Assembly (NCBI GenBank): GCA_051599415.1
Contig: AP039695.1
Coordinates: 62,001-126,000 of the forward strand
Length of the DNA stretch: 64,000 bases
Direction of reading: 5' to 3'
Source of the DNA: Savitreella phatthalungensis
Taxonomy: Eukaryota
The position numbers and the translations under genes were made by a program. Below the pieces are notes generated by a model. It made no database searches, had not been told where the DNA came from, and saw nothing but the letters and a program-made list of their open reading frames with translations. Of the stretch, positions 1-64,000 are shown piece by piece. Within the stretch, counting starts at the first letter, position 1. Every line of letters starts with the position of its first letter.

Positions 1-2
1 CC

Positions 3-134
3 GATGCGGCGAAGGCGACAATCAGCGACCACGCGATGCTCGCTACTATGGAAGAGACTTCAGTCTACTACGGACTACTCGCGTGGTTTAGCGGTCCGCG
101 GACAGGATTGCCGACCTCGATGAGCGACCTCTGA
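3..134 (+). CDS. possible 3' end of a gene entering from the left edge (...DAAKATISDHAMLATMEETSVYYGLLAWFSGPRTGLPTSMSDL*)
   Basis: Open frame from the window edge to TGA at 132-134. No recognisable motif. Confidence 0.25.
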   Translation, partial: DAAKATISDHAMLATMEETSVYYGLLAWFSGPRTGLPTSMSDL

Positions 135-1398
135 AGACGCAAGCATTTCGCTGGCAGCTTGACCGGTGCATTTGAGACAAAATGATGGCCACTTATAAGC
201 TTAGATTGATGTGTTTGGATGAATCCGGCAGTCTGCTTGTATCTTTAGCGTGAAGATGGCAGAGCTCCGCTCTCATCCAGCACTCCATTTCGCAGGCCTT
301 CATCATGGAGGGCGGCGGGGAGATGAGCGGTGAGAAGCGCTGAACGGGATCAGGCCGAGAGGCTTCCTAGAGCAATTCAAACGTCTGACCTCCTTTGGCT
401 ACAACGTCTAGCATCGATCCACACAAATGTAGTTGAGCTCCTAGAGCTTCGTACGATCCGGATAAAAAGCGCTAACGATAATTCTATTAGTTCTTTGGGG
501 GTTGAATAGACTGAGAAGAGTCGCTTTGAAGGAGGCTGCATGATAGATAATTATCACACCGTTGAAATTCATAAGATCAGTCGATTGAGCAATCGAGCCA
601 CACCAGTTGGCTTCCGCTTGAGGGGTCAGCATTCCGATCTAGCGATCGAGTATTCAATATACCTTAGGTCGCTTACCGTTACACAACAAGCGAGACAAGA
701 TGGCTAAACCAGCTTGGGATTTCTAAAGGACGAATATCTCCGATCGTTTCCTTTTGACAGCATCCAATTCAGATTGAGGGGACAAGAATATTCCGGAAAG
801 GGCAATTGATGGCTTGCAGATTCCACATTGTTCTGTTGCGTGGATATTCTGCAAATGTGACCAGTGACGCGGGCCGTACGCTCATTGGACAATACCTGTC
901 TCACATGTCACAAACCTGCCACCTGTATGGCACTCCCTCTACAAATAGGTTTTGTTCGATTTGACGAGCCAGATAGAGGATCATGCACGATTTCATGCAT
1001 ATTTGTATGTTCTGGTTAGATAGAGTGTTAATGGACACTTGCTTGCCCACCCTCGCGTGCTGATAACCTGATATATATTTCTAGAGAGGATGCATCTCGT
1101 AGATTAAAGTGGTGCCGATCATGACGGACACCAGAGGGATCAATATACTCGTGGAGGCCTGCGCCATTTTTGTGCTAGCGGCGACTGTTTTTCTTGCGCC
1201 GCTTCAAGTAGAAGTATGAAGCGGGCTCTGATACCTCAGTAGCCTTGCCTGGGCTCTGTTGCGTTTAACATTGGTGATACTCAATAGCGACTCCATAGGG
1301 ATGGTCAATAATCAATGATTCCATCTACTCGAGCTGTCTTTGCCCCGCGCGCGTGCGGTCACGTCAGCGGCGTCACTATCTAATTGTCCGAAGTGCAA

Positions 1399-2291
1399 TT
1401 AAGATAGCTGTCTCAACGTGTCTCGTGTCTCATTGAGACAGCCGTGATCTGCATATATGGCAGCGATAAGTGCCGAGTCAAGATTTGGAAATTCGCTCCT
1501 GAGCTGCGCTTCTTCATCGCCTTGCCCGGCAATCGTCTGTAGGGCGCTCGCTGGGCGTGGCGGGAGCGCAGGCGAGTCATACAGATGCTGCTCGTATGGC
1601 GGAGCCATTTCTTGTCGATCCTGCGGGCGTACAGGTGTTTGAGGCTTGTCGATCTGACGCTGCGATGAGAACGCCGAAGAATGTTCGGCAAGCTCGTCTG
1701 TCAAGAAAGAACCGAACGTCAAGTTCTGACGATTCAGTCTGTTGCCGTCATGGGGATACGCGTCACTGCAGGATTCTAGGTCTCTTGTATGTTCGCGGCC
1801 CCGCAAGATGTCGCGGCGCTCACGGCGCGCTTCGCGTCGTTCTGCACACTGAAGCCGGCGCTCCTGACGATGCTCATGCCTGGCATCACGCATCGATCTG
1901 CGAGCCAATTGGTATTGTTCTTGCTTACTGATCGGGAGTGCGTTACCTCTTGACAAAGAGGTTGAACCTCCCAGACGTCGGCCTAGATCTATCACAGGAG
2001 TCTCTATAGCCTCAGAGGTCGTCGTGCTATTTGTTTGTATGATATCTGCAGCACCAAGTAAACGTTGAACCCGGCCGACACGACCGTCCCTAAGTCTCAC
2101 TTTGATACCACTGTGGCTTGCATTAGCTATGTGTAAAGAATCTTGTGGGTCCTTTCGTACCGTGGGTGGTCGCCTGCCGTTAGTATCTGACCAACGACTC
2201 CTTGAACTTGCCGGCCAGTTGCTTGGTCTTCCTTGAGGACAATCGCGACCGGCGTGCCGACAGCTAGCTGCGCAGCCCGCGTCACTGGCAT
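1399..2291 (-). CDS. YwbE/DUF2196-family domain protein with C-terminal CUE-like domain; exons 2291-2161 and 2110-1399
   Basis: Removing the 50-nt intron 2160-2111 (GTACGA...CTAAT...CAG) joins VAIVLKEDQATGRQVQGVVGQILTAGDHPR to GIKVRLRDGRVGRVQ, the YwbE signature. The C-terminal EAQLRSEFPNLDSALIAAIY..C-LNETRDTL resembles a CUE domain (FP motif). The start at ATG 2291 is inferred. Confidence 0.75.
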
Positions 2292-3959
2292 TAACGGACG
2301 TCCCCTCGTGCGGCCTGATCGTGCTGCCTGATGAAGCCACAAGTCAGAGTCTTGAGACCGCGTGGAGAGATTTCCTGGTTGTTGCTGTCCCCTAGTCAGC
2401 GCCAAGGTCAGTTATCAATGTGTTGATCATCATGCCAGCTCCATATCACGTGCATAGCATGCCTTCTGTACCACGTCAATGCAGGGGTTGAAGATCACGG
2501 TGCTCACTCGTCTGAACATTCGAAAATTGACCTGTTCGGGATTCAGGAAGTTATTTACCCCAGAAGTAACCTGCTAATCAAATCGCAGTTGATCAGCTTC
2601 TGATCTCTAATCCGAATGGTGCAAGGATTGAAGTCATTCAAGGAGTTCGTAGCTCAGTATTTACTGTCTAGCTATGTTGTGAGCCTCCAGCGATTCGATT
2701 AAGGCAAGGGAAGGGGAGACCTCCCCATGTAAAGCCTGTCATGTAGGAACGACCGAATTTGCATGACGATTTGCCGTCATTGTGTGATTGTGTGTTGAGG
2801 TTTATGAGAATTTCTCTGGTGGCTGGAAAACAGGAATGTCTACTTGCAGTCTCGCGGCACGGGGTCAAGCCGTCCCATCCTCAGAACGGCCCGGAATCGA
2901 ATATCGCTAGGATAGGGTCATTTTTAAAGTCCTTGTTCAGCTAGGCGTCGAATGGCTGTGGTTGGATTCTTCTCATCTTTGATTATGGCTCGCGTCAAGC
3001 AACGATTGATGAGTCTGTGCCAACGAATTTCGTGACCAACAACCTGAAGATCGCTCTGATCTGGCAGCTTTGCTTGAGGCCCATTTGGCTTACATCCTCA
3101 TCGGATAAAAGCCATATCCGCATCTCGCATCTCAAATCTGACAGCTGAAAAATAAATTACCGCCTGCAAAGTAAACCGCTACCAGATACCCAACGCTCCC
3201 TGCGTACATTGCGCCGCTGTCTTCAGAGTCCCAGAGCGCTGGAATTCGTCAATTCCAAATGATAGTTTGATTGCTGACTTTGGGGACACAATTTATGCAC
3301 GCCACGGCCGACAGCAATGGGAAAGAGAGTCAAGCCAGCAGTTCACACGCGGCACGTCGATAAAGTGCGCGAAAAGACTGGGCAGCAGTCTCACATCGTC
3401 TGATCTCGTCACGTTTTTCCTCCTGGTTCTTACTCATACGAGGAGCAAGCAGATTATAATTCCAAGGTGGACCGTTGACTCTGAGCCGCGCCTGAGGGAA
3501 CACGCAGCTAGCGCAACGCGAGAAGCTGGAGAACAAAGCTGTGAAACAGATTCTCAGCGTCTCACGCGAACTTCCTAGTACAGTCGATTTGGTCATCAGC
3601 GTAGGCGCAGCACAATACAGCGCCTTCGGAAGCTGCGTTCACACCATCTAATAGCAGACTCAGGCCCACGAGGGACGACCAAGTCCATGAGTTCCGAACT
3701 CTGACCAGCTGATCTCTTGGTGATCTCTGGGTTTCTTTGGCACCTTGGCCTTCAGCTTGAAAAACGCTCGGCGAAGCGAGGCGAAAGCCCTCTGCCCTCA
3801 CAGCAATCGCCTCGCGTCTTTGCGCGTGGGCGGAGCGTATTGATACCATTAGCGAAGATTGACTCCCAGGTGCTGCTTGTGAAGACGTGATGCGTCTCAA
3901 GATACCTCAAATAATTTCCGGGCTCTGACTACCGCAAGCAGTATTGAAGGACCGTTGCG

Positions 3960-6632
3960 ATGCCTCGCTTCGGGCATCGCGCGGTCGTGCGTTCCCCATT
4001 GTCTGCTTATCCAGTCCTGACGTGGGATGGAGAAAACGCAGATGTCGAGAATGAGCATGCAGACGGTGCACGACTCGCTGTCAATCTCGGAGAAGTCTAC
4101 GAGGCAGGCGCGCTCGCATATTTGGGCGGTGTTCACTTTGCGAATCCATTTCGTCACGACCCAGTGGCAGCACATCGCACCCGCTCACTGAGCCCGGCCT
4201 CGGAACGTACTTCGACATTCGATATTGCTGCGAATATCCGCACCTTCAAACTATTCCAGAACGCCCCGAACGAGCTGATCGAGCTCATTATGTCCCGCAT
4301 GAGGTCTCGAGTAGCCGAGGTGGGTGACGAGATATGCCGAGAGGGCGAGACAGCAAAAGCCATGTATTGGATCATTCGAGGAAGTGTCGCCGTCTGCTCG
4401 CGCGACGAGGAAAGCAAGTTTGGGGAGCTCCACGCGGGCCAATTCTTCGGCGAGATCGGCGTCTTGTTTTCCATTCCCCGCACAGCGAGCATAGTCACAC
4501 AGACGCGCTGTCTCCTGATGGCATTAACTCTGGAAGATTTGCAAGAAGTCTTACCACGATTTCCTGATATTGAGCGTGCGATCCGAGAGGAAGCGCAGGA
4601 GCGACTGGAGCTGCTGTCGAAACATAAGAATCCACCTGTGGCGTTGTCCTCCGTCAATCTGAGAGAGCGAATCAAAGCAGTACCGATGTTCAGTGCCTTA
4701 CCAGATGACATACTTCATTTCCTGGGTCTCAAGCTCAAGCCCGTAGCATTCGGACCTTTCGTCCCTATTTTGGTGCAAGATGAGCCTGGACGAGAGATCT
4801 TCTTCATCGTCAGCGGGACCGTGGAAGTGATCGATGCGCAACACGCCGCCTCGCTTGCAAGGCTTGGTCCTGGTCAATTTTTCGGCGAACTTGCATGGCT
4901 ATCGCTTAGTCCTACGCGGACAGCATCGGTGAGGTCAATCACTGCCGTGGAGTGTCTCTGCTTGGAAGACTCTGTCTTGCAGGAAGTCAATCGACTGTAT
5001 CCTGCAATGCGTCGTCGCATCGAGAAGGTTGCTCAGGAGCGAATGTCCTCCAATGACATCTTCGTGTCCAAAGAAGTGGTCAATCCAAATCCTGGACTTG
5101 TGGGGGCTGGTACGTTGACCACTCTGGCCGACCCGGATCCCTATCACAAGCGAGGTCAGAAGCGCAAGCTCTCACAGCCGACTCGCTCTTCGCCTCGTGC
5201 TAGCACGCAGAAACAGAGCGCAGCCTCGACTTCTGCGGCAGCACAGCGGCTGAGCCGAAGCGACACTACTAAACGGGCTCGTATCCGGTCCAATGGCACC
5301 GTCGAGCTGTTGGTGGACGGTATACCGCAGCGTACACAATTTGCAGGGCCTCTGCCGCCTTCACTGATGGCAGAAGTGCTTCGACACTTGCAGCTCGACG
5401 AGCTAGTGCGTGCTCGTCTTGTGCACAGCACATGGAACGTATTGATCTGCACGATGCCGCTGCCCGTTGTCACGCTTGATGTCATGGCACGGAAAATTGA
5501 CGACTCGACAATCACAAGCGTAGCAATGTTCTTGAACAATCGATCAGAGCATATCTCGATCTCACACTGCTCTCACCTGACGGATCCTGCACTCATGGTG
5601 CTTGCAAATTACGCGGCGGGTCATTGCCGCAGCTTCGCACTCGCGAGCTGCTGGAACATCTCGCCAGGGGCTATTGTAGACCTCTTGCTGAGAGCACCAG
5701 GCATGCAGGCGCTTGATCTGTCAAATTGCCGGAAAATCAATGACCAGGCTCTGTTCCGCATTCTGACGTCCGGAGCAGGACTTGACGAGCTCGATCTTGG
5801 TTACTGTAAGCACATCACGGACCGCTCGATGCATTGCATTGCGGTGCACGCCGCACAGAGGCTCAAGGTGCTCAAGCTTTCGCGCTGCACGAGTATCACA
5901 GATGCAGGATTCGGCTACTGGTCCTACTCGCCCCGTGGCTTTCCGCATCTTCACACCCTTGTCCTGCGGGACTGCACATTCCTGACAGACAATGCTGTGG
6001 TGGCGCTGACGAATACGTGCACTGCACTTCAACACTTGGACCTCTCCTTCTGCTGCGCCCTATCGGATACATCCGTTGAGGTACTCTCGCTTGGTCTTCC
6101 TGGACTGATTTCACTTCATCTGGCTTTCTGTGGCAGTGCCGTTTCTGATGCGTCCTTGAACCGAGTTGCACACCATCTGCGTGATCTACAGCGGCTGAGC
6201 GTCAGAGGCTGTGTGCGCGTTACCGATACTGCTGTCGATGCCATCGTTTCTGGACTGGAGGCGCTGCGTTGGCTCGACATCACACAATGCCGCAACGTCA
6301 CTCGCAGACCAAATGTCGCTGATCTCAGGCGAGGTCGGGGTCCTGTACAGCAGCTGCTATACCATCAAGCGGGGCACAGTGCATCTTCACAATTCCCGAT
6401 GACTGTGAATCTCAGTGGCGATCTGACATCGACAGCGGCAGGTGCTTTGAGCATGGCTAGCGCTGCAACACAAAATAATGCGGGAGATGTGTTGGGTGTT
6501 TTGTTAGACGCCACCATCCCCAACCTCACACCTCACGTCGACCTGCCGATGAGTGTCTTGGCGCCAGCCCTGACCACGACAACAACGGGATGGGGTGACG
6601 TGGATGATATTGAAATCTTGATGGGAGGCTAG
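3960..6632 (+). CDS. F-box/LRR protein with two N-terminal cyclic-nucleotide-binding domains
   Basis: 890-aa ORF. It has two cNMP cassettes (GQFFGEIGVLFSIPRTASI; GQFFGELAWLSLSPTRTASV), an F-box (LPPSLMAEVLRHLQLDELVRARLVHSTW) and cysteine-containing LRRs (LDLSNCRKINDQAL, LDLGYCKHITDRSM, LKLSRCTSITDAGF). Confidence 0.9.
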   Translation: MPRFGHRAVVRSPLSAYPVLTWDGENADVENEHADGARLAVNLGEVYEAGALAYLGGVHFANPFRHDPVAAHRTRSLSPASERTSTFDIAANIRTFKLFQNAPNELIELIMSRMRSRVAEVGDEICREGETAKAMYWIIRGSVAVCSRDEESKFGELHAGQFFGEIGVLFSIPRTASIVTQTRCLLMALTLEDLQEVLPRFPDIERAIREEAQERLELLSKHKNPPVALSSVNLRERIKAVPMFSALPDDILHFLGLKLKPVAFGPFVPILVQDEPGREIFFIVSGTVEVIDAQHAASLARLGPGQFFGELAWLSLSPTRTASVRSITAVECLCLEDSVLQEVNRLYPAMRRRIEKVAQERMSSNDIFVSKEVVNPNPGLVGAGTLTTLADPDPYHKRGQKRKLSQPTRSSPRASTQKQSAASTSAAAQRLSRSDTTKRARIRSNGTVELLVDGIPQRTQFAGPLPPSLMAEVLRHLQLDELVRARLVHSTWNVLICTMPLPVVTLDVMARKIDDSTITSVAMFLNNRSEHISISHCSHLTDPALMVLANYAAGHCRSFALASCWNISPGAIVDLLLRAPGMQALDLSNCRKINDQALFRILTSGAGLDELDLGYCKHITDRSMHCIAVHAAQRLKVLKLSRCTSITDAGFGYWSYSPRGFPHLHTLVLRDCTFLTDNAVVALTNTCTALQHLDLSFCCALSDTSVEVLSLGLPGLISLHLAFCGSAVSDASLNRVAHHLRDLQRLSVRGCVRVTDTAVDAIVSGLEALRWLDITQCRNVTRRPNVADLRRGRGPVQQLLYHQAGHSASSQFPMTVNLSGDLTSTAAGALSMASAATQNNAGDVLGVLLDATIPNLTPHVDLPMSVLAPALTTTTTGWGDVDDIEILMGG

Positions 6633-7142
6633 TACATCTTCTCAGAGAGTCTTGAGCCAACGACAACCACAGTGAGATGCGAGATCAGCATATCGGATCG
6701 CAGAACTTGCTCATATTTCGATACGCCGCGCAGTCCCAATGATGAGACCGAGGACCAACTTATGTGGAGGCTAGAGGAGTACGAAAACCCCTTTTGTAAC
6801 TAGTAGACAAGGAGCGCCGATGCAAACAGACCTCGGGCTTCTATAGCACATAATTTACAGCATGCAGCTTTTTATTGGTGCTTCGACGTCCGATGCATCG
6901 ACATCGTGCGATCGACCTTTGACATGAGCCACAGAACGAAATGAAATGACTCGGTGATCAGGGGTCATCTAGAGTCTGCACTATACGCAAAACTTCGTCC
7001 TTCGAGGTCGGTGCTTACTCGTGCATATCGACCATGTACATTTACGCGCGTGAACCACAGCATGCATACGCATGTTTCTTACCGTGCTTGCCTTTGTTCT
7101 TTGTTTACTTCATATTTGTTGCATGATCAATCGATCGATCAT

Positions 7143-7173
7143 GTACGTACGTACGTACGTGCGTGCGTACGTA
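7143..7173. repeat. (GTAC)n/(GTGC)n simple repeat
   Basis: gtacgtacgtacgtacgtgcgtgcgtacgta, an alternating purine-pyrimidine tract in an intergenic region. Confidence 0.7.
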
Positions 7174-7791
7174 TGATAACACGTCTAGATATCGAAATTT
7201 AATTTCATGTCATGTAATTCAAGTTAAGAGTTATCCGCACAATAGAAATCAATTCATCCTATTTTCAATAAACTCCGTCTGTAATACAAAATTATGATGA
7301 TCGAATCCTCGCAATTGATTATATGATGCACGATGTAGCAGCCAGTCTACTTGCGTAAATATGTAAATTGATGGAATATTGGTGCATTAACCCTGCCCAA
7401 TCTGATGATCGACGCGACATGCTCAAGTTAACTCGACTGTCTTCACCTCTCACGCGCGGTGACCTTTTCGCAGCTATCTACAGGTGTCCAAGCTCCATAA
7501 ACACCGCTCACGGCCGGGCTCGATTGTTAAGCCGGCTCCGCAATGCGGTCATGTCGAGTGGTAGGAACGCTGATTCTGGCCGCCCCTCCATCCCTTCCTA
7601 CATACGACGATATTTCATGCCATCGAGAGTCAGAAGCCGAAAGACTGCTGCCACTTCTCTCACCCTCGACCGCCTTTCGAATCCTCGTGCACCTTTGAAA
7701 AGCAACGCAAAATCTTCCACCTCAAGATTGCTTGGGGTTGAATCATATATTTCAGGACCTTCTCTTCTGATTGCCGAGCTAGTCGAGGTCA

Positions 7792-10719
7792 ATGGATAAG
7801 GCAGGGTTACCGCGGTCAATTCCATGTGGGTCACGCCACCATCCGCTCAGATGGCAGACCTTGCTCTACCGTGCCGGTGCTCTCGTGGTCGTTGTCTTCC
7901 TGGCTTACGACATTTTCAGCGTCGTGTTTCCCGCATCATTTGGAGGTCAGATAGTCTCACAGCATACATTCAAGGCTTTTGCAGACGATCTGGCTCAATG
8001 TAACACCCTGCATGAACGTCCAGTGTCAGCTCATTCGGCGACGCGGATCAATCCGAGATTCGACGCTCGAAAGGGCAAGCCAGCACTCATCAAGAACGCC
8101 ACTCTGCTCAACGGCGATGGTACACTCACTTGGCATGCTGATATTTTCATGGAGAACGGCGTTTTCAAGAGTGTTGGCAGCTCAGCCGCAGACGCAGCTG
8201 CAGCTGCGAAAGGAGAAGTGCTCGTCTGGGATGTGCAGGGACGCTTCGTGACGCCTGGACTGGTCGACATGCACTCGCATGCTGGTGTCAATTCCCTACC
8301 CGAGTTCTGGGGTAATGAGGATACAAACGAGATATCAGACCCAATCACGTCCCAAGTCCGCGTCACCGATGCACTAAGCCCTTCTGACCCGATGTTTCAG
8401 CGCATCCTATCTGGTGGTGTTACCACGTCTCTCATTCTCCCTGGCTCCGCAAATGTTATTGGTGGGGAAGCTTTCGCCATCAAGATGGCAGCTCAAGACA
8501 CGCTCGAGGTCGAAGACTATCTTGTCCAGAAGGGCGTTCAGGAGAAACGGCAACGCTGGTTGAAAATGGCTTGCGGCGAGAATCCCAAGCGCGTCTATCC
8601 TGGTAAGACTAATACACGACTTGGTGAGGGTTGGGCTTTCAGACATCGCTTCGATCAGGCAAGACAGCTAGTGCAGCGTCAGGACGATTGGTGCGCTATG
8701 GCTACAGCTGGAGGCTACGATGCTGTCCGGGGAAGTCGTTTCCCGGTCGATCTCGAGCTTGAATCCGTTGCCGGCGTGCTTCGAGGAGACGTCCAGGTCA
8801 ACAATCATTGCTACGAGACGCATGATCTCGAAGCGCGTTTGAAGCTGGCAGAGGAATTTGACTTCAAAATTGGGGCTTTTCACCACGCACAAGACGCCTA
8901 TCTTGTGCCTGCCATGCTCAGACGCGCTCCTGGCAATTTGACGATTGCTACCTTTGCAAACCTTTGGGGTTACAAGAAGGAGGCTTTCGAGGGTAGTCCC
9001 TACGCTGGCAAGCTGCTCACTGACGCTGGCATTCGTCTTACCTACAAGTCCGATCATCCTGTGACAAATTCTCAGCACCTGCTCTATCAGGCTCAGCTTG
9101 CCACACACTTTGACCTTGATGACGCCCTTGCAATCCAGGCCGTCACTCTCAACCCGGCAGACTCCCTCGGCCTCGGTCACCGGATCGGTCGGGTCGCCAA
9201 TGGGTACGATGCCGATCTTGTCGTATGGAGCGGTTGGCCTCTTGAACTGGGATCGCACCCTGAGCAAGTCTGGATAGACGGCGCCACCCAACTGGACATG
9301 AAGCCCAGCGAAGCTCTGTTCTCAGGAGAAACCTTCAGCTCCGAAGAGAGAGAAATCGCGTCACTTACTCTTCCCACATGCAACGGCAACACAGACAATT
9401 TCGTTGTGCACGGCATTTCGGTGGACATGTCGGACGATTCGCAGGCTCAGCGAGGACGACAGGCTCCTTTCTCCCTTGTCGTCAAGCAGGGACAGACGGC
9501 GTGCTTTGGTACGCGTGAAAAGTGCTTAGACTATGCGGAGCAGCTTGTGAACGAGCTTGGCGTCGGAAACGTGCAGGCAATTGATTTGGGGAACTCTGGT
9601 CACGTCATACCTCCGATCGTCAGCACGGCTCAATTTGTAGGCCTCGGCGAGATTCCTTCTGAGGAAGCAACCTTGGACGGAAGTGTACAGGCGCACAACA
9701 GTCTCACGGCGTCTGACAAGCTTGCCCGGGCCCATTTTGGACTTATTTGGGGAGGTCCGCATCAGCACCGATTGAAGACCATGGGTGTCTCAACCTTGAT
9801 CATCCCGCCGATGTCAGCGGGTGGCTCCGCACTAGGAGTTTCTGCTGCTATCGATTTGACGGCTGGCTCGCTTCTAGACAAGAACATCCAGGCCATTCCT
9901 AAACGAGAAGTCGCCGTCCACATGGTTATTGGCAATGAGGCGAAGACTGAGGCTGGCACCGCTTCGACTGTTTCTGGCCAGCTCTCTGCTTTGTGGTCGA
10001 TTGTTGTCCATGGGAATAGTTCGAGCGAGACTGAGGACCCGATCTGGATCAAGGTCAGGACCGGTCAGGTTCCCCTTGTGGTCAGCACAGGCTCGGGTGA
10101 TGAGATCGCGCATCTCATTCAACTCGCTCGCCACGCCAGATCCTTAAGACTTGTTATCCTCGGTGGCGCTGAGGCACATCTCCACGCCGCTGCGTTAGCC
10201 GAGCTGAAGGATCGCGTCAGTGTGCTCCTGTTCCCGAGGTGTATGCCATCCACCTGGCGCACACGTCGCTGTCTCCCTGGCCCGCCGCTTTCACGATTCA
10301 CTGGGTTCGGCAAACTCTATCGCGCAGGTGTCAACGTCGCTCTCGTCTCTGATGACGATGGTAACACGGGAGAGATGTACTTCGAAAGTGCATGGCAGAG
10401 GACACTTTACAATGAAGCTATCGATCGGGCCGAGGCTGAAGCAGACGCCGCTGTGAAGCCTCCTCCCTTCTTGTCGGAGCGAGATGCTGTCGCGCTTGTC
10501 TCTACGAAGGTGAGCTCGATCTTGGGCTTGCCCGCCAGGAACGCATCGATCGCGAACGGTCAGAGCCCAACAGTCAACTTGTTCGCCCGATCACCACTGC
10601 ACCTCAAATCGCGCCTGGCCGCTCGCATCGTCAACGGTCGCCTCGTTGAGTGCTCGCCACGCATCAAGACTTCCATCGAGCTTCGACAGGAAGAGGACGA
10701 GGCCGCTCTTTGGAGCTAG
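7792..10719 (+). CDS. membrane-anchored tandem amidohydrolase-superfamily protein (metal-dependent hydrolase)
   Basis: 975 aa. N-terminal TM segment (ALVVVVFLAYDIFSVVF). First barrel has TPGLVDMHSH, LKMACGENPK, HCYE, HHAQ, KSDHP and GRVANGYDADLVVW. The second barrel lacks HxH. Confidence 0.85.
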   Translation: MDKAGLPRSIPCGSRHHPLRWQTLLYRAGALVVVVFLAYDIFSVVFPASFGGQIVSQHTFKAFADDLAQCNTLHERPVSAHSATRINPRFDARKGKPALIKNATLLNGDGTLTWHADIFMENGVFKSVGSSAADAAAAAKGEVLVWDVQGRFVTPGLVDMHSHAGVNSLPEFWGNEDTNEISDPITSQVRVTDALSPSDPMFQRILSGGVTTSLILPGSANVIGGEAFAIKMAAQDTLEVEDYLVQKGVQEKRQRWLKMACGENPKRVYPGKTNTRLGEGWAFRHRFDQARQLVQRQDDWCAMATAGGYDAVRGSRFPVDLELESVAGVLRGDVQVNNHCYETHDLEARLKLAEEFDFKIGAFHHAQDAYLVPAMLRRAPGNLTIATFANLWGYKKEAFEGSPYAGKLLTDAGIRLTYKSDHPVTNSQHLLYQAQLATHFDLDDALAIQAVTLNPADSLGLGHRIGRVANGYDADLVVWSGWPLELGSHPEQVWIDGATQLDMKPSEALFSGETFSSEEREIASLTLPTCNGNTDNFVVHGISVDMSDDSQAQRGRQAPFSLVVKQGQTACFGTREKCLDYAEQLVNELGVGNVQAIDLGNSGHVIPPIVSTAQFVGLGEIPSEEATLDGSVQAHNSLTASDKLARAHFGLIWGGPHQHRLKTMGVSTLIIPPMSAGGSALGVSAAIDLTAGSLLDKNIQAIPKREVAVHMVIGNEAKTEAGTASTVSGQLSALWSIVVHGNSSSETEDPIWIKVRTGQVPLVVSTGSGDEIAHLIQLARHARSLRLVILGGAEAHLHAAALAELKDRVSVLLFPRCMPSTWRTRRCLPGPPLSRFTGFGKLYRAGVNVALVSDDDGNTGEMYFESAWQRTLYNEAIDRAEAEADAAVKPPPFLSERDAVALVSTKVSSILGLPARNASIANGQSPTVNLFARSPLHLKSRLAARIVNGRLVECSPRIKTSIELRQEEDEAALWS

Positions 10720-10928
10720 AACGCGTCGTGATGGAATGCTTCAGGGCTGATCTCGAGACGCAGTCACCATAACACTCGTCGTCATTTTCATTAAATTAAA
10801 TCGTGATACTACAGCTAGCTGTGAATGAGCGTGGTCCTGGATACATAAACCTTCGTAAGTCAAATGGATGCACTAGCTGGTCGTGAGTCAAGGAAATATC
10901 AGTTTCGATTGCACTGACGTGCCGAACA

Positions 10929-13238
10929 TCACTTCATATGACGATGTGCAGCCTCATTACCCGCATGAGCCATGCGGTTTTGGATACTGAGTACAAGTCC
11001 ATCCCAATTGCAAAGGCTGGTGACAGCCAGGGTTTGCACGACGGCGATAATGGTTGCCGCCAGGATCATGCCGATCCACAGTCCTGCAAGTCCCATACCA
11101 AGCGGGAAACAAAGTAGCAGACCGATCGGAATTGCCACGCCGTAGTATGCAGCTAGATTCAAGACGCCACCAAAGTGCTGACGGCCCTGGCCCCGGAGCA
11201 CGCCTGCCGTGACGCACTGGACGCAGTCCACGAGGTTGAACAGAGCATTCAGTGGGAGGATCTGTGCGGAAAGGGCAATGACGGCAGGATCTGAGGAGAA
11301 GAGTTTCGCCCAGTCGTGTCGCAGTAGTAGGATAGCGAGAGCGGCCGCTAGTCCCGTCAAGAAGGACAGCAGAACGGCAGCATCAGTGGCGGTGCGAGCA
11401 GGTCCAGCGAGGCCTGCGCCGAGGAGATTCCCGACTCGCGCGGAAACGCCGACTGACATGGCAAAGGGAACTTGATAGACGAGGGATCCTGTTGTGGACA
11501 GCACAGCTTGTGCGCCGAGCGGCACGACGCCGAGGATGGATGAAATGATTGCGAGCATCTCATATGCTAGCCACTCTGACGCGGTCATCAAACAACCTGG
11601 ACCGGCAAGACGAAGCATCGGACCCCAGTTGGACAGTGCCTGTCTGGTGAATCCGTGCCAGGCGTGTCGAGATTTGCCGTAGAGCACATAGACAATCATC
11701 TGAAGGAACATCGTCCAGTATGCGATAGACATGGCAACCGGAGCGCCAGCGAACCCGAAGCCGTATTCAGGATGCCAGACCAGGACGTAGTTGAGGATTG
11801 CGTTAAGCGGCGCGGAGACGAAGAGGGCATACGTGCTGACGCGGAAGTTTCCAAGTGCGGCTGTAAAGCGCTTGAGAGCCTCGAATCCGACGTACCCCGG
11901 GGCTCCGAGGAGGAGGATTCGCAGATATACGCCGGCGAGATGAGCCACTTCTGGAGATTGTTTGAGAGACACGAATATACGCTCCGCGTTGAGCCAGAGT
12001 GCGGCCACAGGAACAAGGCAAAGTAAGAGCAGCAGCATGCACCGCTGGAGATGGAGACCGACGAGGTGGGGCTGATTCGCGCCGAAGGACTGAGCACAGA
12101 GCGTGTCGAGTGAGGTGGCGATTCCTTGAGAGAAAGCAATCATAGAGATGGAAGCCGTCATGCTAGCAAGAGAGGCCGCAGCTAGCTCCGTCCGACCAAG
12201 ATGGCCGAGTGAGAAGATGGAGGCAAATTGCATGGAATACTGCAAAGCGAAGGTGGCCACAAGTGGCATACTATTGGACACAAGCTGCCGGCACTCGTAT
12301 TTGACGGTCGTCTCGATGAGTTGTTGGTGAACGGCGGTCTCCCAACGCTTCCGTCGTTCCTCTCGTGATGTCTCCGGTTGTGTTGCGACGAGGGACGCGA
12401 GGCCCTCGGCAGTGGCTTCGTTGTCTGCGTAATTCACACCAGGCGTATTCGTTCTCGATGGCAGGTGGTCCAAGAGCGATGTCGTCTCAGATGGCGCTAT
12501 CGTGATCGCAGCTTCTTCAAGAGCGTTGTATTCATCAGGCTCGCGCACCTCGAGCAAGGTGTCTAGCATAGCCGCGCGGTTAGGTAGAAGCTCATTGCGC
12601 TCCAGCAAGGCCTGTTCTTGGCCTTCTAGCTCGCGTCGTTCTTCTCGCGTCAGATAGCCGACTGGCAGTGGCTCGACGAAGGACGTCAGAAGAGATGGCC
12701 TGGCGCCAAGGACAAAGACCGGACGGGAATAGGACTCGGACAGATGCATCGCGCTCACCTGTGAGCTTGCAGACTCGAGTGACGTATTGTCTCGATGCTG
12801 TGAGAAGTTGTTGTGGTTCCGGCCATCATCATCATCGTCATCATCTTGATCATCGTCATTTCGATCTGATTGACCATTTATATCATAGTCTCCATCTAGG
12901 TCATCGATGTCGAGCACTTCATCCCGGCCACTAGATATCTGAGCGGTTGAAGGACGTGACTTAATTGGGTGTTGCTGATGGATACTCCTGAGGGCAGCGA
13001 GGTACGGAGATGCACGAGACGAAAAAGATGCAGTACTCTGTCTGCGTGGAGGTGGCAGGTGGGACGAATCTTGCCTCGAAGGCGGTCCACCGGATGGCAA
13101 GACACTTGCCCCTGACCCTGCTCTGTAGTTGTTGTTGCTGTTATTGTGACTGCTGTTGTGATGACGGCGAGGATGTTGATTCTGATGAAGGAGGTCTTGA
13201 GCAAGCAGTTCAGGTGATTTGGAGTCGTGTGCTGACAT
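10929..13238 (-). CDS. MATE-family multidrug/toxin efflux transporter (Erc1-like)
   Basis: Disordered N-terminus followed by MATE motifs LGHLGRTELAAASLA, SLDTLCAQSFGA, SEWLAYE, RVGNLLGAG and GVLRGQGRQ. Confidence 0.92.
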   Translation of the reverse strand: MSAHDSKSPELLAQDLLHQNQHPRRHHNSSHNNSNNNYRAGSGASVLPSGGPPSRQDSSHLPPPRRQSTASFSSRASPYLAALRSIHQQHPIKSRPSTAQISSGRDEVLDIDDLDGDYDINGQSDRNDDDQDDDDDDDGRNHNNFSQHRDNTSLESASSQVSAMHLSESYSRPVFVLGARPSLLTSFVEPLPVGYLTREERRELEGQEQALLERNELLPNRAAMLDTLLEVREPDEYNALEEAAITIAPSETTSLLDHLPSRTNTPGVNYADNEATAEGLASLVATQPETSREERRKRWETAVHQQLIETTVKYECRQLVSNSMPLVATFALQYSMQFASIFSLGHLGRTELAAASLASMTASISMIAFSQGIATSLDTLCAQSFGANQPHLVGLHLQRCMLLLLLCLVPVAALWLNAERIFVSLKQSPEVAHLAGVYLRILLLGAPGYVGFEALKRFTAALGNFRVSTYALFVSAPLNAILNYVLVWHPEYGFGFAGAPVAMSIAYWTMFLQMIVYVLYGKSRHAWHGFTRQALSNWGPMLRLAGPGCLMTASEWLAYEMLAIISSILGVVPLGAQAVLSTTGSLVYQVPFAMSVGVSARVGNLLGAGLAGPARTATDAAVLLSFLTGLAAALAILLLRHDWAKLFSSDPAVIALSAQILPLNALFNLVDCVQCVTAGVLRGQGRQHFGGVLNLAAYYGVAIPIGLLLCFPLGMGLAGLWIGMILAATIIAVVQTLAVTSLCNWDGLVLSIQNRMAHAGNEAAHRHMK

Positions 13239-13860
13239 GTCAACTTGAGCTGGGCTCTTACGACAACGCTTTCGCCTCTCCTGTCACCGGCTGGAACTAA
13301 GAATCGAAAGCTAGTTCGACTAACGCTGTCACGCCTTGCGCGCTCGTGCGAGGACGCTTGAGACTGTTGCGGTTGATAGCTTAGCTGTTATGGTTTCTCC
13401 ACCTGGTGTGACGTCTGTTGTCACGCGTGTTGTCTCGTGACCCGTGGGATTCACCACATAAAATTACCACTATTTTTTTTTCTGGTTGTCCTGAATATTG
13501 AATGCATGGCATGCAACTCACAAAATAAAATTGAAATTTACTGAATGACGTTGATTGCTCGCGTTGCTATTTCGGGATTCAACTTTCAGCCAGTTGAATT
13601 GCTGATCAGATGCGTATATGGGATAGTATCTGTCTCCTTCGTCTACTCAGGCGTTTACACAGTTCGTCCATGTAGGGAAGCACGCAGTACATGCGCAGGA
13701 GGATTGGGCATGCCGAGTCATCTGTAGCAACGGTTTGAGGCATCTCAGGCATGACGATCGTATGCACATGGCCACACGGCCTCGCGTATGTGGATTCAAA
13801 ATCTACCAAGCGCGGGGATCCTTAGCTTCCAACACTGCTCCCGCTCCGACAGTAATCTTC

Positions 13861-16683
13861 CTAAAGCTGGTGGCGGAAGACCTTAGCATAAGCTCCGATT
13901 GCCTTTCGAGCTTTTGATAGGATCTTCTTCACGTCCTGCTGCTGACCCGGCACAGGCAGATTCCGATCTGTCCGCGCTTCGACCCGATCAAGGGTCGCAT
14001 CATTGATCTGTGCTGCCTTATCAGTCAGGAATGGCCCAAGTGTCTGTGTCAGTAATTCCATCTCAGTCGTCACCTTCAGCATCGCTCCCAGATTGAAGTG
14101 CTTCACTTTGTCCAGGTGAACAGCCACGCTGGAAAAGACGTGCTCTACAGTCGCCGTCATCACTCTCGATTCGAGCTCCGGAACGGTCATGCCGACCTGC
14201 GACAGCACAACGGTGCATGCCAGGATAATCTCGTTCACGTACGCATCGACCTCGCGTGGGAAAGGTAGAGACGAGTACTCGACCTCTGCTACACCACGTT
14301 CGATGATCTCATCCAACTGAGCGCATCGTGGGCGCACGAATCGCTTGAAGACGCCGTGCTCGTGGTGTGTCAGCATCGACTTCAGGTCAGACAGCTCCCT
14401 GCTCGAGCTGGCGCCCAGTGATCCTTCTAGCTTCTTGGCCAGCCGGCTGATGTACTGCTGTTGAACCCTGTTTATGTTATTGATGAGGATCAAGGCCCGC
14501 GTGTCGGCATCACTCAGTGGCTCATTCAGCGAACCGGGTGCAGCCATACTGCTCTTCTCCTCGCTCTCGACGTCATCACCCTGTCCATGGTAGATGGACG
14601 TCACGAAACCATTCATCGTCGTGTACATGTTCTTCGCGAACTGTGTCCGAATGTTGTCAATCAGCTTTGGCGTCGGAGCGGGCAAGACCGAAGGAACAGG
14701 ACTGCCACTGCGAGTGCCAGGCACGGATCCTGCTTGAGATCCTGTTGCTCCGCCACGAACATCACAGAATACCACTCTTCGAAGGCCATCGATCATGGCA
14801 CTGTTGAGTAAATAGAGCGTCCTCGGCATGCTGGTGATCCGTTCATCAGACGTGTAGTCGCGCTCCCAGGTCTCCAGCATCGGCAAGAGCTGGCAATCAT
14901 CCTGCCACAGCTCGCAGATCGCGCGCACAAAACGATCGCGCACCTTAGACAGCATGTTCCGAGCACTCTCCTCCACACGACTGCTTATCGCCAGACCAAC
15001 AATCTCGTTCGCGCCTTTGATGAGTGTTTCCATCAACTTGGCCAAATGCGTGCTTGTCCCGAGTGCTGTTGTGGATGCTGGCACGAAAGCAAACTCGCCT
15101 CCGGAGCTCTTGTGTGTGGAAGGGTCTAGCTTCGGCAGCTCCGGTACAGCACTGACGCGCTTGCGATGCGTTTTGGACGGCGAGGGTGGAGCACCATTGA
15201 CTGCTTCAAGTCGATTATGTTCCTGCTGCTCGTCCAGCTCACGCTTGGCGATAGCTTGCGCGTAAATCGGCGGTAGTTCGGTGATGGGCTTCGTCATGAA
15301 AAAGTCAAGAATGGAGTCGCAAATGATCATAGCAATGTTCTCTGCCGTGTTGCGCGCTCGATTTCTTTCGTCCGGCGTGAAGCTGTGGAACTGCTTCGAG
15401 CTCCCGTTTGGACCAACGGGTAAAAGAGCGGCCCTGGTTGGTTCCGTCATGTCCCGATAAATCTGCCAAACTTGCTGCAATCGCGGGATTTGTGAGCTGA
15501 AGACCGACCTCACCAGCTCCTCCACGGCTTGCCACATCCGCAAGATGTCCGCCATCTCTGTAGCCTGTGGCTCGTCATCGCGCGCTTCCGAGAGAAAATA
15601 AGATTGTAGACTAGTAATTCGCATCTCTTTCGCGGCAGCATGCGTGTCGATCAGGATCTGTCTCCGCAGCATTTCCACATTGACGCGCTGCACTTCGATT
15701 TGCATGATCACGGCCTCGCGCAGGTGTGTGCTGCCGTGCTGAAAAGCACGATAGTAAGGATTGACATCGACTCCTATTTCGAGCAATGTCATGCATGTAC
15801 GGTTGACGGCGGCACTATCGGACCGGTCGTCCTCCAGGGCGCTGAGGAGCTCCAATTCCCTCTGTTTGACATACTTTTGTACGATCGACCAGACCTGATC
15901 AAGCATGCGCTGCTCGACGACTCCACCAACGTGTGTTGGCTGCCTTCGCGCTTCAGCAAACAGCCTCTGACCGATTTTGAACTGTTTCGCTAAAGCCTCG
16001 TCATCGCCGTCATCGAGATACTTGAGCATCTTTGACGGCATATCGAAATGCTGCTTGTATTGCTCAAGTGTGCTCAATGCGAATCTCAGATGATCCGCAT
16101 TCACCTTGCCTCGAACGATCGGCTCGAAGATTTGTGCACCTTTGGCGATCGCTTCGTTCAGGGTCTCCCGCATACCGTCCACGAGATTGACTGACGTGCC
16201 GTCGTTGGAGGCCATGGCGCTGCCAATTGCTGTGTTCTTCCTTACAACAAAGTCGCGCTTGATTTGAGCATGGACCTGGTCAATCGTGGACTTGGCGCCG
16301 ACGAATCGATCAAAGTTCTGTTCGACCAGGCTTCGTAAAGAGTCGCTCTTCTTGTCGACCTCTTTTTGCAAATTGTCCTTACCGCGACGCAACTCAGAGC
16401 CGGTCGCTTTGCGGTGGATGTCTCTTATGTAGCTGCGGGCAGAGAAGGTCTTTGACTCGATCGAATACTCTGCCAGCGTCTCTCGGCCTCGATTCACACC
16501 TGACTTCTCAAGAGCACGATAGATAGACACTCCCGTGCCCAGGGCGTCAAGCTCATTTGCGCTTAGATCAACTACGTCTGCCTGGTCCGGATCCTCCCAG
16601 ACATCAATCTCTTCAGACGACATGCCATAATGCCGCAACATCGCTGTCGTCTGCGTCGCCTGTGATGTAGCTCCGCGCAACAT
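13861..16683 (-). CDS. SEC5: exocyst complex component Sec5
   Basis: FSARSYIRDIHRKATGSELRRG...LRSLVEQNFDRFVGAKSTID is the conserved Sec5 N-terminal region, followed by a helical-rod C-terminus. The true start could be the second Met. Confidence 0.88.
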   Translation of the reverse strand: MLRGATSQATQTTAMLRHYGMSSEEIDVWEDPDQADVVDLSANELDALGTGVSIYRALEKSGVNRGRETLAEYSIESKTFSARSYIRDIHRKATGSELRRGKDNLQKEVDKKSDSLRSLVEQNFDRFVGAKSTIDQVHAQIKRDFVVRKNTAIGSAMASNDGTSVNLVDGMRETLNEAIAKGAQIFEPIVRGKVNADHLRFALSTLEQYKQHFDMPSKMLKYLDDGDDEALAKQFKIGQRLFAEARRQPTHVGGVVEQRMLDQVWSIVQKYVKQRELELLSALEDDRSDSAAVNRTCMTLLEIGVDVNPYYRAFQHGSTHLREAVIMQIEVQRVNVEMLRRQILIDTHAAAKEMRITSLQSYFLSEARDDEPQATEMADILRMWQAVEELVRSVFSSQIPRLQQVWQIYRDMTEPTRAALLPVGPNGSSKQFHSFTPDERNRARNTAENIAMIICDSILDFFMTKPITELPPIYAQAIAKRELDEQQEHNRLEAVNGAPPSPSKTHRKRVSAVPELPKLDPSTHKSSGGEFAFVPASTTALGTSTHLAKLMETLIKGANEIVGLAISSRVEESARNMLSKVRDRFVRAICELWQDDCQLLPMLETWERDYTSDERITSMPRTLYLLNSAMIDGLRRVVFCDVRGGATGSQAGSVPGTRSGSPVPSVLPAPTPKLIDNIRTQFAKNMYTTMNGFVTSIYHGQGDDVESEEKSSMAAPGSLNEPLSDADTRALILINNINRVQQQYISRLAKKLEGSLGASSSRELSDLKSMLTHHEHGVFKRFVRPRCAQLDEIIERGVAEVEYSSLPFPREVDAYVNEIILACTVVLSQVGMTVPELESRVMTATVEHVFSSVAVHLDKVKHFNLGAMLKVTTEMELLTQTLGPFLTDKAAQINDATLDRVEARTDRNLPVPGQQQDVKKILSKARKAIGAYAKVFRHQL

Positions 16684-17022
16684 GATTATCCACTGGACCC
16701 CAGCGGCGTATCTATGGCAGCGACATCGCCTGGCGAGTCAGCGCTGTCGCGACTGTCTACAAATACAAAAGACGCACAAGGGTCGGTGTATGTGAGCGAT
16801 ACACAAAATGTGGAGTCGGAAATTGATCACACCCCCGTGGACCTCAACACATGACATCCGTCACACATGACGGCCATATTCTGAGGAATCTTCGATCAGC
16901 AACATAGTGTATGTGCCGTGATTCATGGCAAAATCGGAGGACTGACAGTTTGACTAGAATATCAAAGACAGATATCGGTTTGCCGGGTACTTTTGACGTT
17001 GACTCCAACTGCTGTTGTCTGA

Positions 17023-18762
17023 CTACCTGGTTCGAATGACTCCAGCCTGGACGAGCTTCTGAATCTTCTGAGCTACCTGGGGCGACTTCTGCATGTGCTC
17101 GTTCAATGCTGCGGGGTTCTGTCGGGCCTGCTCAAGAATAGTCTGCATGACTGGATCTTGGAGGATAGCCATGACCTCTGGGTCGTTCTGAATTCTCTGT
17201 TGTGTTTGTGCCTCAGTCTCCGTTGAGCGCTCTTCGACCAGCTGCGATTGCACCTTGTATTGAAGCTGAGCGATCTCCTGAGTGTGCTTCTTGTCAGCAT
17301 CGTGCTCGGCTGCATGGTCGAGCTCTGTGGAGGCGCGTGAATATTCCTTCATCGCCAGCAGAGCCGTTGCCTTGCGAATGTACGCCTTGACGAAGGTAGG
17401 GTCGAATTTGGTGGCGGTGTCACAATCCTTGATAGCTTCGGGCATAGACATCAGCTTGATGTAAGCTGCAGCTCTGTTCGCGTATGCACGCGCATCTTCG
17501 GGTGCACGCTTGGTCATTTCAGTGTATTCTTTCACAGCCGCAGGGAAGTCTCCGCGCTTGAAAGCGTCGTTACCTGCTACACGCGCTTCTTCTGCCTTCT
17601 CTGGAGACTCATAGTCGCGCTTTTCCTTCTCCTCGAGCGTCTTCTCAGCTGCTTTCAGCTTCTTGAGCACCTCCGGCGTTCTATGCTCGGTCAAGGACTT
17701 GTTGTAATTGAGGACAGCTTTTGCGAGCTCGCCCTGCTTTTCATAACATGTTCCAATGCGTGCAAAGGCCTTAGCAATGATTTTGTAGTCTGCACGCATC
17801 TCCCGGCCTTGCTCAATAGCATCTTCACATGTTTTTATGGCATCAGCATAGTCACCAGCTTCGAATTGAGCAGCAGCCTTGTTTGTCATATACGTGATAT
17901 CCTTATGCAGCTCGTATGCCTTTTCATAGCAGGCGATAGCCTCAGGAAACTTGCGCTGTTTGTATAGAGCATTGCCTTCCGCCTTCGCGGCGTCAGCGTC
18001 GGTTTTTGCCTGCTGAGTTGCACGGGCATTGTCGTCAAGCTCTGGTTCGGGGGCGCTCTGTTGAGCTGCCGTCGGGGCAGGACGCTCTTTGGCCTGCTCT
18101 GACGGCTCTGCGTCACGCATCGGCGTGTCTCGAGCGTCATCTGCAGGAGGAGCCCCGACATCTTGGCCGAGCAAAAGGCCAAGGATCGAGACCATACGCG
18201 GATCACTGATTTGCTGCATGATGCTGGAGGGGTTTTTCTTGATACCATCGAGCTTCGCCATGAACTCTGCATCTCCAAGCAATTTTGAGGTCTGCGGATT
18301 CTCTGACATCTTCTGGTAGAAAGCGGGATCACTGAGCTTTTTAGCAAACTCTGCAAATGGGTCGCTTGCGCCACCAGGAGCGAAATTGCCGGAGCCCATT
18401 TCGCGCTTCATCTGCTGCTCAATCGAGTTCATGCCCTGTTGAGCCTGCACGTTTGATGGCTCCAGCTCTAGCGCCTTCTCGTAGGCGTCACATGCACGTG
18501 GCAGATCATTCAGTCCGTGCAAAGCAGCACCCTGTCGGGTGTAACCCTTAGCCCAATCCGGCTTGATAGAAATGCATTTTTCCGCGTCCGTAAGTGCCTG
18601 CGAGTAATCCTTGAGTGATGCATGGCATGCTGACCTATTTGAGTAGAGGACGTGGTTTTGAGGATCAACCTGGATTGCCTGTGAGAAGAAGTCGATGGCT
18701 GTAGGGAAGTCCTTTGCCGAAAAGGCGGCGTTTCCCTTTGCTTTGAGATCTGCTGCTGACAT
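17023..18762 (-). CDS. STI1: Hsp70/Hsp90 co-chaperone Sti1 (Hop)
   Basis: TPR1-DP1-TPR2A-TPR2B-DP2 layout. KAKGNAAFS, NHVLYSNRSA, WAKGYTR, DPEVMAILQDPVM, KIQKLVQAGVI. Confidence 0.96.
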   Translation of the reverse strand: MSAADLKAKGNAAFSAKDFPTAIDFFSQAIQVDPQNHVLYSNRSACHASLKDYSQALTDAEKCISIKPDWAKGYTRQGAALHGLNDLPRACDAYEKALELEPSNVQAQQGMNSIEQQMKREMGSGNFAPGGASDPFAEFAKKLSDPAFYQKMSENPQTSKLLGDAEFMAKLDGIKKNPSSIMQQISDPRMVSILGLLLGQDVGAPPADDARDTPMRDAEPSEQAKERPAPTAAQQSAPEPELDDNARATQQAKTDADAAKAEGNALYKQRKFPEAIACYEKAYELHKDITYMTNKAAAQFEAGDYADAIKTCEDAIEQGREMRADYKIIAKAFARIGTCYEKQGELAKAVLNYNKSLTEHRTPEVLKKLKAAEKTLEEKEKRDYESPEKAEEARVAGNDAFKRGDFPAAVKEYTEMTKRAPEDARAYANRAAAYIKLMSMPEAIKDCDTATKFDPTFVKAYIRKATALLAMKEYSRASTELDHAAEHDADKKHTQEIAQLQYKVQSQLVEERSTETEAQTQQRIQNDPEVMAILQDPVMQTILEQARQNPAALNEHMQKSPQVAQKIQKLVQAGVIRTR

Positions 18763-19166
18763 TGGTAGATTATGCTGCGGAGTGCTTCACGGCTCTTGCT
18801 TGCTTTCTTTCCTCCTTGCTTCCTTGCTTCCTTGCTTGCCTAGACGCCCTGTTGGCCAATCACTTTGACCGATGATTGTCAAGTGTGCTGTATCTTTGAC
18901 GTTAGTGACCGAGTAGAATGTCCCTGAACAATCAAGAGCAGATTCAGTGCTAGACTGGGTCTGATTGTTGTGTCTGTATAGAAGAGGAGGGTGCAATTGG
19001 CTGCTGACCCCAGGGAAGAGATGGGTGATGAGACTGTGCGGTGGGATGGGTGGAGAGAGTGGTGGTCAGAGATTTCCTCAGAATATGACCGTGCTAACTC
19101 ACTCGTTCACTCAGTAGTCGCTCACAGTAGAGCAAGATTGTAACTAGAGGAATAACGTAGTGTGTT

Positions 19167-19266
19167 TCTGGAATCGAACAATTCTACCTATCGATCGATC
19201 GTCCATGAATATTCGATGCATCTCTGGAATATTCCTGCTTCTCAGAACTGTCCATGCATTCGAGAA
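19167..19266. promoter_or_regulatory. cluster of heat-shock-element-like nGAAn inverted units upstream of STI1
   Basis: TTCtgGAA (19167), GAAtaTTC (~19226) and TTCgaGAA (19259), about 400-500 bp upstream of the STI1 ATG. STI1 is an established Hsf1 target in yeasts. Confidence 0.55.
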
Positions 19267-19985
19267 ATAAAACCCAAACGACCTAGTTGTAGGGCACTCC
19301 CAAATTCGTGCATGCGATGTGCTCAATATGGCCGGACCTAACCTTTCAAAACCCTTCTTCAGCAACTGTTAGTATTCGTCGAGGACGTACATATGGTACT
19401 GACATTGAGACAACTGTCGCGTAAGCGGCTGTATGGGTGGCACATCCACTGTCGATGTCGACCCTCACAGTGTGGTCAATGATCCCTGTTAGATTGACCT
19501 TGTCAGTCAAAAGAGACGTTCCAGAGAGATCAAGATCCTGCATCTGAATCGAAATTAATGCTTCTGTGAGCATCTGAAGATAATTAAAGTAAAGTACAGT
19601 AATTGACCATCAGGATAGATGCATGATGCAGTATGACGATGCACGACAAGGTCTTGTTCAGTCACGTGATCCTGAGCCAACTCGAATGAAGAAAAAAAGT
19701 TTCGGATACATACGCACAAAGTCGACGTCGACGTTGCCGTTCTTAACTGCTGCTCAGTCACTATACATACAGGTCAAAGAAGGAACCAACAACTTGTTGT
19801 GCTATCGAGTACGATAGCAATCCTCGCAAAAAGCTGCTTCAGATTACAGCCCCTGCTAGACCGTTTTAAGATTCTAGTTCGGCGTCCAGGTCTTCACGAA
19901 ACATCGCTCAAAGAGATCTCTTTGTCTGGTAAAGTGCTCATCACCGTCGCAAACGACAGACGCCCCTCTGCAGACACTCGCAAGG

Positions 19986-20711
19986 ATGTCATGGCTTTTT
20001 AATTCTGGTCGGAAATCGACTCAGGACTCCTCTCCGCAGACTTCCACAACAGAATTCGTAAGCGAGGCAGCATCACAAGCACAGCAAAATGCCATGCCAA
20101 CCGCAACACCGGCCTTGACCCCTTCATTCGACTTCAGCTCGTTCGATGCATCTCGGCTGCACCCACTTGCTGGAGCCAGTGACACGCTTGAATATCTATC
20201 GCTTGAGGACGAGGCACTCAACTCTCTTCCAGGCTCAGAGTCCGCTCTGCCGTCCCGTGGCTGGTCAGACGATCTATGTTACGGCACAGGCACAACCTAT
20301 CTGACGTGTCTCGGCCTCGGTGGCGCATACGGTCTGGTCGAGGGTCTCCGTAACTCTCGGCCGAATGATTCTTTCCGTCTTCGTCTCAATACAGTCCTCA
20401 ACAGCGTGACACGACGGGGACCATTCCTAGGCAACAACGGTGCGGTTGTCGCTGTTTTGTATAACATTGTCAATTCCGCCATCGGCAATGCACGTGGCAA
20501 GCATGATGCAGCGAACTCGGTGGCTTCAGGTTTCCTTGCCGGCGTGCTCTTCAAATCGACTCGAGGCCTTCGTCCTGCTCTGAATGCTGGTGGCATCGCA
20601 GGAGCAGCTGCACTCATTTGGTCCCTCTCGAAAACTGCATTCGTTGACGCGCGCGATGCGGCGGCTGAGGCGTCACAGCATGCTCATGCACAGCAGATGC
20701 CAGCTCATTAA
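19986..20711 (+). CDS. TIM23: mitochondrial inner membrane translocase subunit Tim23
   Basis: LPSRGWSDDLCYGTGTTYL, RLNTVLNSVTRRGPFLGN, RGKHD, LFKSTRG. Confidence 0.95.
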   Translation: MSWLFNSGRKSTQDSSPQTSTTEFVSEAASQAQQNAMPTATPALTPSFDFSSFDASRLHPLAGASDTLEYLSLEDEALNSLPGSESALPSRGWSDDLCYGTGTTYLTCLGLGGAYGLVEGLRNSRPNDSFRLRLNTVLNSVTRRGPFLGNNGAVVAVLYNIVNSAIGNARGKHDAANSVASGFLAGVLFKSTRGLRPALNAGGIAGAAALIWSLSKTAFVDARDAAAEASQHAHAQQMPAH

Positions 20712-20787
20712 ATCTATCTCACGACTGGCTGATGCCCGATCCATAACAGTCATGTATGAATGTCACTTCTCCCCAATTCTCCTCAAT

Positions 20788-21777
20788 TCATCTTGTTGTG
20801 TTCTCCTTGGCCACGCGTACAATGAAATCGACGGTGGCGCTTCGCGCTGCGCTTTTGCTCAGTACGTCTTGATGCAACGCTCCCTTCACGAGAACGTGCT
20901 CAATTGACGTCGGGTCGACAGCGGCTTCGGAAAGCAGTCCGGTGACTTGAGCCCCTGCATTTGCTGGCAGGATCTCATCCTTCTCAGCTTGTAGAACGAG
21001 TGTTTTGTATGGCCACCTAAATCCCATCTGTTCTAAGGCAGCAGACATGTCGAGGCGCGTGCGAAGCCATGGTCCGAGATGGTGATACGGTAGCCATTTC
21101 TGCGGGTACAAGCTCTTCAGCACGGTCATCGTGTCAATGAAAGGCGTTTCGAGAACGACTGCATTGATCTGCCGAGCTCTTGCAACCCGAGTAGCCGATA
21201 ACACCGCAAAGCCAGCACCAATTGAGTGGCCCCAAAGGATGATCTCTCCAGAGCCTTCGTGCTTCAGAGTATCAAACACTGAGAGAACATCAATCAGGAT
21301 CCCTGCTTCCGAAGGCGATCCTGTCGAATGCCAATAGCCACGATATGACGGCACGATACATCGAGCAGAGATGCCGCGCGAAGCTAGATCGGTCAGCACT
21401 CGCGAGAGCAACGGCAGTCTCGCAGGAGCACTCCCTGCATTGCCCTGAAGATACAAAAGCGTGATGCGGGTAGGGCTGCTCGATCGAGCTATCGTTCGTC
21501 CAGTGAGAACCGCAAGTCTCTCTCCATCCGGAGTCCTCAGATGGTCTTTCCGCCAACAGACACCTGGTGTAGGATAGTCTTCGACGTTGTCAGCTCTCCC
21601 GAGATAACCCATATATATGACCTTGTTCTGGAAGATGATCAGAGATAAGCATTTCCAAGTCCAAAGGGTAAGTCCAAGACCCGCGAAGATCGCCGGTACT
21701 TGGAAGGCTTGGTGTAGCTGGCGACAGGATTGTGCGGAATGTGGCCGGCGAATAGCCAGGACCCGGTGATGCATCAT
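20788..21777 (-). CDS. alpha/beta hydrolase, ABHD13/Bem46-like
   Basis: LYLQGNAGS, SYRGYWHSTGSPSEAG, nucleophile elbow GHSIG, AEKDEI and a C-terminal His (GALH). First ATG is at 21777; the ORF track starts at a GTG. Confidence 0.85.
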   Translation of the reverse strand: MMHHRVLAIRRPHSAQSCRQLHQAFQVPAIFAGLGLTLWTWKCLSLIIFQNKVIYMGYLGRADNVEDYPTPGVCWRKDHLRTPDGERLAVLTGRTIARSSSPTRITLLYLQGNAGSAPARLPLLSRVLTDLASRGISARCIVPSYRGYWHSTGSPSEAGILIDVLSVFDTLKHEGSGEIILWGHSIGAGFAVLSATRVARARQINAVVLETPFIDTMTVLKSLYPQKWLPYHHLGPWLRTRLDMSAALEQMGFRWPYKTLVLQAEKDEILPANAGAQVTGLLSEAAVDPTSIEHVLVKGALHQDVLSKSAARSATVDFIVRVAKENTTR

Positions 21778-22128
21778 CCCGATTTCATGCCCGGTCACAA
21801 GAGGGGATCAGTCGGCAACTGATTGTCCGTTCATTCACCAGTGATTTAACGTGCCGTCGAGTTGACAAGCAGCTTGCCATAATCTTCTGACGACCGGCGC
21901 TGACGAGAGGCGTCGACAGGCAGGTAGGCAATGTCCTAGAGAGGTCTATCATCTCGATAACAAATCAGGTCACCTGAGGTCACCTCACTTCACGCGTCCG
22001 GCTCCACGATCGAGGCGCTCGGCGTGCACTTACCAAGTAATAATTTAAAAAGTAGCGGCGAAGATTGACAGCTTCTACCCAGACGCCAAGTCAGAGCACC
22101 TTCTCGTCGATCATCCATCATTACAAGG

Positions 22129-23049
22129 ATGCATCTGGCAGTCTGGATTGTGCTGACAGCTCTGCTTGGGGCTGTGCTAGCTTATTTTTTGCTGTCTGGG
22201 ACCGGCGACTCGCTTGGCAAAGTCGGCCAGGCTAGCGGACTCTCATCGCTTGCTCCTGCGCGACCAGCTCTCCTGCTACTCGGACCCTCAGGCTCAGGCA
22301 AGACCAGTCTATTCTTGAGACTCGTTCACGGTCATTTGCCTATCAAAGCACCCACTCACACATCGCAGTCGCCGAATATTGCGGATGATGTGATTATTTC
22401 GCCTGCCAGCTTCGCACCTGTATCAGCTGGCGGCACGACCGAGTCGCAGCTTGAGCAGGACCTTGACCATCTCGCCACCGGCAAAGCCCAGAAGCTGCGC
22501 TTGATAGATGTCCCGGGCCATGCCAAGGTTCACGATGTCGCACTCTCGGCGGTATTATCTGGCGGACAAACTCGTGGCGTTCGCGCTGTATTGTGGGTAT
22601 GCGATGCAGCGGCAGCCAGCAAAGATGTTTCTGGCAGCGCTCGCGACCTCGTTAGGGCGATTTCTGTTGCACAAAGTGCAGGAAACTCACCGATCTCGCG
22701 AGGTGGGCCCGGGGTGCCGCTCGTGGTTCTCGGTAACAAGGCCGATTATTTCACTGCGCTTGACGGTGAAGCTTTGCATGATGCGCTGACGGATGAGATC
22801 AAGATACTGCGCATGTCAAGGAGAAAGGGTGTTCGCGTCGAAGGTATCACTGCAAGTTCATCCGCTGCGCAGACTGAGTCCTTGGGCAACGATGAGGACA
22901 ATTTGACTGGGGACGCTTGGCTGCTAGACTGCGCGGACGACGCAAATTGGACACTCAAGCAGGACGGAATATCGGTGGTTACAGGCTCACTGGTCGAAGA
23001 TGCTTTGGGCGACTTCAGCAAGGCAGTGCTCGACGCGATCGATATGTGA
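22129..23049 (+). CDS. SRP102: signal recognition particle receptor beta subunit (Arf-like GTPase)
   Basis: N-terminal TM helix, P-loop GPSGSGKTS, THTSQ, DVPGH, NKAD. Confidence 0.88.
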   Translation: MHLAVWIVLTALLGAVLAYFLLSGTGDSLGKVGQASGLSSLAPARPALLLLGPSGSGKTSLFLRLVHGHLPIKAPTHTSQSPNIADDVIISPASFAPVSAGGTTESQLEQDLDHLATGKAQKLRLIDVPGHAKVHDVALSAVLSGGQTRGVRAVLWVCDAAAASKDVSGSARDLVRAISVAQSAGNSPISRGGPGVPLVVLGNKADYFTALDGEALHDALTDEIKILRMSRRKGVRVEGITASSSAAQTESLGNDEDNLTGDAWLLDCADDANWTLKQDGISVVTGSLVEDALGDFSKAVLDAIDM

Positions 23050-23129
23050 AGATCGCGACCGTCCATGGAATGTTATGTACATTGTTCTCAGAGCATTGCT
23101 GTGCATCTTGTGCTTGCGAGGCTCTGGAC

Positions 23130-24170
23130 CTACAAAAACATCCTCGTGCGGTCCGATTCAAGCTTCGCATTCGATTGCCACACCAGATCGCCGTTGCGTG
23201 CGATGCCATCGACGACCTCTCGGCACTTGAGGGTGAAGCGCGGACCGATTTCCTGCAGTCGGACGCGCTCACCAGCTCCGACAAACATGTACCGATGCCG
23301 ACGGAAAAATACGAAGTCGCGCGAGTTGTGCAATGTGACAGTCTGTCGGCCCTGCAGTGCAGGCATGACCGGGAATAGACTGCGGAAGACATCCGCGATC
23401 TGCATGCCGAGGGCTGTCGAGAAGTTGTTGAGCAGGAGTTCGGGAAAATGCGTCGTGTGAGAAGCCAAGGCTTTGATGTCCAAAGACGAGATGGTGAAAT
23501 AGGCTGTAGGACCCGCTGGCAGACGTATCAAAGATACCGCGTTAGGCTTCTTACGATCCTCATTGACAACGACAAGGTTTTGGTAGCCTCTGTTGCTCGC
23601 GTATTTGGCGATATCGCCAATCGTGTATTTTCCAGTACCACGGCGGATCGTTTCGGACAACGGGAAGACGCTTTGCAGAACGGTCATGAAGTGATAAGAG
23701 ATCTTCGTCGGATTCGGAGATGTCGTGATAAGCGTCTTCATGCCGTCTTTGGTGCACAGGTCGTCCACATGAGGCACTTGTGGCTTGACATCCTCGTCAA
23801 GCTGTTCATCCTTGACCTCGACATCGTCTAGACTGGTCTGCGAGGCACGTGTCCGTGTCTGTGTCTGTGTCTGCGACGATGATCCAGTTTCACCATCATC
23901 TGCGTCGACGGAGAGCCCCTGAGGACTTTGTACCTCATCTCCATCGTTTTCCTCGCGTTTGACGTCGTCTGAGATAACATACCGTGTAGGATCATACTGA
24001 CGCTTGGCATCGATTGTCACGGGGACATTGTTCTTCAGCCTCTCTTCTCGCAACGTAGGGTCCGAGTCTTCGAGCTTGCGGCGTTCTCTTCTTAACTTTG
24101 ACTTTTCTTTCCCTAACCGTTGTCTTCTGGCTGTATAATTGTCGCTGCGGACTAGCTTATTGCCTACCAT
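23130..24170 (-). CDS. RPF1: Brix-domain 60S biogenesis factor Rpf1
   Basis: LPAGPTAYF, PELLLNNFSTALG, GRQTVTLHNSRDFVFFRRHRY, LQEIGPRFTLK. The N-terminal NVPVTIDAKR is typical of Rpf1. Confidence 0.9.
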   Translation of the reverse strand: MVGNKLVRSDNYTARRQRLGKEKSKLRRERRKLEDSDPTLREERLKNNVPVTIDAKRQYDPTRYVISDDVKREENDGDEVQSPQGLSVDADDGETGSSSQTQTQTRTRASQTSLDDVEVKDEQLDEDVKPQVPHVDDLCTKDGMKTLITTSPNPTKISYHFMTVLQSVFPLSETIRRGTGKYTIGDIAKYASNRGYQNLVVVNEDRKKPNAVSLIRLPAGPTAYFTISSLDIKALASHTTHFPELLLNNFSTALGMQIADVFRSLFPVMPALQGRQTVTLHNSRDFVFFRRHRYMFVGAGERVRLQEIGPRFTLKCREVVDGIARNGDLVWQSNAKLESDRTRMFL

Positions 24171-24583
24171 GACTGCTGAAGGCGACAGCTGAGAGCGCTA
24201 TCAGATGATGAGATTGCGCTGAAATGCACCAGCCTTTATAGTGCGGAAGCTATACACCGAGAGCGAGGCGTCGACAACGATACCGGCGGTTAGACAAGCA
24301 ATAACCCGTGGATGAGCAAGACAGTACGTAGAAAGAAGTGCCTGAAGATATTGTTTGATCATGATTGACATATCCAGCAGTATTTGATCTGATAATCACG
24401 TGACAAACGATACACCCGCGAGCGGTCTGATCGTTAGCTCGCAGCACATCGACCAAGAAGCAGCCAAGGGAGCATCACGGCTACAACGCCGTGTGTTGAT
24501 CAGACGTCATATACTGAGATTCTTCTCGTCGCAAATTCATGCTCTGATCCTCTTCAGTAGTCTCTGTCAACGACTGGACGAGG

Positions 24584-26074
24584 ATGGCCAAAAAATCGGC
24601 GCAGGACCTTCTAGCTGGCCTGGACGCCCTTCCGGATGATAGCACCCTTGCGGGTGCCAAGATCACGACAGATGCCGAATCCGGCCCGGTAGATGATGAG
24701 GCGTCTATCAACGACTTCTTAGCAGAGTTCAGTAAAGAGCGCGAACGACCCTCACGTCCGATCACACCAGCACTCGCGAGCAAAGGCGCCGGCGCTCGCA
24801 ACTCCCCACGTCCACAGCAGCAAGGTCGCGTCGCGGGAGCGAGTCGGAGCGCAAGCCTGGCGAGCGCTCCAGAGGACATCTCTGCACAGCGCAAGAGTAC
24901 AGACAGTACAAGATCTCGCGGATCAAATCGTGGCGCCGCGGGTCCAGGTGATGAAGTGCGTGCCTCGTCGTTGTCAAATTCGACTACAATGGCTGACGTT
25001 TCACTGGAATCATCGAAGAAAGAAGCGTCAGATGCAACCGCTGCAGCAAAAGAGCACAACGCTTCTACAGCTGGAGGTAGTAGCTGGGGCAGCTGGGGTT
25101 CCTCTTTGTGGTCTACGGCTACAAAAGTTCAGAGCCAATTGAGAAGTGAAGCTGAGCGCAGATTGGCTGAGTTACAAGCCTCTGAGGAGGCGCAACGACT
25201 TCAAAATCGCTTGCGCGAGCTCGATCTTTCCAAGCTAGCGAGTGAAGCGCAAAAGCTCGGATCGCGAGCATTAGAAGTTGTCGCCCCGCCTATCTCACGC
25301 TCGGAAACACTGAAGGTCCATGTTGTGCACGATCTGCGAGGCGTCCATGTTGAAGAAAATGTCGGAAGGGCTTTTGATCGAGCGATGGAGCAGGTCGAAG
25401 GCGGCAGACTACGCATTCACGCGGCCGATCTGCCAGCGCAATCACCGCGCCAGCCGATCGACCTAAATGCTGAGCCACCGGTGCTTGGGTACGACGAGGC
25501 TCGTAAGATGTGCGTGGCGGCAATCGACGCAGCACTCCGTGGCAAAGAGGATAAATCCGAGGCCGATGGTGCTAAGTCAGACGAAGCTGAGTCAGATGAG
25601 TCGGAGAAGGTCGCATCTTCCGGCGAAAGCGATATCTATGTGGCTATACAAGCCTTCGTCTACCATGAGACTTCAGAAGCCCTTACGCTCAGTCGTGCAC
25701 GGGTGACATCGCCCTCCACGGAAAAGCCAGATCCCACCTCACAGACCGGTAGTACTGGCACAATGAGCGCAGACGACAAGGCTGACGACGATGAATTCCC
25801 GGAAGAGCCAGAGCTCCATTTGCTTGTTCTTCTACGGGATCCCGAGAACGGCATCACGCTGTCAAGCGTATCGCAGGGCGTGCCGCCGTCGTGGGTCGAC
25901 TCATTGTCGAGAAAACGATTTGATCAGACTGCTTATCAACCTTCCGAATGGGTGTGCGAATTTGCAGACGAGGCACTCTCAGGCGTTGCGTCCGTGGTCG
26001 CTCAGCGGTATGTGGTCCGGCGGATGGGAATCGACCGCGCTTCGAGGGAGCAGGATCAACCGACGGAGACTTAG
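24584..26074 (+). CDS. MTC1: Mtc1-like (maintenance of telomere capping 1, DUF5427) protein
   Basis: Disordered N-terminus, WGSWGSSLWSTA, VAPPISRSETLKVHVVHDL and C-terminal SVSQGVP...EWV...VVAQRYV resemble fungal Mtc1. Confidence 0.7.
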   Translation: MAKKSAQDLLAGLDALPDDSTLAGAKITTDAESGPVDDEASINDFLAEFSKERERPSRPITPALASKGAGARNSPRPQQQGRVAGASRSASLASAPEDISAQRKSTDSTRSRGSNRGAAGPGDEVRASSLSNSTTMADVSLESSKKEASDATAAAKEHNASTAGGSSWGSWGSSLWSTATKVQSQLRSEAERRLAELQASEEAQRLQNRLRELDLSKLASEAQKLGSRALEVVAPPISRSETLKVHVVHDLRGVHVEENVGRAFDRAMEQVEGGRLRIHAADLPAQSPRQPIDLNAEPPVLGYDEARKMCVAAIDAALRGKEDKSEADGAKSDEAESDESEKVASSGESDIYVAIQAFVYHETSEALTLSRARVTSPSTEKPDPTSQTGSTGTMSADDKADDDEFPEEPELHLLVLLRDPENGITLSSVSQGVPPSWVDSLSRKRFDQTAYQPSEWVCEFADEALSGVASVVAQRYVVRRMGIDRASREQDQPTET

Positions 26075-26320
26075 GATTGCCCCACATAAATATCTCAGGC
26101 ATGCCACGGATAAGACCTCCCGGAGACGACTTAGCATACGACTCATTTCATAGACCGTTTTACGGTTCCGTAACAGAGGATTAAATCGAGACGTATTGAC
26201 GCGAGTAAACAGCATAATTCGTAGAGATCGTGAGGGTTTAACGTCAAGAAGTAACAAACTAGAGTATGGGAAGTAGGACCAAGCCAGGATCTGGCAATGG
26301 CGAAATCGGGTCAAGCATGT

Positions 26321-29300
26321 CTAATCATCCGAGTCCAGATTGACTAGCTCGGCAGCGAGACCAGCACTCTGTGGCACGTTCGAGGCTCGATATGAGTCGC
26401 GGACGTTTCTTATGGAGGTGCTGGAGAGATTTCGATCACCAAGCTCCGGTCGGAGGATGCTGGCCGGTGGAGACAGGGTAGTGGTCGAATCGACCATTCC
26501 GCCGTTAGGGTCAGCAGTCGCACTCGGCCGCGCGCTGCCACTGACGACCCGGGATCCAGGTTGACTTATATTCTGGATGCCACGGCTGCCCGGATTCGTA
26601 CTGACTGCGAGGCTTGAATAGCGCGAACTCAGGGAATTGGAGCTCCAGGGTCGGGGCGCTGCCGCGCCAGGGCTGCTAAGCGGGGAGAAGAACGGGAGTT
26701 GATGCGAATTCGGAGAAGCCGGCACCGAGACCGCAGACGCAAATGGCTCTTCGGGCTCTGGACTTGTAGACGGCGTTCGTTCTATACTGAGCCTTGGCAC
26801 AAATGCTCCTTGTAATTGTGGCAGTGCAGATGCACCAGTTTCGTGATACGCTCTGCCAAGTGGAGAGGATGTTGATTCAGAGTCCTCGCCGCTGCTGGCG
26901 AAGCCTTCCACTCGTGGTGGCGGCAAGGCCAGTTCTTCCTCGGGGATATCGTCGATGTGACGAGAGAGATCGTCATGCGAAGGCCTTTGTATAGAGATAG
27001 ACGTGCTGGCTCGATTGAGCTCGCGCATAGGCACCTGCTGCTGCGGCACCGATCGAACGACGATGAATTTCCCCTTTTCTGGATTCGGGTTCCGCTTCCA
27101 CGGACGCAAATTGAATTTGCGGAACTTCGGTCCGTTGGGATCTGCAGGGCCTGTGCCAAGCTTCTTTGAAGGCCCGAGAAGTTCTCCAGTCGACTGAGGA
27201 TGGTAAACGTCAGCTTCGCGGACGGCATAGTCTACACCGCGTTTTGCGGCCTCCTCCGTCGGAGTGTAGCCCGCGTTGGCATCATGAAAGGAGCCTGAAC
27301 GTGACGCTTGATCCAACAAGGCTGCCCGCGACGTGATAGTGCCTGGATCCAGAGAAGACAGCATCTCCTCCGATCCATAGGAATATGTGCGCTTCGTCTG
27401 CGCAGATGAGGGCGGCCTGACGAAAGACGTTGGAGACATGAAGCCACTGTGACCGTCTGCCAGTGACTGTTCATCCTCCTCCAGCGATTCCATCCTGCTG
27501 TGGAGGCGCGAAGATGCACGTGGCCTGCGGTAGAAAGGCGAATTAACTGAATCCTTCCCTTCGACAATTAGTTGATTTAGCGATCTCGTCGCAGCAGACT
27601 CGTCCGGTTGCTCAGTAGGCTTCTCATATTTGCGGCGACGAGATCGAAGCTGCCGTGCTCCAAAGATTGCGCGAGCGCCTTCGTCTTGCGGCACCATCAC
27701 GAATGTACGCAGGGCAAGCTCGAGCATAGAGAGCAATGCATTTCCGAGGAAGACGAAAACAAGAACAATGCCATGTATGATCAGAATGATGTAGCCGAGC
27801 CATTCCCGCGTGCTGCTTTGCACCGCCAGACCATTCACGAAAGCGATCATGAAGAAAAGAATCACGAGCCGAGCGCTGCAAACGACCAGGGCGAGAGCTG
27901 TCGTATTTGTGCGAGTGGGCCAGGGCCGTAGATAAGCCGTCAATGCCAGGCTGATGCTTTCGAGAACGATCATGCAGACGAGCTGTGCAGTGCCAGAGGT
28001 GGAAAGCAGGCCAACCACGAGCCCGCGCATTATGGCGAGGACGACAACGGGGACGAAGAACGACAAAGCGATGTCCGCGTAAGCATTGTAGAGTGGCCCA
28101 AATAGTGACAGAAGGGTGAGATCGTCGTGTAAGTCTTGACGAGGCCGATAGCGCATCACGTACCATATCAATGTCACCGGCACGAGGATGACGAGGAACA
28201 TGAGGACGAGCGCCGATCCAGCGACAAGACCTGCTGCGCTTGATTGCGCACTGTAGAGTTGATAGGATGTAAAGAGCGCAAGCGGCGATAAGAACCAGTA
28301 GTAGACTCTGAGCGTTGCGCCGCCGATGAACGGAATGTTTTTGCGCGTCAGGTCGAACGATGACGGGGTGACGACCCACCAAGCGAATAGCAGCAGACAG
28401 ACCATTGCAATCACGCACGCTTGAATAATGATCCACCAGATCATGAAGCTCTTCCATGCATCCTGTCGACGGGCTCCGACAAAATTGATGTAGGTCGCGA
28501 TACTGATTCCATCCTGAGGCGTATAGCCGAGTGCTTTCGAGACTGGTGAGCTGCTGAAAAGAAGTAAAGACCAGCTGATACGCGAGGTGATCTGCTGGTA
28601 GAACCCAGGGTAGTTTAGAGCCAGCATGGAGCTGTAAGCGGCGAACTGTATGTAAGATAGACAGTCGCTGAAGCCTGGCGTTAGCAGGCGAAGGGCATTG
28701 TCCTCCGCGCCGAAGTTGCTCAATGCGCGATATGGATCGAGTGTTCCGGACCAGGGATTGAAAAGGGCGACGAGGACAACCCTTATTCCGACTAGAATGA
28801 GCACAGCTAGCGTAACGTATGTGATTACATTGCTGATGGTTTTGCGCAGTGGTGGCGTAAATTGTACATTGAAGCAGCCCACTGAATAATTGGATCCCTT
28901 GGGCGCGTTGATGCGCATGTTGTTAGTCAAAGTTGAGAAGGTATAAGCATTCGGCAGCTCCGTCTCGAACTTCAGGCTGACCGGACCAGGACCAAACGGA
29001 CAGACGTGTTGCTGGTAGTTTGTGTACGGTAGGTAGGTGACATTGCATAGTCTGGTTTCCATCTTGGTTTGAGTATAGCCCGCGATGAATACTGTGTTGA
29101 CAAGTGCGCTGGCCAAAGTTCCGTCCGCGCTCGTATCATTCACGTATCCCGTCATGTTGCCATGAACATAGAACGTCAGGCGCTTAGCGGTTATGTTATA
29201 GTCTGCCTCGACCTGGGTGGGGAGAAAGCGCGTATCAGTCGCGGATGTACTGCTCAAGCAGTTGGCAAAAGTGAGATTGACAGCGGCCACCATGTGCATA

Positions 29301-29350
29301 GCCGTTGCTGCAATCAGCACAGATGAAAGCATCGCGGATGATGGTGACAT
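26321..29350 (-). CDS. fungal TRP-like/Flc/Pkd2-family membrane protein
   Basis: Signal peptide, ML-like lumenal domain (CPFGPG), TPGFSDCLSYIQF..LNYPGFYQ, several TM helices (FGPLYNAY) and a long disordered cytosolic tail. Confidence 0.85.
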   Translation of the reverse strand: MSPSSAMLSSVLIAATAMHMVAAVNLTFANCLSSTSATDTRFLPTQVEADYNITAKRLTFYVHGNMTGYVNDTSADGTLASALVNTVFIAGYTQTKMETRLCNVTYLPYTNYQQHVCPFGPGPVSLKFETELPNAYTFSTLTNNMRINAPKGSNYSVGCFNVQFTPPLRKTISNVITYVTLAVLILVGIRVVLVALFNPWSGTLDPYRALSNFGAEDNALRLLTPGFSDCLSYIQFAAYSSMLALNYPGFYQQITSRISWSLLLFSSSPVSKALGYTPQDGISIATYINFVGARRQDAWKSFMIWWIIIQACVIAMVCLLLFAWWVVTPSSFDLTRKNIPFIGGATLRVYYWFLSPLALFTSYQLYSAQSSAAGLVAGSALVLMFLVILVPVTLIWYVMRYRPRQDLHDDLTLLSLFGPLYNAYADIALSFFVPVVVLAIMRGLVVGLLSTSGTAQLVCMIVLESISLALTAYLRPWPTRTNTTALALVVCSARLVILFFMIAFVNGLAVQSSTREWLGYIILIIHGIVLVFVFLGNALLSMLELALRTFVMVPQDEGARAIFGARQLRSRRRKYEKPTEQPDESAATRSLNQLIVEGKDSVNSPFYRRPRASSRLHSRMESLEEDEQSLADGHSGFMSPTSFVRPPSSAQTKRTYSYGSEEMLSSLDPGTITSRAALLDQASRSGSFHDANAGYTPTEEAAKRGVDYAVREADVYHPQSTGELLGPSKKLGTGPADPNGPKFRKFNLRPWKRNPNPEKGKFIVVRSVPQQQVPMRELNRASTSISIQRPSHDDLSRHIDDIPEEELALPPPRVEGFASSGEDSESTSSPLGRAYHETGASALPQLQGAFVPRLSIERTPSTSPEPEEPFASAVSVPASPNSHQLPFFSPLSSPGAAAPRPWSSNSLSSRYSSLAVSTNPGSRGIQNISQPGSRVVSGSARPSATADPNGGMVDSTTTLSPPASILRPELGDRNLSSTSIRNVRDSYRASNVPQSAGLAAELVNLDSDD

Positions 29351-30450
29351 CAGTAGTCGGACGCTCTGCCCCGGCGGCTGTGATCACACGCGGCGCTGAC
29401 GACTTTGGAACAGGTTTGACTGCAAAGCCTCTGACGAGCGCTAAATGCTTTGAAGGCTAGAGCATGTCATTCGGAAAAGGAAAAGAATTGGAGCAGCGAG
29501 AGTAGCGGCAATCGATCGCTTGTGCTTTCCACAGTCTGTGAGCTCTGACTCTGCCTTTATCTTGCGATTGAAGTCCTCAGCAGAGACTCTCGATTCCACG
29601 CGAATGTCTGAAGCCGTGTCTTGTCTGCACTTCGTAAGTGGATTGCGATCCTCGCGTTTCCTTGTCAGGCAAAGGCGCTCGGACGTCACCACGCGATCGA
29701 CCGAAAAGTTTGAGAAGCGTGACTCGAGAGCGAGGTTGCTAGGCACGAGCTAGGATGTGAGGTCGAGATTGTGCCGTGGATTGATCACTTTTGCGCACGG
29801 TCGCTGGGGGAGAGCCTCTGGACTTTTAGGTGTCCTTAGCCCGCCAGCACGAAGGCTCACGGGGCTTATACAGTGCGCTGATGGATGGGCTATGGAGCAG
29901 AGAGAGTGAAGGACGAGCAAGGCGGAGAGTAGATGGGTTCTGGGCTTGCTGGCCTGGATGAGTGGATGCATACGGTACGCGGTACGTGCGCTGTGTGGTA
30001 TGCTGCGCATGTTTGATCGCGGGTCAAAGCTGAACTTCCGAATCTGGCAAACTAATCGATTGAGCAGATGATTTCTCAGTAAAGCACAGCTACTGTTGCT
30101 TATTTTAACAATATATTGATAGATCAGTATAGATTTCAATAGTAGTCATTATAGAGCACAAGACGCAGACGTAGCTAAATTTAGATTTAAATTTAACTTC
30201 AAATTCAGACCTTGAGTTAATTATAATAATTAAATGATGGCTGATCAAGTCCGTTCGACTGCATCTATTGCACATGCATGCAGTACTGTTTGAACGCGAG
30301 ATTGAATGCATGATCATCGACTGTACGTAGTAGGGCTACAAAAAAATAATCATCGTCGTCATTCACAAGAAATCATCCACTGAGAAGCTAATCTACCATC
30401 TGTTCTGCCGTCTTAGGCTTCATTCGGTCTAGAGGCAGTCGCTGCTGTAC

Positions 30451-32085
30451 ATGCATAGAGCGCTGCTTTTGTCACGGGTACGTGGACCCTCAACCACCGC
30501 AGCTCAAGCTGCTGCAAGGACATCTTCTGTTCCCTGCTTACCGGCGTCCTGGAGAACAGGCCACGCTTCCGCACGACAGATTACGACCTCGATTGACAGA
30601 TGTCGCAACAGCATATCGTATCTGACATCACGGGCTTATGCCACCACGTCCGACAAGGACGCTCCTTCAGAGAAGGACCGGTCAAAGGCGAAGCAGAACG
30701 ATGCCGATTCAGTCGACACACACGAGCGGCCTGTATCGGGCCTCAACGATCCAGCCAACAAGACCCTCTACAATGGTGAGTCTACAGGCAAGACGTCTTC
30801 CCAGACTGCTGCATCGACGGAATCTGACGCTGCAGCGGAACAATCGCATTCTACAGCAAGTACAGGAGAACAACCTGCTTCAGAAACCGTCGTGCCGCCG
30901 CAGCAGGATCCTGAGCTGCTCAACCTTCTCAAGTCGCTTGATGGAGGAAGCTCTGCTAATGATGATGACGGCGCTCGTCGACCATCGAACGGCGGAAATC
31001 GGAGTGACAACTACAAATCCTCAGCAGACATTAAACGCGAGCGCACTTTCAATGTCTTTGCAGGTCTGTCGGTGGTTGGTTTGATCGGAGGGATCCTCTA
31101 TCTGGGCCGTGAGACCGAAGATAGCGAAGTCAAGGGCTACAGTCCTGGGGCCTGGTGGTCACGAGTCAAGCGGAGCTTCACTGGTCAAATGGACTATTAT
31201 ACTGAGCCTGCATTCGAAAAGCTATTGCCCGATCCACTGCCAGAGCCATACCAGCGCAGATACACTCTCGTTCTCGACCTCGACGACCTGCTGATTCATT
31301 CGGAATGGACACGCGAACGTGGCTGGCGCACTGCCAAGCGACCTGGCCTTGATTACTTCCTCAGCTACCTGTCACAATATTACGAGATTGTTGTCTTCAC
31401 AAATCAGTATGCTGGCACTGCGCTTCCGGTGGTTCAGAAGCTCGACCCTTACCGGTCCTCACTCTCGGCGTCCTTGTTCCGCGAGTCTGCCAAATATGAG
31501 GACGGCAAGTTCATCAAAGATCTATCGTACATGAATCGTCCGCTGGAACGCATTATCCTGATTGACACGAATCCGGATGCTGCTTCCAAGCAGCCTGAAA
31601 ATGCGATCTTGCTCAAACCGTGGCACGGCGAGACAGGACCGAACTCAAATGCTCGCGACCTCATCAACCTGCTCCCATTCCTGGAGTACGTTGCAGCGGT
31701 AGAGGCACCGGATGTGCGATCGGTACTCAAATCTTATGCAGGCACGGACATTGCCGCTGAGTATATGCGACGTGAGGACGAGCTGCGCGCCAAGATTGCT
31801 GCAACTAGATCATCTTCCAAGTCATCGGGTTTCTTTGGAGGGGCAGGCGGCAAGAATGCGCGTCTGCCAGATGGTCGGCCGGAAATTTTCATGGATCAGC
31901 AGCGCGCACGAGCACAGAAGGCGCATGCGGAGTACATGCAATACCTGCGCGACAATGGCGAGAAGATGCTTGCGGAGGAGAAGCAGCGGGAAGAGGAGAT
32001 GCTGAAGGAGATGAAGACATCGCTCGTCGACTACTTCACCAAAGGCGCTCCACAGCCGCCGGGTCAGTCGCAACAGCAGCAGTGA
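30451..32085 (+). CDS. TIM50: mitochondrial import translocase subunit Tim50
   Basis: Arg/Ser-rich presequence, single TM helix, NIF/FCP1-like domain YTLVLDLDDLLIHSEW...GWRTAKRPG...KDLSYMNR. Confidence 0.95.
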   Translation: MHRALLLSRVRGPSTTAAQAAARTSSVPCLPASWRTGHASARQITTSIDRCRNSISYLTSRAYATTSDKDAPSEKDRSKAKQNDADSVDTHERPVSGLNDPANKTLYNGESTGKTSSQTAASTESDAAAEQSHSTASTGEQPASETVVPPQQDPELLNLLKSLDGGSSANDDDGARRPSNGGNRSDNYKSSADIKRERTFNVFAGLSVVGLIGGILYLGRETEDSEVKGYSPGAWWSRVKRSFTGQMDYYTEPAFEKLLPDPLPEPYQRRYTLVLDLDDLLIHSEWTRERGWRTAKRPGLDYFLSYLSQYYEIVVFTNQYAGTALPVVQKLDPYRSSLSASLFRESAKYEDGKFIKDLSYMNRPLERIILIDTNPDAASKQPENAILLKPWHGETGPNSNARDLINLLPFLEYVAAVEAPDVRSVLKSYAGTDIAAEYMRREDELRAKIAATRSSSKSSGFFGGAGGKNARLPDGRPEIFMDQQRARAQKAHAEYMQYLRDNGEKMLAEEKQREEEMLKEMKTSLVDYFTKGAPQPPGQSQQQQ

Positions 32086-32870
32086 GCTCCTTAATAAGCA
32101 CAAAGGCCACTTCCATGTTGCAGCTACGCCGGCATTATTTTGTAAACAGATCTGGCACCACGAGGTCAAACACTTTCAGTCTTTCACTCCTGAGGACCGC
32201 GCAATCGTTCTTAACGCTGCACCGCCTTCCATGCCATAAAAAGTTATTTCATGCATCCACCACTCAATACGGTGTCGAAATGATCGATTTGATTCTAGTC
32301 ACCTCTTTGAGTCATATGGGACGAACAATTGTTCCTCGTATCAAACAAGCTCTACCTATAGCTAGGTATCATCATTCTTGGCACTTCGGTGATTTGTTGT
32401 GCATCATCCCCACACGTCAAATCGGTGGGAGGTTCTGGACGCAGATGAGTGGGATCTCAAGGGGTCTCTCCGAGTAATTCCAATTCAGGAAAGTCTTTAC
32501 CGAGCTTACCACACAGAATAGGAGAGCCAATCTAGTGACATGAGCTCAACCAGAATGAGATTTGATTCTTCGAATCGAGCTTAAATGATATGCATAACCA
32601 ATAGATTGGACTGCCACTGGTCAATTCTGTCATACATGTGGACATAAATGATCGAGCCATGTGTCGATCGTGTCCATGCTTTCCATGTGAGATCTGCACA
32701 AAAAGCCGCTAATGCTATCCGTGTTCTTCGATCATGATGTCCTTACGCTAACAGCCGGGTCATGCCGGCCAGACATCTCTGGCAGAGGTGGTAGACAGAG
32801 TTTGGGTAGTTTATAGAAACAGTCCCGCGCCATTCTGTAGCCGCCTTCATCGTTTGGAAGGCTCTCAAGC

Positions 32871-33725
32871 ATGACGAGAACTTTCCTTGTCACTGGCACG
32901 TCATCAGGCTTCGGAGCAGAATTAGTCAAGCGGGTCATTCTTCAAGGCGACAATATTGTCGCCGCCAGCCGTGATAGCGCCAAGCTTGTCAGACCAGAGA
33001 CTGCTACAGACAGCAATTATCTTGCGGTTGACCTTGACGTGTGTGATAAGCAGTCCATCAATTCAGCATTCGCGCGCGCGATAGAGAAGTTCGGCAGGAT
33101 CGACGTGGTCATCAACAACGCGGGATATGCAGTAGCTGGAGAATTCGAGAGCACAAGCGATACTCAGGTCCGCTCTCTTTTCGACGTCAACTGCTTTGGC
33201 GTCTTTAACGTCACGCGCAAGGCACTAGCGACCATGCGCACGCAGAGTCCTCCGGGTGGCGTTATTCAGCAGGTCACTTCAATCGGTGGTCAGGTCAGTG
33301 CACCACTCTTCAGTATCTACGTGTCGAGCAAATGGGCTGTCGAAGGCTTCACAGAGGCTGTTGCCGGCGAGCTTAAGCCGGAATGGAATATTCACCTGAC
33401 ATGCGTCGAGCCGGGTGCCTTCAATACGGAATTTACAGGCACCTCTCTGCTGGTCGCAGATCAGAAAGTCGCCGCGTACGACCATGTCGATGCCACGAAA
33501 CTGAGTGAGATGTATCACGGAAAACTGCCCGGCGATTCGACCAAAGCCGCAAAGTGCATGTATGAGCTCGCAGTGATGGAGAAACCCCCATTGCGCTGCG
33601 CTCTTGGTCCCGACGCATATGATGGCGTGAAGCGGAAGCTCGAAAGCTATCAGGACAATTTGCAAAAGTATGAGAAATCCTTCAGTCAGACTGACCGTGA
33701 TGATCTTCATCCACCTGCGCCGTAG
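32871..33725 (+). CDS. classical short-chain dehydrogenase/reductase
   Basis: TGTSSGFG, NNAG, catalytic S...YVSSK, VEPG. Confidence 0.93.
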   Translation: MTRTFLVTGTSSGFGAELVKRVILQGDNIVAASRDSAKLVRPETATDSNYLAVDLDVCDKQSINSAFARAIEKFGRIDVVINNAGYAVAGEFESTSDTQVRSLFDVNCFGVFNVTRKALATMRTQSPPGGVIQQVTSIGGQVSAPLFSIYVSSKWAVEGFTEAVAGELKPEWNIHLTCVEPGAFNTEFTGTSLLVADQKVAAYDHVDATKLSEMYHGKLPGDSTKAAKCMYELAVMEKPPLRCALGPDAYDGVKRKLESYQDNLQKYEKSFSQTDRDDLHPPAP

Positions 33726-34418
33726 AGACTCTCTATAATGACCACACTTATTCGAATGGCATATCCATTAGACCGACTTACGCAAGCTCAATTGCTTTAC
33801 GGGCTTCACGATGTATCCTGTCTTCTTCAACTTGTTCCAAACTCATTATGAGGTGAACACTCCACTGGAACAATTTGTTTATGGTTTGAGTGTTATCTTG
33901 GTCACAGCATTTAAGGTCTTGTAGGACATGTATGATAGCAATTGACTACATGACATTGCTTTGATGACACCTCTGCTGCGGATTCGGCGAAAACTACCAC
34001 GTTGTGCTTGTATATCATCGTTGGGCACCGACGACTCAATAAATGGATTCTATGATAGCAGCGGGCAACGTCACTTGTTCTGTCGATCAGAAATGAACAT
34101 CGGACGTTCATTTCAGCAGTGAGCATCAACACCGCTCCCTCATACATACGCAGGACCCAAGGCATGTGAATCTGGCTCACATTTGGCAGCCTGAGTGGCA
34201 ATCAGGATTTCCCGAATACGAGCATAGTGCAACTCGGGCGAATATCTCGCCGCAGCATTTCAATTCAACTTGATTTTTGTGCATCTGCGTCGCCGTTCAA
34301 AGAAGGCTAGTCGTGGATGCAATGCATCTTGCGACACTCTTCATATCTATTCATACATTCGGTCAAAAACATATCATAGGCAGTGAGCTTGGCCGGGCGA
34401 ACGCGCCTCTCGCGTTGC

Positions 34419-35621
34419 ATGGATCAGCTATGTCAGGAGCTTGATATATCGGCCGACGATCAAGTCGGGCGGTCATATCTGTCTCATCTGACATCGCTGT
34501 CTCTGTTCCAGATCGGCGATCAGACGCGCCTGCTAGACGAAGAGCTTCGAGAAACGGATGATTCCTTACGCGCTCTGACTGTACGCGAGCGGGATTCCTT
34601 CACAAAGTCCCAGGCTGCCACGGTCTTAGACCAACTGCCCGAACTTACACAAGCAGTTGCCAATGCTGAAGCACGCATACCGCAGCTCGACACCGCTGCT
34701 ACTTTTGACACAGCTCGCCTGCAGGAATCCACAGCTTTGCGGAAACGAAATGCCATCCTGGCTCGGAATGAGCGCAAGGTCCAAGATTTGCTTGACATCC
34801 CAGGTCTGGTTCGTACCTGTGTACTCAATGGTTACTACACTGAGGCAACCTCGTTGGCACAGCAGCTTGATCGCATCCACGCGCGGCAACCCAACAGCAC
34901 TACAATCGCTTCGCTAGTCGCACAAGTCAAGAGCCATCTGGATCAGATGACACTGCAGCTGCTCCAGCTGATGAATACCCCGATCAAATTGTCGCTCGCA
35001 ATCAAAGTGGTCGGATTATTGTCCCGGCAGCACAACACGGGCTCCGGCAGCACCAGCAGTGGCGCTGCTCTTTCGGAAGACGAGTTGCATTATCTCTTCT
35101 TGAAAGGCAGGTACGATGCATTGCAAGACATGTTCTCAGGTCTTGAAGGGCTGCGAGATGCACCGGACAGGTACGCAAAGAAATACGTGGAAATCTTCCG
35201 AGAACAGTGCTTTGCCATCCTGACGCAATACCGCGCTGTATTTGACCGAGCTGCTGTGAAGGACTTGGCATCGTCTGATACGCCTGATATCAATGTCGAC
35301 GATGCGCAGGACGATTTCACGGCCTTCCGTCACAATCTGCTACCCCATTTCGGGCAACGCATCGTGGCCGATCTCCTCACGATGTTACGAGAATTTGTGC
35401 CACAGCTCGACGGCGCAGCTGCGCGAGCAAATCTTTTGACACAATCGCTCTATGCTGCACAGTCCCTGGCTCGCGTTGGCTGCGACTTTACGCCAGAGCT
35501 GGTCGAGCTCTTTGAGAAGCAAGAGGCAGAAGATCTCGAAGCCGGCAAACAAATCCAGGCAGGGTATCTTGTCGCCGCTGTATATAGCAGCCAGCGCGAA
35601 ATGGCACGGCGACTGGACTAG
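34419..35621 (+). CDS. COG8: conserved oligomeric Golgi complex subunit 8 (Dor1)
   Basis: LLDIPGLVRTCVLNGYYTEA, YVEIFREQCFAILTQYRAVF, LLTQSLYAAQSLARVGCDF. First ATG is at 34419. Confidence 0.9.
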   Translation: MDQLCQELDISADDQVGRSYLSHLTSLSLFQIGDQTRLLDEELRETDDSLRALTVRERDSFTKSQAATVLDQLPELTQAVANAEARIPQLDTAATFDTARLQESTALRKRNAILARNERKVQDLLDIPGLVRTCVLNGYYTEATSLAQQLDRIHARQPNSTTIASLVAQVKSHLDQMTLQLLQLMNTPIKLSLAIKVVGLLSRQHNTGSGSTSSGAALSEDELHYLFLKGRYDALQDMFSGLEGLRDAPDRYAKKYVEIFREQCFAILTQYRAVFDRAAVKDLASSDTPDINVDDAQDDFTAFRHNLLPHFGQRIVADLLTMLREFVPQLDGAAARANLLTQSLYAAQSLARVGCDFTPELVELFEKQEAEDLEAGKQIQAGYLVAAVYSSQREMARRLD

Positions 35622-35897
35622 ACGACGATCAATAACGATATCATGACGTGACGAACTTTGATAGACTCCGAGCATGCACTTCGTACTCGACCAAATACTG
35701 CGTGTAGAAGAACTTGCGTGTCGAGTCTTGCCCTGGTTTCGACATTTCCTGCATGACAGGTTCCAGAGATTTGACAATTTTCACCGCCAAGTTTCGACGT
35801 CATTGGGGAATCACAAGATGTTTTAGTGAAGGACAACGTCACTTCAAGACTGACTTCTGATCTAAGCTATTTGGCAGGACATCCAATAGCTGCCGTG

Positions 35898-37091
35898 ATG
35901 AAGCTGATCAGAAGACACCTGGAGAAGGATAAGTCCGGCTTCATGACTTTGTGTCCCGAGCAACCGGAGGACATGTGGCATACGTACAACCTTTTGCAAG
36001 TTGGAGACGTGCTCAAAGCGACCACAGTCCGGCGAGTCGTCCATGAGAGTGCCACGGGTACGACATCGTCCCAGAAGGTGAGGACAAATTTGTCCATCGT
36101 TGTGACAAAAGTCGACTTTGACGCACAGGCGAGCGCCTTACATGCTAATGGTACGGTCTGCGAGGAGAACGCGTATGCAAAACTCAACGCGCATCATACG
36201 CTCGACCTCGAGCTCAATCGCAACTTCACAATCAACAAACCTGAGTGGGATGCTTACGCGCTCGAGCGAGTCAACCTGGCCTGCGATCCAGCTCGGACAG
36301 CAGAGGTCGGCGCTGTGGTGCTGCAGGAAGGTCTGGCGCACATCTGCCTATTGACCGAGCACATGACGGTGACACGACTTCGGATAGAGCAGTCGATCCC
36401 GCGGAAAGTCAGAGGCTCTTCATCGCAGCACGACAAAAGTCTCGAGCGTTTCTATGACACTGTGTACGAGGGTGTTCGCAAACACTTGTTTGACGATGTG
36501 CCAGGCTCGGATGACAACGGAACCGATACTACTGGTCTGAAAGCTATTCTTATCGCCTCTCCAGGTTTTGTAGGGGAAGGCTTGGTCAAGCGAATGATGA
36601 CGCGTGCGACGAATGATGGGCGGAAAGACATCCTCCGTGCCCGTCCCAAGATTCTCTTGGTCCATTGCTCATCGGGTCATCTCTTTAGCCTCCACGAGGT
36701 TCTCAAGTCGCAGGAAGTGGTCTCACAGCTCGCGGACACGAAATATGCAAGGGAAGCGCAACTGATCGAGAAGTTTTACAGACAGATGAATGATGACGAG
36801 ACTCGAGCGTGGTACGGTCCCCAACACGTGGCGGCTGCTGTCGAGCATGGAGCCGTCGGAACGCTCCTTCTGACCGACACGCTCTTCCGCGCGGACAATG
36901 TCGCGACACGAAAGAAGTATGTAGCCATGTGCGACGCAGTAAAGCAAGCCGGTGGCTCAGTAGCCATTTTCTCCAGTCTGCATGAAACAGGCCAGCAGCT
37001 CGCACAGCTTGGCGAGATTGCCGCCATTCTCACAATTCCCCTGGCAGAGGACGACCTTGGACTCGGTGATCTGGATCTCGGTGCTGCTTGA
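35898..37091 (+). CDS. DOM34: ribosome rescue factor Dom34/Pelota
   Basis: MKLI...PEQPEDMWHTYNL, HHTLDLELNRNF, ASPGF, AWYG, GEIAAILTIP. ATG is at 35898. Confidence 0.96.
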   Translation: MKLIRRHLEKDKSGFMTLCPEQPEDMWHTYNLLQVGDVLKATTVRRVVHESATGTTSSQKVRTNLSIVVTKVDFDAQASALHANGTVCEENAYAKLNAHHTLDLELNRNFTINKPEWDAYALERVNLACDPARTAEVGAVVLQEGLAHICLLTEHMTVTRLRIEQSIPRKVRGSSSQHDKSLERFYDTVYEGVRKHLFDDVPGSDDNGTDTTGLKAILIASPGFVGEGLVKRMMTRATNDGRKDILRARPKILLVHCSSGHLFSLHEVLKSQEVVSQLADTKYAREAQLIEKFYRQMNDDETRAWYGPQHVAAAVEHGAVGTLLLTDTLFRADNVATRKKYVAMCDAVKQAGGSVAIFSSLHETGQQLAQLGEIAAILTIPLAEDDLGLGDLDLGAA

Positions 37092-37184
37092 GGTGTCTGC
37101 GAAATCTTCTCGCGCTATCGGGCAGTCGTATAGTCATGTATATTTGTACAATAGAGCATCTAGCTGGTCTGTGAAAGGTCCTTC

Positions 37185-37549
37185 TCACTCCTCATCAGAA
37201 TCAGGATACGGCACGAGCGCGAATTCTGGCTCGCTTTTGAGCTTCCAAACCAGGTGGCGGGTGCCATCGATGATGTCTGTGTCCGCTAATTGCGTGGCTG
37301 GGAGTGCTCCAGACTCGTCCAGAGAGCCCAGTTCGATATCTTGCAAGCTTTCTGGTGCGTTCGCTACATCTAGTGACTTAAGCACCTCCCAGAGCGAATT
37401 CTTTACGCTAGAAACCGTGGCGACAGTGTCAAGAGGTAGGAAGATGACTTGCTTGTCACGCTTTACTCGGAGTGTCCAGGCCGTTGTCTTGGATGGCTAG
37501 GATGCGTCAGTACAGTCCAGGGCAGTCGCTAGCGTTGAAAGCTCACCAT
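37185..37549 (-). CDS. small ubiquitin-like protein resembling Elongin B; exons 37549-37547 (ATG only) and 37496-37185, 104 aa
   Basis: ATG|GTGAGC...ACTGAC...CTAG defines a 50-nt intron (37546-37497). Spliced product: MPSKTTAWTLRVKRDKQVIFLPLDTVATVSSVKNSLWEVLKSLDVANAPESLQDIELGSLDESGALPATQLADTDIIDGTRHLVWKLKSEPEFALVPYPDSDEE. The gene model is better supported than the family call. Confidence 0.65.
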
Positions 37550-38124
37550 GATTGGACGTCTGAATGACACGGCGGAAGGTGGAGCTAGGTGACAAGCGCG
37601 GTGACGTCCTCTTTTGTCTCAGCGTATTCCTGCATCCGTCCATCGACTGGCTCGAGTGTGTTGTACCTCTGTCGCGAATTTGATCATGAAGAGATCAAAC
37701 TCAAATGTTTGATCAAATATCCCCGGTACAACTCTGCTAGTCACGTGTGTACGTGTCTAGCCACACATATCTGATTTGCGCCACGGTAAAGGAGAATTCA
37801 CAAATTTTTAGCAGTCCCACGCTCAGACTTTCACGAATTCAACTCTGACTTGACCTTTGTGAGATTTAGGCCATCAGAATTGCTCCATGGATGCATCCTC
37901 TAGGGACACACTCCCTATACGCACACAGTGTAGATTCTCACATCACCAACACTGGGCACGCCTGACACTCCCACCGGTCACTCACTGGTCACACTCAGCG
38001 GACCAGGTGGACTCTATACACACTCTCTCCTGAGCACGCACTCAGCCTCTACTATCCCTGAGCTAATCAACCAAACGCACAAGTTATCAGAATCCGACAT
38101 CTTATAGGAGACACATACATCAAC

Positions 38125-38625
38125 ATGCCTGGTACAACAGTTCGCGACGTCCCTGCGTCCAAGTTCATTGAGGCTTACGCCGCCTTCCTCAAGCGTTCCG
38201 GCAAGCTTGAGGTCCCTACATGGGTCGACACCGTCAAGACCGGTACTGCTAAGGAGCTCGCCCCCTACAACCCGGACTGGTAAGCGCGCCCTGCTCTGGT
38301 ACTGAGAGTATGTTGGCTTACCACTAACTTTTAATTTTACAGGTACTACGTTCGTGCTGCTGCAATTGCCCGTCACATCTACCTCCGCAAGTCGGTCGGT
38401 GTCGGAGCCCTGAAGAAGCTTCACGGTACTGCCATCAACCGTGGCAACCGTCCTTCTCACCACCGTGACTGCTCCGGCAGCGTTCAGCGCAAGGTCGTCC
38501 AGTCGCTCGAGAAGCTCGGCGTTCTCGAGATCTCTGACAACGGCGGTCGTCGCATCACCGAGCAGGGACAGCGCGACCTTGACCGTATCGCTACCTCTCT
38601 CGTCCAGGATGAGGATGACGAGTAA
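38125..38625 (+). CDS. RPS19: 40S ribosomal protein S19 (eS19); exons 38125-38279 and 38343-38625
   Basis: [66 protein letters not shown]...[16 protein letters not shown]. The 63-nt intron runs GTAAGC...CACTAAC...CAG. Missed by the ORF track. Confidence 0.97.
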
Positions 38626-39602
38626 GTGGCTACTCAGGCAAGACGTGGTTCATGATGCAATCGGGAGACTTTCGTTGTCTGTCTGTGTCACGCACCTACA
38701 GCAGAAAACGCGACATTCCCTTGCGTCTGAGCATGTCAGCCCAAGAGCAGTCTGATCTTGGCGCATTCATTACACCAGCAGTGATGCAGGTGATTGTAAT
38801 GCGTGCGATGACTGTCTCGGCGAATGGATTGCTTGGCCGCAATCCTGCCCCATACTTTGCATAAACACCATTTCTCGCAACTACCTTCGAACCATCACGT
38901 CCGAAAATCATGACTGCTTCTTAGAGAGCCTGTCATGCCATAGGATGTTTGGAAAAATTCATGACGATCCACTACAATTGACATCAAGACGAGAAAGGTG
39001 TTTCCCGTTGTTGCTCTCATCGTTTGTGTCTTGTTGCTTGTGACGACGTTTGAACTGCCTTCATGACAAGTCGCTGTGTGCGTTATTGACTGCTTTAGCT
39101 GTGTCAAAGGTGGAGTGGAAGAATCCGCGGATACTACTATCTTGTATCTACATCCAACTGTGGGCACAGTACATTGATTTTGAGATCTACGTAAGCAGCT
39201 ATGATGCACGTCACGCCAAGAAATAAATAGCGAGGCAATCATCGAGGCTTAGACAATCAATCTCATGAGCACCAACCTTGTTCGACAGTGTTCAAGATGC
39301 TTGAACTCAATGAGACATGCTCACGGCTTCTAGGCACGAGCTTCGACATTGTCCTAGCAAACATCTCCTGCAGCTAACCATTTGGCATCAAAGTTATCGT
39401 CCACACCCATCCATACAAGGCTTCTCTCATTAACGCCCGGTATCTGTAAGAAGCGTGATCCTCCTTCGAGACGGGCTCGGCCCCACTTCTATTCAACTTG
39501 CCACAAGTCCTCGTCCCCGATCGTCATTGTCGCTTCTCCTCTCCGGACCTGACGAGAGCTTAAAGTGATCATCTGCATTCGCCGTACTGCCTACTCATTC
39601 AT

Positions 39603-42035
39603 ATGGGTCTCTTTTCCAAGGATAAGGATAAAGATAAGGATAAAGGTAAGCTCAAGGTCGGTCATGGCTCCAGTACCCATTCGCGCTCTAGGTCAAGATC
39701 GCCGCTGCCAGACTGGGCACAGTCAGAAGCACAGATAGCTTCGATCAACGACATCTCTGACGCTGAAGCATTTGCAGCAGCTAAGGTCATCTCGACGCTC
39801 GAGGCCCAGGGTCTGAAGTATGATTTACCTCGGGCGGTCAGCATGCTGCGAGGTAAATTCTGCTGCGGCGACGCGACCAGGTGCATCATCCTAGCGCTTG
39901 CACTCCGCGATGCTTCTGACATGATTCTTGTCGAGACAAACGAGCTCGTCTACCTTCAGGGCGCTGAAAATGTGCGTGGTACGACCTGCTATCTCGACGC
40001 GCTTCTTTTCGCTATGTATGCACGGAGCTTTCCCGCATTCGATGCTTTGCTCTACAGTACCGGCGGATCTAACAGCAGAGATTCTGCCCACTGCATGCCG
40101 GGCGTCGAACAGCTCGCTTCCGACCTTCGCTTATTCGTCAACTTACTGCGCTCAGGTCAGCTTGTCACAACGGACATTGTCGATCAGCTGCGCAGCAGTA
40201 TAGCCAGGTGCGGCTGGGAGGATGCTCGGAGCAGTCAGCAGCAAGATACGTCGGAGTGCTTCGGGTTCGTTGCCGAGGCGCTCGGCATGCCGATGCTTAC
40301 ATTCAAAGTCTTCATTGCTCATGGTGGTCGCGTCGACGCGGACACCGACCACAAGCTTGTCCAGGAGCGCTTTCTTGCTCTATCTGTGCCGGAACCTACA
40401 GATGCTCAGAAGAGAGGACTCCAGCCTATCGCTCCCATTGCACTTGTCGAGCTCATCGATAGCTACTTTCACACAAAGCTCGAAGTTCGGCGGTCGATCA
40501 ACAGACAAAAGTCTGGTCAATTTGACCCGTCTACGTTCAACGGTGCTGTCGATGGAGCGGCAAATGAATCGGCTCCAAGTTCCTCGCGGGCAGGGCACAA
40601 CGACACAGAGCTGCCTTCTTACGCTCAGTCGCATGGCTCGCACAACCCATTCAATCGACTGTTGCACCGTGGTGCAGCTCCCCGTGAAAAGTCTCACACG
40701 AAGATCGACTCTCGTGGCGAGACCACAATGCCTGCTTGGCAAATGTTTGAGCTCGTGCCGCACTATACGCCCCTCGACAGCTCGGCACAGCAACGCACTC
40801 TCGCCAGTCAACCTCCCGTGGTCGCGATCTGTCTGAAGCGCTACTACTTCGATGCTACCGGTACCGCTGTGCTCAACCATACGCCAGTCGCGATTCCCGA
40901 ATACATCGACTTTGCACCGTTCACCGATGCTGAGACGCTGCGCAGTCATGATGCATCAACGCAGTCTGCCGCAAACGCCTATACGCAACGGCGGAGAGAG
41001 GTACGTCTGCGACTCGAGTCTGCGGTATGCCATCGTGGACGACATGTAGGCTCTGGTCACTACGTCGCGATCTGCCGGGGCAATTCTCATCCTGGACAGT
41101 GGTTACTCTTTGACGACTTGTCACCGCAACGAGTCACGCAGGGAGATTTCAGTCTGTTGTTCGGATCGGAAATTCCCTACCTGCCGTTCTATCAACTCGA
41201 GGTGGCGGACACAGTCCTGACCCCACCATCACAGTATTCATTACATCAGCCTCAGCAGCAAAGACCGAGTTCACGAAATCCATATGGCGCTATGACAGCC
41301 ATGCCGGCGCCCGGTCGTGCTTCCGAGCACATCAGGGGAGCCAGCTTTTATGCTGGAGGTGATGCAGCGGATGACTTGCCGCCGGTCGTGCCCCGCCACA
41401 CGCGACCTATCACAACGCTACCCCATACTGATTCTGCTGCAACAATCGTAGTACATCAAGCACCGACTCGACACCATGAGTATGACTTCGCTCAGCCACT
41501 CCATACGCCGCATTTCGAGACTGCAGTACCTTACACCTTCCCTGCTAACAACACAACGCCTCTGCCACTCGAGGCAGAGGCTACAGTATCAGATCAGAAG
41601 CGGGCGAGTGTCCCGCAAATTCACGTGGAAACGCCCATTGAGGATGAAAGTACTGAAGAGGCGAGATTATTCGCGGACGAAGGAGCCTTAGTGGATGCTC
41701 GCAGAGGCAGTGTCGCGAGTGTTGCAAGCAAAGCTTCGTCTTCAGGAGGCCGGGGCGCTCGAGGTCGTTCGGGTCGAAAACCTGAATCAGGCGTGATCGA
41801 TGTCCTCGCGAATGACTTGTCGCGCATCGACGTCGCTGACACTACGACCACCAAAACCGCCGGCGGATTCTTCAGCAAGCTCAAGCATTCACCTGTCCCC
41901 AACAACAAGCAACCCTCATCGACCGCGACTGTGCAATCTGGATCCAACGAGGACACGGCTACTTCCACACCCTCGACACACCCACAGCAGCTGGCGAGAC
42001 CACCTATATTGCAGTTTGGCGGTGGCGACCATTAG
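39603..42035 (+). CDS. ubiquitin-specific protease (peptidase C19), fungal CYLD-like type
   Basis: Cys box ENVRGTTCYLDALLFAM, QQDTSECFGF, ICLKRY, His box SAVCHRGRHVGSGHYVA, WLLFDD, then a long disordered C-tail. Confidence 0.85.
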   Translation: MGLFSKDKDKDKDKGKLKVGHGSSTHSRSRSRSPLPDWAQSEAQIASINDISDAEAFAAAKVISTLEAQGLKYDLPRAVSMLRGKFCCGDATRCIILALALRDASDMILVETNELVYLQGAENVRGTTCYLDALLFAMYARSFPAFDALLYSTGGSNSRDSAHCMPGVEQLASDLRLFVNLLRSGQLVTTDIVDQLRSSIARCGWEDARSSQQQDTSECFGFVAEALGMPMLTFKVFIAHGGRVDADTDHKLVQERFLALSVPEPTDAQKRGLQPIAPIALVELIDSYFHTKLEVRRSINRQKSGQFDPSTFNGAVDGAANESAPSSSRAGHNDTELPSYAQSHGSHNPFNRLLHRGAAPREKSHTKIDSRGETTMPAWQMFELVPHYTPLDSSAQQRTLASQPPVVAICLKRYYFDATGTAVLNHTPVAIPEYIDFAPFTDAETLRSHDASTQSAANAYTQRRREVRLRLESAVCHRGRHVGSGHYVAICRGNSHPGQWLLFDDLSPQRVTQGDFSLLFGSEIPYLPFYQLEVADTVLTPPSQYSLHQPQQQRPSSRNPYGAMTAMPAPGRASEHIRGASFYAGGDAADDLPPVVPRHTRPITTLPHTDSAATIVVHQAPTRHHEYDFAQPLHTPHFETAVPYTFPANNTTPLPLEAEATVSDQKRASVPQIHVETPIEDESTEEARLFADEGALVDARRGSVASVASKASSSGGRGARGRSGRKPESGVIDVLANDLSRIDVADTTTTKTAGGFFSKLKHSPVPNNKQPSSTATVQSGSNEDTATSTPSTHPQQLARPPILQFGGGDH

Positions 42036-42354
42036 GTTGTCGTCGCCTGGAAGCTTGGATTACCATGTGAGCTCATCGCCGCTAAGGTGGACTATGTAAG
42101 ATATGGAAGAAGACGTGGAGATGGGATGAAGATCTCTCATGAACGAATCGATGAATGATGATATGCAAGTAGATTGGTCGTCGTCGATCTTGTCACGCAG
42201 ATTGAAGTGTATGAATCGGAATGGCGCTTCAAATGACACGCACAATGAAAAGGAGGCTGCATCGGAGGATCATGTCATGGAATGACGCATGCAAGTGAAG
42301 GCTGATGAGTTTCCCATGCATCGACAGCTATCGTATTACTGCTTTTGGTACCTG

Positions 42355-43290
42355 TTAGAAAGAGGATGCGATGACGGAATTGATCATGAATGGGATCTTG
42401 CCGTCCATGAGACTTGAGACTGCGGTGGCTAGATGTCTCTTTGGATCTCTCTTTCCGACGAATCTCGTCTTGAGCTCGTCCTGTGTCTTTGTGGCCTCCT
42501 CCTTCACACTCTCCGCGTACTTCTCCGCCAACTTCGGAACCTCTTCCAGCAGCGTGGGCTCGAGTTCCTGCTGAGCCTTCCAGTCAACCTCCAGTCCAGA
42601 ACCCCAGGACTGCTTGTGAAGGGAGAGCAGCATGGTCTCGTCCTGTTTCGTCTTCTTGTAGTCGATGATGGAGGAGGTGTAGTGTCGGTTGAGACCGTGT
42701 ATGAGGGCGTGGATGGTGGGTTTGTTGAGATGGCCGACGGTCGAGGTCGTCTGCCGTGGCTCCTGTCCCATGAGGAGGGATGAGGTGTTGATGAGTCGGA
42801 ATGCGTCGATGACCACTTTCCCGCGGACACTCTGAATCGGGTCGATCACGACGGCGACCGCTCGCGGCGTCAGCTGCTCGAACGACTGCTGCGTGTTGAT
42901 ATCGACGCTCGACAACCAGCATCCGAACCCGGGATGTGAGTGGTACCATCCAACAACCATCTCCGGCCTGCCTGTCTGCTTCAACATCTCCATCATCTTC
43001 TGCTGAAACACTGGGTCGACGGCCTCGACAGACACACCTGTTCCGGACTGTGGCATTGCGAAGACGTCGACCACATGGACCGTGTAGTCATCGACAAACT
43101 CACCGAGCATCAGTCCCATGACCTCCATCGGCACACCTGCTCGGCCGTGCTTGAGCATTTTCAGGAGCGCGAGCGAGGAGATGTACACGCACTCTGCGTT
43201 GTCCACAATCGGAGCATCCTGCTGCGCCGCACCTCCACCACGACCACCCATCATCCCACCAGCAGACAGCATCTGCCGTAAGCCGTCCAT
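42355..43290 (-). CDS. RPN11: 26S proteasome lid deubiquitinase Rpn11
   Basis: [27 protein letters not shown] and intact JAMM motif [14 protein letters not shown]. Confidence 0.97.
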
Positions 43291-45092
43291 TGCGGGTGTG
43301 TATGTCTTTGCTAGAGATTCTAGGTTGGCAGAAGATTACCTCGCAGTTGTAGGAATGTGTGAAGTAGCGCGAGAGATGTCTCTGGGCTCGCTCTCTAGAA
43401 AGGTCGGGGGATTTGGGAACTCGAGAAGGTGATGATGAATCCCGCCTCAGGAGCTTGCAGGCGATCGATGAAGGTTGCTCAAAGCTTTCGTGTGTGTTGT
43501 AGACGAGAGTGCAGAGAATGAAGTTCTGTGACGTTGGTCAATGTGGTGTTGCGTACGTGCATTGTGAGTGAACACGTGTGTATGTAAGTATGTGATAGAC
43601 GCGCGTCAGAATTGTTAGAGTCACTCTCAATTCTCTCCCCAAAAAAAATGATAGATTTACTGATGAGAATTATTAGATACGTACATGTACATGAACAATT
43701 TATGATTGCCGCTTGAATTTGAGAAGGATAGTGGCAAGTTGGCTGCTATCCTCCTGACGATTGTCTGTTGATGGACTGTTAGTCAAACGTTCTATCGACA
43801 GGTGCGAAAGAAAGATGCTGAGCCGATAAAAATCGTGAGATCATGGGAAGCTTACCTTGTCTGACAACCGGTGTTTCGTACGTTCTTGTCGTATGTGTGG
43901 AAGAGTTCTGTCTGTCGTGGATACCATGACCCACAGATGATACCACAGTCACCTCACTTCTGTGTCTGATGATTGTACTTGTACCACAGAATTCATCTCT
44001 AGCTCGTATCTGACCTGCTCTTGAGCCAGAGCCAGCGCCAGGTCCAGAGCCACAGAAGCCTGACTCGACCTGTATCCTGGTCCACTTGGGAGACTCTCCA
44101 GACATTTGAACCTCGAGCGTCAAAACTGATCGACTCTAGTTCCCGAACGACATACACGTTCTTCCTTCACTTTTGCATTCTATCTACGTGATGTGGCCGA
44201 TCAGGTTGTTGAAGCTCTTTGGATGTGAAAGCTGCTTGAGCGGATAAAGGTGGAGGATCTGTACTTGATGTTATGACCCACAAAAGGTATGTATGCATGT
44301 ATGTACAGAATGCATGCATGCATAGCATGTATGTTTGTATGTAGGGCAGGTATGTCCATGGTGAATTGAGTATGTGGGTGGTGGATGAATCCTGACGTAC
44401 GTCGAATGTGTTACAGATGCAGGCCCACCGACCTGTGCCAAATTAACTCACAAACACTAAATTTGGATATGCTCATATCAATTAGCCTTATCATATGAAT
44501 ATCATCAGTGCAACGTCTATGCAAAGAACCTAGATTCCAATAGAGTGGACTACTATAATCTGTGCAATCTGCATACTATACGGTCTTGGAATGATATATA
44601 GGATTAAAACAATTGATGACCCAATTCCAAAATTGAGATAAGCAGAAGCTGAAACGATCACGTGAGCATGTAAACAAAGGAGTTTGGCAAATGATCACGT
44701 ATCAATGCAATGCACATCAGCACAGTAACAGCAGCAGCAGCAGCACAAGCCATTACAGTCCCTTGGCAGGCACACACTCGCCCACGACACTCTCCTTCCG
44801 CATATCATATCTTTCCTCCTCCTCCTGATCCTTTCATCGTCATCGCCATCATCAGCCTGAGTCTAACAGTACACAAGTCGCCAGACTCTTCATAGCCCAG
44901 CGCCACTCTATCCTCATCCGCGAGTCTTAGATCCCAGGCTTGACGCGCCACTACCATTCTTGCCCACACAACGACATGACTAGGTAAGGGATATCCATCA
45001 TCACTGCTTCAATCGGCCTTTCCGTCGAACAGCTCGTGCAGTAATCGACTGCCAGCTTGCTTGCTTGTCTGTCTGCCTGCGCCGATCGCGCT

Positions 45093-46883
45093 ATGAGCTT
45101 CCTAAATATCCAACCGATGACTTCGGGAGACCCGCGCAAGGCCGGCGCAGAAGGTCTAGTCGGCGGAGATGTCGGCCGCTATAAGGTGGTCGTCCGCCGT
45201 CGCTCATTCTGGGAGACAATGCGCCTGTCTGGTCGTCAGGCGAATCGGCGATACCCGCACGAGGACATGCCAATCGACATCCCCGCACAGTCAACCCGGA
45301 TGCGCAACGATTCCTCTGCATCTCATTCGACTCTCGGCTACGGCTCCACCTGGTCTTCGACCGAGCAGCCACACACAACAGGCGGCATACCTCCTGCCGA
45401 TCACCTGGCTGCAGCCGCGGACGAGGAGACTTGGCTTTTGACGGGTTCCTTGCTAGAGCCACGCAGAGCATTGGTCGAGAGGACGCTGGCGTCTTGGACA
45501 AAACGCATGCTCGTATTTTACATCCTGCCGGCTGCAATCGTTCTCGCCTATGCGGCCATTCCGTTCCCGCTGTACGACGATGAGTCGCGCAGGTCTGGCG
45601 TTGTCACCACAAATTTCTGGTTCTTCCTCCTCATCTTCTATGGTTTTTACAACGCCGTCGGCCTCTTGTGGATCACGAAGCTCTTCAACCTGTTCGCCAT
45701 CAACTGGTGGCCACGCTCTCTAGGCGGCCCACTCGCCTTTGGCCTCTTCTGGGCAGTCTCACTCGCAGTCGGCTCACTCACATATGTCTTCAAGGACGAC
45801 TGGGGTACCTGGACGTTGACCTGGTCACTCCTGACGCTCTGTACACTCGCCATGCCCGTCTTCTTCGGTTTCTTCCACGTCCGCAGGGCACACAACGACA
45901 GGGTTCGAGCAAGTGTAATCTCCCGCCACGCGTCTGGCTCAACCGCAACGAACTCCTACCCTTCCCTGATCTCGGCACTGAACGTGTTCGACTCAGCCAG
46001 ACTCCCGAGGTCGTACAAGCGCTTCCTGTGGTTCGTGCTGCTATTGGCGATCGGCCTCGGCTCATTCGCGCTCGGTGAGGCATACGCATACTTGTGGCTG
46101 TCGACGCTGCCGCACGGTCCAGCGGACACGCTCCTGTACGTGTACACGTGGGTGGGTGTGATCTACACGCTCGACTTTGTGACTGGGTTGGTCGTCGACA
46201 GATACATCGACTCGTACCCGCTCCTGTTCATGTTCAAGCTCTACTACGCCCTCACACACCAAATCTACGTCCGAAACCTGTACGCGCGCATGCACACCCC
46301 TGAGCAATTCGCCCTCCTCCAAGGCGCGTCCTCCCTCCTGACAGTCGTCGTCACTCCCGTGGTCATGCACGGATGGACTCACTACATCGCCAGCCAACTG
46401 TCATACTCGCCAGTATCCTTATCGACCTGGCGTCGAAACGCCGCTCGATCGTTCTACGTGAAATCGTGGGCTGCGAATTTCACCATGATTGCATTCCTCG
46501 GCTGGTGCACCATCCTCTACCTCGGTCCCAACAGGCGGGCCTACCCGTACTTTGACTTCGATTCGCCACTACCCACACCTATCACCACCACCTCCACCTC
46601 CATCGACTGGGACAGACTCCGTCGACCTGGCTCATGGAAGCCGACGACCGGTGACGATCTGTTCAGATTGACGATCGGTGCTAGTGTGTGCGTTTGGTTG
46701 TGTGAAGGTGTGTCTCGGTGGCTTGCCAAGTTGGTCCTGCGGGCGATGTACGGCGTTCGGCCTGAGCGAGAGCTTCGCAGAGATCTCCGGAGATTCCCAG
46801 ACCTACTTCCAGCATCAGTCGTCCTCCTCGTCTTCGTCGCAATCAATATGCTCATGGCTACCGTCAGAGTCGCCTTCCACTGA
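45093..46883 (+). CDS. uncharacterised multi-pass membrane protein
   Basis: About 600-aa ORF with roughly 10 or more hydrophobic segments and strong C-ending codon bias. An alternative in-frame start is possible: ATG 44976 with an intron at 44984-45055 (GTAAGG...CAG). Confidence 0.8.
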   Translation: MSFLNIQPMTSGDPRKAGAEGLVGGDVGRYKVVVRRRSFWETMRLSGRQANRRYPHEDMPIDIPAQSTRMRNDSSASHSTLGYGSTWSSTEQPHTTGGIPPADHLAAAADEETWLLTGSLLEPRRALVERTLASWTKRMLVFYILPAAIVLAYAAIPFPLYDDESRRSGVVTTNFWFFLLIFYGFYNAVGLLWITKLFNLFAINWWPRSLGGPLAFGLFWAVSLAVGSLTYVFKDDWGTWTLTWSLLTLCTLAMPVFFGFFHVRRAHNDRVRASVISRHASGSTATNSYPSLISALNVFDSARLPRSYKRFLWFVLLLAIGLGSFALGEAYAYLWLSTLPHGPADTLLYVYTWVGVIYTLDFVTGLVVDRYIDSYPLLFMFKLYYALTHQIYVRNLYARMHTPEQFALLQGASSLLTVVVTPVVMHGWTHYIASQLSYSPVSLSTWRRNAARSFYVKSWAANFTMIAFLGWCTILYLGPNRRAYPYFDFDSPLPTPITTTSTSIDWDRLRRPGSWKPTTGDDLFRLTIGASVCVWLCEGVSRWLAKLVLRAMYGVRPERELRRDLRRFPDLLPASVVLLVFVAINMLMATVRVAFH

Positions 46884-47051
46884 CAATACGAGCTCTCACG
46901 CCATCACACTCACTACTCACGTACGTATGTATGCCCGCTCTTTTTCCTGCTTACTTGCTTGCTTTCTTCATTTAGTCGAGACGCTATCATACATGACTAC
47001 AACGTTTCTATCCATATCTCTCACCTACGAGCGAAATGAAACAAAACGCAT

Positions 47052-48486
47052 TTATGGCCGCTTGTCCTGGTTTTTGTCTTGACGAGCGTCGTTGTCGGCA
47101 TCGAGGTCGTCTTGTGCTGTGCCTCCGAGGTTTTCTCTTGGGACTTCCTGCATCTGGACGGATGGTGCAAAGACTGTGTGCCTTAAGTTTTCCCTGACCT
47201 GGGTGAGGATCTTGTCGAGGTAGTCGCGCGAGTTCATGTTGTCCATGTTGGAAGGCCGGACGTCTAGCTTGTAGTCAGGTCCAAAGTACTCGTAGTAGTC
47301 GTTGAAGGGGATCTCTGACGAAGGCTCCTCCCCAACAAGCAATCCCGTCTCATACGTCCACGTCCGAGACACGTTCCGCATCGTGTAGCCACCACCGCCG
47401 AGGATCAAGGTCGGCAGGCCGAATTTCTTCACAAACGCCACACACGCAGCGTGGCCGCGCATCGATAGGTTGAAGCACCCTAGACGATCACCCGACAGCG
47501 AGTCTGCGCCACACTGGAGGACGACTGCACCAGGCCGGTAAAAGTCCATGATGGCCTGGATCGTCGGCTGGAAGACAGAGGCGTAGGTCTCGTCTGTGAT
47601 GCCGTCGCGCAGGGGGAAATTGACACTGTACATTTTACCCTTGCCGACGCCGACGTCCCGGAGCTCGCCCGTGCCAGGGAAGTACTCTCCGTATTTGTGG
47701 AAGGAGCACGTCATGACGCGGTCTGTGGTGTAGAAGGCTTCTTCGACACCGTCTCCGTGGTGGACGTCGATGTCGATGTACAGCACACGGTTGTAGTACC
47801 GGAGGAGCTCGATGATGCCGAGCACGATATCGTTCACATAGCAGAATCCTGAGGCTTCACTTTTCTTTGCATGATGAAGACCACCTGCCCAGTTCAGGGC
47901 AATGTCACACTTGCCCCTGTTGAGTCGCGCTGCACCCTCCATGGAACCTCCACCGGAGATTCCGCAAAATTCAAATAAGCCGTCAAAGACAGGACAGTCA
48001 TCGCCGACGTTGACTTGAGAAAGAGGTCAGTAAAGAGACCAAGGGTTGGGAAGACCTGGAAAGGAATAAAGTATGACTTACATCGACCTTGCTCTTTTGC
48101 AAAGTTGTCCATGTTTTCTGGTGTGACTTTTGAGAGGAACTCGACGTATTCGTCTGTATGGAACTGGCACATTTCCTGCTTTGTTGCTGGCTTTGCCCTG
48201 TAGATCTCCATCTTTTTGTATAGACCGTAGTTCATGATGAGGGCGTGTGTCATGCGGATGCGATGTGGTTTCATTGGGTGTCCTGCACCGTAGGCGTAGT
48301 TGCCCACATCGGAGTCATAGAAATATGCGACCTCTGTTTATGATGTGTTAGTCTACCTTGACCGGGAGGGGAGATCTGCATGTAAAAGGGAAACATACTT
48401 GGCTTGGAGACGCCATTCTGAGCGATCGGCTCAAGGAGAGATCCCTGCTGCTGACCTGCACTGCTGAAGGTCGGCAGCGATTCCAT
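47052..48486 (-). CDS. RPD3: class I histone deacetylase Rpd3/Clr6; exons 48486-48399, 48333-48082, 48013-47052
   Basis: [28 protein letters not shown]...[13 protein letters not shown]...[21 protein letters not shown]...DIDVHHGDG...GGGGYT. Introns of 65 nt (GTATGT..CAG) and 68 nt (GTAAGT..AAG). Confidence 0.95.
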
Positions 48487-48543
48487 GTTTGAGCTGGGGA
48501 AATTGTGGATGAGTGAGGATGAGCTTATGGATTATGAGAGATA

Positions 48544-48566
48544 GATGGATGGATGGATGGATGGAC
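48544..48566. repeat. (GATG)n microsatellite upstream of RPD3
   Basis: gatggatggatggatggatgga. Confidence 0.7.
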
Positions 48567-49509
48567 GTGCTGATTGTGATGTGCGCGCAGATCTACCTCT
48601 TCTCGAGCGTGATGGGTGTGTGAGAGCTAATAGAAGCACAGTCGAGTAGCTCGCTGGCTGGCTTGATGAATGTTTGAGTATCTTTGCTTTGTCTTCAAGA
48701 GAGGCTGGTTGAGTAATGTGGATCAGCGTGGATGAGATGGGGGATGAGTATGGGTGAAGGTGTGAGCGTAGAGTGCAATTATGGAGAGAGACAGAGACAA
48801 AGCCTGAAGCGTTCTTTTGGATCAAACACGTGATTGAATATCTGTTCTTGTTCTTCTCACTTAAATTAGTTTGTGTGAATGCATGGATGGTGTATCAGGA
48901 TAGTCAGCTATAGCTAGCTAAATTATATGTATATATACTATACTGATACATCTCTAAAGATTAAAATGCCTCAATATATGTAGCTTTATATTCAGGTGAT
49001 CTACTGGAAAGCTATACAGATGCTATTGCTTTTCTAAGGATCACTTCATATTTCCTTAATTCCAAAGTCTGATCAAGTGAAATGTTTGTTGAGTCACGTG
49101 TACGCCACCATCAAAAAAGATTTATCATCTAGCACGTGCATCTTTCTAGGGTAAGTTCCCCTGATCCACTTACCATCATCCATCCACTACCACTACCACT
49201 ACCATCACACTCATTCCCTACTCTCCTCCCAGGGTCTACGTCTCTCTCCTACTCTCTTCCTCTGTTGTTTCCCCCTCCACAAGAGCGCCTGATCAACTGT
49301 GCTAGACTTCTCGGTAACTCGGTGGCTTCTTCTAGAAGACAAATCTCCAAAGACATCAGGAAACCCCGGCTTCTTCGTACTCAAAGAGTCGCATCAAATA
49401 ACTTAGGTCTCTCCCTTCTCACCACCTAGTTACCTCGAACCTCCTCCTCATCATCATCAATATCTCTCGACTCTCCTAGATCAACCTTTGATTCCGTCCA
49501 AAGATCAAA

Positions 49510-51408
49510 ATGACCTCAAACGGATACCTCGACCCGAAGGACGCAGAGTCGGTCCTTGCCACCTATCCTTCTCGTGATGGCGCCTCAGCTGCCGAGCTCA
49601 TGGCAGACGCAGGACAGAACGGTCTCACCTACCAGGATCTCCTCGTCCTCCCAGGCTTCATCGACTTTGGCGCAAAGGACGTCTCCCTCGAATCACGCGT
49701 CACACGCAACATCGTCCTCAAGACTCCTTTCATGTCCTCACCCATGGACACAGTTACCGAGAGTGACATGGCCATCAACATCGCGCTCCTCGGCGGTATC
49801 GGTATAATTCACCACAACAACACAGCAGAGGAACAGGCAGCCATGGTCAAACTCGTCAAGAAGTTTGAGAACGGATTCATCGTTGACCCCATCGTCCTCT
49901 CACCGTCAGCTAAGGTTAGTGACGTCCGCCGCATCAAGGAGACCGCTGGCTTCTCCGGACTACCCGTCACAGGTAAGTTGATCCTTCCACAAACATTCAC
50001 CCTCATGTAAGCTCGCTATTCGTCCGACCCTTCCATCAACCTCTTGTTCTTTCCTCGGTATTCTTGCTGGGCAGCGATGAACAACCCTTGATTTCATTAA
50101 CTTTCGTTCTACCGTAAAGGCTGAAAACGGCCTTGGGGAGAAATAAGACAACGTTGCTGAGCCTACGAGAAGCATGTCCGAGAGGAACAAGAAGCCGAGC
50201 ATTGGAAGAGAGAGGAAACAATCTTGTACATGACGGCCGAGTGCTAGATTTTCCATGAAGGAGTCCATACTGACAGAAGCTTAGACACCGGCAAGCTTGG
50301 TGGCAAATTGCTCGGCATTATTACTTCCCGCGACGTCGCCTTCCACTCAGACCTCAACTCACCTGTGTCTGAAGTGATGACGACAAACCTGGTGACCGCT
50401 CAGCAGGGCATCGCTCTCAAGGAAGCCAACGAGATCCTTCGCAAGTCCAAGAAGGGAAAGCTGCCGATCGTCGACGCTGACGGCAACCTTCGCGCCCTGC
50501 TCTCGCGCTCCGACCTGATGAAGAACCTGAACTTCCCGCTCGCTTCCAAGCTGCCGGAATCCAAGCAGCTTTACTGTGGTGCTGCGATTGGCACGCGTGA
50601 GCACGACCGCGCTCGCCTCGCCCTCCTGGCAGAGTCGGGACTCGACCTCGTCGTCCTCGATTCATCCCAGGGCAACTCCGTCTTCCAGATCGAGATGGTC
50701 AAGTGGATCAAGGCCAACCACCCACAGATCGACGTGATCGCAGGCAACGTCGTCACGCGCGAGCAGGCCGCAAAGCTGATCGCAGCAGGCGCAGACGGTC
50801 TCCGAGTCGGTATGGGCTCCGGCTCGATCTGTATCACTCAGGAAGTCATGGCGTGTGGCCGGCCGCAGGCGACCGCCGTTTACCAGGTCTCTGAATTCGC
50901 TTCCCGATTCGGCGTGCCTACAGTCGCCGACGGTGGTCTTAAGAACGCCGGCGATGTGGTCAAGGCACTCGCACTCGGCGCATCAGCCGTCATGATGGGA
51001 TCGATGCTGGCAGCCTGCTCTGAGGCTCCCGGAGACGTGATCTACCAGAACGGTCAGCGTGTCAAGGTGTACCGCGGCATGGGCTCGATTGCCGCGATGG
51101 AGCACCAGAAATCTCAAACGGCAGACAACGCCGCCGCCGGCCGATACTACTCTGAGGACGACAACATCCGCGTCGCCCAGGGCGTCACTGGCTACGTCGC
51201 AGAGAAGGGCTCGATCAGAGAGTACCTGCCATACCTGAACACTGCCATCCAGCACTCGATGCAGGACATCGGCGTCCGTTCACTCAACCTCCTCCGCTCA
51301 GGCACGCGCGAAGGCACAGTCCGCTTCCAGCTCAGATCTTCAGCAGGTATTCTCGAAGGTGGCGTCTCAGGCCTCTCGTCCGTCAACAAGCAGCTCTACT
51401 CTGCCTAA
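49510..51408 (+). CDS. gua1: inosine-5'-monophosphate dehydrogenase; exons 49510-49972 and 50285-51408
   Basis: [12 protein letters not shown] pair, DSSQGNS, catalytic [22 protein letters not shown]. The 312-nt intron GTAAGT...ACTGAC...TAG restores [16 protein letters not shown]. Confidence 0.96.
50069..50164 (+). ncRNA. snR54: intron-encoded box C/D snoRNA, snR54/SNORD59-like (18S rRNA 2'-O-methylation guide)
   Basis: C-like box GCGATGA 50074-50080. Guide TAACTTTCGTTCT 50098-50110 is complementary to conserved 18S AGAACGAAAGUUA. D box CTGA 50157-50160, short GGC/GCC terminal stem, and flanking intronic stem 50043-50058/50178-50191. Host is IMPDH, as for S. cerevisiae snR54 in IMD4. Confidence 0.8.
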
Positions 51409-51451
51409 ACCACATAATGTACATACAAATCATTACACAAACCTGTCTCAA

Positions 51452-54079
51452 CTAGATATCTAGAAACACGTTGTCCACCGTCGTCCCACGCAGCGTCAAC
51501 CGCTTGACTTCTTTACCCTTCACCCGCTCCTCCTCCCCGACCTCCGAGCCCTTGTTACCAGTCACCAAGACAACCTTCCCTGGCTCTCTCAACACCGTGA
51601 ACGCTTCTGGATTCTGTACCATGACCAACGGTGGGAGATCCGTTTCACCCCCACCGAATTCGAACTCTTGGGTCTGTGGAAGACCTGTGTGGGATGTTGT
51701 CGGTGGTAGATCTGTATCGATCAATGTGGGCTGAACGGATTGGTGGTTGGAGGCAGGATCGATAACGATGACGAGTTTGATGTGAGCGACAGCGGACATG
51801 GCAACGACCTTGTCGAGGAACGAGCATCCGCCACCTCTCAGCACGACGGCGGCCACAGCGTCCGAGTGCCGGCCTGCTTTGGCCGAGGCCGGCGTCATGC
51901 AACCGAATCGATCGGCAGTGTAGATGAACGACTTGATTGTGAGGGGTTCTGTCGGTGGCACGTGGATGCGTGTGCGGAGCAGGGATTGTGGAGCGTTGGC
52001 GAGGGTGGCTACAACGCTCTCGCCCGTGGTTGGCAAGCTCGAGTCGCCGACGCTGAATAACGCAACGCCATCGCCAACGCGCACGATTGACGGAAATTGC
52101 AGCGATGCTGCAGGGACCGTCTGGTTTGGGGAATCGGTGTCTGTTGAGGTGGGTGGGGTGTTGGGCATTGGTGGTGGTGTAAGGAAGGTCTCGAATTCCG
52201 GGTCGGCGATCGTGACTGTTTCTTCCTGCAGGATCTTCCGCGTCAGGCCGAGTCTGGAGGCGCGGAGGGTGTGATTGGCAGTCCGCTCGAATCTGATCCG
52301 TAGACCACGCAACTTGGAAATGATGAGCGACGTGCCCTGCTGAATCACAGCAGACGCAACGTCCAAGAGCACAGAAGCCATCGTGCCGAAGAAGATGTCC
52401 ATGTCTGGCGTCGTCGCTAGCGCGTGAGACTGCGCGTGTGGGTGTGGGTAGACTCCATGGGCTTGCAGGTATTCGTCAGTCTCCAGTGGCATATGATTGA
52501 CTGCGTGGAAAGCGGCAAAGTAGCGTGGACTAGACATCGCTGCGGAGTATAAGCCTCGAACAGGCTGTACCTCACAGACAGCACCCGATGTGAAGTTTCC
52601 ACCAGCTGCACTTACGCCTGGACTACTGTCGACTGAGAATGGATGTCCCTCTGTAGAAAGGACCGTGGTCCGATCGTCATTATTTGGGTTGTCGTCATCA
52701 AACAGGAGATACAGGTATTTAAGCGTTTCTGAAAGAACAAAGGATTCCATGCGGTCCTCCTGCGTGCCCGTGACGACATTTGCTAAGGAGGCGAAGCCGC
52801 AGGAGGTCTTGGTTCTTGACTCGAGATCATCGAGGACTTGCTCGCCAACGGCGAGAAAGAAGGGATCGCGAGTGGCGCGGTACAGGAGATAGGTGCTCTC
52901 GATGAATTCGGGCCGTAGCGGCCACCATGCGAGGTCGGCCTGACGACTGACAAGGTCGAATCGTTCGGGAATCGCATGAAATCTCTGCCAGAGCGCATAG
53001 TAGAACATGTGAAGTGCCCTTGCCTCTTCAACGTCTCCGGAGAGGACGAGGAGGCCGGCGTAGAATGCAGAGAGTGCATCTGCGTAGTTTGTGAGGGCCA
53101 TGCCGTTGCGGAGGTGGACGACACGAGGAGCTGACATGCGCTCGCTGTAGACTGACTGTCGGATGGCTTCATGTGCGGCTTCCCAGACGTCGAGGTAGAA
53201 CGGGTCGCGGAGCATGACGTGCGCCTTAAGTGCATACTCGTAGAATGAGTCCACACCGGCGCCAATCCCAGTGTAGTACGTCGTCCAGGCACCTGTCTCG
53301 CTGTCGAGTGTATTCCCAACAAGCCCCAACTCCATCCGTCTATCCCAGACTGCGCGGAACGCAGCTTCCGCATGGACCCTGTACTTCGGGTCCCCTGTGA
53401 GACGCGACAGCATCGCAAACTCGAGCACGAGCGTGCCTGCACCTGCCGCACACGTCTCGTTGTGATCTGCATGGACGCCTAGGCCGGCTGGGCCGTGTCG
53501 AAGGTTAGTGCGCGGGCGTGGGATGGCGGATGCGGTGTCGAATGCTGCCAACAGCCTGTCGCCGAGGTCCTCTGCGAGCGGGAGCAGCTCGCCGGCGTAC
53601 CACCCTCGGTACTCGTCCCGCGTCGACGCGATCTCGTGCGCCGCAATCAGGCCACCGAGTACCCGGATGTTCACCTCAAACACCTGCACCACCACATCCA
53701 GATCGAACTTGTCCCTGCCAAGGTACGCGACCACGTCCCCGACAGCTTCTCTGAATCGAGCGTGCTCCCCGAGCATCGCAAGCGCATCGAGAGCGTCGAT
53801 CAAGGTCATGGCGAAGCCGCCGCAGATGTCGTTGACTGAGGAAGCGAGCGTGTCAGGTGGATCTCGCTCCATGGGCTTGCATGAGATGGGCCTGAGCTCA
53901 TCTGCAGGGAAGGCATGGGTCATGTAGTTGTCGAAGGCGTGGAAGAAGAGGTCCTTGGTACGGTCACGCAGGATGTCCCGCCGGCTGGGGGACGACGCCG
54001 TGACTGATCCCGTCGGCAAAGATGAGAGCAAGCACAGTAGTATGGTAATGGTGCTGTACAGCCATGTCGTAATGCCCAT
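51452..54079 (-). CDS. MNL1: GH47 alpha-1,2-mannosidase-like ERAD factor (EDEM/Htm1/Mnl1) with PA-like domain
   Basis: Signal peptide, AFPADELRPISC, QVFEVNIRVLGGL, ETCAAGAGTLVLEF, GIGAGVDSFYEY, PLRPEFIESTY, MESFVLSETLKYLYLLF, STEGH. C-terminal RGGGCSFLDK is PA-like. First ATG is at 54079. Confidence 0.9.
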   Translation of the reverse strand: MGITTWLYSTITILLCLLSSLPTGSVTASSPSRRDILRDRTKDLFFHAFDNYMTHAFPADELRPISCKPMERDPPDTLASSVNDICGGFAMTLIDALDALAMLGEHARFREAVGDVVAYLGRDKFDLDVVVQVFEVNIRVLGGLIAAHEIASTRDEYRGWYAGELLPLAEDLGDRLLAAFDTASAIPRPRTNLRHGPAGLGVHADHNETCAAGAGTLVLEFAMLSRLTGDPKYRVHAEAAFRAVWDRRMELGLVGNTLDSETGAWTTYYTGIGAGVDSFYEYALKAHVMLRDPFYLDVWEAAHEAIRQSVYSERMSAPRVVHLRNGMALTNYADALSAFYAGLLVLSGDVEEARALHMFYYALWQRFHAIPERFDLVSRQADLAWWPLRPEFIESTYLLYRATRDPFFLAVGEQVLDDLESRTKTSCGFASLANVVTGTQEDRMESFVLSETLKYLYLLFDDDNPNNDDRTTVLSTEGHPFSVDSSPGVSAAGGNFTSGAVCEVQPVRGLYSAAMSSPRYFAAFHAVNHMPLETDEYLQAHGVYPHPHAQSHALATTPDMDIFFGTMASVLLDVASAVIQQGTSLIISKLRGLRIRFERTANHTLRASRLGLTRKILQEETVTIADPEFETFLTPPPMPNTPPTSTDTDSPNQTVPAASLQFPSIVRVGDGVALFSVGDSSLPTTGESVVATLANAPQSLLRTRIHVPPTEPLTIKSFIYTADRFGCMTPASAKAGRHSDAVAAVVLRGGGCSFLDKVVAMSAVAHIKLVIVIDPASNHQSVQPTLIDTDLPPTTSHTGLPQTQEFEFGGGETDLPPLVMVQNPEAFTVLREPGKVVLVTGNKGSEVGEEERVKGKEVKRLTLRGTTVDNVFLDI

Positions 54080-54415
54080 GCCATCGATGATGGCTCTATC
54101 CAAGATAGGTCTCAAGACAATACGTGTCGACTAAGTTATTTGGCCACTTCTAGGTCACACATCGTCCACAGTTTTGCATTGCATGGACATTTCGAACGAC
54201 GTCACGCGAATGTTGCAGCCGTCTGTGAGATCCACATGAAAATGAAATAAACTGGGTCGCGGTCGCAAAGGTGACATCGAAGCTCCAGACGCAAACAGGC
54301 TTGTAGCAGTGTTCAGCATTTGTTCAGGATGGGTCGAGATTGTCTGAGACTTTTCATTATCTATCGGAATCTTTAGAGCAAAACTGATCCACTGTGTTTG
54401 CACATCACTAGGAGC

Positions 54416-55948
54416 CTAGTGCTCGAGGATGCTCAGGTTGCCTGTGATGACACAGTTTTCGAGCACAGAGCCGTTGGGCAGCTCGATGCTTTGTCCGTCG
54501 TTGCAGACGATGATAACAGTGCCCTTGAGGGTGATGTTGCGGCCAAACTTGACGTTACCAGTAACAGTCAGGTGGTCGAGCTCGATGATCTTCGGAATGG
54601 TAGGGATCCGCTTCTGGAACTCAGACACCTTCTTGAAGTGGGAGCCGAGCTTGATGAGTGGGTTGCCGCCGAAACGCTTTCCGTCGATCGTCAGCTCTCC
54701 GTGAGAAAGGGTGAAGAGGTCAGACTTGACGAGCATCAGATCAGACGATGCCTTGACCGGCAAGAAACGACGACGGGGCACGTTGACACCGTGTGCGTTC
54801 TTGAAGTGCTTGATCGCAGCACCGATGGCCGTCTCAATCTGGATAATCGGCACGTCGGACTCGCCCTTCTTGTCGGCTGGGATCGACTTGAAATTCGGGA
54901 TGATCTCGAGTGAAAGCTCGTTGTTCTCGACCACACGCTGCATGGCCTTGAGGTTAGCCCAGATATTGTTGGTGTTGAAGTACTTGAACTTCTTGATGCT
55001 CTTGAACTCCTCAGTGTACTGTGCGGGCACCTGAGCAATCTCGAGAAGACGGACTTGACCATTGTAATTGATGATCGTTCCACCCTTGACGTCGGCCTTT
55101 GTCTTGTCTGTGAGCTCCATGACGTACTCTGCCTCGCTCTTGATGAAGTGAGAGAGCAGGTTGAGGTCGACGACAGCGCCAAGGTTGTCGACGTTGGAGA
55201 TGAAAACAACCTCCTTACCCATGTCGATGAGCTGCTGGAGGATGCCTGCGTTGTACATGGACTCGAAGATGTCACCATGTCCAGGTGGGTACCAGTCACC
55301 AATGGGAGACTGAGCGGAGCGCGGAACTGGCAGAAGAGAGTCCTTGTGGACACGTGGGTAACGGGATTGGTTGAAGGTCATGATGTCGATGTTGTGGCCC
55401 TCGTACTTCTTGATGATGCGTGCGGTGTCCTCGTCCGTGTTGAAAGAGTTCATGAGGACGAAGGGAACGTTGACGTTGTACTTGCGGTTGAGGTGCTCGA
55501 TCTGACGGACGGACAAGTCAAGGAAGGTGTTACCGTCACGGACTTCGATGATGGATTTTGGTCCAACGCAGCCCATCGAAGTGCCGAGACCACCGTTGAG
55601 CTTGAGCACGACGAGCTTGTCGAGGAAGCTGGTCGCGGATGCATCCTCTTCGAGTGTGTCATAGTCGACCACTTCCTTGCTGTCTGGAGACTTGACTGCC
55701 TCCCAGTTGATCTTCTCTCCCTTTGCACGTTCTGTGAGGTATCGGCGGAAGAGGGAGAAGAAGTTGTCCATCTCGACCTCGAACAGCTTGCGCTGGGATG
55801 GGTCCTGGACGGACTCGACGAGACGGTTCAGCTCATTGCGCATGGATGATGCGGATTGTGAAACTGCGGTGTTGTCGAAAGCGACGTGAGACTGTGAGCG
55901 TTCGTGCTGCTTTGTGCCGGACGGCGGAGCAGTGGTAGAAGCAGACAT
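54416..55948 (-). CDS. UGP1: UTP--glucose-1-phosphate uridylyltransferase
   Basis: [43 protein letters not shown]-terminal ILEH. Confidence 0.97.
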
Positions 55949-56281
55949 GATTTTCAGAGATTGATCGTTGATCTGTCTGTGGATCAGGTTTGGAGATGCG
56001 GATAGCGTAGGAAGTCAGAGAAGGTAGCCGTAGAAGTGACTCACAACGGCTTAGGGTCTGTGTCTGTGACTGTCTCTGTGTGTATGAGTGGAAGCGTACA
56101 GTGTAATTGTTGCCGTCGCCGTTGCTGAAGAATTGATTATGGCGTTAGATGGTGTTCTATCTGTGACGATTGATTGTAGCTAGCGAGGATAGGGTTGCAG
56201 TAGTTCGAAGAGTGCTAGCACTGTGATGGTAGAGATGTCTGGTGTGTAGGTGTCTCGGTGTCTCGGTGTCTAGGTGCGTAA

Positions 56282-56339
56282 CTGAGTGAGTCGGTGAGTG
56301 AGTGAAGCAGTGAGAGAGAGTGACTGAGTGACTGAGTGA
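56282..56339. repeat. degenerate (GTGA/GAGT)n low-complexity tract upstream of UGP1
   Basis: ctgagtgagtcggtgagtgagtgaagcagtgagagagagtgactgagtgactgagtga. Confidence 0.55.
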
Positions 56340-58210
56340 TGGATTGTATGGGTGGATGGATGAGGATGGGGTGAGGATGGATGACGGTGGTTGATTGATG
56401 GCGATCGGGGTGAATGGTTAACGAAGCAGTATTGGACATAGCCAATAGCCAGGCCAGGTCAGGATTGAGGATTTAATAGAGTGGGCGAATAAACGATTTG
56501 GCGGATGAATGATTGTCGTTACACATTGCGGCCGTTTGTGGCGGGATAAAATGCCTGGATTTGATTTGATTTGATACAATCGAATGATCAAGAAGTCCAA
56601 GTCCTGCAGAAGATCTTAGCAGTACAAGATAGAAATGGATCATCCTTTTGGCTAAGCACGAATGAGTGAGTGAGTTCGGATTGTGGTAAAATCAATACAC
56701 CTCGTCCAAGTATCGAATCGCATGGTCGATGGAGGAATGCTTGAATCTAATCGGTGCGACATGGGCTTTTCCATCTCTACAGTCAACTCCAGTCAAGTCA
56801 CGACAAAGTCAACTTGAGTTTTGGATAAATTTAGCCACACCCGTTCATATTCACGGTTGAGAACGGCAGATCTATTACAAGTCGAAGCTAGAGCAAGTCA
56901 GCTTCCCTTTTCGTTTCAGTTCTCTGTTCAAAGTGGAAGCTGGATAAGGTAGAATTCATGTAGATCGGTTTCACCTTTAGTCTCCGAATCCACTTGACTC
57001 CCATCACCCTCAGAACTTTCTATACACTCATTCTCGATCTCTTTACACTCTTCGCCTCGCTTCCATTCGAATCCTCTTACAATTGTGAAACGAATCTCCT
57101 GCTAAATTTAGAGTAAGTGAAAGTTCAGATGGAAGTTGAACCCTGTTCTTCCCTCAGGAGCCTTACCAGTCTGGTCTCCATCGAGAATAAGCATGCACTC
57201 TTATACTCTACCTCAACACTCCTTTAAAAAAGTACCTTTCTGCTCCCTCTTACACTGAATCATCGACTTTACCTGCTCGGATGACGGTTGTGTCCTATAC
57301 TACATCCATGTAACGTCGAACCTGTCAGGCCGTGCTCTGGTCAAATTCATGCAATCGCCAGCTTGCCTCAACCCGGCACAGTACTGTTCTGTGAATGTAA
57401 ATATGCATGGTGTATACTGCTCCGACATCAGGTGGCCAAAAACCTTAAAAGAAGATACACGATCATATTCGCTTGATGTAGTTTCGTACGGGATTTCTTC
57501 ATATCATTCTTATCACGAGCGGCCAGACACAATCGTCCTTGCAACACTCAGCTGTCTATACTCCACATCCGCACACTCGATTCACCGCAGGATTGCTCCA
57601 GAAGAACGTATATACGTAGTTCAAGACTCTCCGACGGAAGCTTTGTGCTTGCTGTCGATCTCTTAGTTGTACAAACGTTCATCACTTGACGCTATGAACA
57701 CTCAAGTTGCAGTCTCAAGTGTCTGTCCATTATCATTCACGAGCGCTGCAGAATGCTCAAGCACAAGTCCTGTCTATAGCTCTGGTCTTGACAGAACACG
57801 GAGATGTACATCAGAGCACTGTCGTGCATGCATAAGAGAGGTTGACTATCAGAATATGATTGAGCACGTGCAGACAATCTCATGTAGAGAATGAGATAGT
57901 TTAAACTGCTCAAGCCAAATTTTCTTCACAAAGCTGGGCGCGACTGAAAATCTACAGCGGGTCTAAAATCTGATCTCGTCCTAGAGATAACATGCATGCA
58001 GTGCATGTATGCGCTTCAACTTTTCCAGTCACAAACTCAAGCACGAGCACGAGCACCAGAACGAGCACGGGTTACTTGCATAGCAGCACTCTCGTAGCAC
58101 AACCAAGAGCTACATCACCTCGAGCTCTGTGGTCTTTCCTTTTGTCTCTTTAAATCGCGACACCACAGGTAGACCCTCTGTCAGACACGGTCTCTGCCTT
58201 GCGAGCCGTC

Positions 58211-59710
58211 ATGGCTACTTCACTTCAGGACACGATCCTGCAGACACTTGATCGCGACGGCTCCATCTCAGATACAAAGCATGTCCACCAGGACCAGACA
58301 GAAGTCGCAGGAGTTCTTCGGTCACTGGAAGCGCGCGGTATGATCACCTTCAGACAGATCGATAGCGAATCATGGCTTCCCACAGCTGAAGGTCAGTCAT
58401 TTATCGACAACGGTTCACACGAAGCGATCCTGTTTGACCACATCACAAAGGCTACCGCAGGTCTGAAAATTGCGGACGTTTCTTCTCTCATGGGAGCAAA
58501 TGGCAAAATCGGCCAGCAGAACGGCATGAAGCGCAAGTGGTTCAAGATCAACAAGGAGACACAGACGCTGGAACCGCTTGTCGACTCGGTAGAAGATACC
58601 ACGCGCGAACAGCTCAAGGCTCTCCAGTCTGGATCCTTGCTGGAAGACGCTAGCTTGGCAGAACTCAAGAAGCGAAGACTGGTGGAAAAGCAAAAGTCAT
58701 TTACTTTTGCCGTAGAGAAGGGAGAGCGATTTGCTCTGCAGGTTGTTGAAGAGCAGGCAGACCTGACGATCGATATGGTCAACTCTGGCGCATACAAATC
58801 CCTAGCATTCAAATCTTACAACTTCGCTGCTGCTGGTGCAAACGTTCGCGGTGGTGCACTGCATCCGCTCATGAAGGTCCGAGAGGAGTTCCGTCAGATC
58901 TTCTTCGAACTCGGGTTTGAGGAGATGGCCACCAACAACTTTGTCGAGACATCTTTCTGGAACTTTGACTCCCTGTTTGTGCCGCAGCAGCACCCGGCTC
59001 GTGATCTCCAGGACACGTTCTACATCAAGGATCCTGGAACGACGACTTTGATGCCTGATCCCGAATACGTGGAACGCGTGCACAAGGTGCATGAGTCCGG
59101 GTTGTACGGCTCTATTGGATATAGGTACCCATGGAAGGCGATCGAGGCACAAAAGCTCGTCCTTCGCACACACACGACTGCAGTCTCTGCAGCGATGCTC
59201 TACAAGCTTGCCAACCAGCCGGGAGGCTTCAAGCCAGCGAAATACTTCTCCATCGACCGCGTCTTCCGCAACGAGACCGTCGATGCTACCCATCTTGCAG
59301 AGTTCCATCAGGTCGAGGGTGTTATTGCAGATCGCAACTTGACATTGGGAGATCTGATCGGTTTCATGGAGCGCTTTTTCGCCAAGATGGGCGTCCACAA
59401 CCTCCGCTTCAAGCCCGCCTACAACCCATACACGGAACCGTCGATGGAGATCTTCTCGTATCACGAAGGACTCAAGAAGTGGGTCGAGGTCGGCAACTCT
59501 GGCATGTTCAGACCGGAGATGCTTGAGCCGATGGGACTTCCATCAGACGTCAAGGTCCACGGCTGGGGACTCTCGCTCGAGCGACCGACCATGATCAAGT
59601 ACGGTATCGACAACATCCGCGAACTCCTCGGCCACAAGTGCAGTCTCGAGATGATCGAGAGTAACGCGGCTGTGCGTCTCGACAAGGGCAGTATCTCAGC
59701 TCGCGGATAG
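58211..59710 (+). CDS. FRS2: cytoplasmic phenylalanine--tRNA ligase alpha subunit
   Basis: GALHPLMKVREEFRQIF, FWNFDSLFVPQQHPARDLQDTFY, LRTHTTAVS, FRNETVDATHLAEFHQ, GWGLSLERP. ATG is at 58211. Confidence 0.97.
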   Translation: MATSLQDTILQTLDRDGSISDTKHVHQDQTEVAGVLRSLEARGMITFRQIDSESWLPTAEGQSFIDNGSHEAILFDHITKATAGLKIADVSSLMGANGKIGQQNGMKRKWFKINKETQTLEPLVDSVEDTTREQLKALQSGSLLEDASLAELKKRRLVEKQKSFTFAVEKGERFALQVVEEQADLTIDMVNSGAYKSLAFKSYNFAAAGANVRGGALHPLMKVREEFRQIFFELGFEEMATNNFVETSFWNFDSLFVPQQHPARDLQDTFYIKDPGTTTLMPDPEYVERVHKVHESGLYGSIGYRYPWKAIEAQKLVLRTHTTAVSAAMLYKLANQPGGFKPAKYFSIDRVFRNETVDATHLAEFHQVEGVIADRNLTLGDLIGFMERFFAKMGVHNLRFKPAYNPYTEPSMEIFSYHEGLKKWVEVGNSGMFRPEMLEPMGLPSDVKVHGWGLSLERPTMIKYGIDNIRELLGHKCSLEMIESNAAVRLDKGSISARG

Positions 59711-59954
59711 CATAAACCATAGCACACACCGCCTCGAGCACTGTATGTAGACTTTTTTACCCTAAAACGCATGAGAATTGACCTCATTTCTAGAGAATCG
59801 GTCACGTGAATTCAATCCTCGTTACAGATTGCTGTACTCTGCATATGCTAGTATGTCCAAGCACAATCACGTCGAACCCACAGAGACAAACATATAGCAG
59901 CACAGACGCGCTGATCTGGAGCATCGCCGCGAGACGCCTCGATTATTGTGAGCC

Positions 59955-60756
59955 ATGTTCTGGCTGCTGATTACAACACTACTGGCACGCTTTGTGCTGG
60001 CGCACAGCGTCGTTATCGACCCAAATGCAAGAGGTAAAGTCGCGCGTCTTTGACAATTGACACGCCTATTAACCTTGTCTCCTTAGAATGCTTCCACGAG
60101 CAGCTGAAGCGTGATGACAGAATGACGGTATCATTCCAGACGGATGTCGGCGGCGACATGCAGGTAAACTTCTGGGTCACAGATCCACACAACCGCGTCC
60201 TCCACCAGCAGCCCCGGACAGCGATGGGAGAATACTCGCTCGAGGCAGAGGTCGACGGCAAATACGCCTACTGCTTCCTGAACGAAGGGTATGATGGACA
60301 GCCGCGGGAAGTCTCTTTCAACGTCCACGGCGTCGTCTACGTCTCTCCAGACGACCCAGAGCACCAAGACCCACTCGAACACAGGATCAAAGAGCTCGTC
60401 ACATGGGTGGAAACGATCAAGGACGAGCAGGAGTACCTCGTCATCCGCGAGCGCGTCCACAGAAATAGTAAGTCAAGTCCTATCCCACATCCACGGACGG
60501 GATTCGTGCCATTCGCAACGAGACTAACGCATATTTTCCTTCCTGCAGCATCAGAGAGCACAAACACACGAGTCAAGTTCTGGTCAATCGGTCAGACAGT
60601 TCTGTTGGTCGGTGTCTGTCTCTTCCAGGTCTTCTATCTGAGTAAGTCAATGGTTATAGCTGCAGACCGTACTGGTTGCGAGCCTTTATTCTTCAGCTGT
60701 ACTAATCACCCTTCTTCTCCACAGAACGCTTCTTCGAGGTCAAGTCGAGTTTGTAG
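59955..60756 (+). CDS. EMP24: p24/emp24 GOLD-domain cargo receptor; exons 59955-60033, 60087-60467, 60549-60641, 60725-60756 (194 aa)
   Basis: Signal peptide, ECFHE...GKYAYCF, EQEYLVIRERVHRNTSESTNTRVKFWS, tail KRFFEVKSSL. Three GT-AG introns of 53, 81 and 83 nt. Confidence 0.92.
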
Positions 60757-60923
60757 GCGAATGGTCCATCTACATGCATTGTCTCAACGACCTGTGACTA
60801 GCTCCAATCCAGCATATGATTGACTACGTCTTTGCTACATACTGTCCAACTACACTGTGTACTGTTACTGCATCGTGGTTTTGGTGAATTGAATGACGGA
60901 TTTTTACTGATCACTTCTTATCA

Positions 60924-60980
60924 ACGCGTTACCAATTGATTCACGTGCACCTCAAGCTCAGCCTATGGCGTTTGTTTACA
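60924..60980. promoter_or_regulatory. cell-cycle-type promoter module upstream of SPC105/spc7
   Basis: MCB ACGCGT 60924-60929, E-box TCACGTG 60941-60947, forkhead/FLEX GTTTGTTTAC 60970-60979. Confidence 0.45.
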
Positions 60981-61208
60981 AAACATCAACAGCTGCACCT
61001 ACGCCTACACATACGCATATAGTGCAAAGACAGCCATACCTCAACGGGAAACTCAAGAGGTCAGCAGCAACTCGGAAGAGACATACGCTACGGGCGCGTA
61101 GAGGGTCAGACTATACAGCTTTGACGCGCGCTGGCCAATGAAGTAGATCAACAAAATTGCATCGTCAATCACACCATCAACAGCATTCCTACTTACCCTC
61201 GGCATATC

Positions 61209-64000
61209 ATGAACAAGGAAAACGTTCCAGCAACACCTACCTTTACCACCTCCGGCTCATCTCGCAAGAGGGCAAAGTCATTCTCGACACCGCCATCTGC
61301 AAAGGCTCCACCCACAAAGACTGCACGCGGTATTCTGAAAGGTTCTGCATATGGTGGAGATGATGCACATACTATTGCTTTCATCCCCGTTCATTCTGCT
61401 TCGAAGCAGGAAAAGAAGACGGAATCAGCAGAGAAGCGTCGCAAATCTCTGGCTCGTCGCGTCTCTTTTGCCTCCCATGCCAGCGTCAGACTCTTTGAGA
61501 AACCGGGCGAGTCACCGCCGACGACCCCTCAGCAAGCGGAAGCTGCAGCCAGCCAAGCAGACGCCCGCAATACCAACACGGCTTCTCCTGCACAGCCAAG
61601 CTCAGCACAGCAGACACCACCTCGCCGGTCTCCACGCAAGTCACCAGCACGCTCTCCGCTTCCTGGCAAGAAGCAGACCCCACAGAAGTCTGCACGCGCT
61701 GGAGTCAAAATTGCTTCTCCAGCACCGCCGAGCCTGACAGACACTGCTGCCATTGAGGATGACGAAGATGATGGAGGAGACGCTCCGAGCATGGACGAGA
61801 TCACAATGGACCTTACCGGCATTGTCAACGCCCCTCGCCCAGCAAGCGGTACTCCAAAACTCACCCGCACGCGTCCTTCCTTTGGCGCGGACGCAGTGCG
61901 CGATGTGTTGGCTGGCGACGACAGCGCTCTCGACAGCGAAGAAGACGAGGAGGACGTCAACGATGCCGATGACGCCGTTCAACAGGTAGACTCTGGTGAT
62001 GACGACGATGACGATGATGATGCACTTGCCGAGCGCGGACTCCAGGAAGACGATACTCAGGCCATGGACATGACCGAGACCCTGTCCCCGGCAGTCCGCC
62101 GTGCCAATGCTTCCGCCACACCATCCCTCCCGCTCTCTGCGGCCTCGCTTCTCCCGCCAAAGTCGCCGATCCAGCGCATCATGGACGGTGAGTCTCCGCG
62201 TCGCTCGCCACGTCGTTCTCCCCGACGTTCCGTTGGTGCTAGTCGTGCAGACGAGACTGCTGAGGAGATGTCGATGATCTCCATGTCCATGGTCGATGCC
62301 ACCGTCTTACACGACTCGGGCGATATGGAGGCCGATGAATCCAGTATGGACATCACACAGGCACTAGGTCAGATCCAGCCGCCGATTGCAACTCCGCGCT
62401 CTGCAGGTCGATCATCGCAGCAGGGCGGATCGCCGCTCAAACGCAACATTTTTGACGATTTTCCCAACCCACCAGCCCAGCAGGCCGAGGAAGAAGACGA
62501 CATGACTCTAGATACCGGCATGGACCTCACTCGCGTCATCGGCGGAATCGTTCCGCCAAGTGGCAATCTCCTCGCTCTTCCGACCACTGAGGAGCAGGAT
62601 GAAGATGATGCTGATGAGTCTTCTGCAGACGTACTCGCCACACAGGACATGACGGTCGATATGACGGTCAACATGGACGAGACGCGGGTTTTTTCTTCCA
62701 CTCGTGAGGACCAAACCGGCTACACCATCGCCACAGAAGTCGACACGACTCAGCAACTATACGACTACTCGGCCACTGAAGTCGACGCTGGCAATGTCAC
62801 GCAAGCGATGGACATGACCATGGTCTACGGTGCCGGTATCAAACCGAAGTCGCCAGCAGTCCCGCGCAAGACCGCACTCACACCCATCAAGAGCGTCGGC
62901 TTTGACTGGGGCAACCTGCGTGGACAGCAGTCGCCAGCGGATGTCAGCATGGCAGATCTCACCTGCGACGATGTCACACAGAACATGGACATGACGCAGA
63001 TCGTCATGCCATCATCTCGGCCTGTCCAACTCAGCGCCGGCGTTCCTGAAGAGGAGGAAGCTGATGCGGACGAGTCCGCAGACATGGACATGACCATGGC
63101 CATGCCAGCCATCCTCGCTCGTGCGTCGCCCGCCAAGCAAAGCCCGGTTCGACGATTGAGCACAGGCGCAAAGCGATCGCCACTCAAGGACTCCGTCGTA
63201 ACCGCCGAAGGCACTGCGATCGCATCCGCATCCGCATCTGCAAGCGTAACACCGATCAAGCAGACCATCGCGACTATCGAGACTCCGACGACCAACAAAG
63301 CACTCAAGCTGGCTACGCCTCGTGCTCGCCAATCCCTTGCTGACAGTCCGATTCCACGCTTCGGCACACCAGCGGCGGCCTCGGCCGTCCGGTCAGTCGT
63401 CCGAGACAGCACCGAGTTTGGATCGCATCTGTTAACGAAACCGACTGAATCGCAGCTCCGCGTGAGCGTGCTCAAGGACAAGATCGCGCAGATGACACCC
63501 AAGAAGGCAGCAGACAATCTCTCGTCAGGCCCGTCCACGCCTCTCGCAGCCCAACCTGCAAGCGCGAGCGCAGCACGCATGTCTGCGCTTCGTAACGCCA
63601 TCGCTGCAGCATCTCCAGCACAAACACCCGTGCCAGTCAACGCTGCCATTGCTTCCCCATCGAGGACACCAGCTCGCACACCAATGCTGACGACAGCCAC
63701 TATCCTGTCTGCAAAGCAACACACCCCAGCTCCCCGACAGCCATCTCCATCACGGCTGCCTATCTCAGCAGCTCAGGCTGCAAGTGCGAAGAAGTCGCCA
63801 ACGAAAGCTCCATCCATCCAGCGCCCTGCTCACATTCAGCTCTCCGAGACAGAGTCGATCCCGATCAACGACGAAACGGCTACACCAACGCGACCAATCT
63901 CGCAAGCTGCACCACCGTCCAGCACACGTCCAGCGCTCACGCCACTACGTACTCCAGCTCGGGCGCCAACGACCATCACACGGACGCCGAGGACGGCGCC
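61209..64000 (+). CDS. spc7: kinetochore scaffold Spc7/Spc105/KNL1 (5' part, runs off the window)
   Basis: MNKEN start, PP1-docking RGILK and RRVSFA motifs, MELT-like repeats MDLT/MDMT/MDIT at 61806, 62064, 62346, 62520, 62808, 62985 and 63084. It is absent from the ORF track, consistent with no stop before the edge. Confidence 0.9.
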   Translation, partial: MNKENVPATPTFTTSGSSRKRAKSFSTPPSAKAPPTKTARGILKGSAYGGDDAHTIAFIPVHSASKQEKKTESAEKRRKSLARRVSFASHASVRLFEKPGESPPTTPQQAEAAASQADARNTNTASPAQPSSAQQTPPRRSPRKSPARSPLPGKKQTPQKSARAGVKIASPAPPSLTDTAAIEDDEDDGGDAPSMDEITMDLTGIVNAPRPASGTPKLTRTRPSFGADAVRDVLAGDDSALDSEEDEEDVNDADDAVQQVDSGDDDDDDDDALAERGLQEDDTQAMDMTETLSPAVRRANASATPSLPLSAASLLPPKSPIQRIMDGESPRRSPRRSPRRSVGASRADETAEEMSMISMSMVDATVLHDSGDMEADESSMDITQALGQIQPPIATPRSAGRSSQQGGSPLKRNIFDDFPNPPAQQAEEEDDMTLDTGMDLTRVIGGIVPPSGNLLALPTTEEQDEDDADESSADVLATQDMTVDMTVNMDETRVFSSTREDQTGYTIATEVDTTQQLYDYSATEVDAGNVTQAMDMTMVYGAGIKPKSPAVPRKTALTPIKSVGFDWGNLRGQQSPADVSMADLTCDDVTQNMDMTQIVMPSSRPVQLSAGVPEEEEADADESADMDMTMAMPAILARASPAKQSPVRRLSTGAKRSPLKDSVVTAEGTAIASASASASVTPIKQTIATIETPTTNKALKLATPRARQSLADSPIPRFGTPAAASAVRSVVRDSTEFGSHLLTKPTESQLRVSVLKDKIAQMTPKKAADNLSSGPSTPLAAQPASASAARMSALRNAIAAASPAQTPVPVNAAIASPSRTPARTPMLTTATILSAKQHTPAPRQPSPSRLPISAAQAASAKKSPTKAPSIQRPAHIQLSETESIPINDETATPTRPISQAAPPSSTRPALTPLRTPARAPTTITRTPRTA

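Follow-up and report, generated by a model that had tools for sequence, protein, structure and literature searches.

The window, that is, the whole stretch of 64,000 nucleotides that was analyzed, is intron-poor, has a G+C content of 53%, and carries ordinary housekeeping genes. On its reverse strand, at positions 37185..37549, lies a small gene with a predicted product of 104 aa that is flanked by the gene for RPS19 (eS19) and a gene of the Pelota/Dom34 type. The RPS19 gene is encoded on the forward strand by two exons (38125-38279 and 38343-38625) that are separated by a 63-nt intron and both match the Ribosomal_S19e model of Pfam (E values of 2.9e-18 and 3e-31). A first-pass annotation of this DNA, made from the sequence, placed the small gene head-to-head with RPS19, and these domain matches confirm the arrangement: the two genes diverge from a common intergenic region (37550..38124) and their ATGs are 575 bp apart. 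On its other side the small gene converges with the Pelota/Dom34-type gene (35898..37091, forward strand, start approximate), which matches the Pfam models eRF1_1, eRF1_2, and eRF1_3. The stop codons of the two convergent genes (37089-37091 on the forward strand and 37185-37187 on the reverse strand) have 93 bp between them (37092-37184), and the 3' UTRs of these genes almost certainly overlap as antisense transcripts.

Several other loci in the window deserve a brief description. The genes for IMP dehydrogenase (49492-51405, forward strand) and a histone deacetylase (HDAC; 47055-48337, reverse strand) are each represented by two ORFs and are, therefore, two of the few genes in the window that contain introns. 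Long ORFs that do not match any Pfam model at E ≤ 1e-5 are found at 45045-46880 (forward strand, 612 aa) and 61644-62306 (reverse strand, 221 aa), and further ORFs of this kind at 62828-63772 (reverse strand, 315 aa) and 31809-32474 (forward strand, 222 aa), the last of which overlaps the end of an ORF for a NIF phosphatase in a different frame. In an 894-aa ORF (3948-6629, forward strand), two cyclic-nucleotide-binding domains occur alongside F-box/LRR-type leucine-rich repeats. Such a combination is unusual, and the product might be a cNMP-regulated ligase adaptor.

The small gene is predicted to consist of two exons, all on the reverse strand. Exon 1 is the start codon ATG alone (37547..37549) with an A at position -3. 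It is followed by an intron of exactly 50 nt (37497..37546), delimited by reading the sequence and by enumeration of splice signals, that has GTGAGC as its 5' splice site (37546-37541), a branch-type TACTGAC (37512-37506) whose A at 37507 precedes the 3' end by 10 nt, and TAG as its 3' splice site (37499-37497). The coding part of exon 2 (37188..37496) comprises 103 codons for residues 2-104 and is terminated by a TGA stop codon (37185..37187); translation of the predicted spliced product, therefore, gives 1 + 103 = 104 aa. An ATG-only first exon, a 50-nt intron, and a 104-aa product had been proposed in the first-pass annotation, together with the remark that the ORF track shows only the last 66 aa of the protein. 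The sequence and its translation agree with the former for a predicted splice, and the latter is equally accurate in that a plain ORF list of the exon-2 frame contains just one GTG-started ORF of 66 aa (37185..37385). The exon-2 frame has no Met codon and, immediately upstream, runs into the TAG that is also the 3' splice site; a spliced start is, therefore, the sole route to its translation.

The splice signals of this gene are distinctive within the window. ATGGTRAGY, the motif formed by an ATG that is directly followed by a consensus donor, has three occurrences in the 64 kb when both strands are counted. One of them lies within the NIF-phosphatase ORF, and only the site at 37549 is followed by a YAG that has a branch motif 5-40 nt ahead of it and a long ORF behind it. 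The intron of the neighboring RPS19 gene, with its 63 nt, displays the local splice style as GTAAGC...CACTAAC...CAG. We enumerated all combinations of ATG, GT, and AG in 37150-38124 that read stop-free into the exon-2 frame and obtained 106 models, among which 37546 is the only donor with the consensus GTRAGY. When this donor is combined with the ATG at 37549, the first AG past the branch site is used; when it is combined with the upstream ATG at 37643, this AG must be skipped. Models that start at the upstream ATGs 37896, 37768, 37687, 37643, and 37635 with other donors were rejected as well, and the reasons for rejecting upstream starts are either nonconsensus donors or the skipping of the branch-proximal AG together with deletion of the first predicted strand of the protein. 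On the same strand, the ATG at 37643 opens an upstream ORF of 48 codons in the exon-2 frame that ends at the TAG doubling as the acceptor (37497-37643), and the ATG at 37635 opens an ORF of 16 codons; both would be uORFs if they are located within the transcribed 5' UTR.

Codon usage in exon 2 is that of a real gene. Using log-odds trained on the 18 Pfam-confirmed ORFs of the window, we obtained a score of +21.0 bits for exon 2 (+0.204 bits per codon), which corresponds to the 48th percentile of 100 real-gene windows of 103 codons each and is reached by 2 of 500 off-frame control windows (0.4%). The five other frames over the same stretch, including the open antisense frame, score from -0.08 to -0.67 bits per codon. 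We also scored 764 stop-to-stop ORFs with a minimum of 45 codons, and outside known genes only 13 of them exceed 8 bits; exon 2 is one of these and ranks directly after one exon of the HDAC gene and the two exons of RPS19. An ATG-started antisense ORF of 172 aa (36982..37500, forward strand), which spans the small gene and the end of the Dom34 gene, was considered as a candidate and rejected as noncoding given its score of -0.08 bits per codon over the exon-2 stretch; it is probably a side effect of codon composition on the other strand.

The lineage from which this DNA derives can be gauged from another gene of the window. The closest named relatives of a DUF5427/MTC1-like protein (24548-26071, forward strand) are from Taphrina deformans (42% identity) and Protomyces lactucae-debilis (38% identity), and its best match overall has an identity of just 48%. 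Judging from these protein similarities, the host most likely belongs to an early-branching, sparsely sampled lineage of ascomycetes that has no closely related sequenced member. The assignment to the ascomycetes that was part of the earlier claim about the small gene is supported by these Taphrina and Protomyces matches.

To collect relatives of the 104-aa protein, we performed an exhaustive phmmer search against 1.84 billion representative proteins at E ≤ 0.001, which returned three matches. One of these, P0002, is the 104-aa protein itself (100% identity over Met plus exon 2), a public sequence with NCBI as its source that is encoded on a contig of 635,393 bases. The first-pass description of the gene as hidden and unannotated, therefore, has to be abandoned because exactly this protein is already available as a public prediction. 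The public sequence agrees with the gene model of the first-pass annotation, but it could in turn stem from ab initio gene prediction and is hence no independent proof of the splice. The second match, P0003, is an 88-aa protein from another organism that is 47% identical over residues 17-103 (E value of 2.4e-17) and looks like an ORF-only call that is missing its N-terminus. The third, P0004, was set aside as a family member since it is an 830-aa tandem-repeat protein in which eight short matching stretches represent a low-complexity artifact. A word-indexed search with the 104-aa protein and then with a two-sequence profile yielded P0002 and P0003 and no further members. In metagenomes, a peptide-pattern scan matched 299 stretches, none of which was confirmed by tblastn, and a scan with a degenerate DNA pattern of the conserved C-terminal motif found no occurrences. 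The 104-aa protein and P0003 have in common the motifs I-F-x-P-x-D-x-V-x-T, E-L-G-x-L-x-x-S-G-x-L-P-A-T, D-G-x-R-x-L-V-W-K, and E-P-x-F-x-L-x-x-Y-P, the last being followed by an acidic end. Because the divergence of P0003 (47% identity) is about the same as that of the MTC1-like protein (48% identity), we attribute it to ordinary purifying selection and not to a decaying or spurious ORF. The family looks orphan and its homologs are scarce because the ascomycete lineage is deep and poorly sampled.

Known families were not recognized at the level of sequence. No Pfam family, PF00240 included, matched the 104-aa protein or P0003 at E ≤ 10. Against the chain sequences of the PDB, a search with the single protein gave one chance match to a RIPK2 chain (E value of 0.93), and a search with the two-sequence profile gave no match at E ≤ 10.

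An AlphaFold2 model, built on an alignment of two sequences, has a mean pLDDT of 65.3 and a pTM of 0.55; the five models range from 60.9 to 65.3 in pLDDT and no residue exceeds 90. The predicted elements are strands at residues 7-14 and 17-23, a helix at 29-43, strands at 56-60 and 82-86, and an extra strand at 93-98, which is the order of elements of a beta-grasp fold (beta-beta-alpha-beta...beta) plus one C-terminal strand. On the basis of this model and the fold searches, a ubiquitin-like (beta-grasp) core would extend over residues ~7-86 (37242..37481, reverse strand) and be followed by a C-terminal extension of residues 87-104 (37188..37241, reverse strand) that contains the additional strand predicted at 93-98 and a conserved Tyr-Pro and has an acidic end. 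The confidence of the model in this extension is low (block pLDDT of 59 and 43).

Fold searches with this model consistently led to ubiquitin-like domains. A Foldseek search against the PDB gave no match at E ≤ 0.001; the best match is the ubiquitin-like domain of NFATC2IP (E value of 0.043), and the matches listed are mostly ubiquitin-fold domains. VIA-align against 48,161 representative chains gave 734 with Z ≥ 2, 65 with Z ≥ 5, and none with Z ≥ 8, bearing in mind that values below 8 may reflect merely a common arrangement of elements. The best 50 of the 65 chains with Z ≥ 5 are nearly all RA, FERM-F1, ubiquitin, and ubiquitin-like domains with Z of 5.1-6.2. In a VIA-align re-run on the best 996 chains from Foldseek, 399 have Z ≥ 5, with an RA domain (Z 6.6), ubiquitin variants, and ISG15 in the lead. 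The recognition value of the protein in the ESM Atlas is 3162 compared with a mark of 2300, and all ten of its ten best named clusters belong to the ubiquitin family or clan, a result that is likewise obtained for a third of shuffled proteins. Regarding the beta-grasp fold implied by the first-pass annotation, the topology is thus predicted by AlphaFold2 and by three fold searches, and the scores are weak throughout (pLDDT of 65, Z of 5-6.6). A ubiquitin-like beta-grasp fold is likely for the 104-aa protein as modeled.

The C-termini of the 104-aa protein and P0003 consist of Tyr-Pro and an acidic run with no Gly-Gly. Past residue 79 of the 104 there is no Gly at all, so the C-terminal Gly or Gly-Gly through which conjugatable modifiers, Urm1 and Atg12 among them, undergo activation by E1 is absent, and the protein is, therefore, not conjugatable like ubiquitin, NEDD8, and SUMO. 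Ubiquitin, NEDD8, and ISG15 share the predicted beta-grasp topology with it, and many such modifiers are among its best structural matches (Z of 5.9-6.3, rmsd of 2.3-2.9 Å over 66-72 residues); however, only 11-17% of the structurally aligned residues are identical, and the 104-aa protein differs from them in lacking Gly-Gly and a PF00240 match and in having an extra C-terminal strand. Hub1/UBL5 is a small free ubiquitin-fold protein that functions by noncovalent binding and not by conjugation, and the model resembles 4pyu_A with a Z of 5.6 in VIA-align; in contrast, Hub1 has 73 aa and is highly conserved across eukaryotes, whereas the protein described here has 104 aa, is orphan, and carries a C-terminal extension. 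The highest Z values are obtained for the beta-grasp domains RA (2c5l, 6.2-6.6) and PI3K ABD (5.9-6.2) which, unlike the 104-aa protein, are domains inside large signaling proteins. Because these values lie within 1 unit of those for ubiquitin, they indicate the shared superfold alone.

The non-conjugatable C-terminus leads us to propose that the 104-aa protein would act as a stand-alone, noncovalent ubiquitin-fold subunit or adaptor of some complex, in a manner that may be likened to that of Elongin B or Hub1. The leading candidate for its partner would be Elongin C; no Skp1_POZ protein was found among the ORFs scanned in the 64-kb window. Taken as a whole, it is probable that the locus is a genuine two-exon gene for a small acidic protein with a beta-grasp fold and a short C-terminal extension that is not conjugatable and serves as a noncovalent subunit or adaptor.

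The components of this interpretation can be weighed against other explanations, the most radical of which is that there is no functional coding gene, the open frame and splice signals being fortuitous and the public protein an ab initio overprediction. The product is indeed very short, its first exon measures 3 nt, and the family comprises two members only. However, exon 2 lies at the median for real genes in its codon usage, a value that only 0.4% of off-frame controls reach; the product is 47% identical to a protein from another organism, motifs being conserved along 87 residues, and the similar divergence (48%) of the MTC1-like neighbor suggests purifying selection of ordinary strength; and the consensus arrangement of ATG, donor, branch site, and acceptor is unique. 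We, therefore, regard a non-gene as very improbable and hold with high probability that the gene is real, has two exons, and has already been predicted publicly. An explanation that accepts the gene would have it encode a fast-evolving, lineage-restricted small protein that is unrelated to ubiquitin-fold proteins, with the model and its structural neighbors being artifacts of a shallow alignment and of a common small alpha/beta pattern. Such an explanation is compatible with the finding that neither Pfam nor the PDB recognizes a family by sequence, with the pLDDT of 65 and pTM of 0.55, with fold matches that all fall below the trust levels of the respective tools, and with the third of shuffled proteins that obtain ten of ten family-consistent Atlas matches. 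It accounts less readily for the near-uniformity with which three separate fold searches match ubiquitin-fold domains, the sequence pattern of the helix and the last core strand, the conservation of hydrophobic core positions between the 104-aa protein and P0003, and an Atlas recognition value (3162) above 2300, and we consider it unlikely.

A more specific identity had been put forward in the first-pass annotation, namely, that the gene encodes an ascomycete Elongin B. The protein would then be a highly diverged Elongin B ortholog that binds the Elc1 of the species via its beta-sheet and C-terminal extension, and the pair would be an Elongin BC adaptor that serves BC-box proteins, for example Elongin A, on a cullin, a module that in budding yeast operates without Elongin B; we consider this identity possible and, on balance, doubtful. 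The likeness to animal Elongin B (ELOB/TCEB2) lies in a stand-alone, acidic ubiquitin-fold protein of ~100-118 aa that has no Gly-Gly and ends in a short C-terminal extension past the core. The 104-aa protein corresponds to this description in its size of about 100 aa, its acidic character, its predicted stand-alone ubiquitin fold without Gly-Gly, its extra strand, and a conserved aromatic-Pro past the last core strand, an architecture that by itself is not diagnostic of the family. In the structural work described in a section of PMC10591846, Elongin B is used as an ordered unit of residues 1-104, which matches the size of the protein. The nearest named cluster in the ESM Atlas is 'Transcription elongation factor B polypeptide 2', ahead of the generic ubiquitin clusters, with a score of 0.89 and 145 of 256 features; however, scores below 0.9 are in the range of leads only, and 145 of 256 features is below the number for typical true members. 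An early-branching lineage of Ascomycota could, moreover, have retained ancestral genes that were lost in budding yeast. The original proposal drew on an ungapped alignment with what was presumably the human Elongin B sequence, in which we count 10 identical residues of 34 by eye. This alignment and the Atlas cluster are the only pointers that are specific to Elongin B.

Against an Elongin B identity stands that the 104-aa protein has no HMMER-detectable similarity to the Elongin B chains of the PDB and, as modeled, does not have Elongin B as a preferred structural neighbor. Although the PDB sequence set that we searched includes many Elongin B chains, none was matched at E ≤ 10 by phmmer or by the profile hmmsearch against all PDB chain sequences, and PF00240 was not matched even though it covers 88% of the Atlas Elongin B cluster. 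Elongin B is likewise absent from the best 50 of the 65 and the best 50 of the 399 VIA-align chains with Z ≥ 5. A 106-residue chain, 7cjb_B, which we take to be probably an Elongin B chain, is found at rank 31 of the Foldseek matches with an E value of 0.26 and a TM score of 0.39 for a query model whose quality is too low for these structural ranks to weigh for or against Elongin B. An ancestral Elongin B would also be expected to be distributed more widely than two known members, although further members of the family could be hidden where ATG-only exons were not called, or by the size of the database.

The literature on Elongin B provides a further context. A section of PMC3355856 points out the resemblance of Elongin B to ubiquitin and of Elongin C to Skp1. 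As reported in a passage of PMC4509718, BLAST analysis identified a yeast homolog of Elongin C and no Elongin B counterpart, and a table in PMC2785787 has an entry for S. cerevisiae that reads Cul3-Elongin C-Elongin A; these parts of the two papers agree with the earlier statement that S. cerevisiae has no recognized Elongin B. The corresponding part of PMC2785787 also regards Elongin complexes with Cul2 and Cul5 as confined to animals, and Elongin is called conserved among metazoa in a passage of PMC10716050, and the treatment of Elongin BC cullin ligases as specific to animals in the one and the conservation among metazoa in the other both speak against an Elongin B in this organism. Human VHL, according to an excerpt of PMC7660911, forms aggregates in fission yeast unless the human Elongins B and C are co-expressed. 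In open-licence papers and preprints, we found no description of Elongin B in Dikarya fungi. If the protein were a diverged Elongin B that has been kept and paired with Elc1 in early-branching ascomycetes, an Elongin BC module would exist in Dikarya, which we put forward tentatively and at considerably less than even odds. Such a module, in the same guarded sense, could have been lost in model yeasts or been overlooked there through ATG-only first exons. We conclude that the Elongin B idea is a reasonable and testable hypothesis for which the present support consists of leads only. The best-supported reading, resting as it does on a predicted fold, is that of an orphan, non-conjugatable ubiquitin-fold protein that may function as a noncovalent subunit or adaptor.

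If the protein is merely an orphan with a ubiquitin fold, then it would represent one more small family in the large set of non-conjugated ubiquitin-like adaptors, and its gene would illustrate how ATG-only first exons conceal small genes from ORF-based views of a genome and probably from many annotations. If it is paired with Elongin C, the accepted view that fungal Elc1 works without Elongin B would have to be revised, the Elongin BC adaptor would, with a member within Dikarya, be dated before the split between animals and fungi, and this lineage would offer a simple fungal system in which to study the contribution of Elongin B to ligases based on Elongin C.
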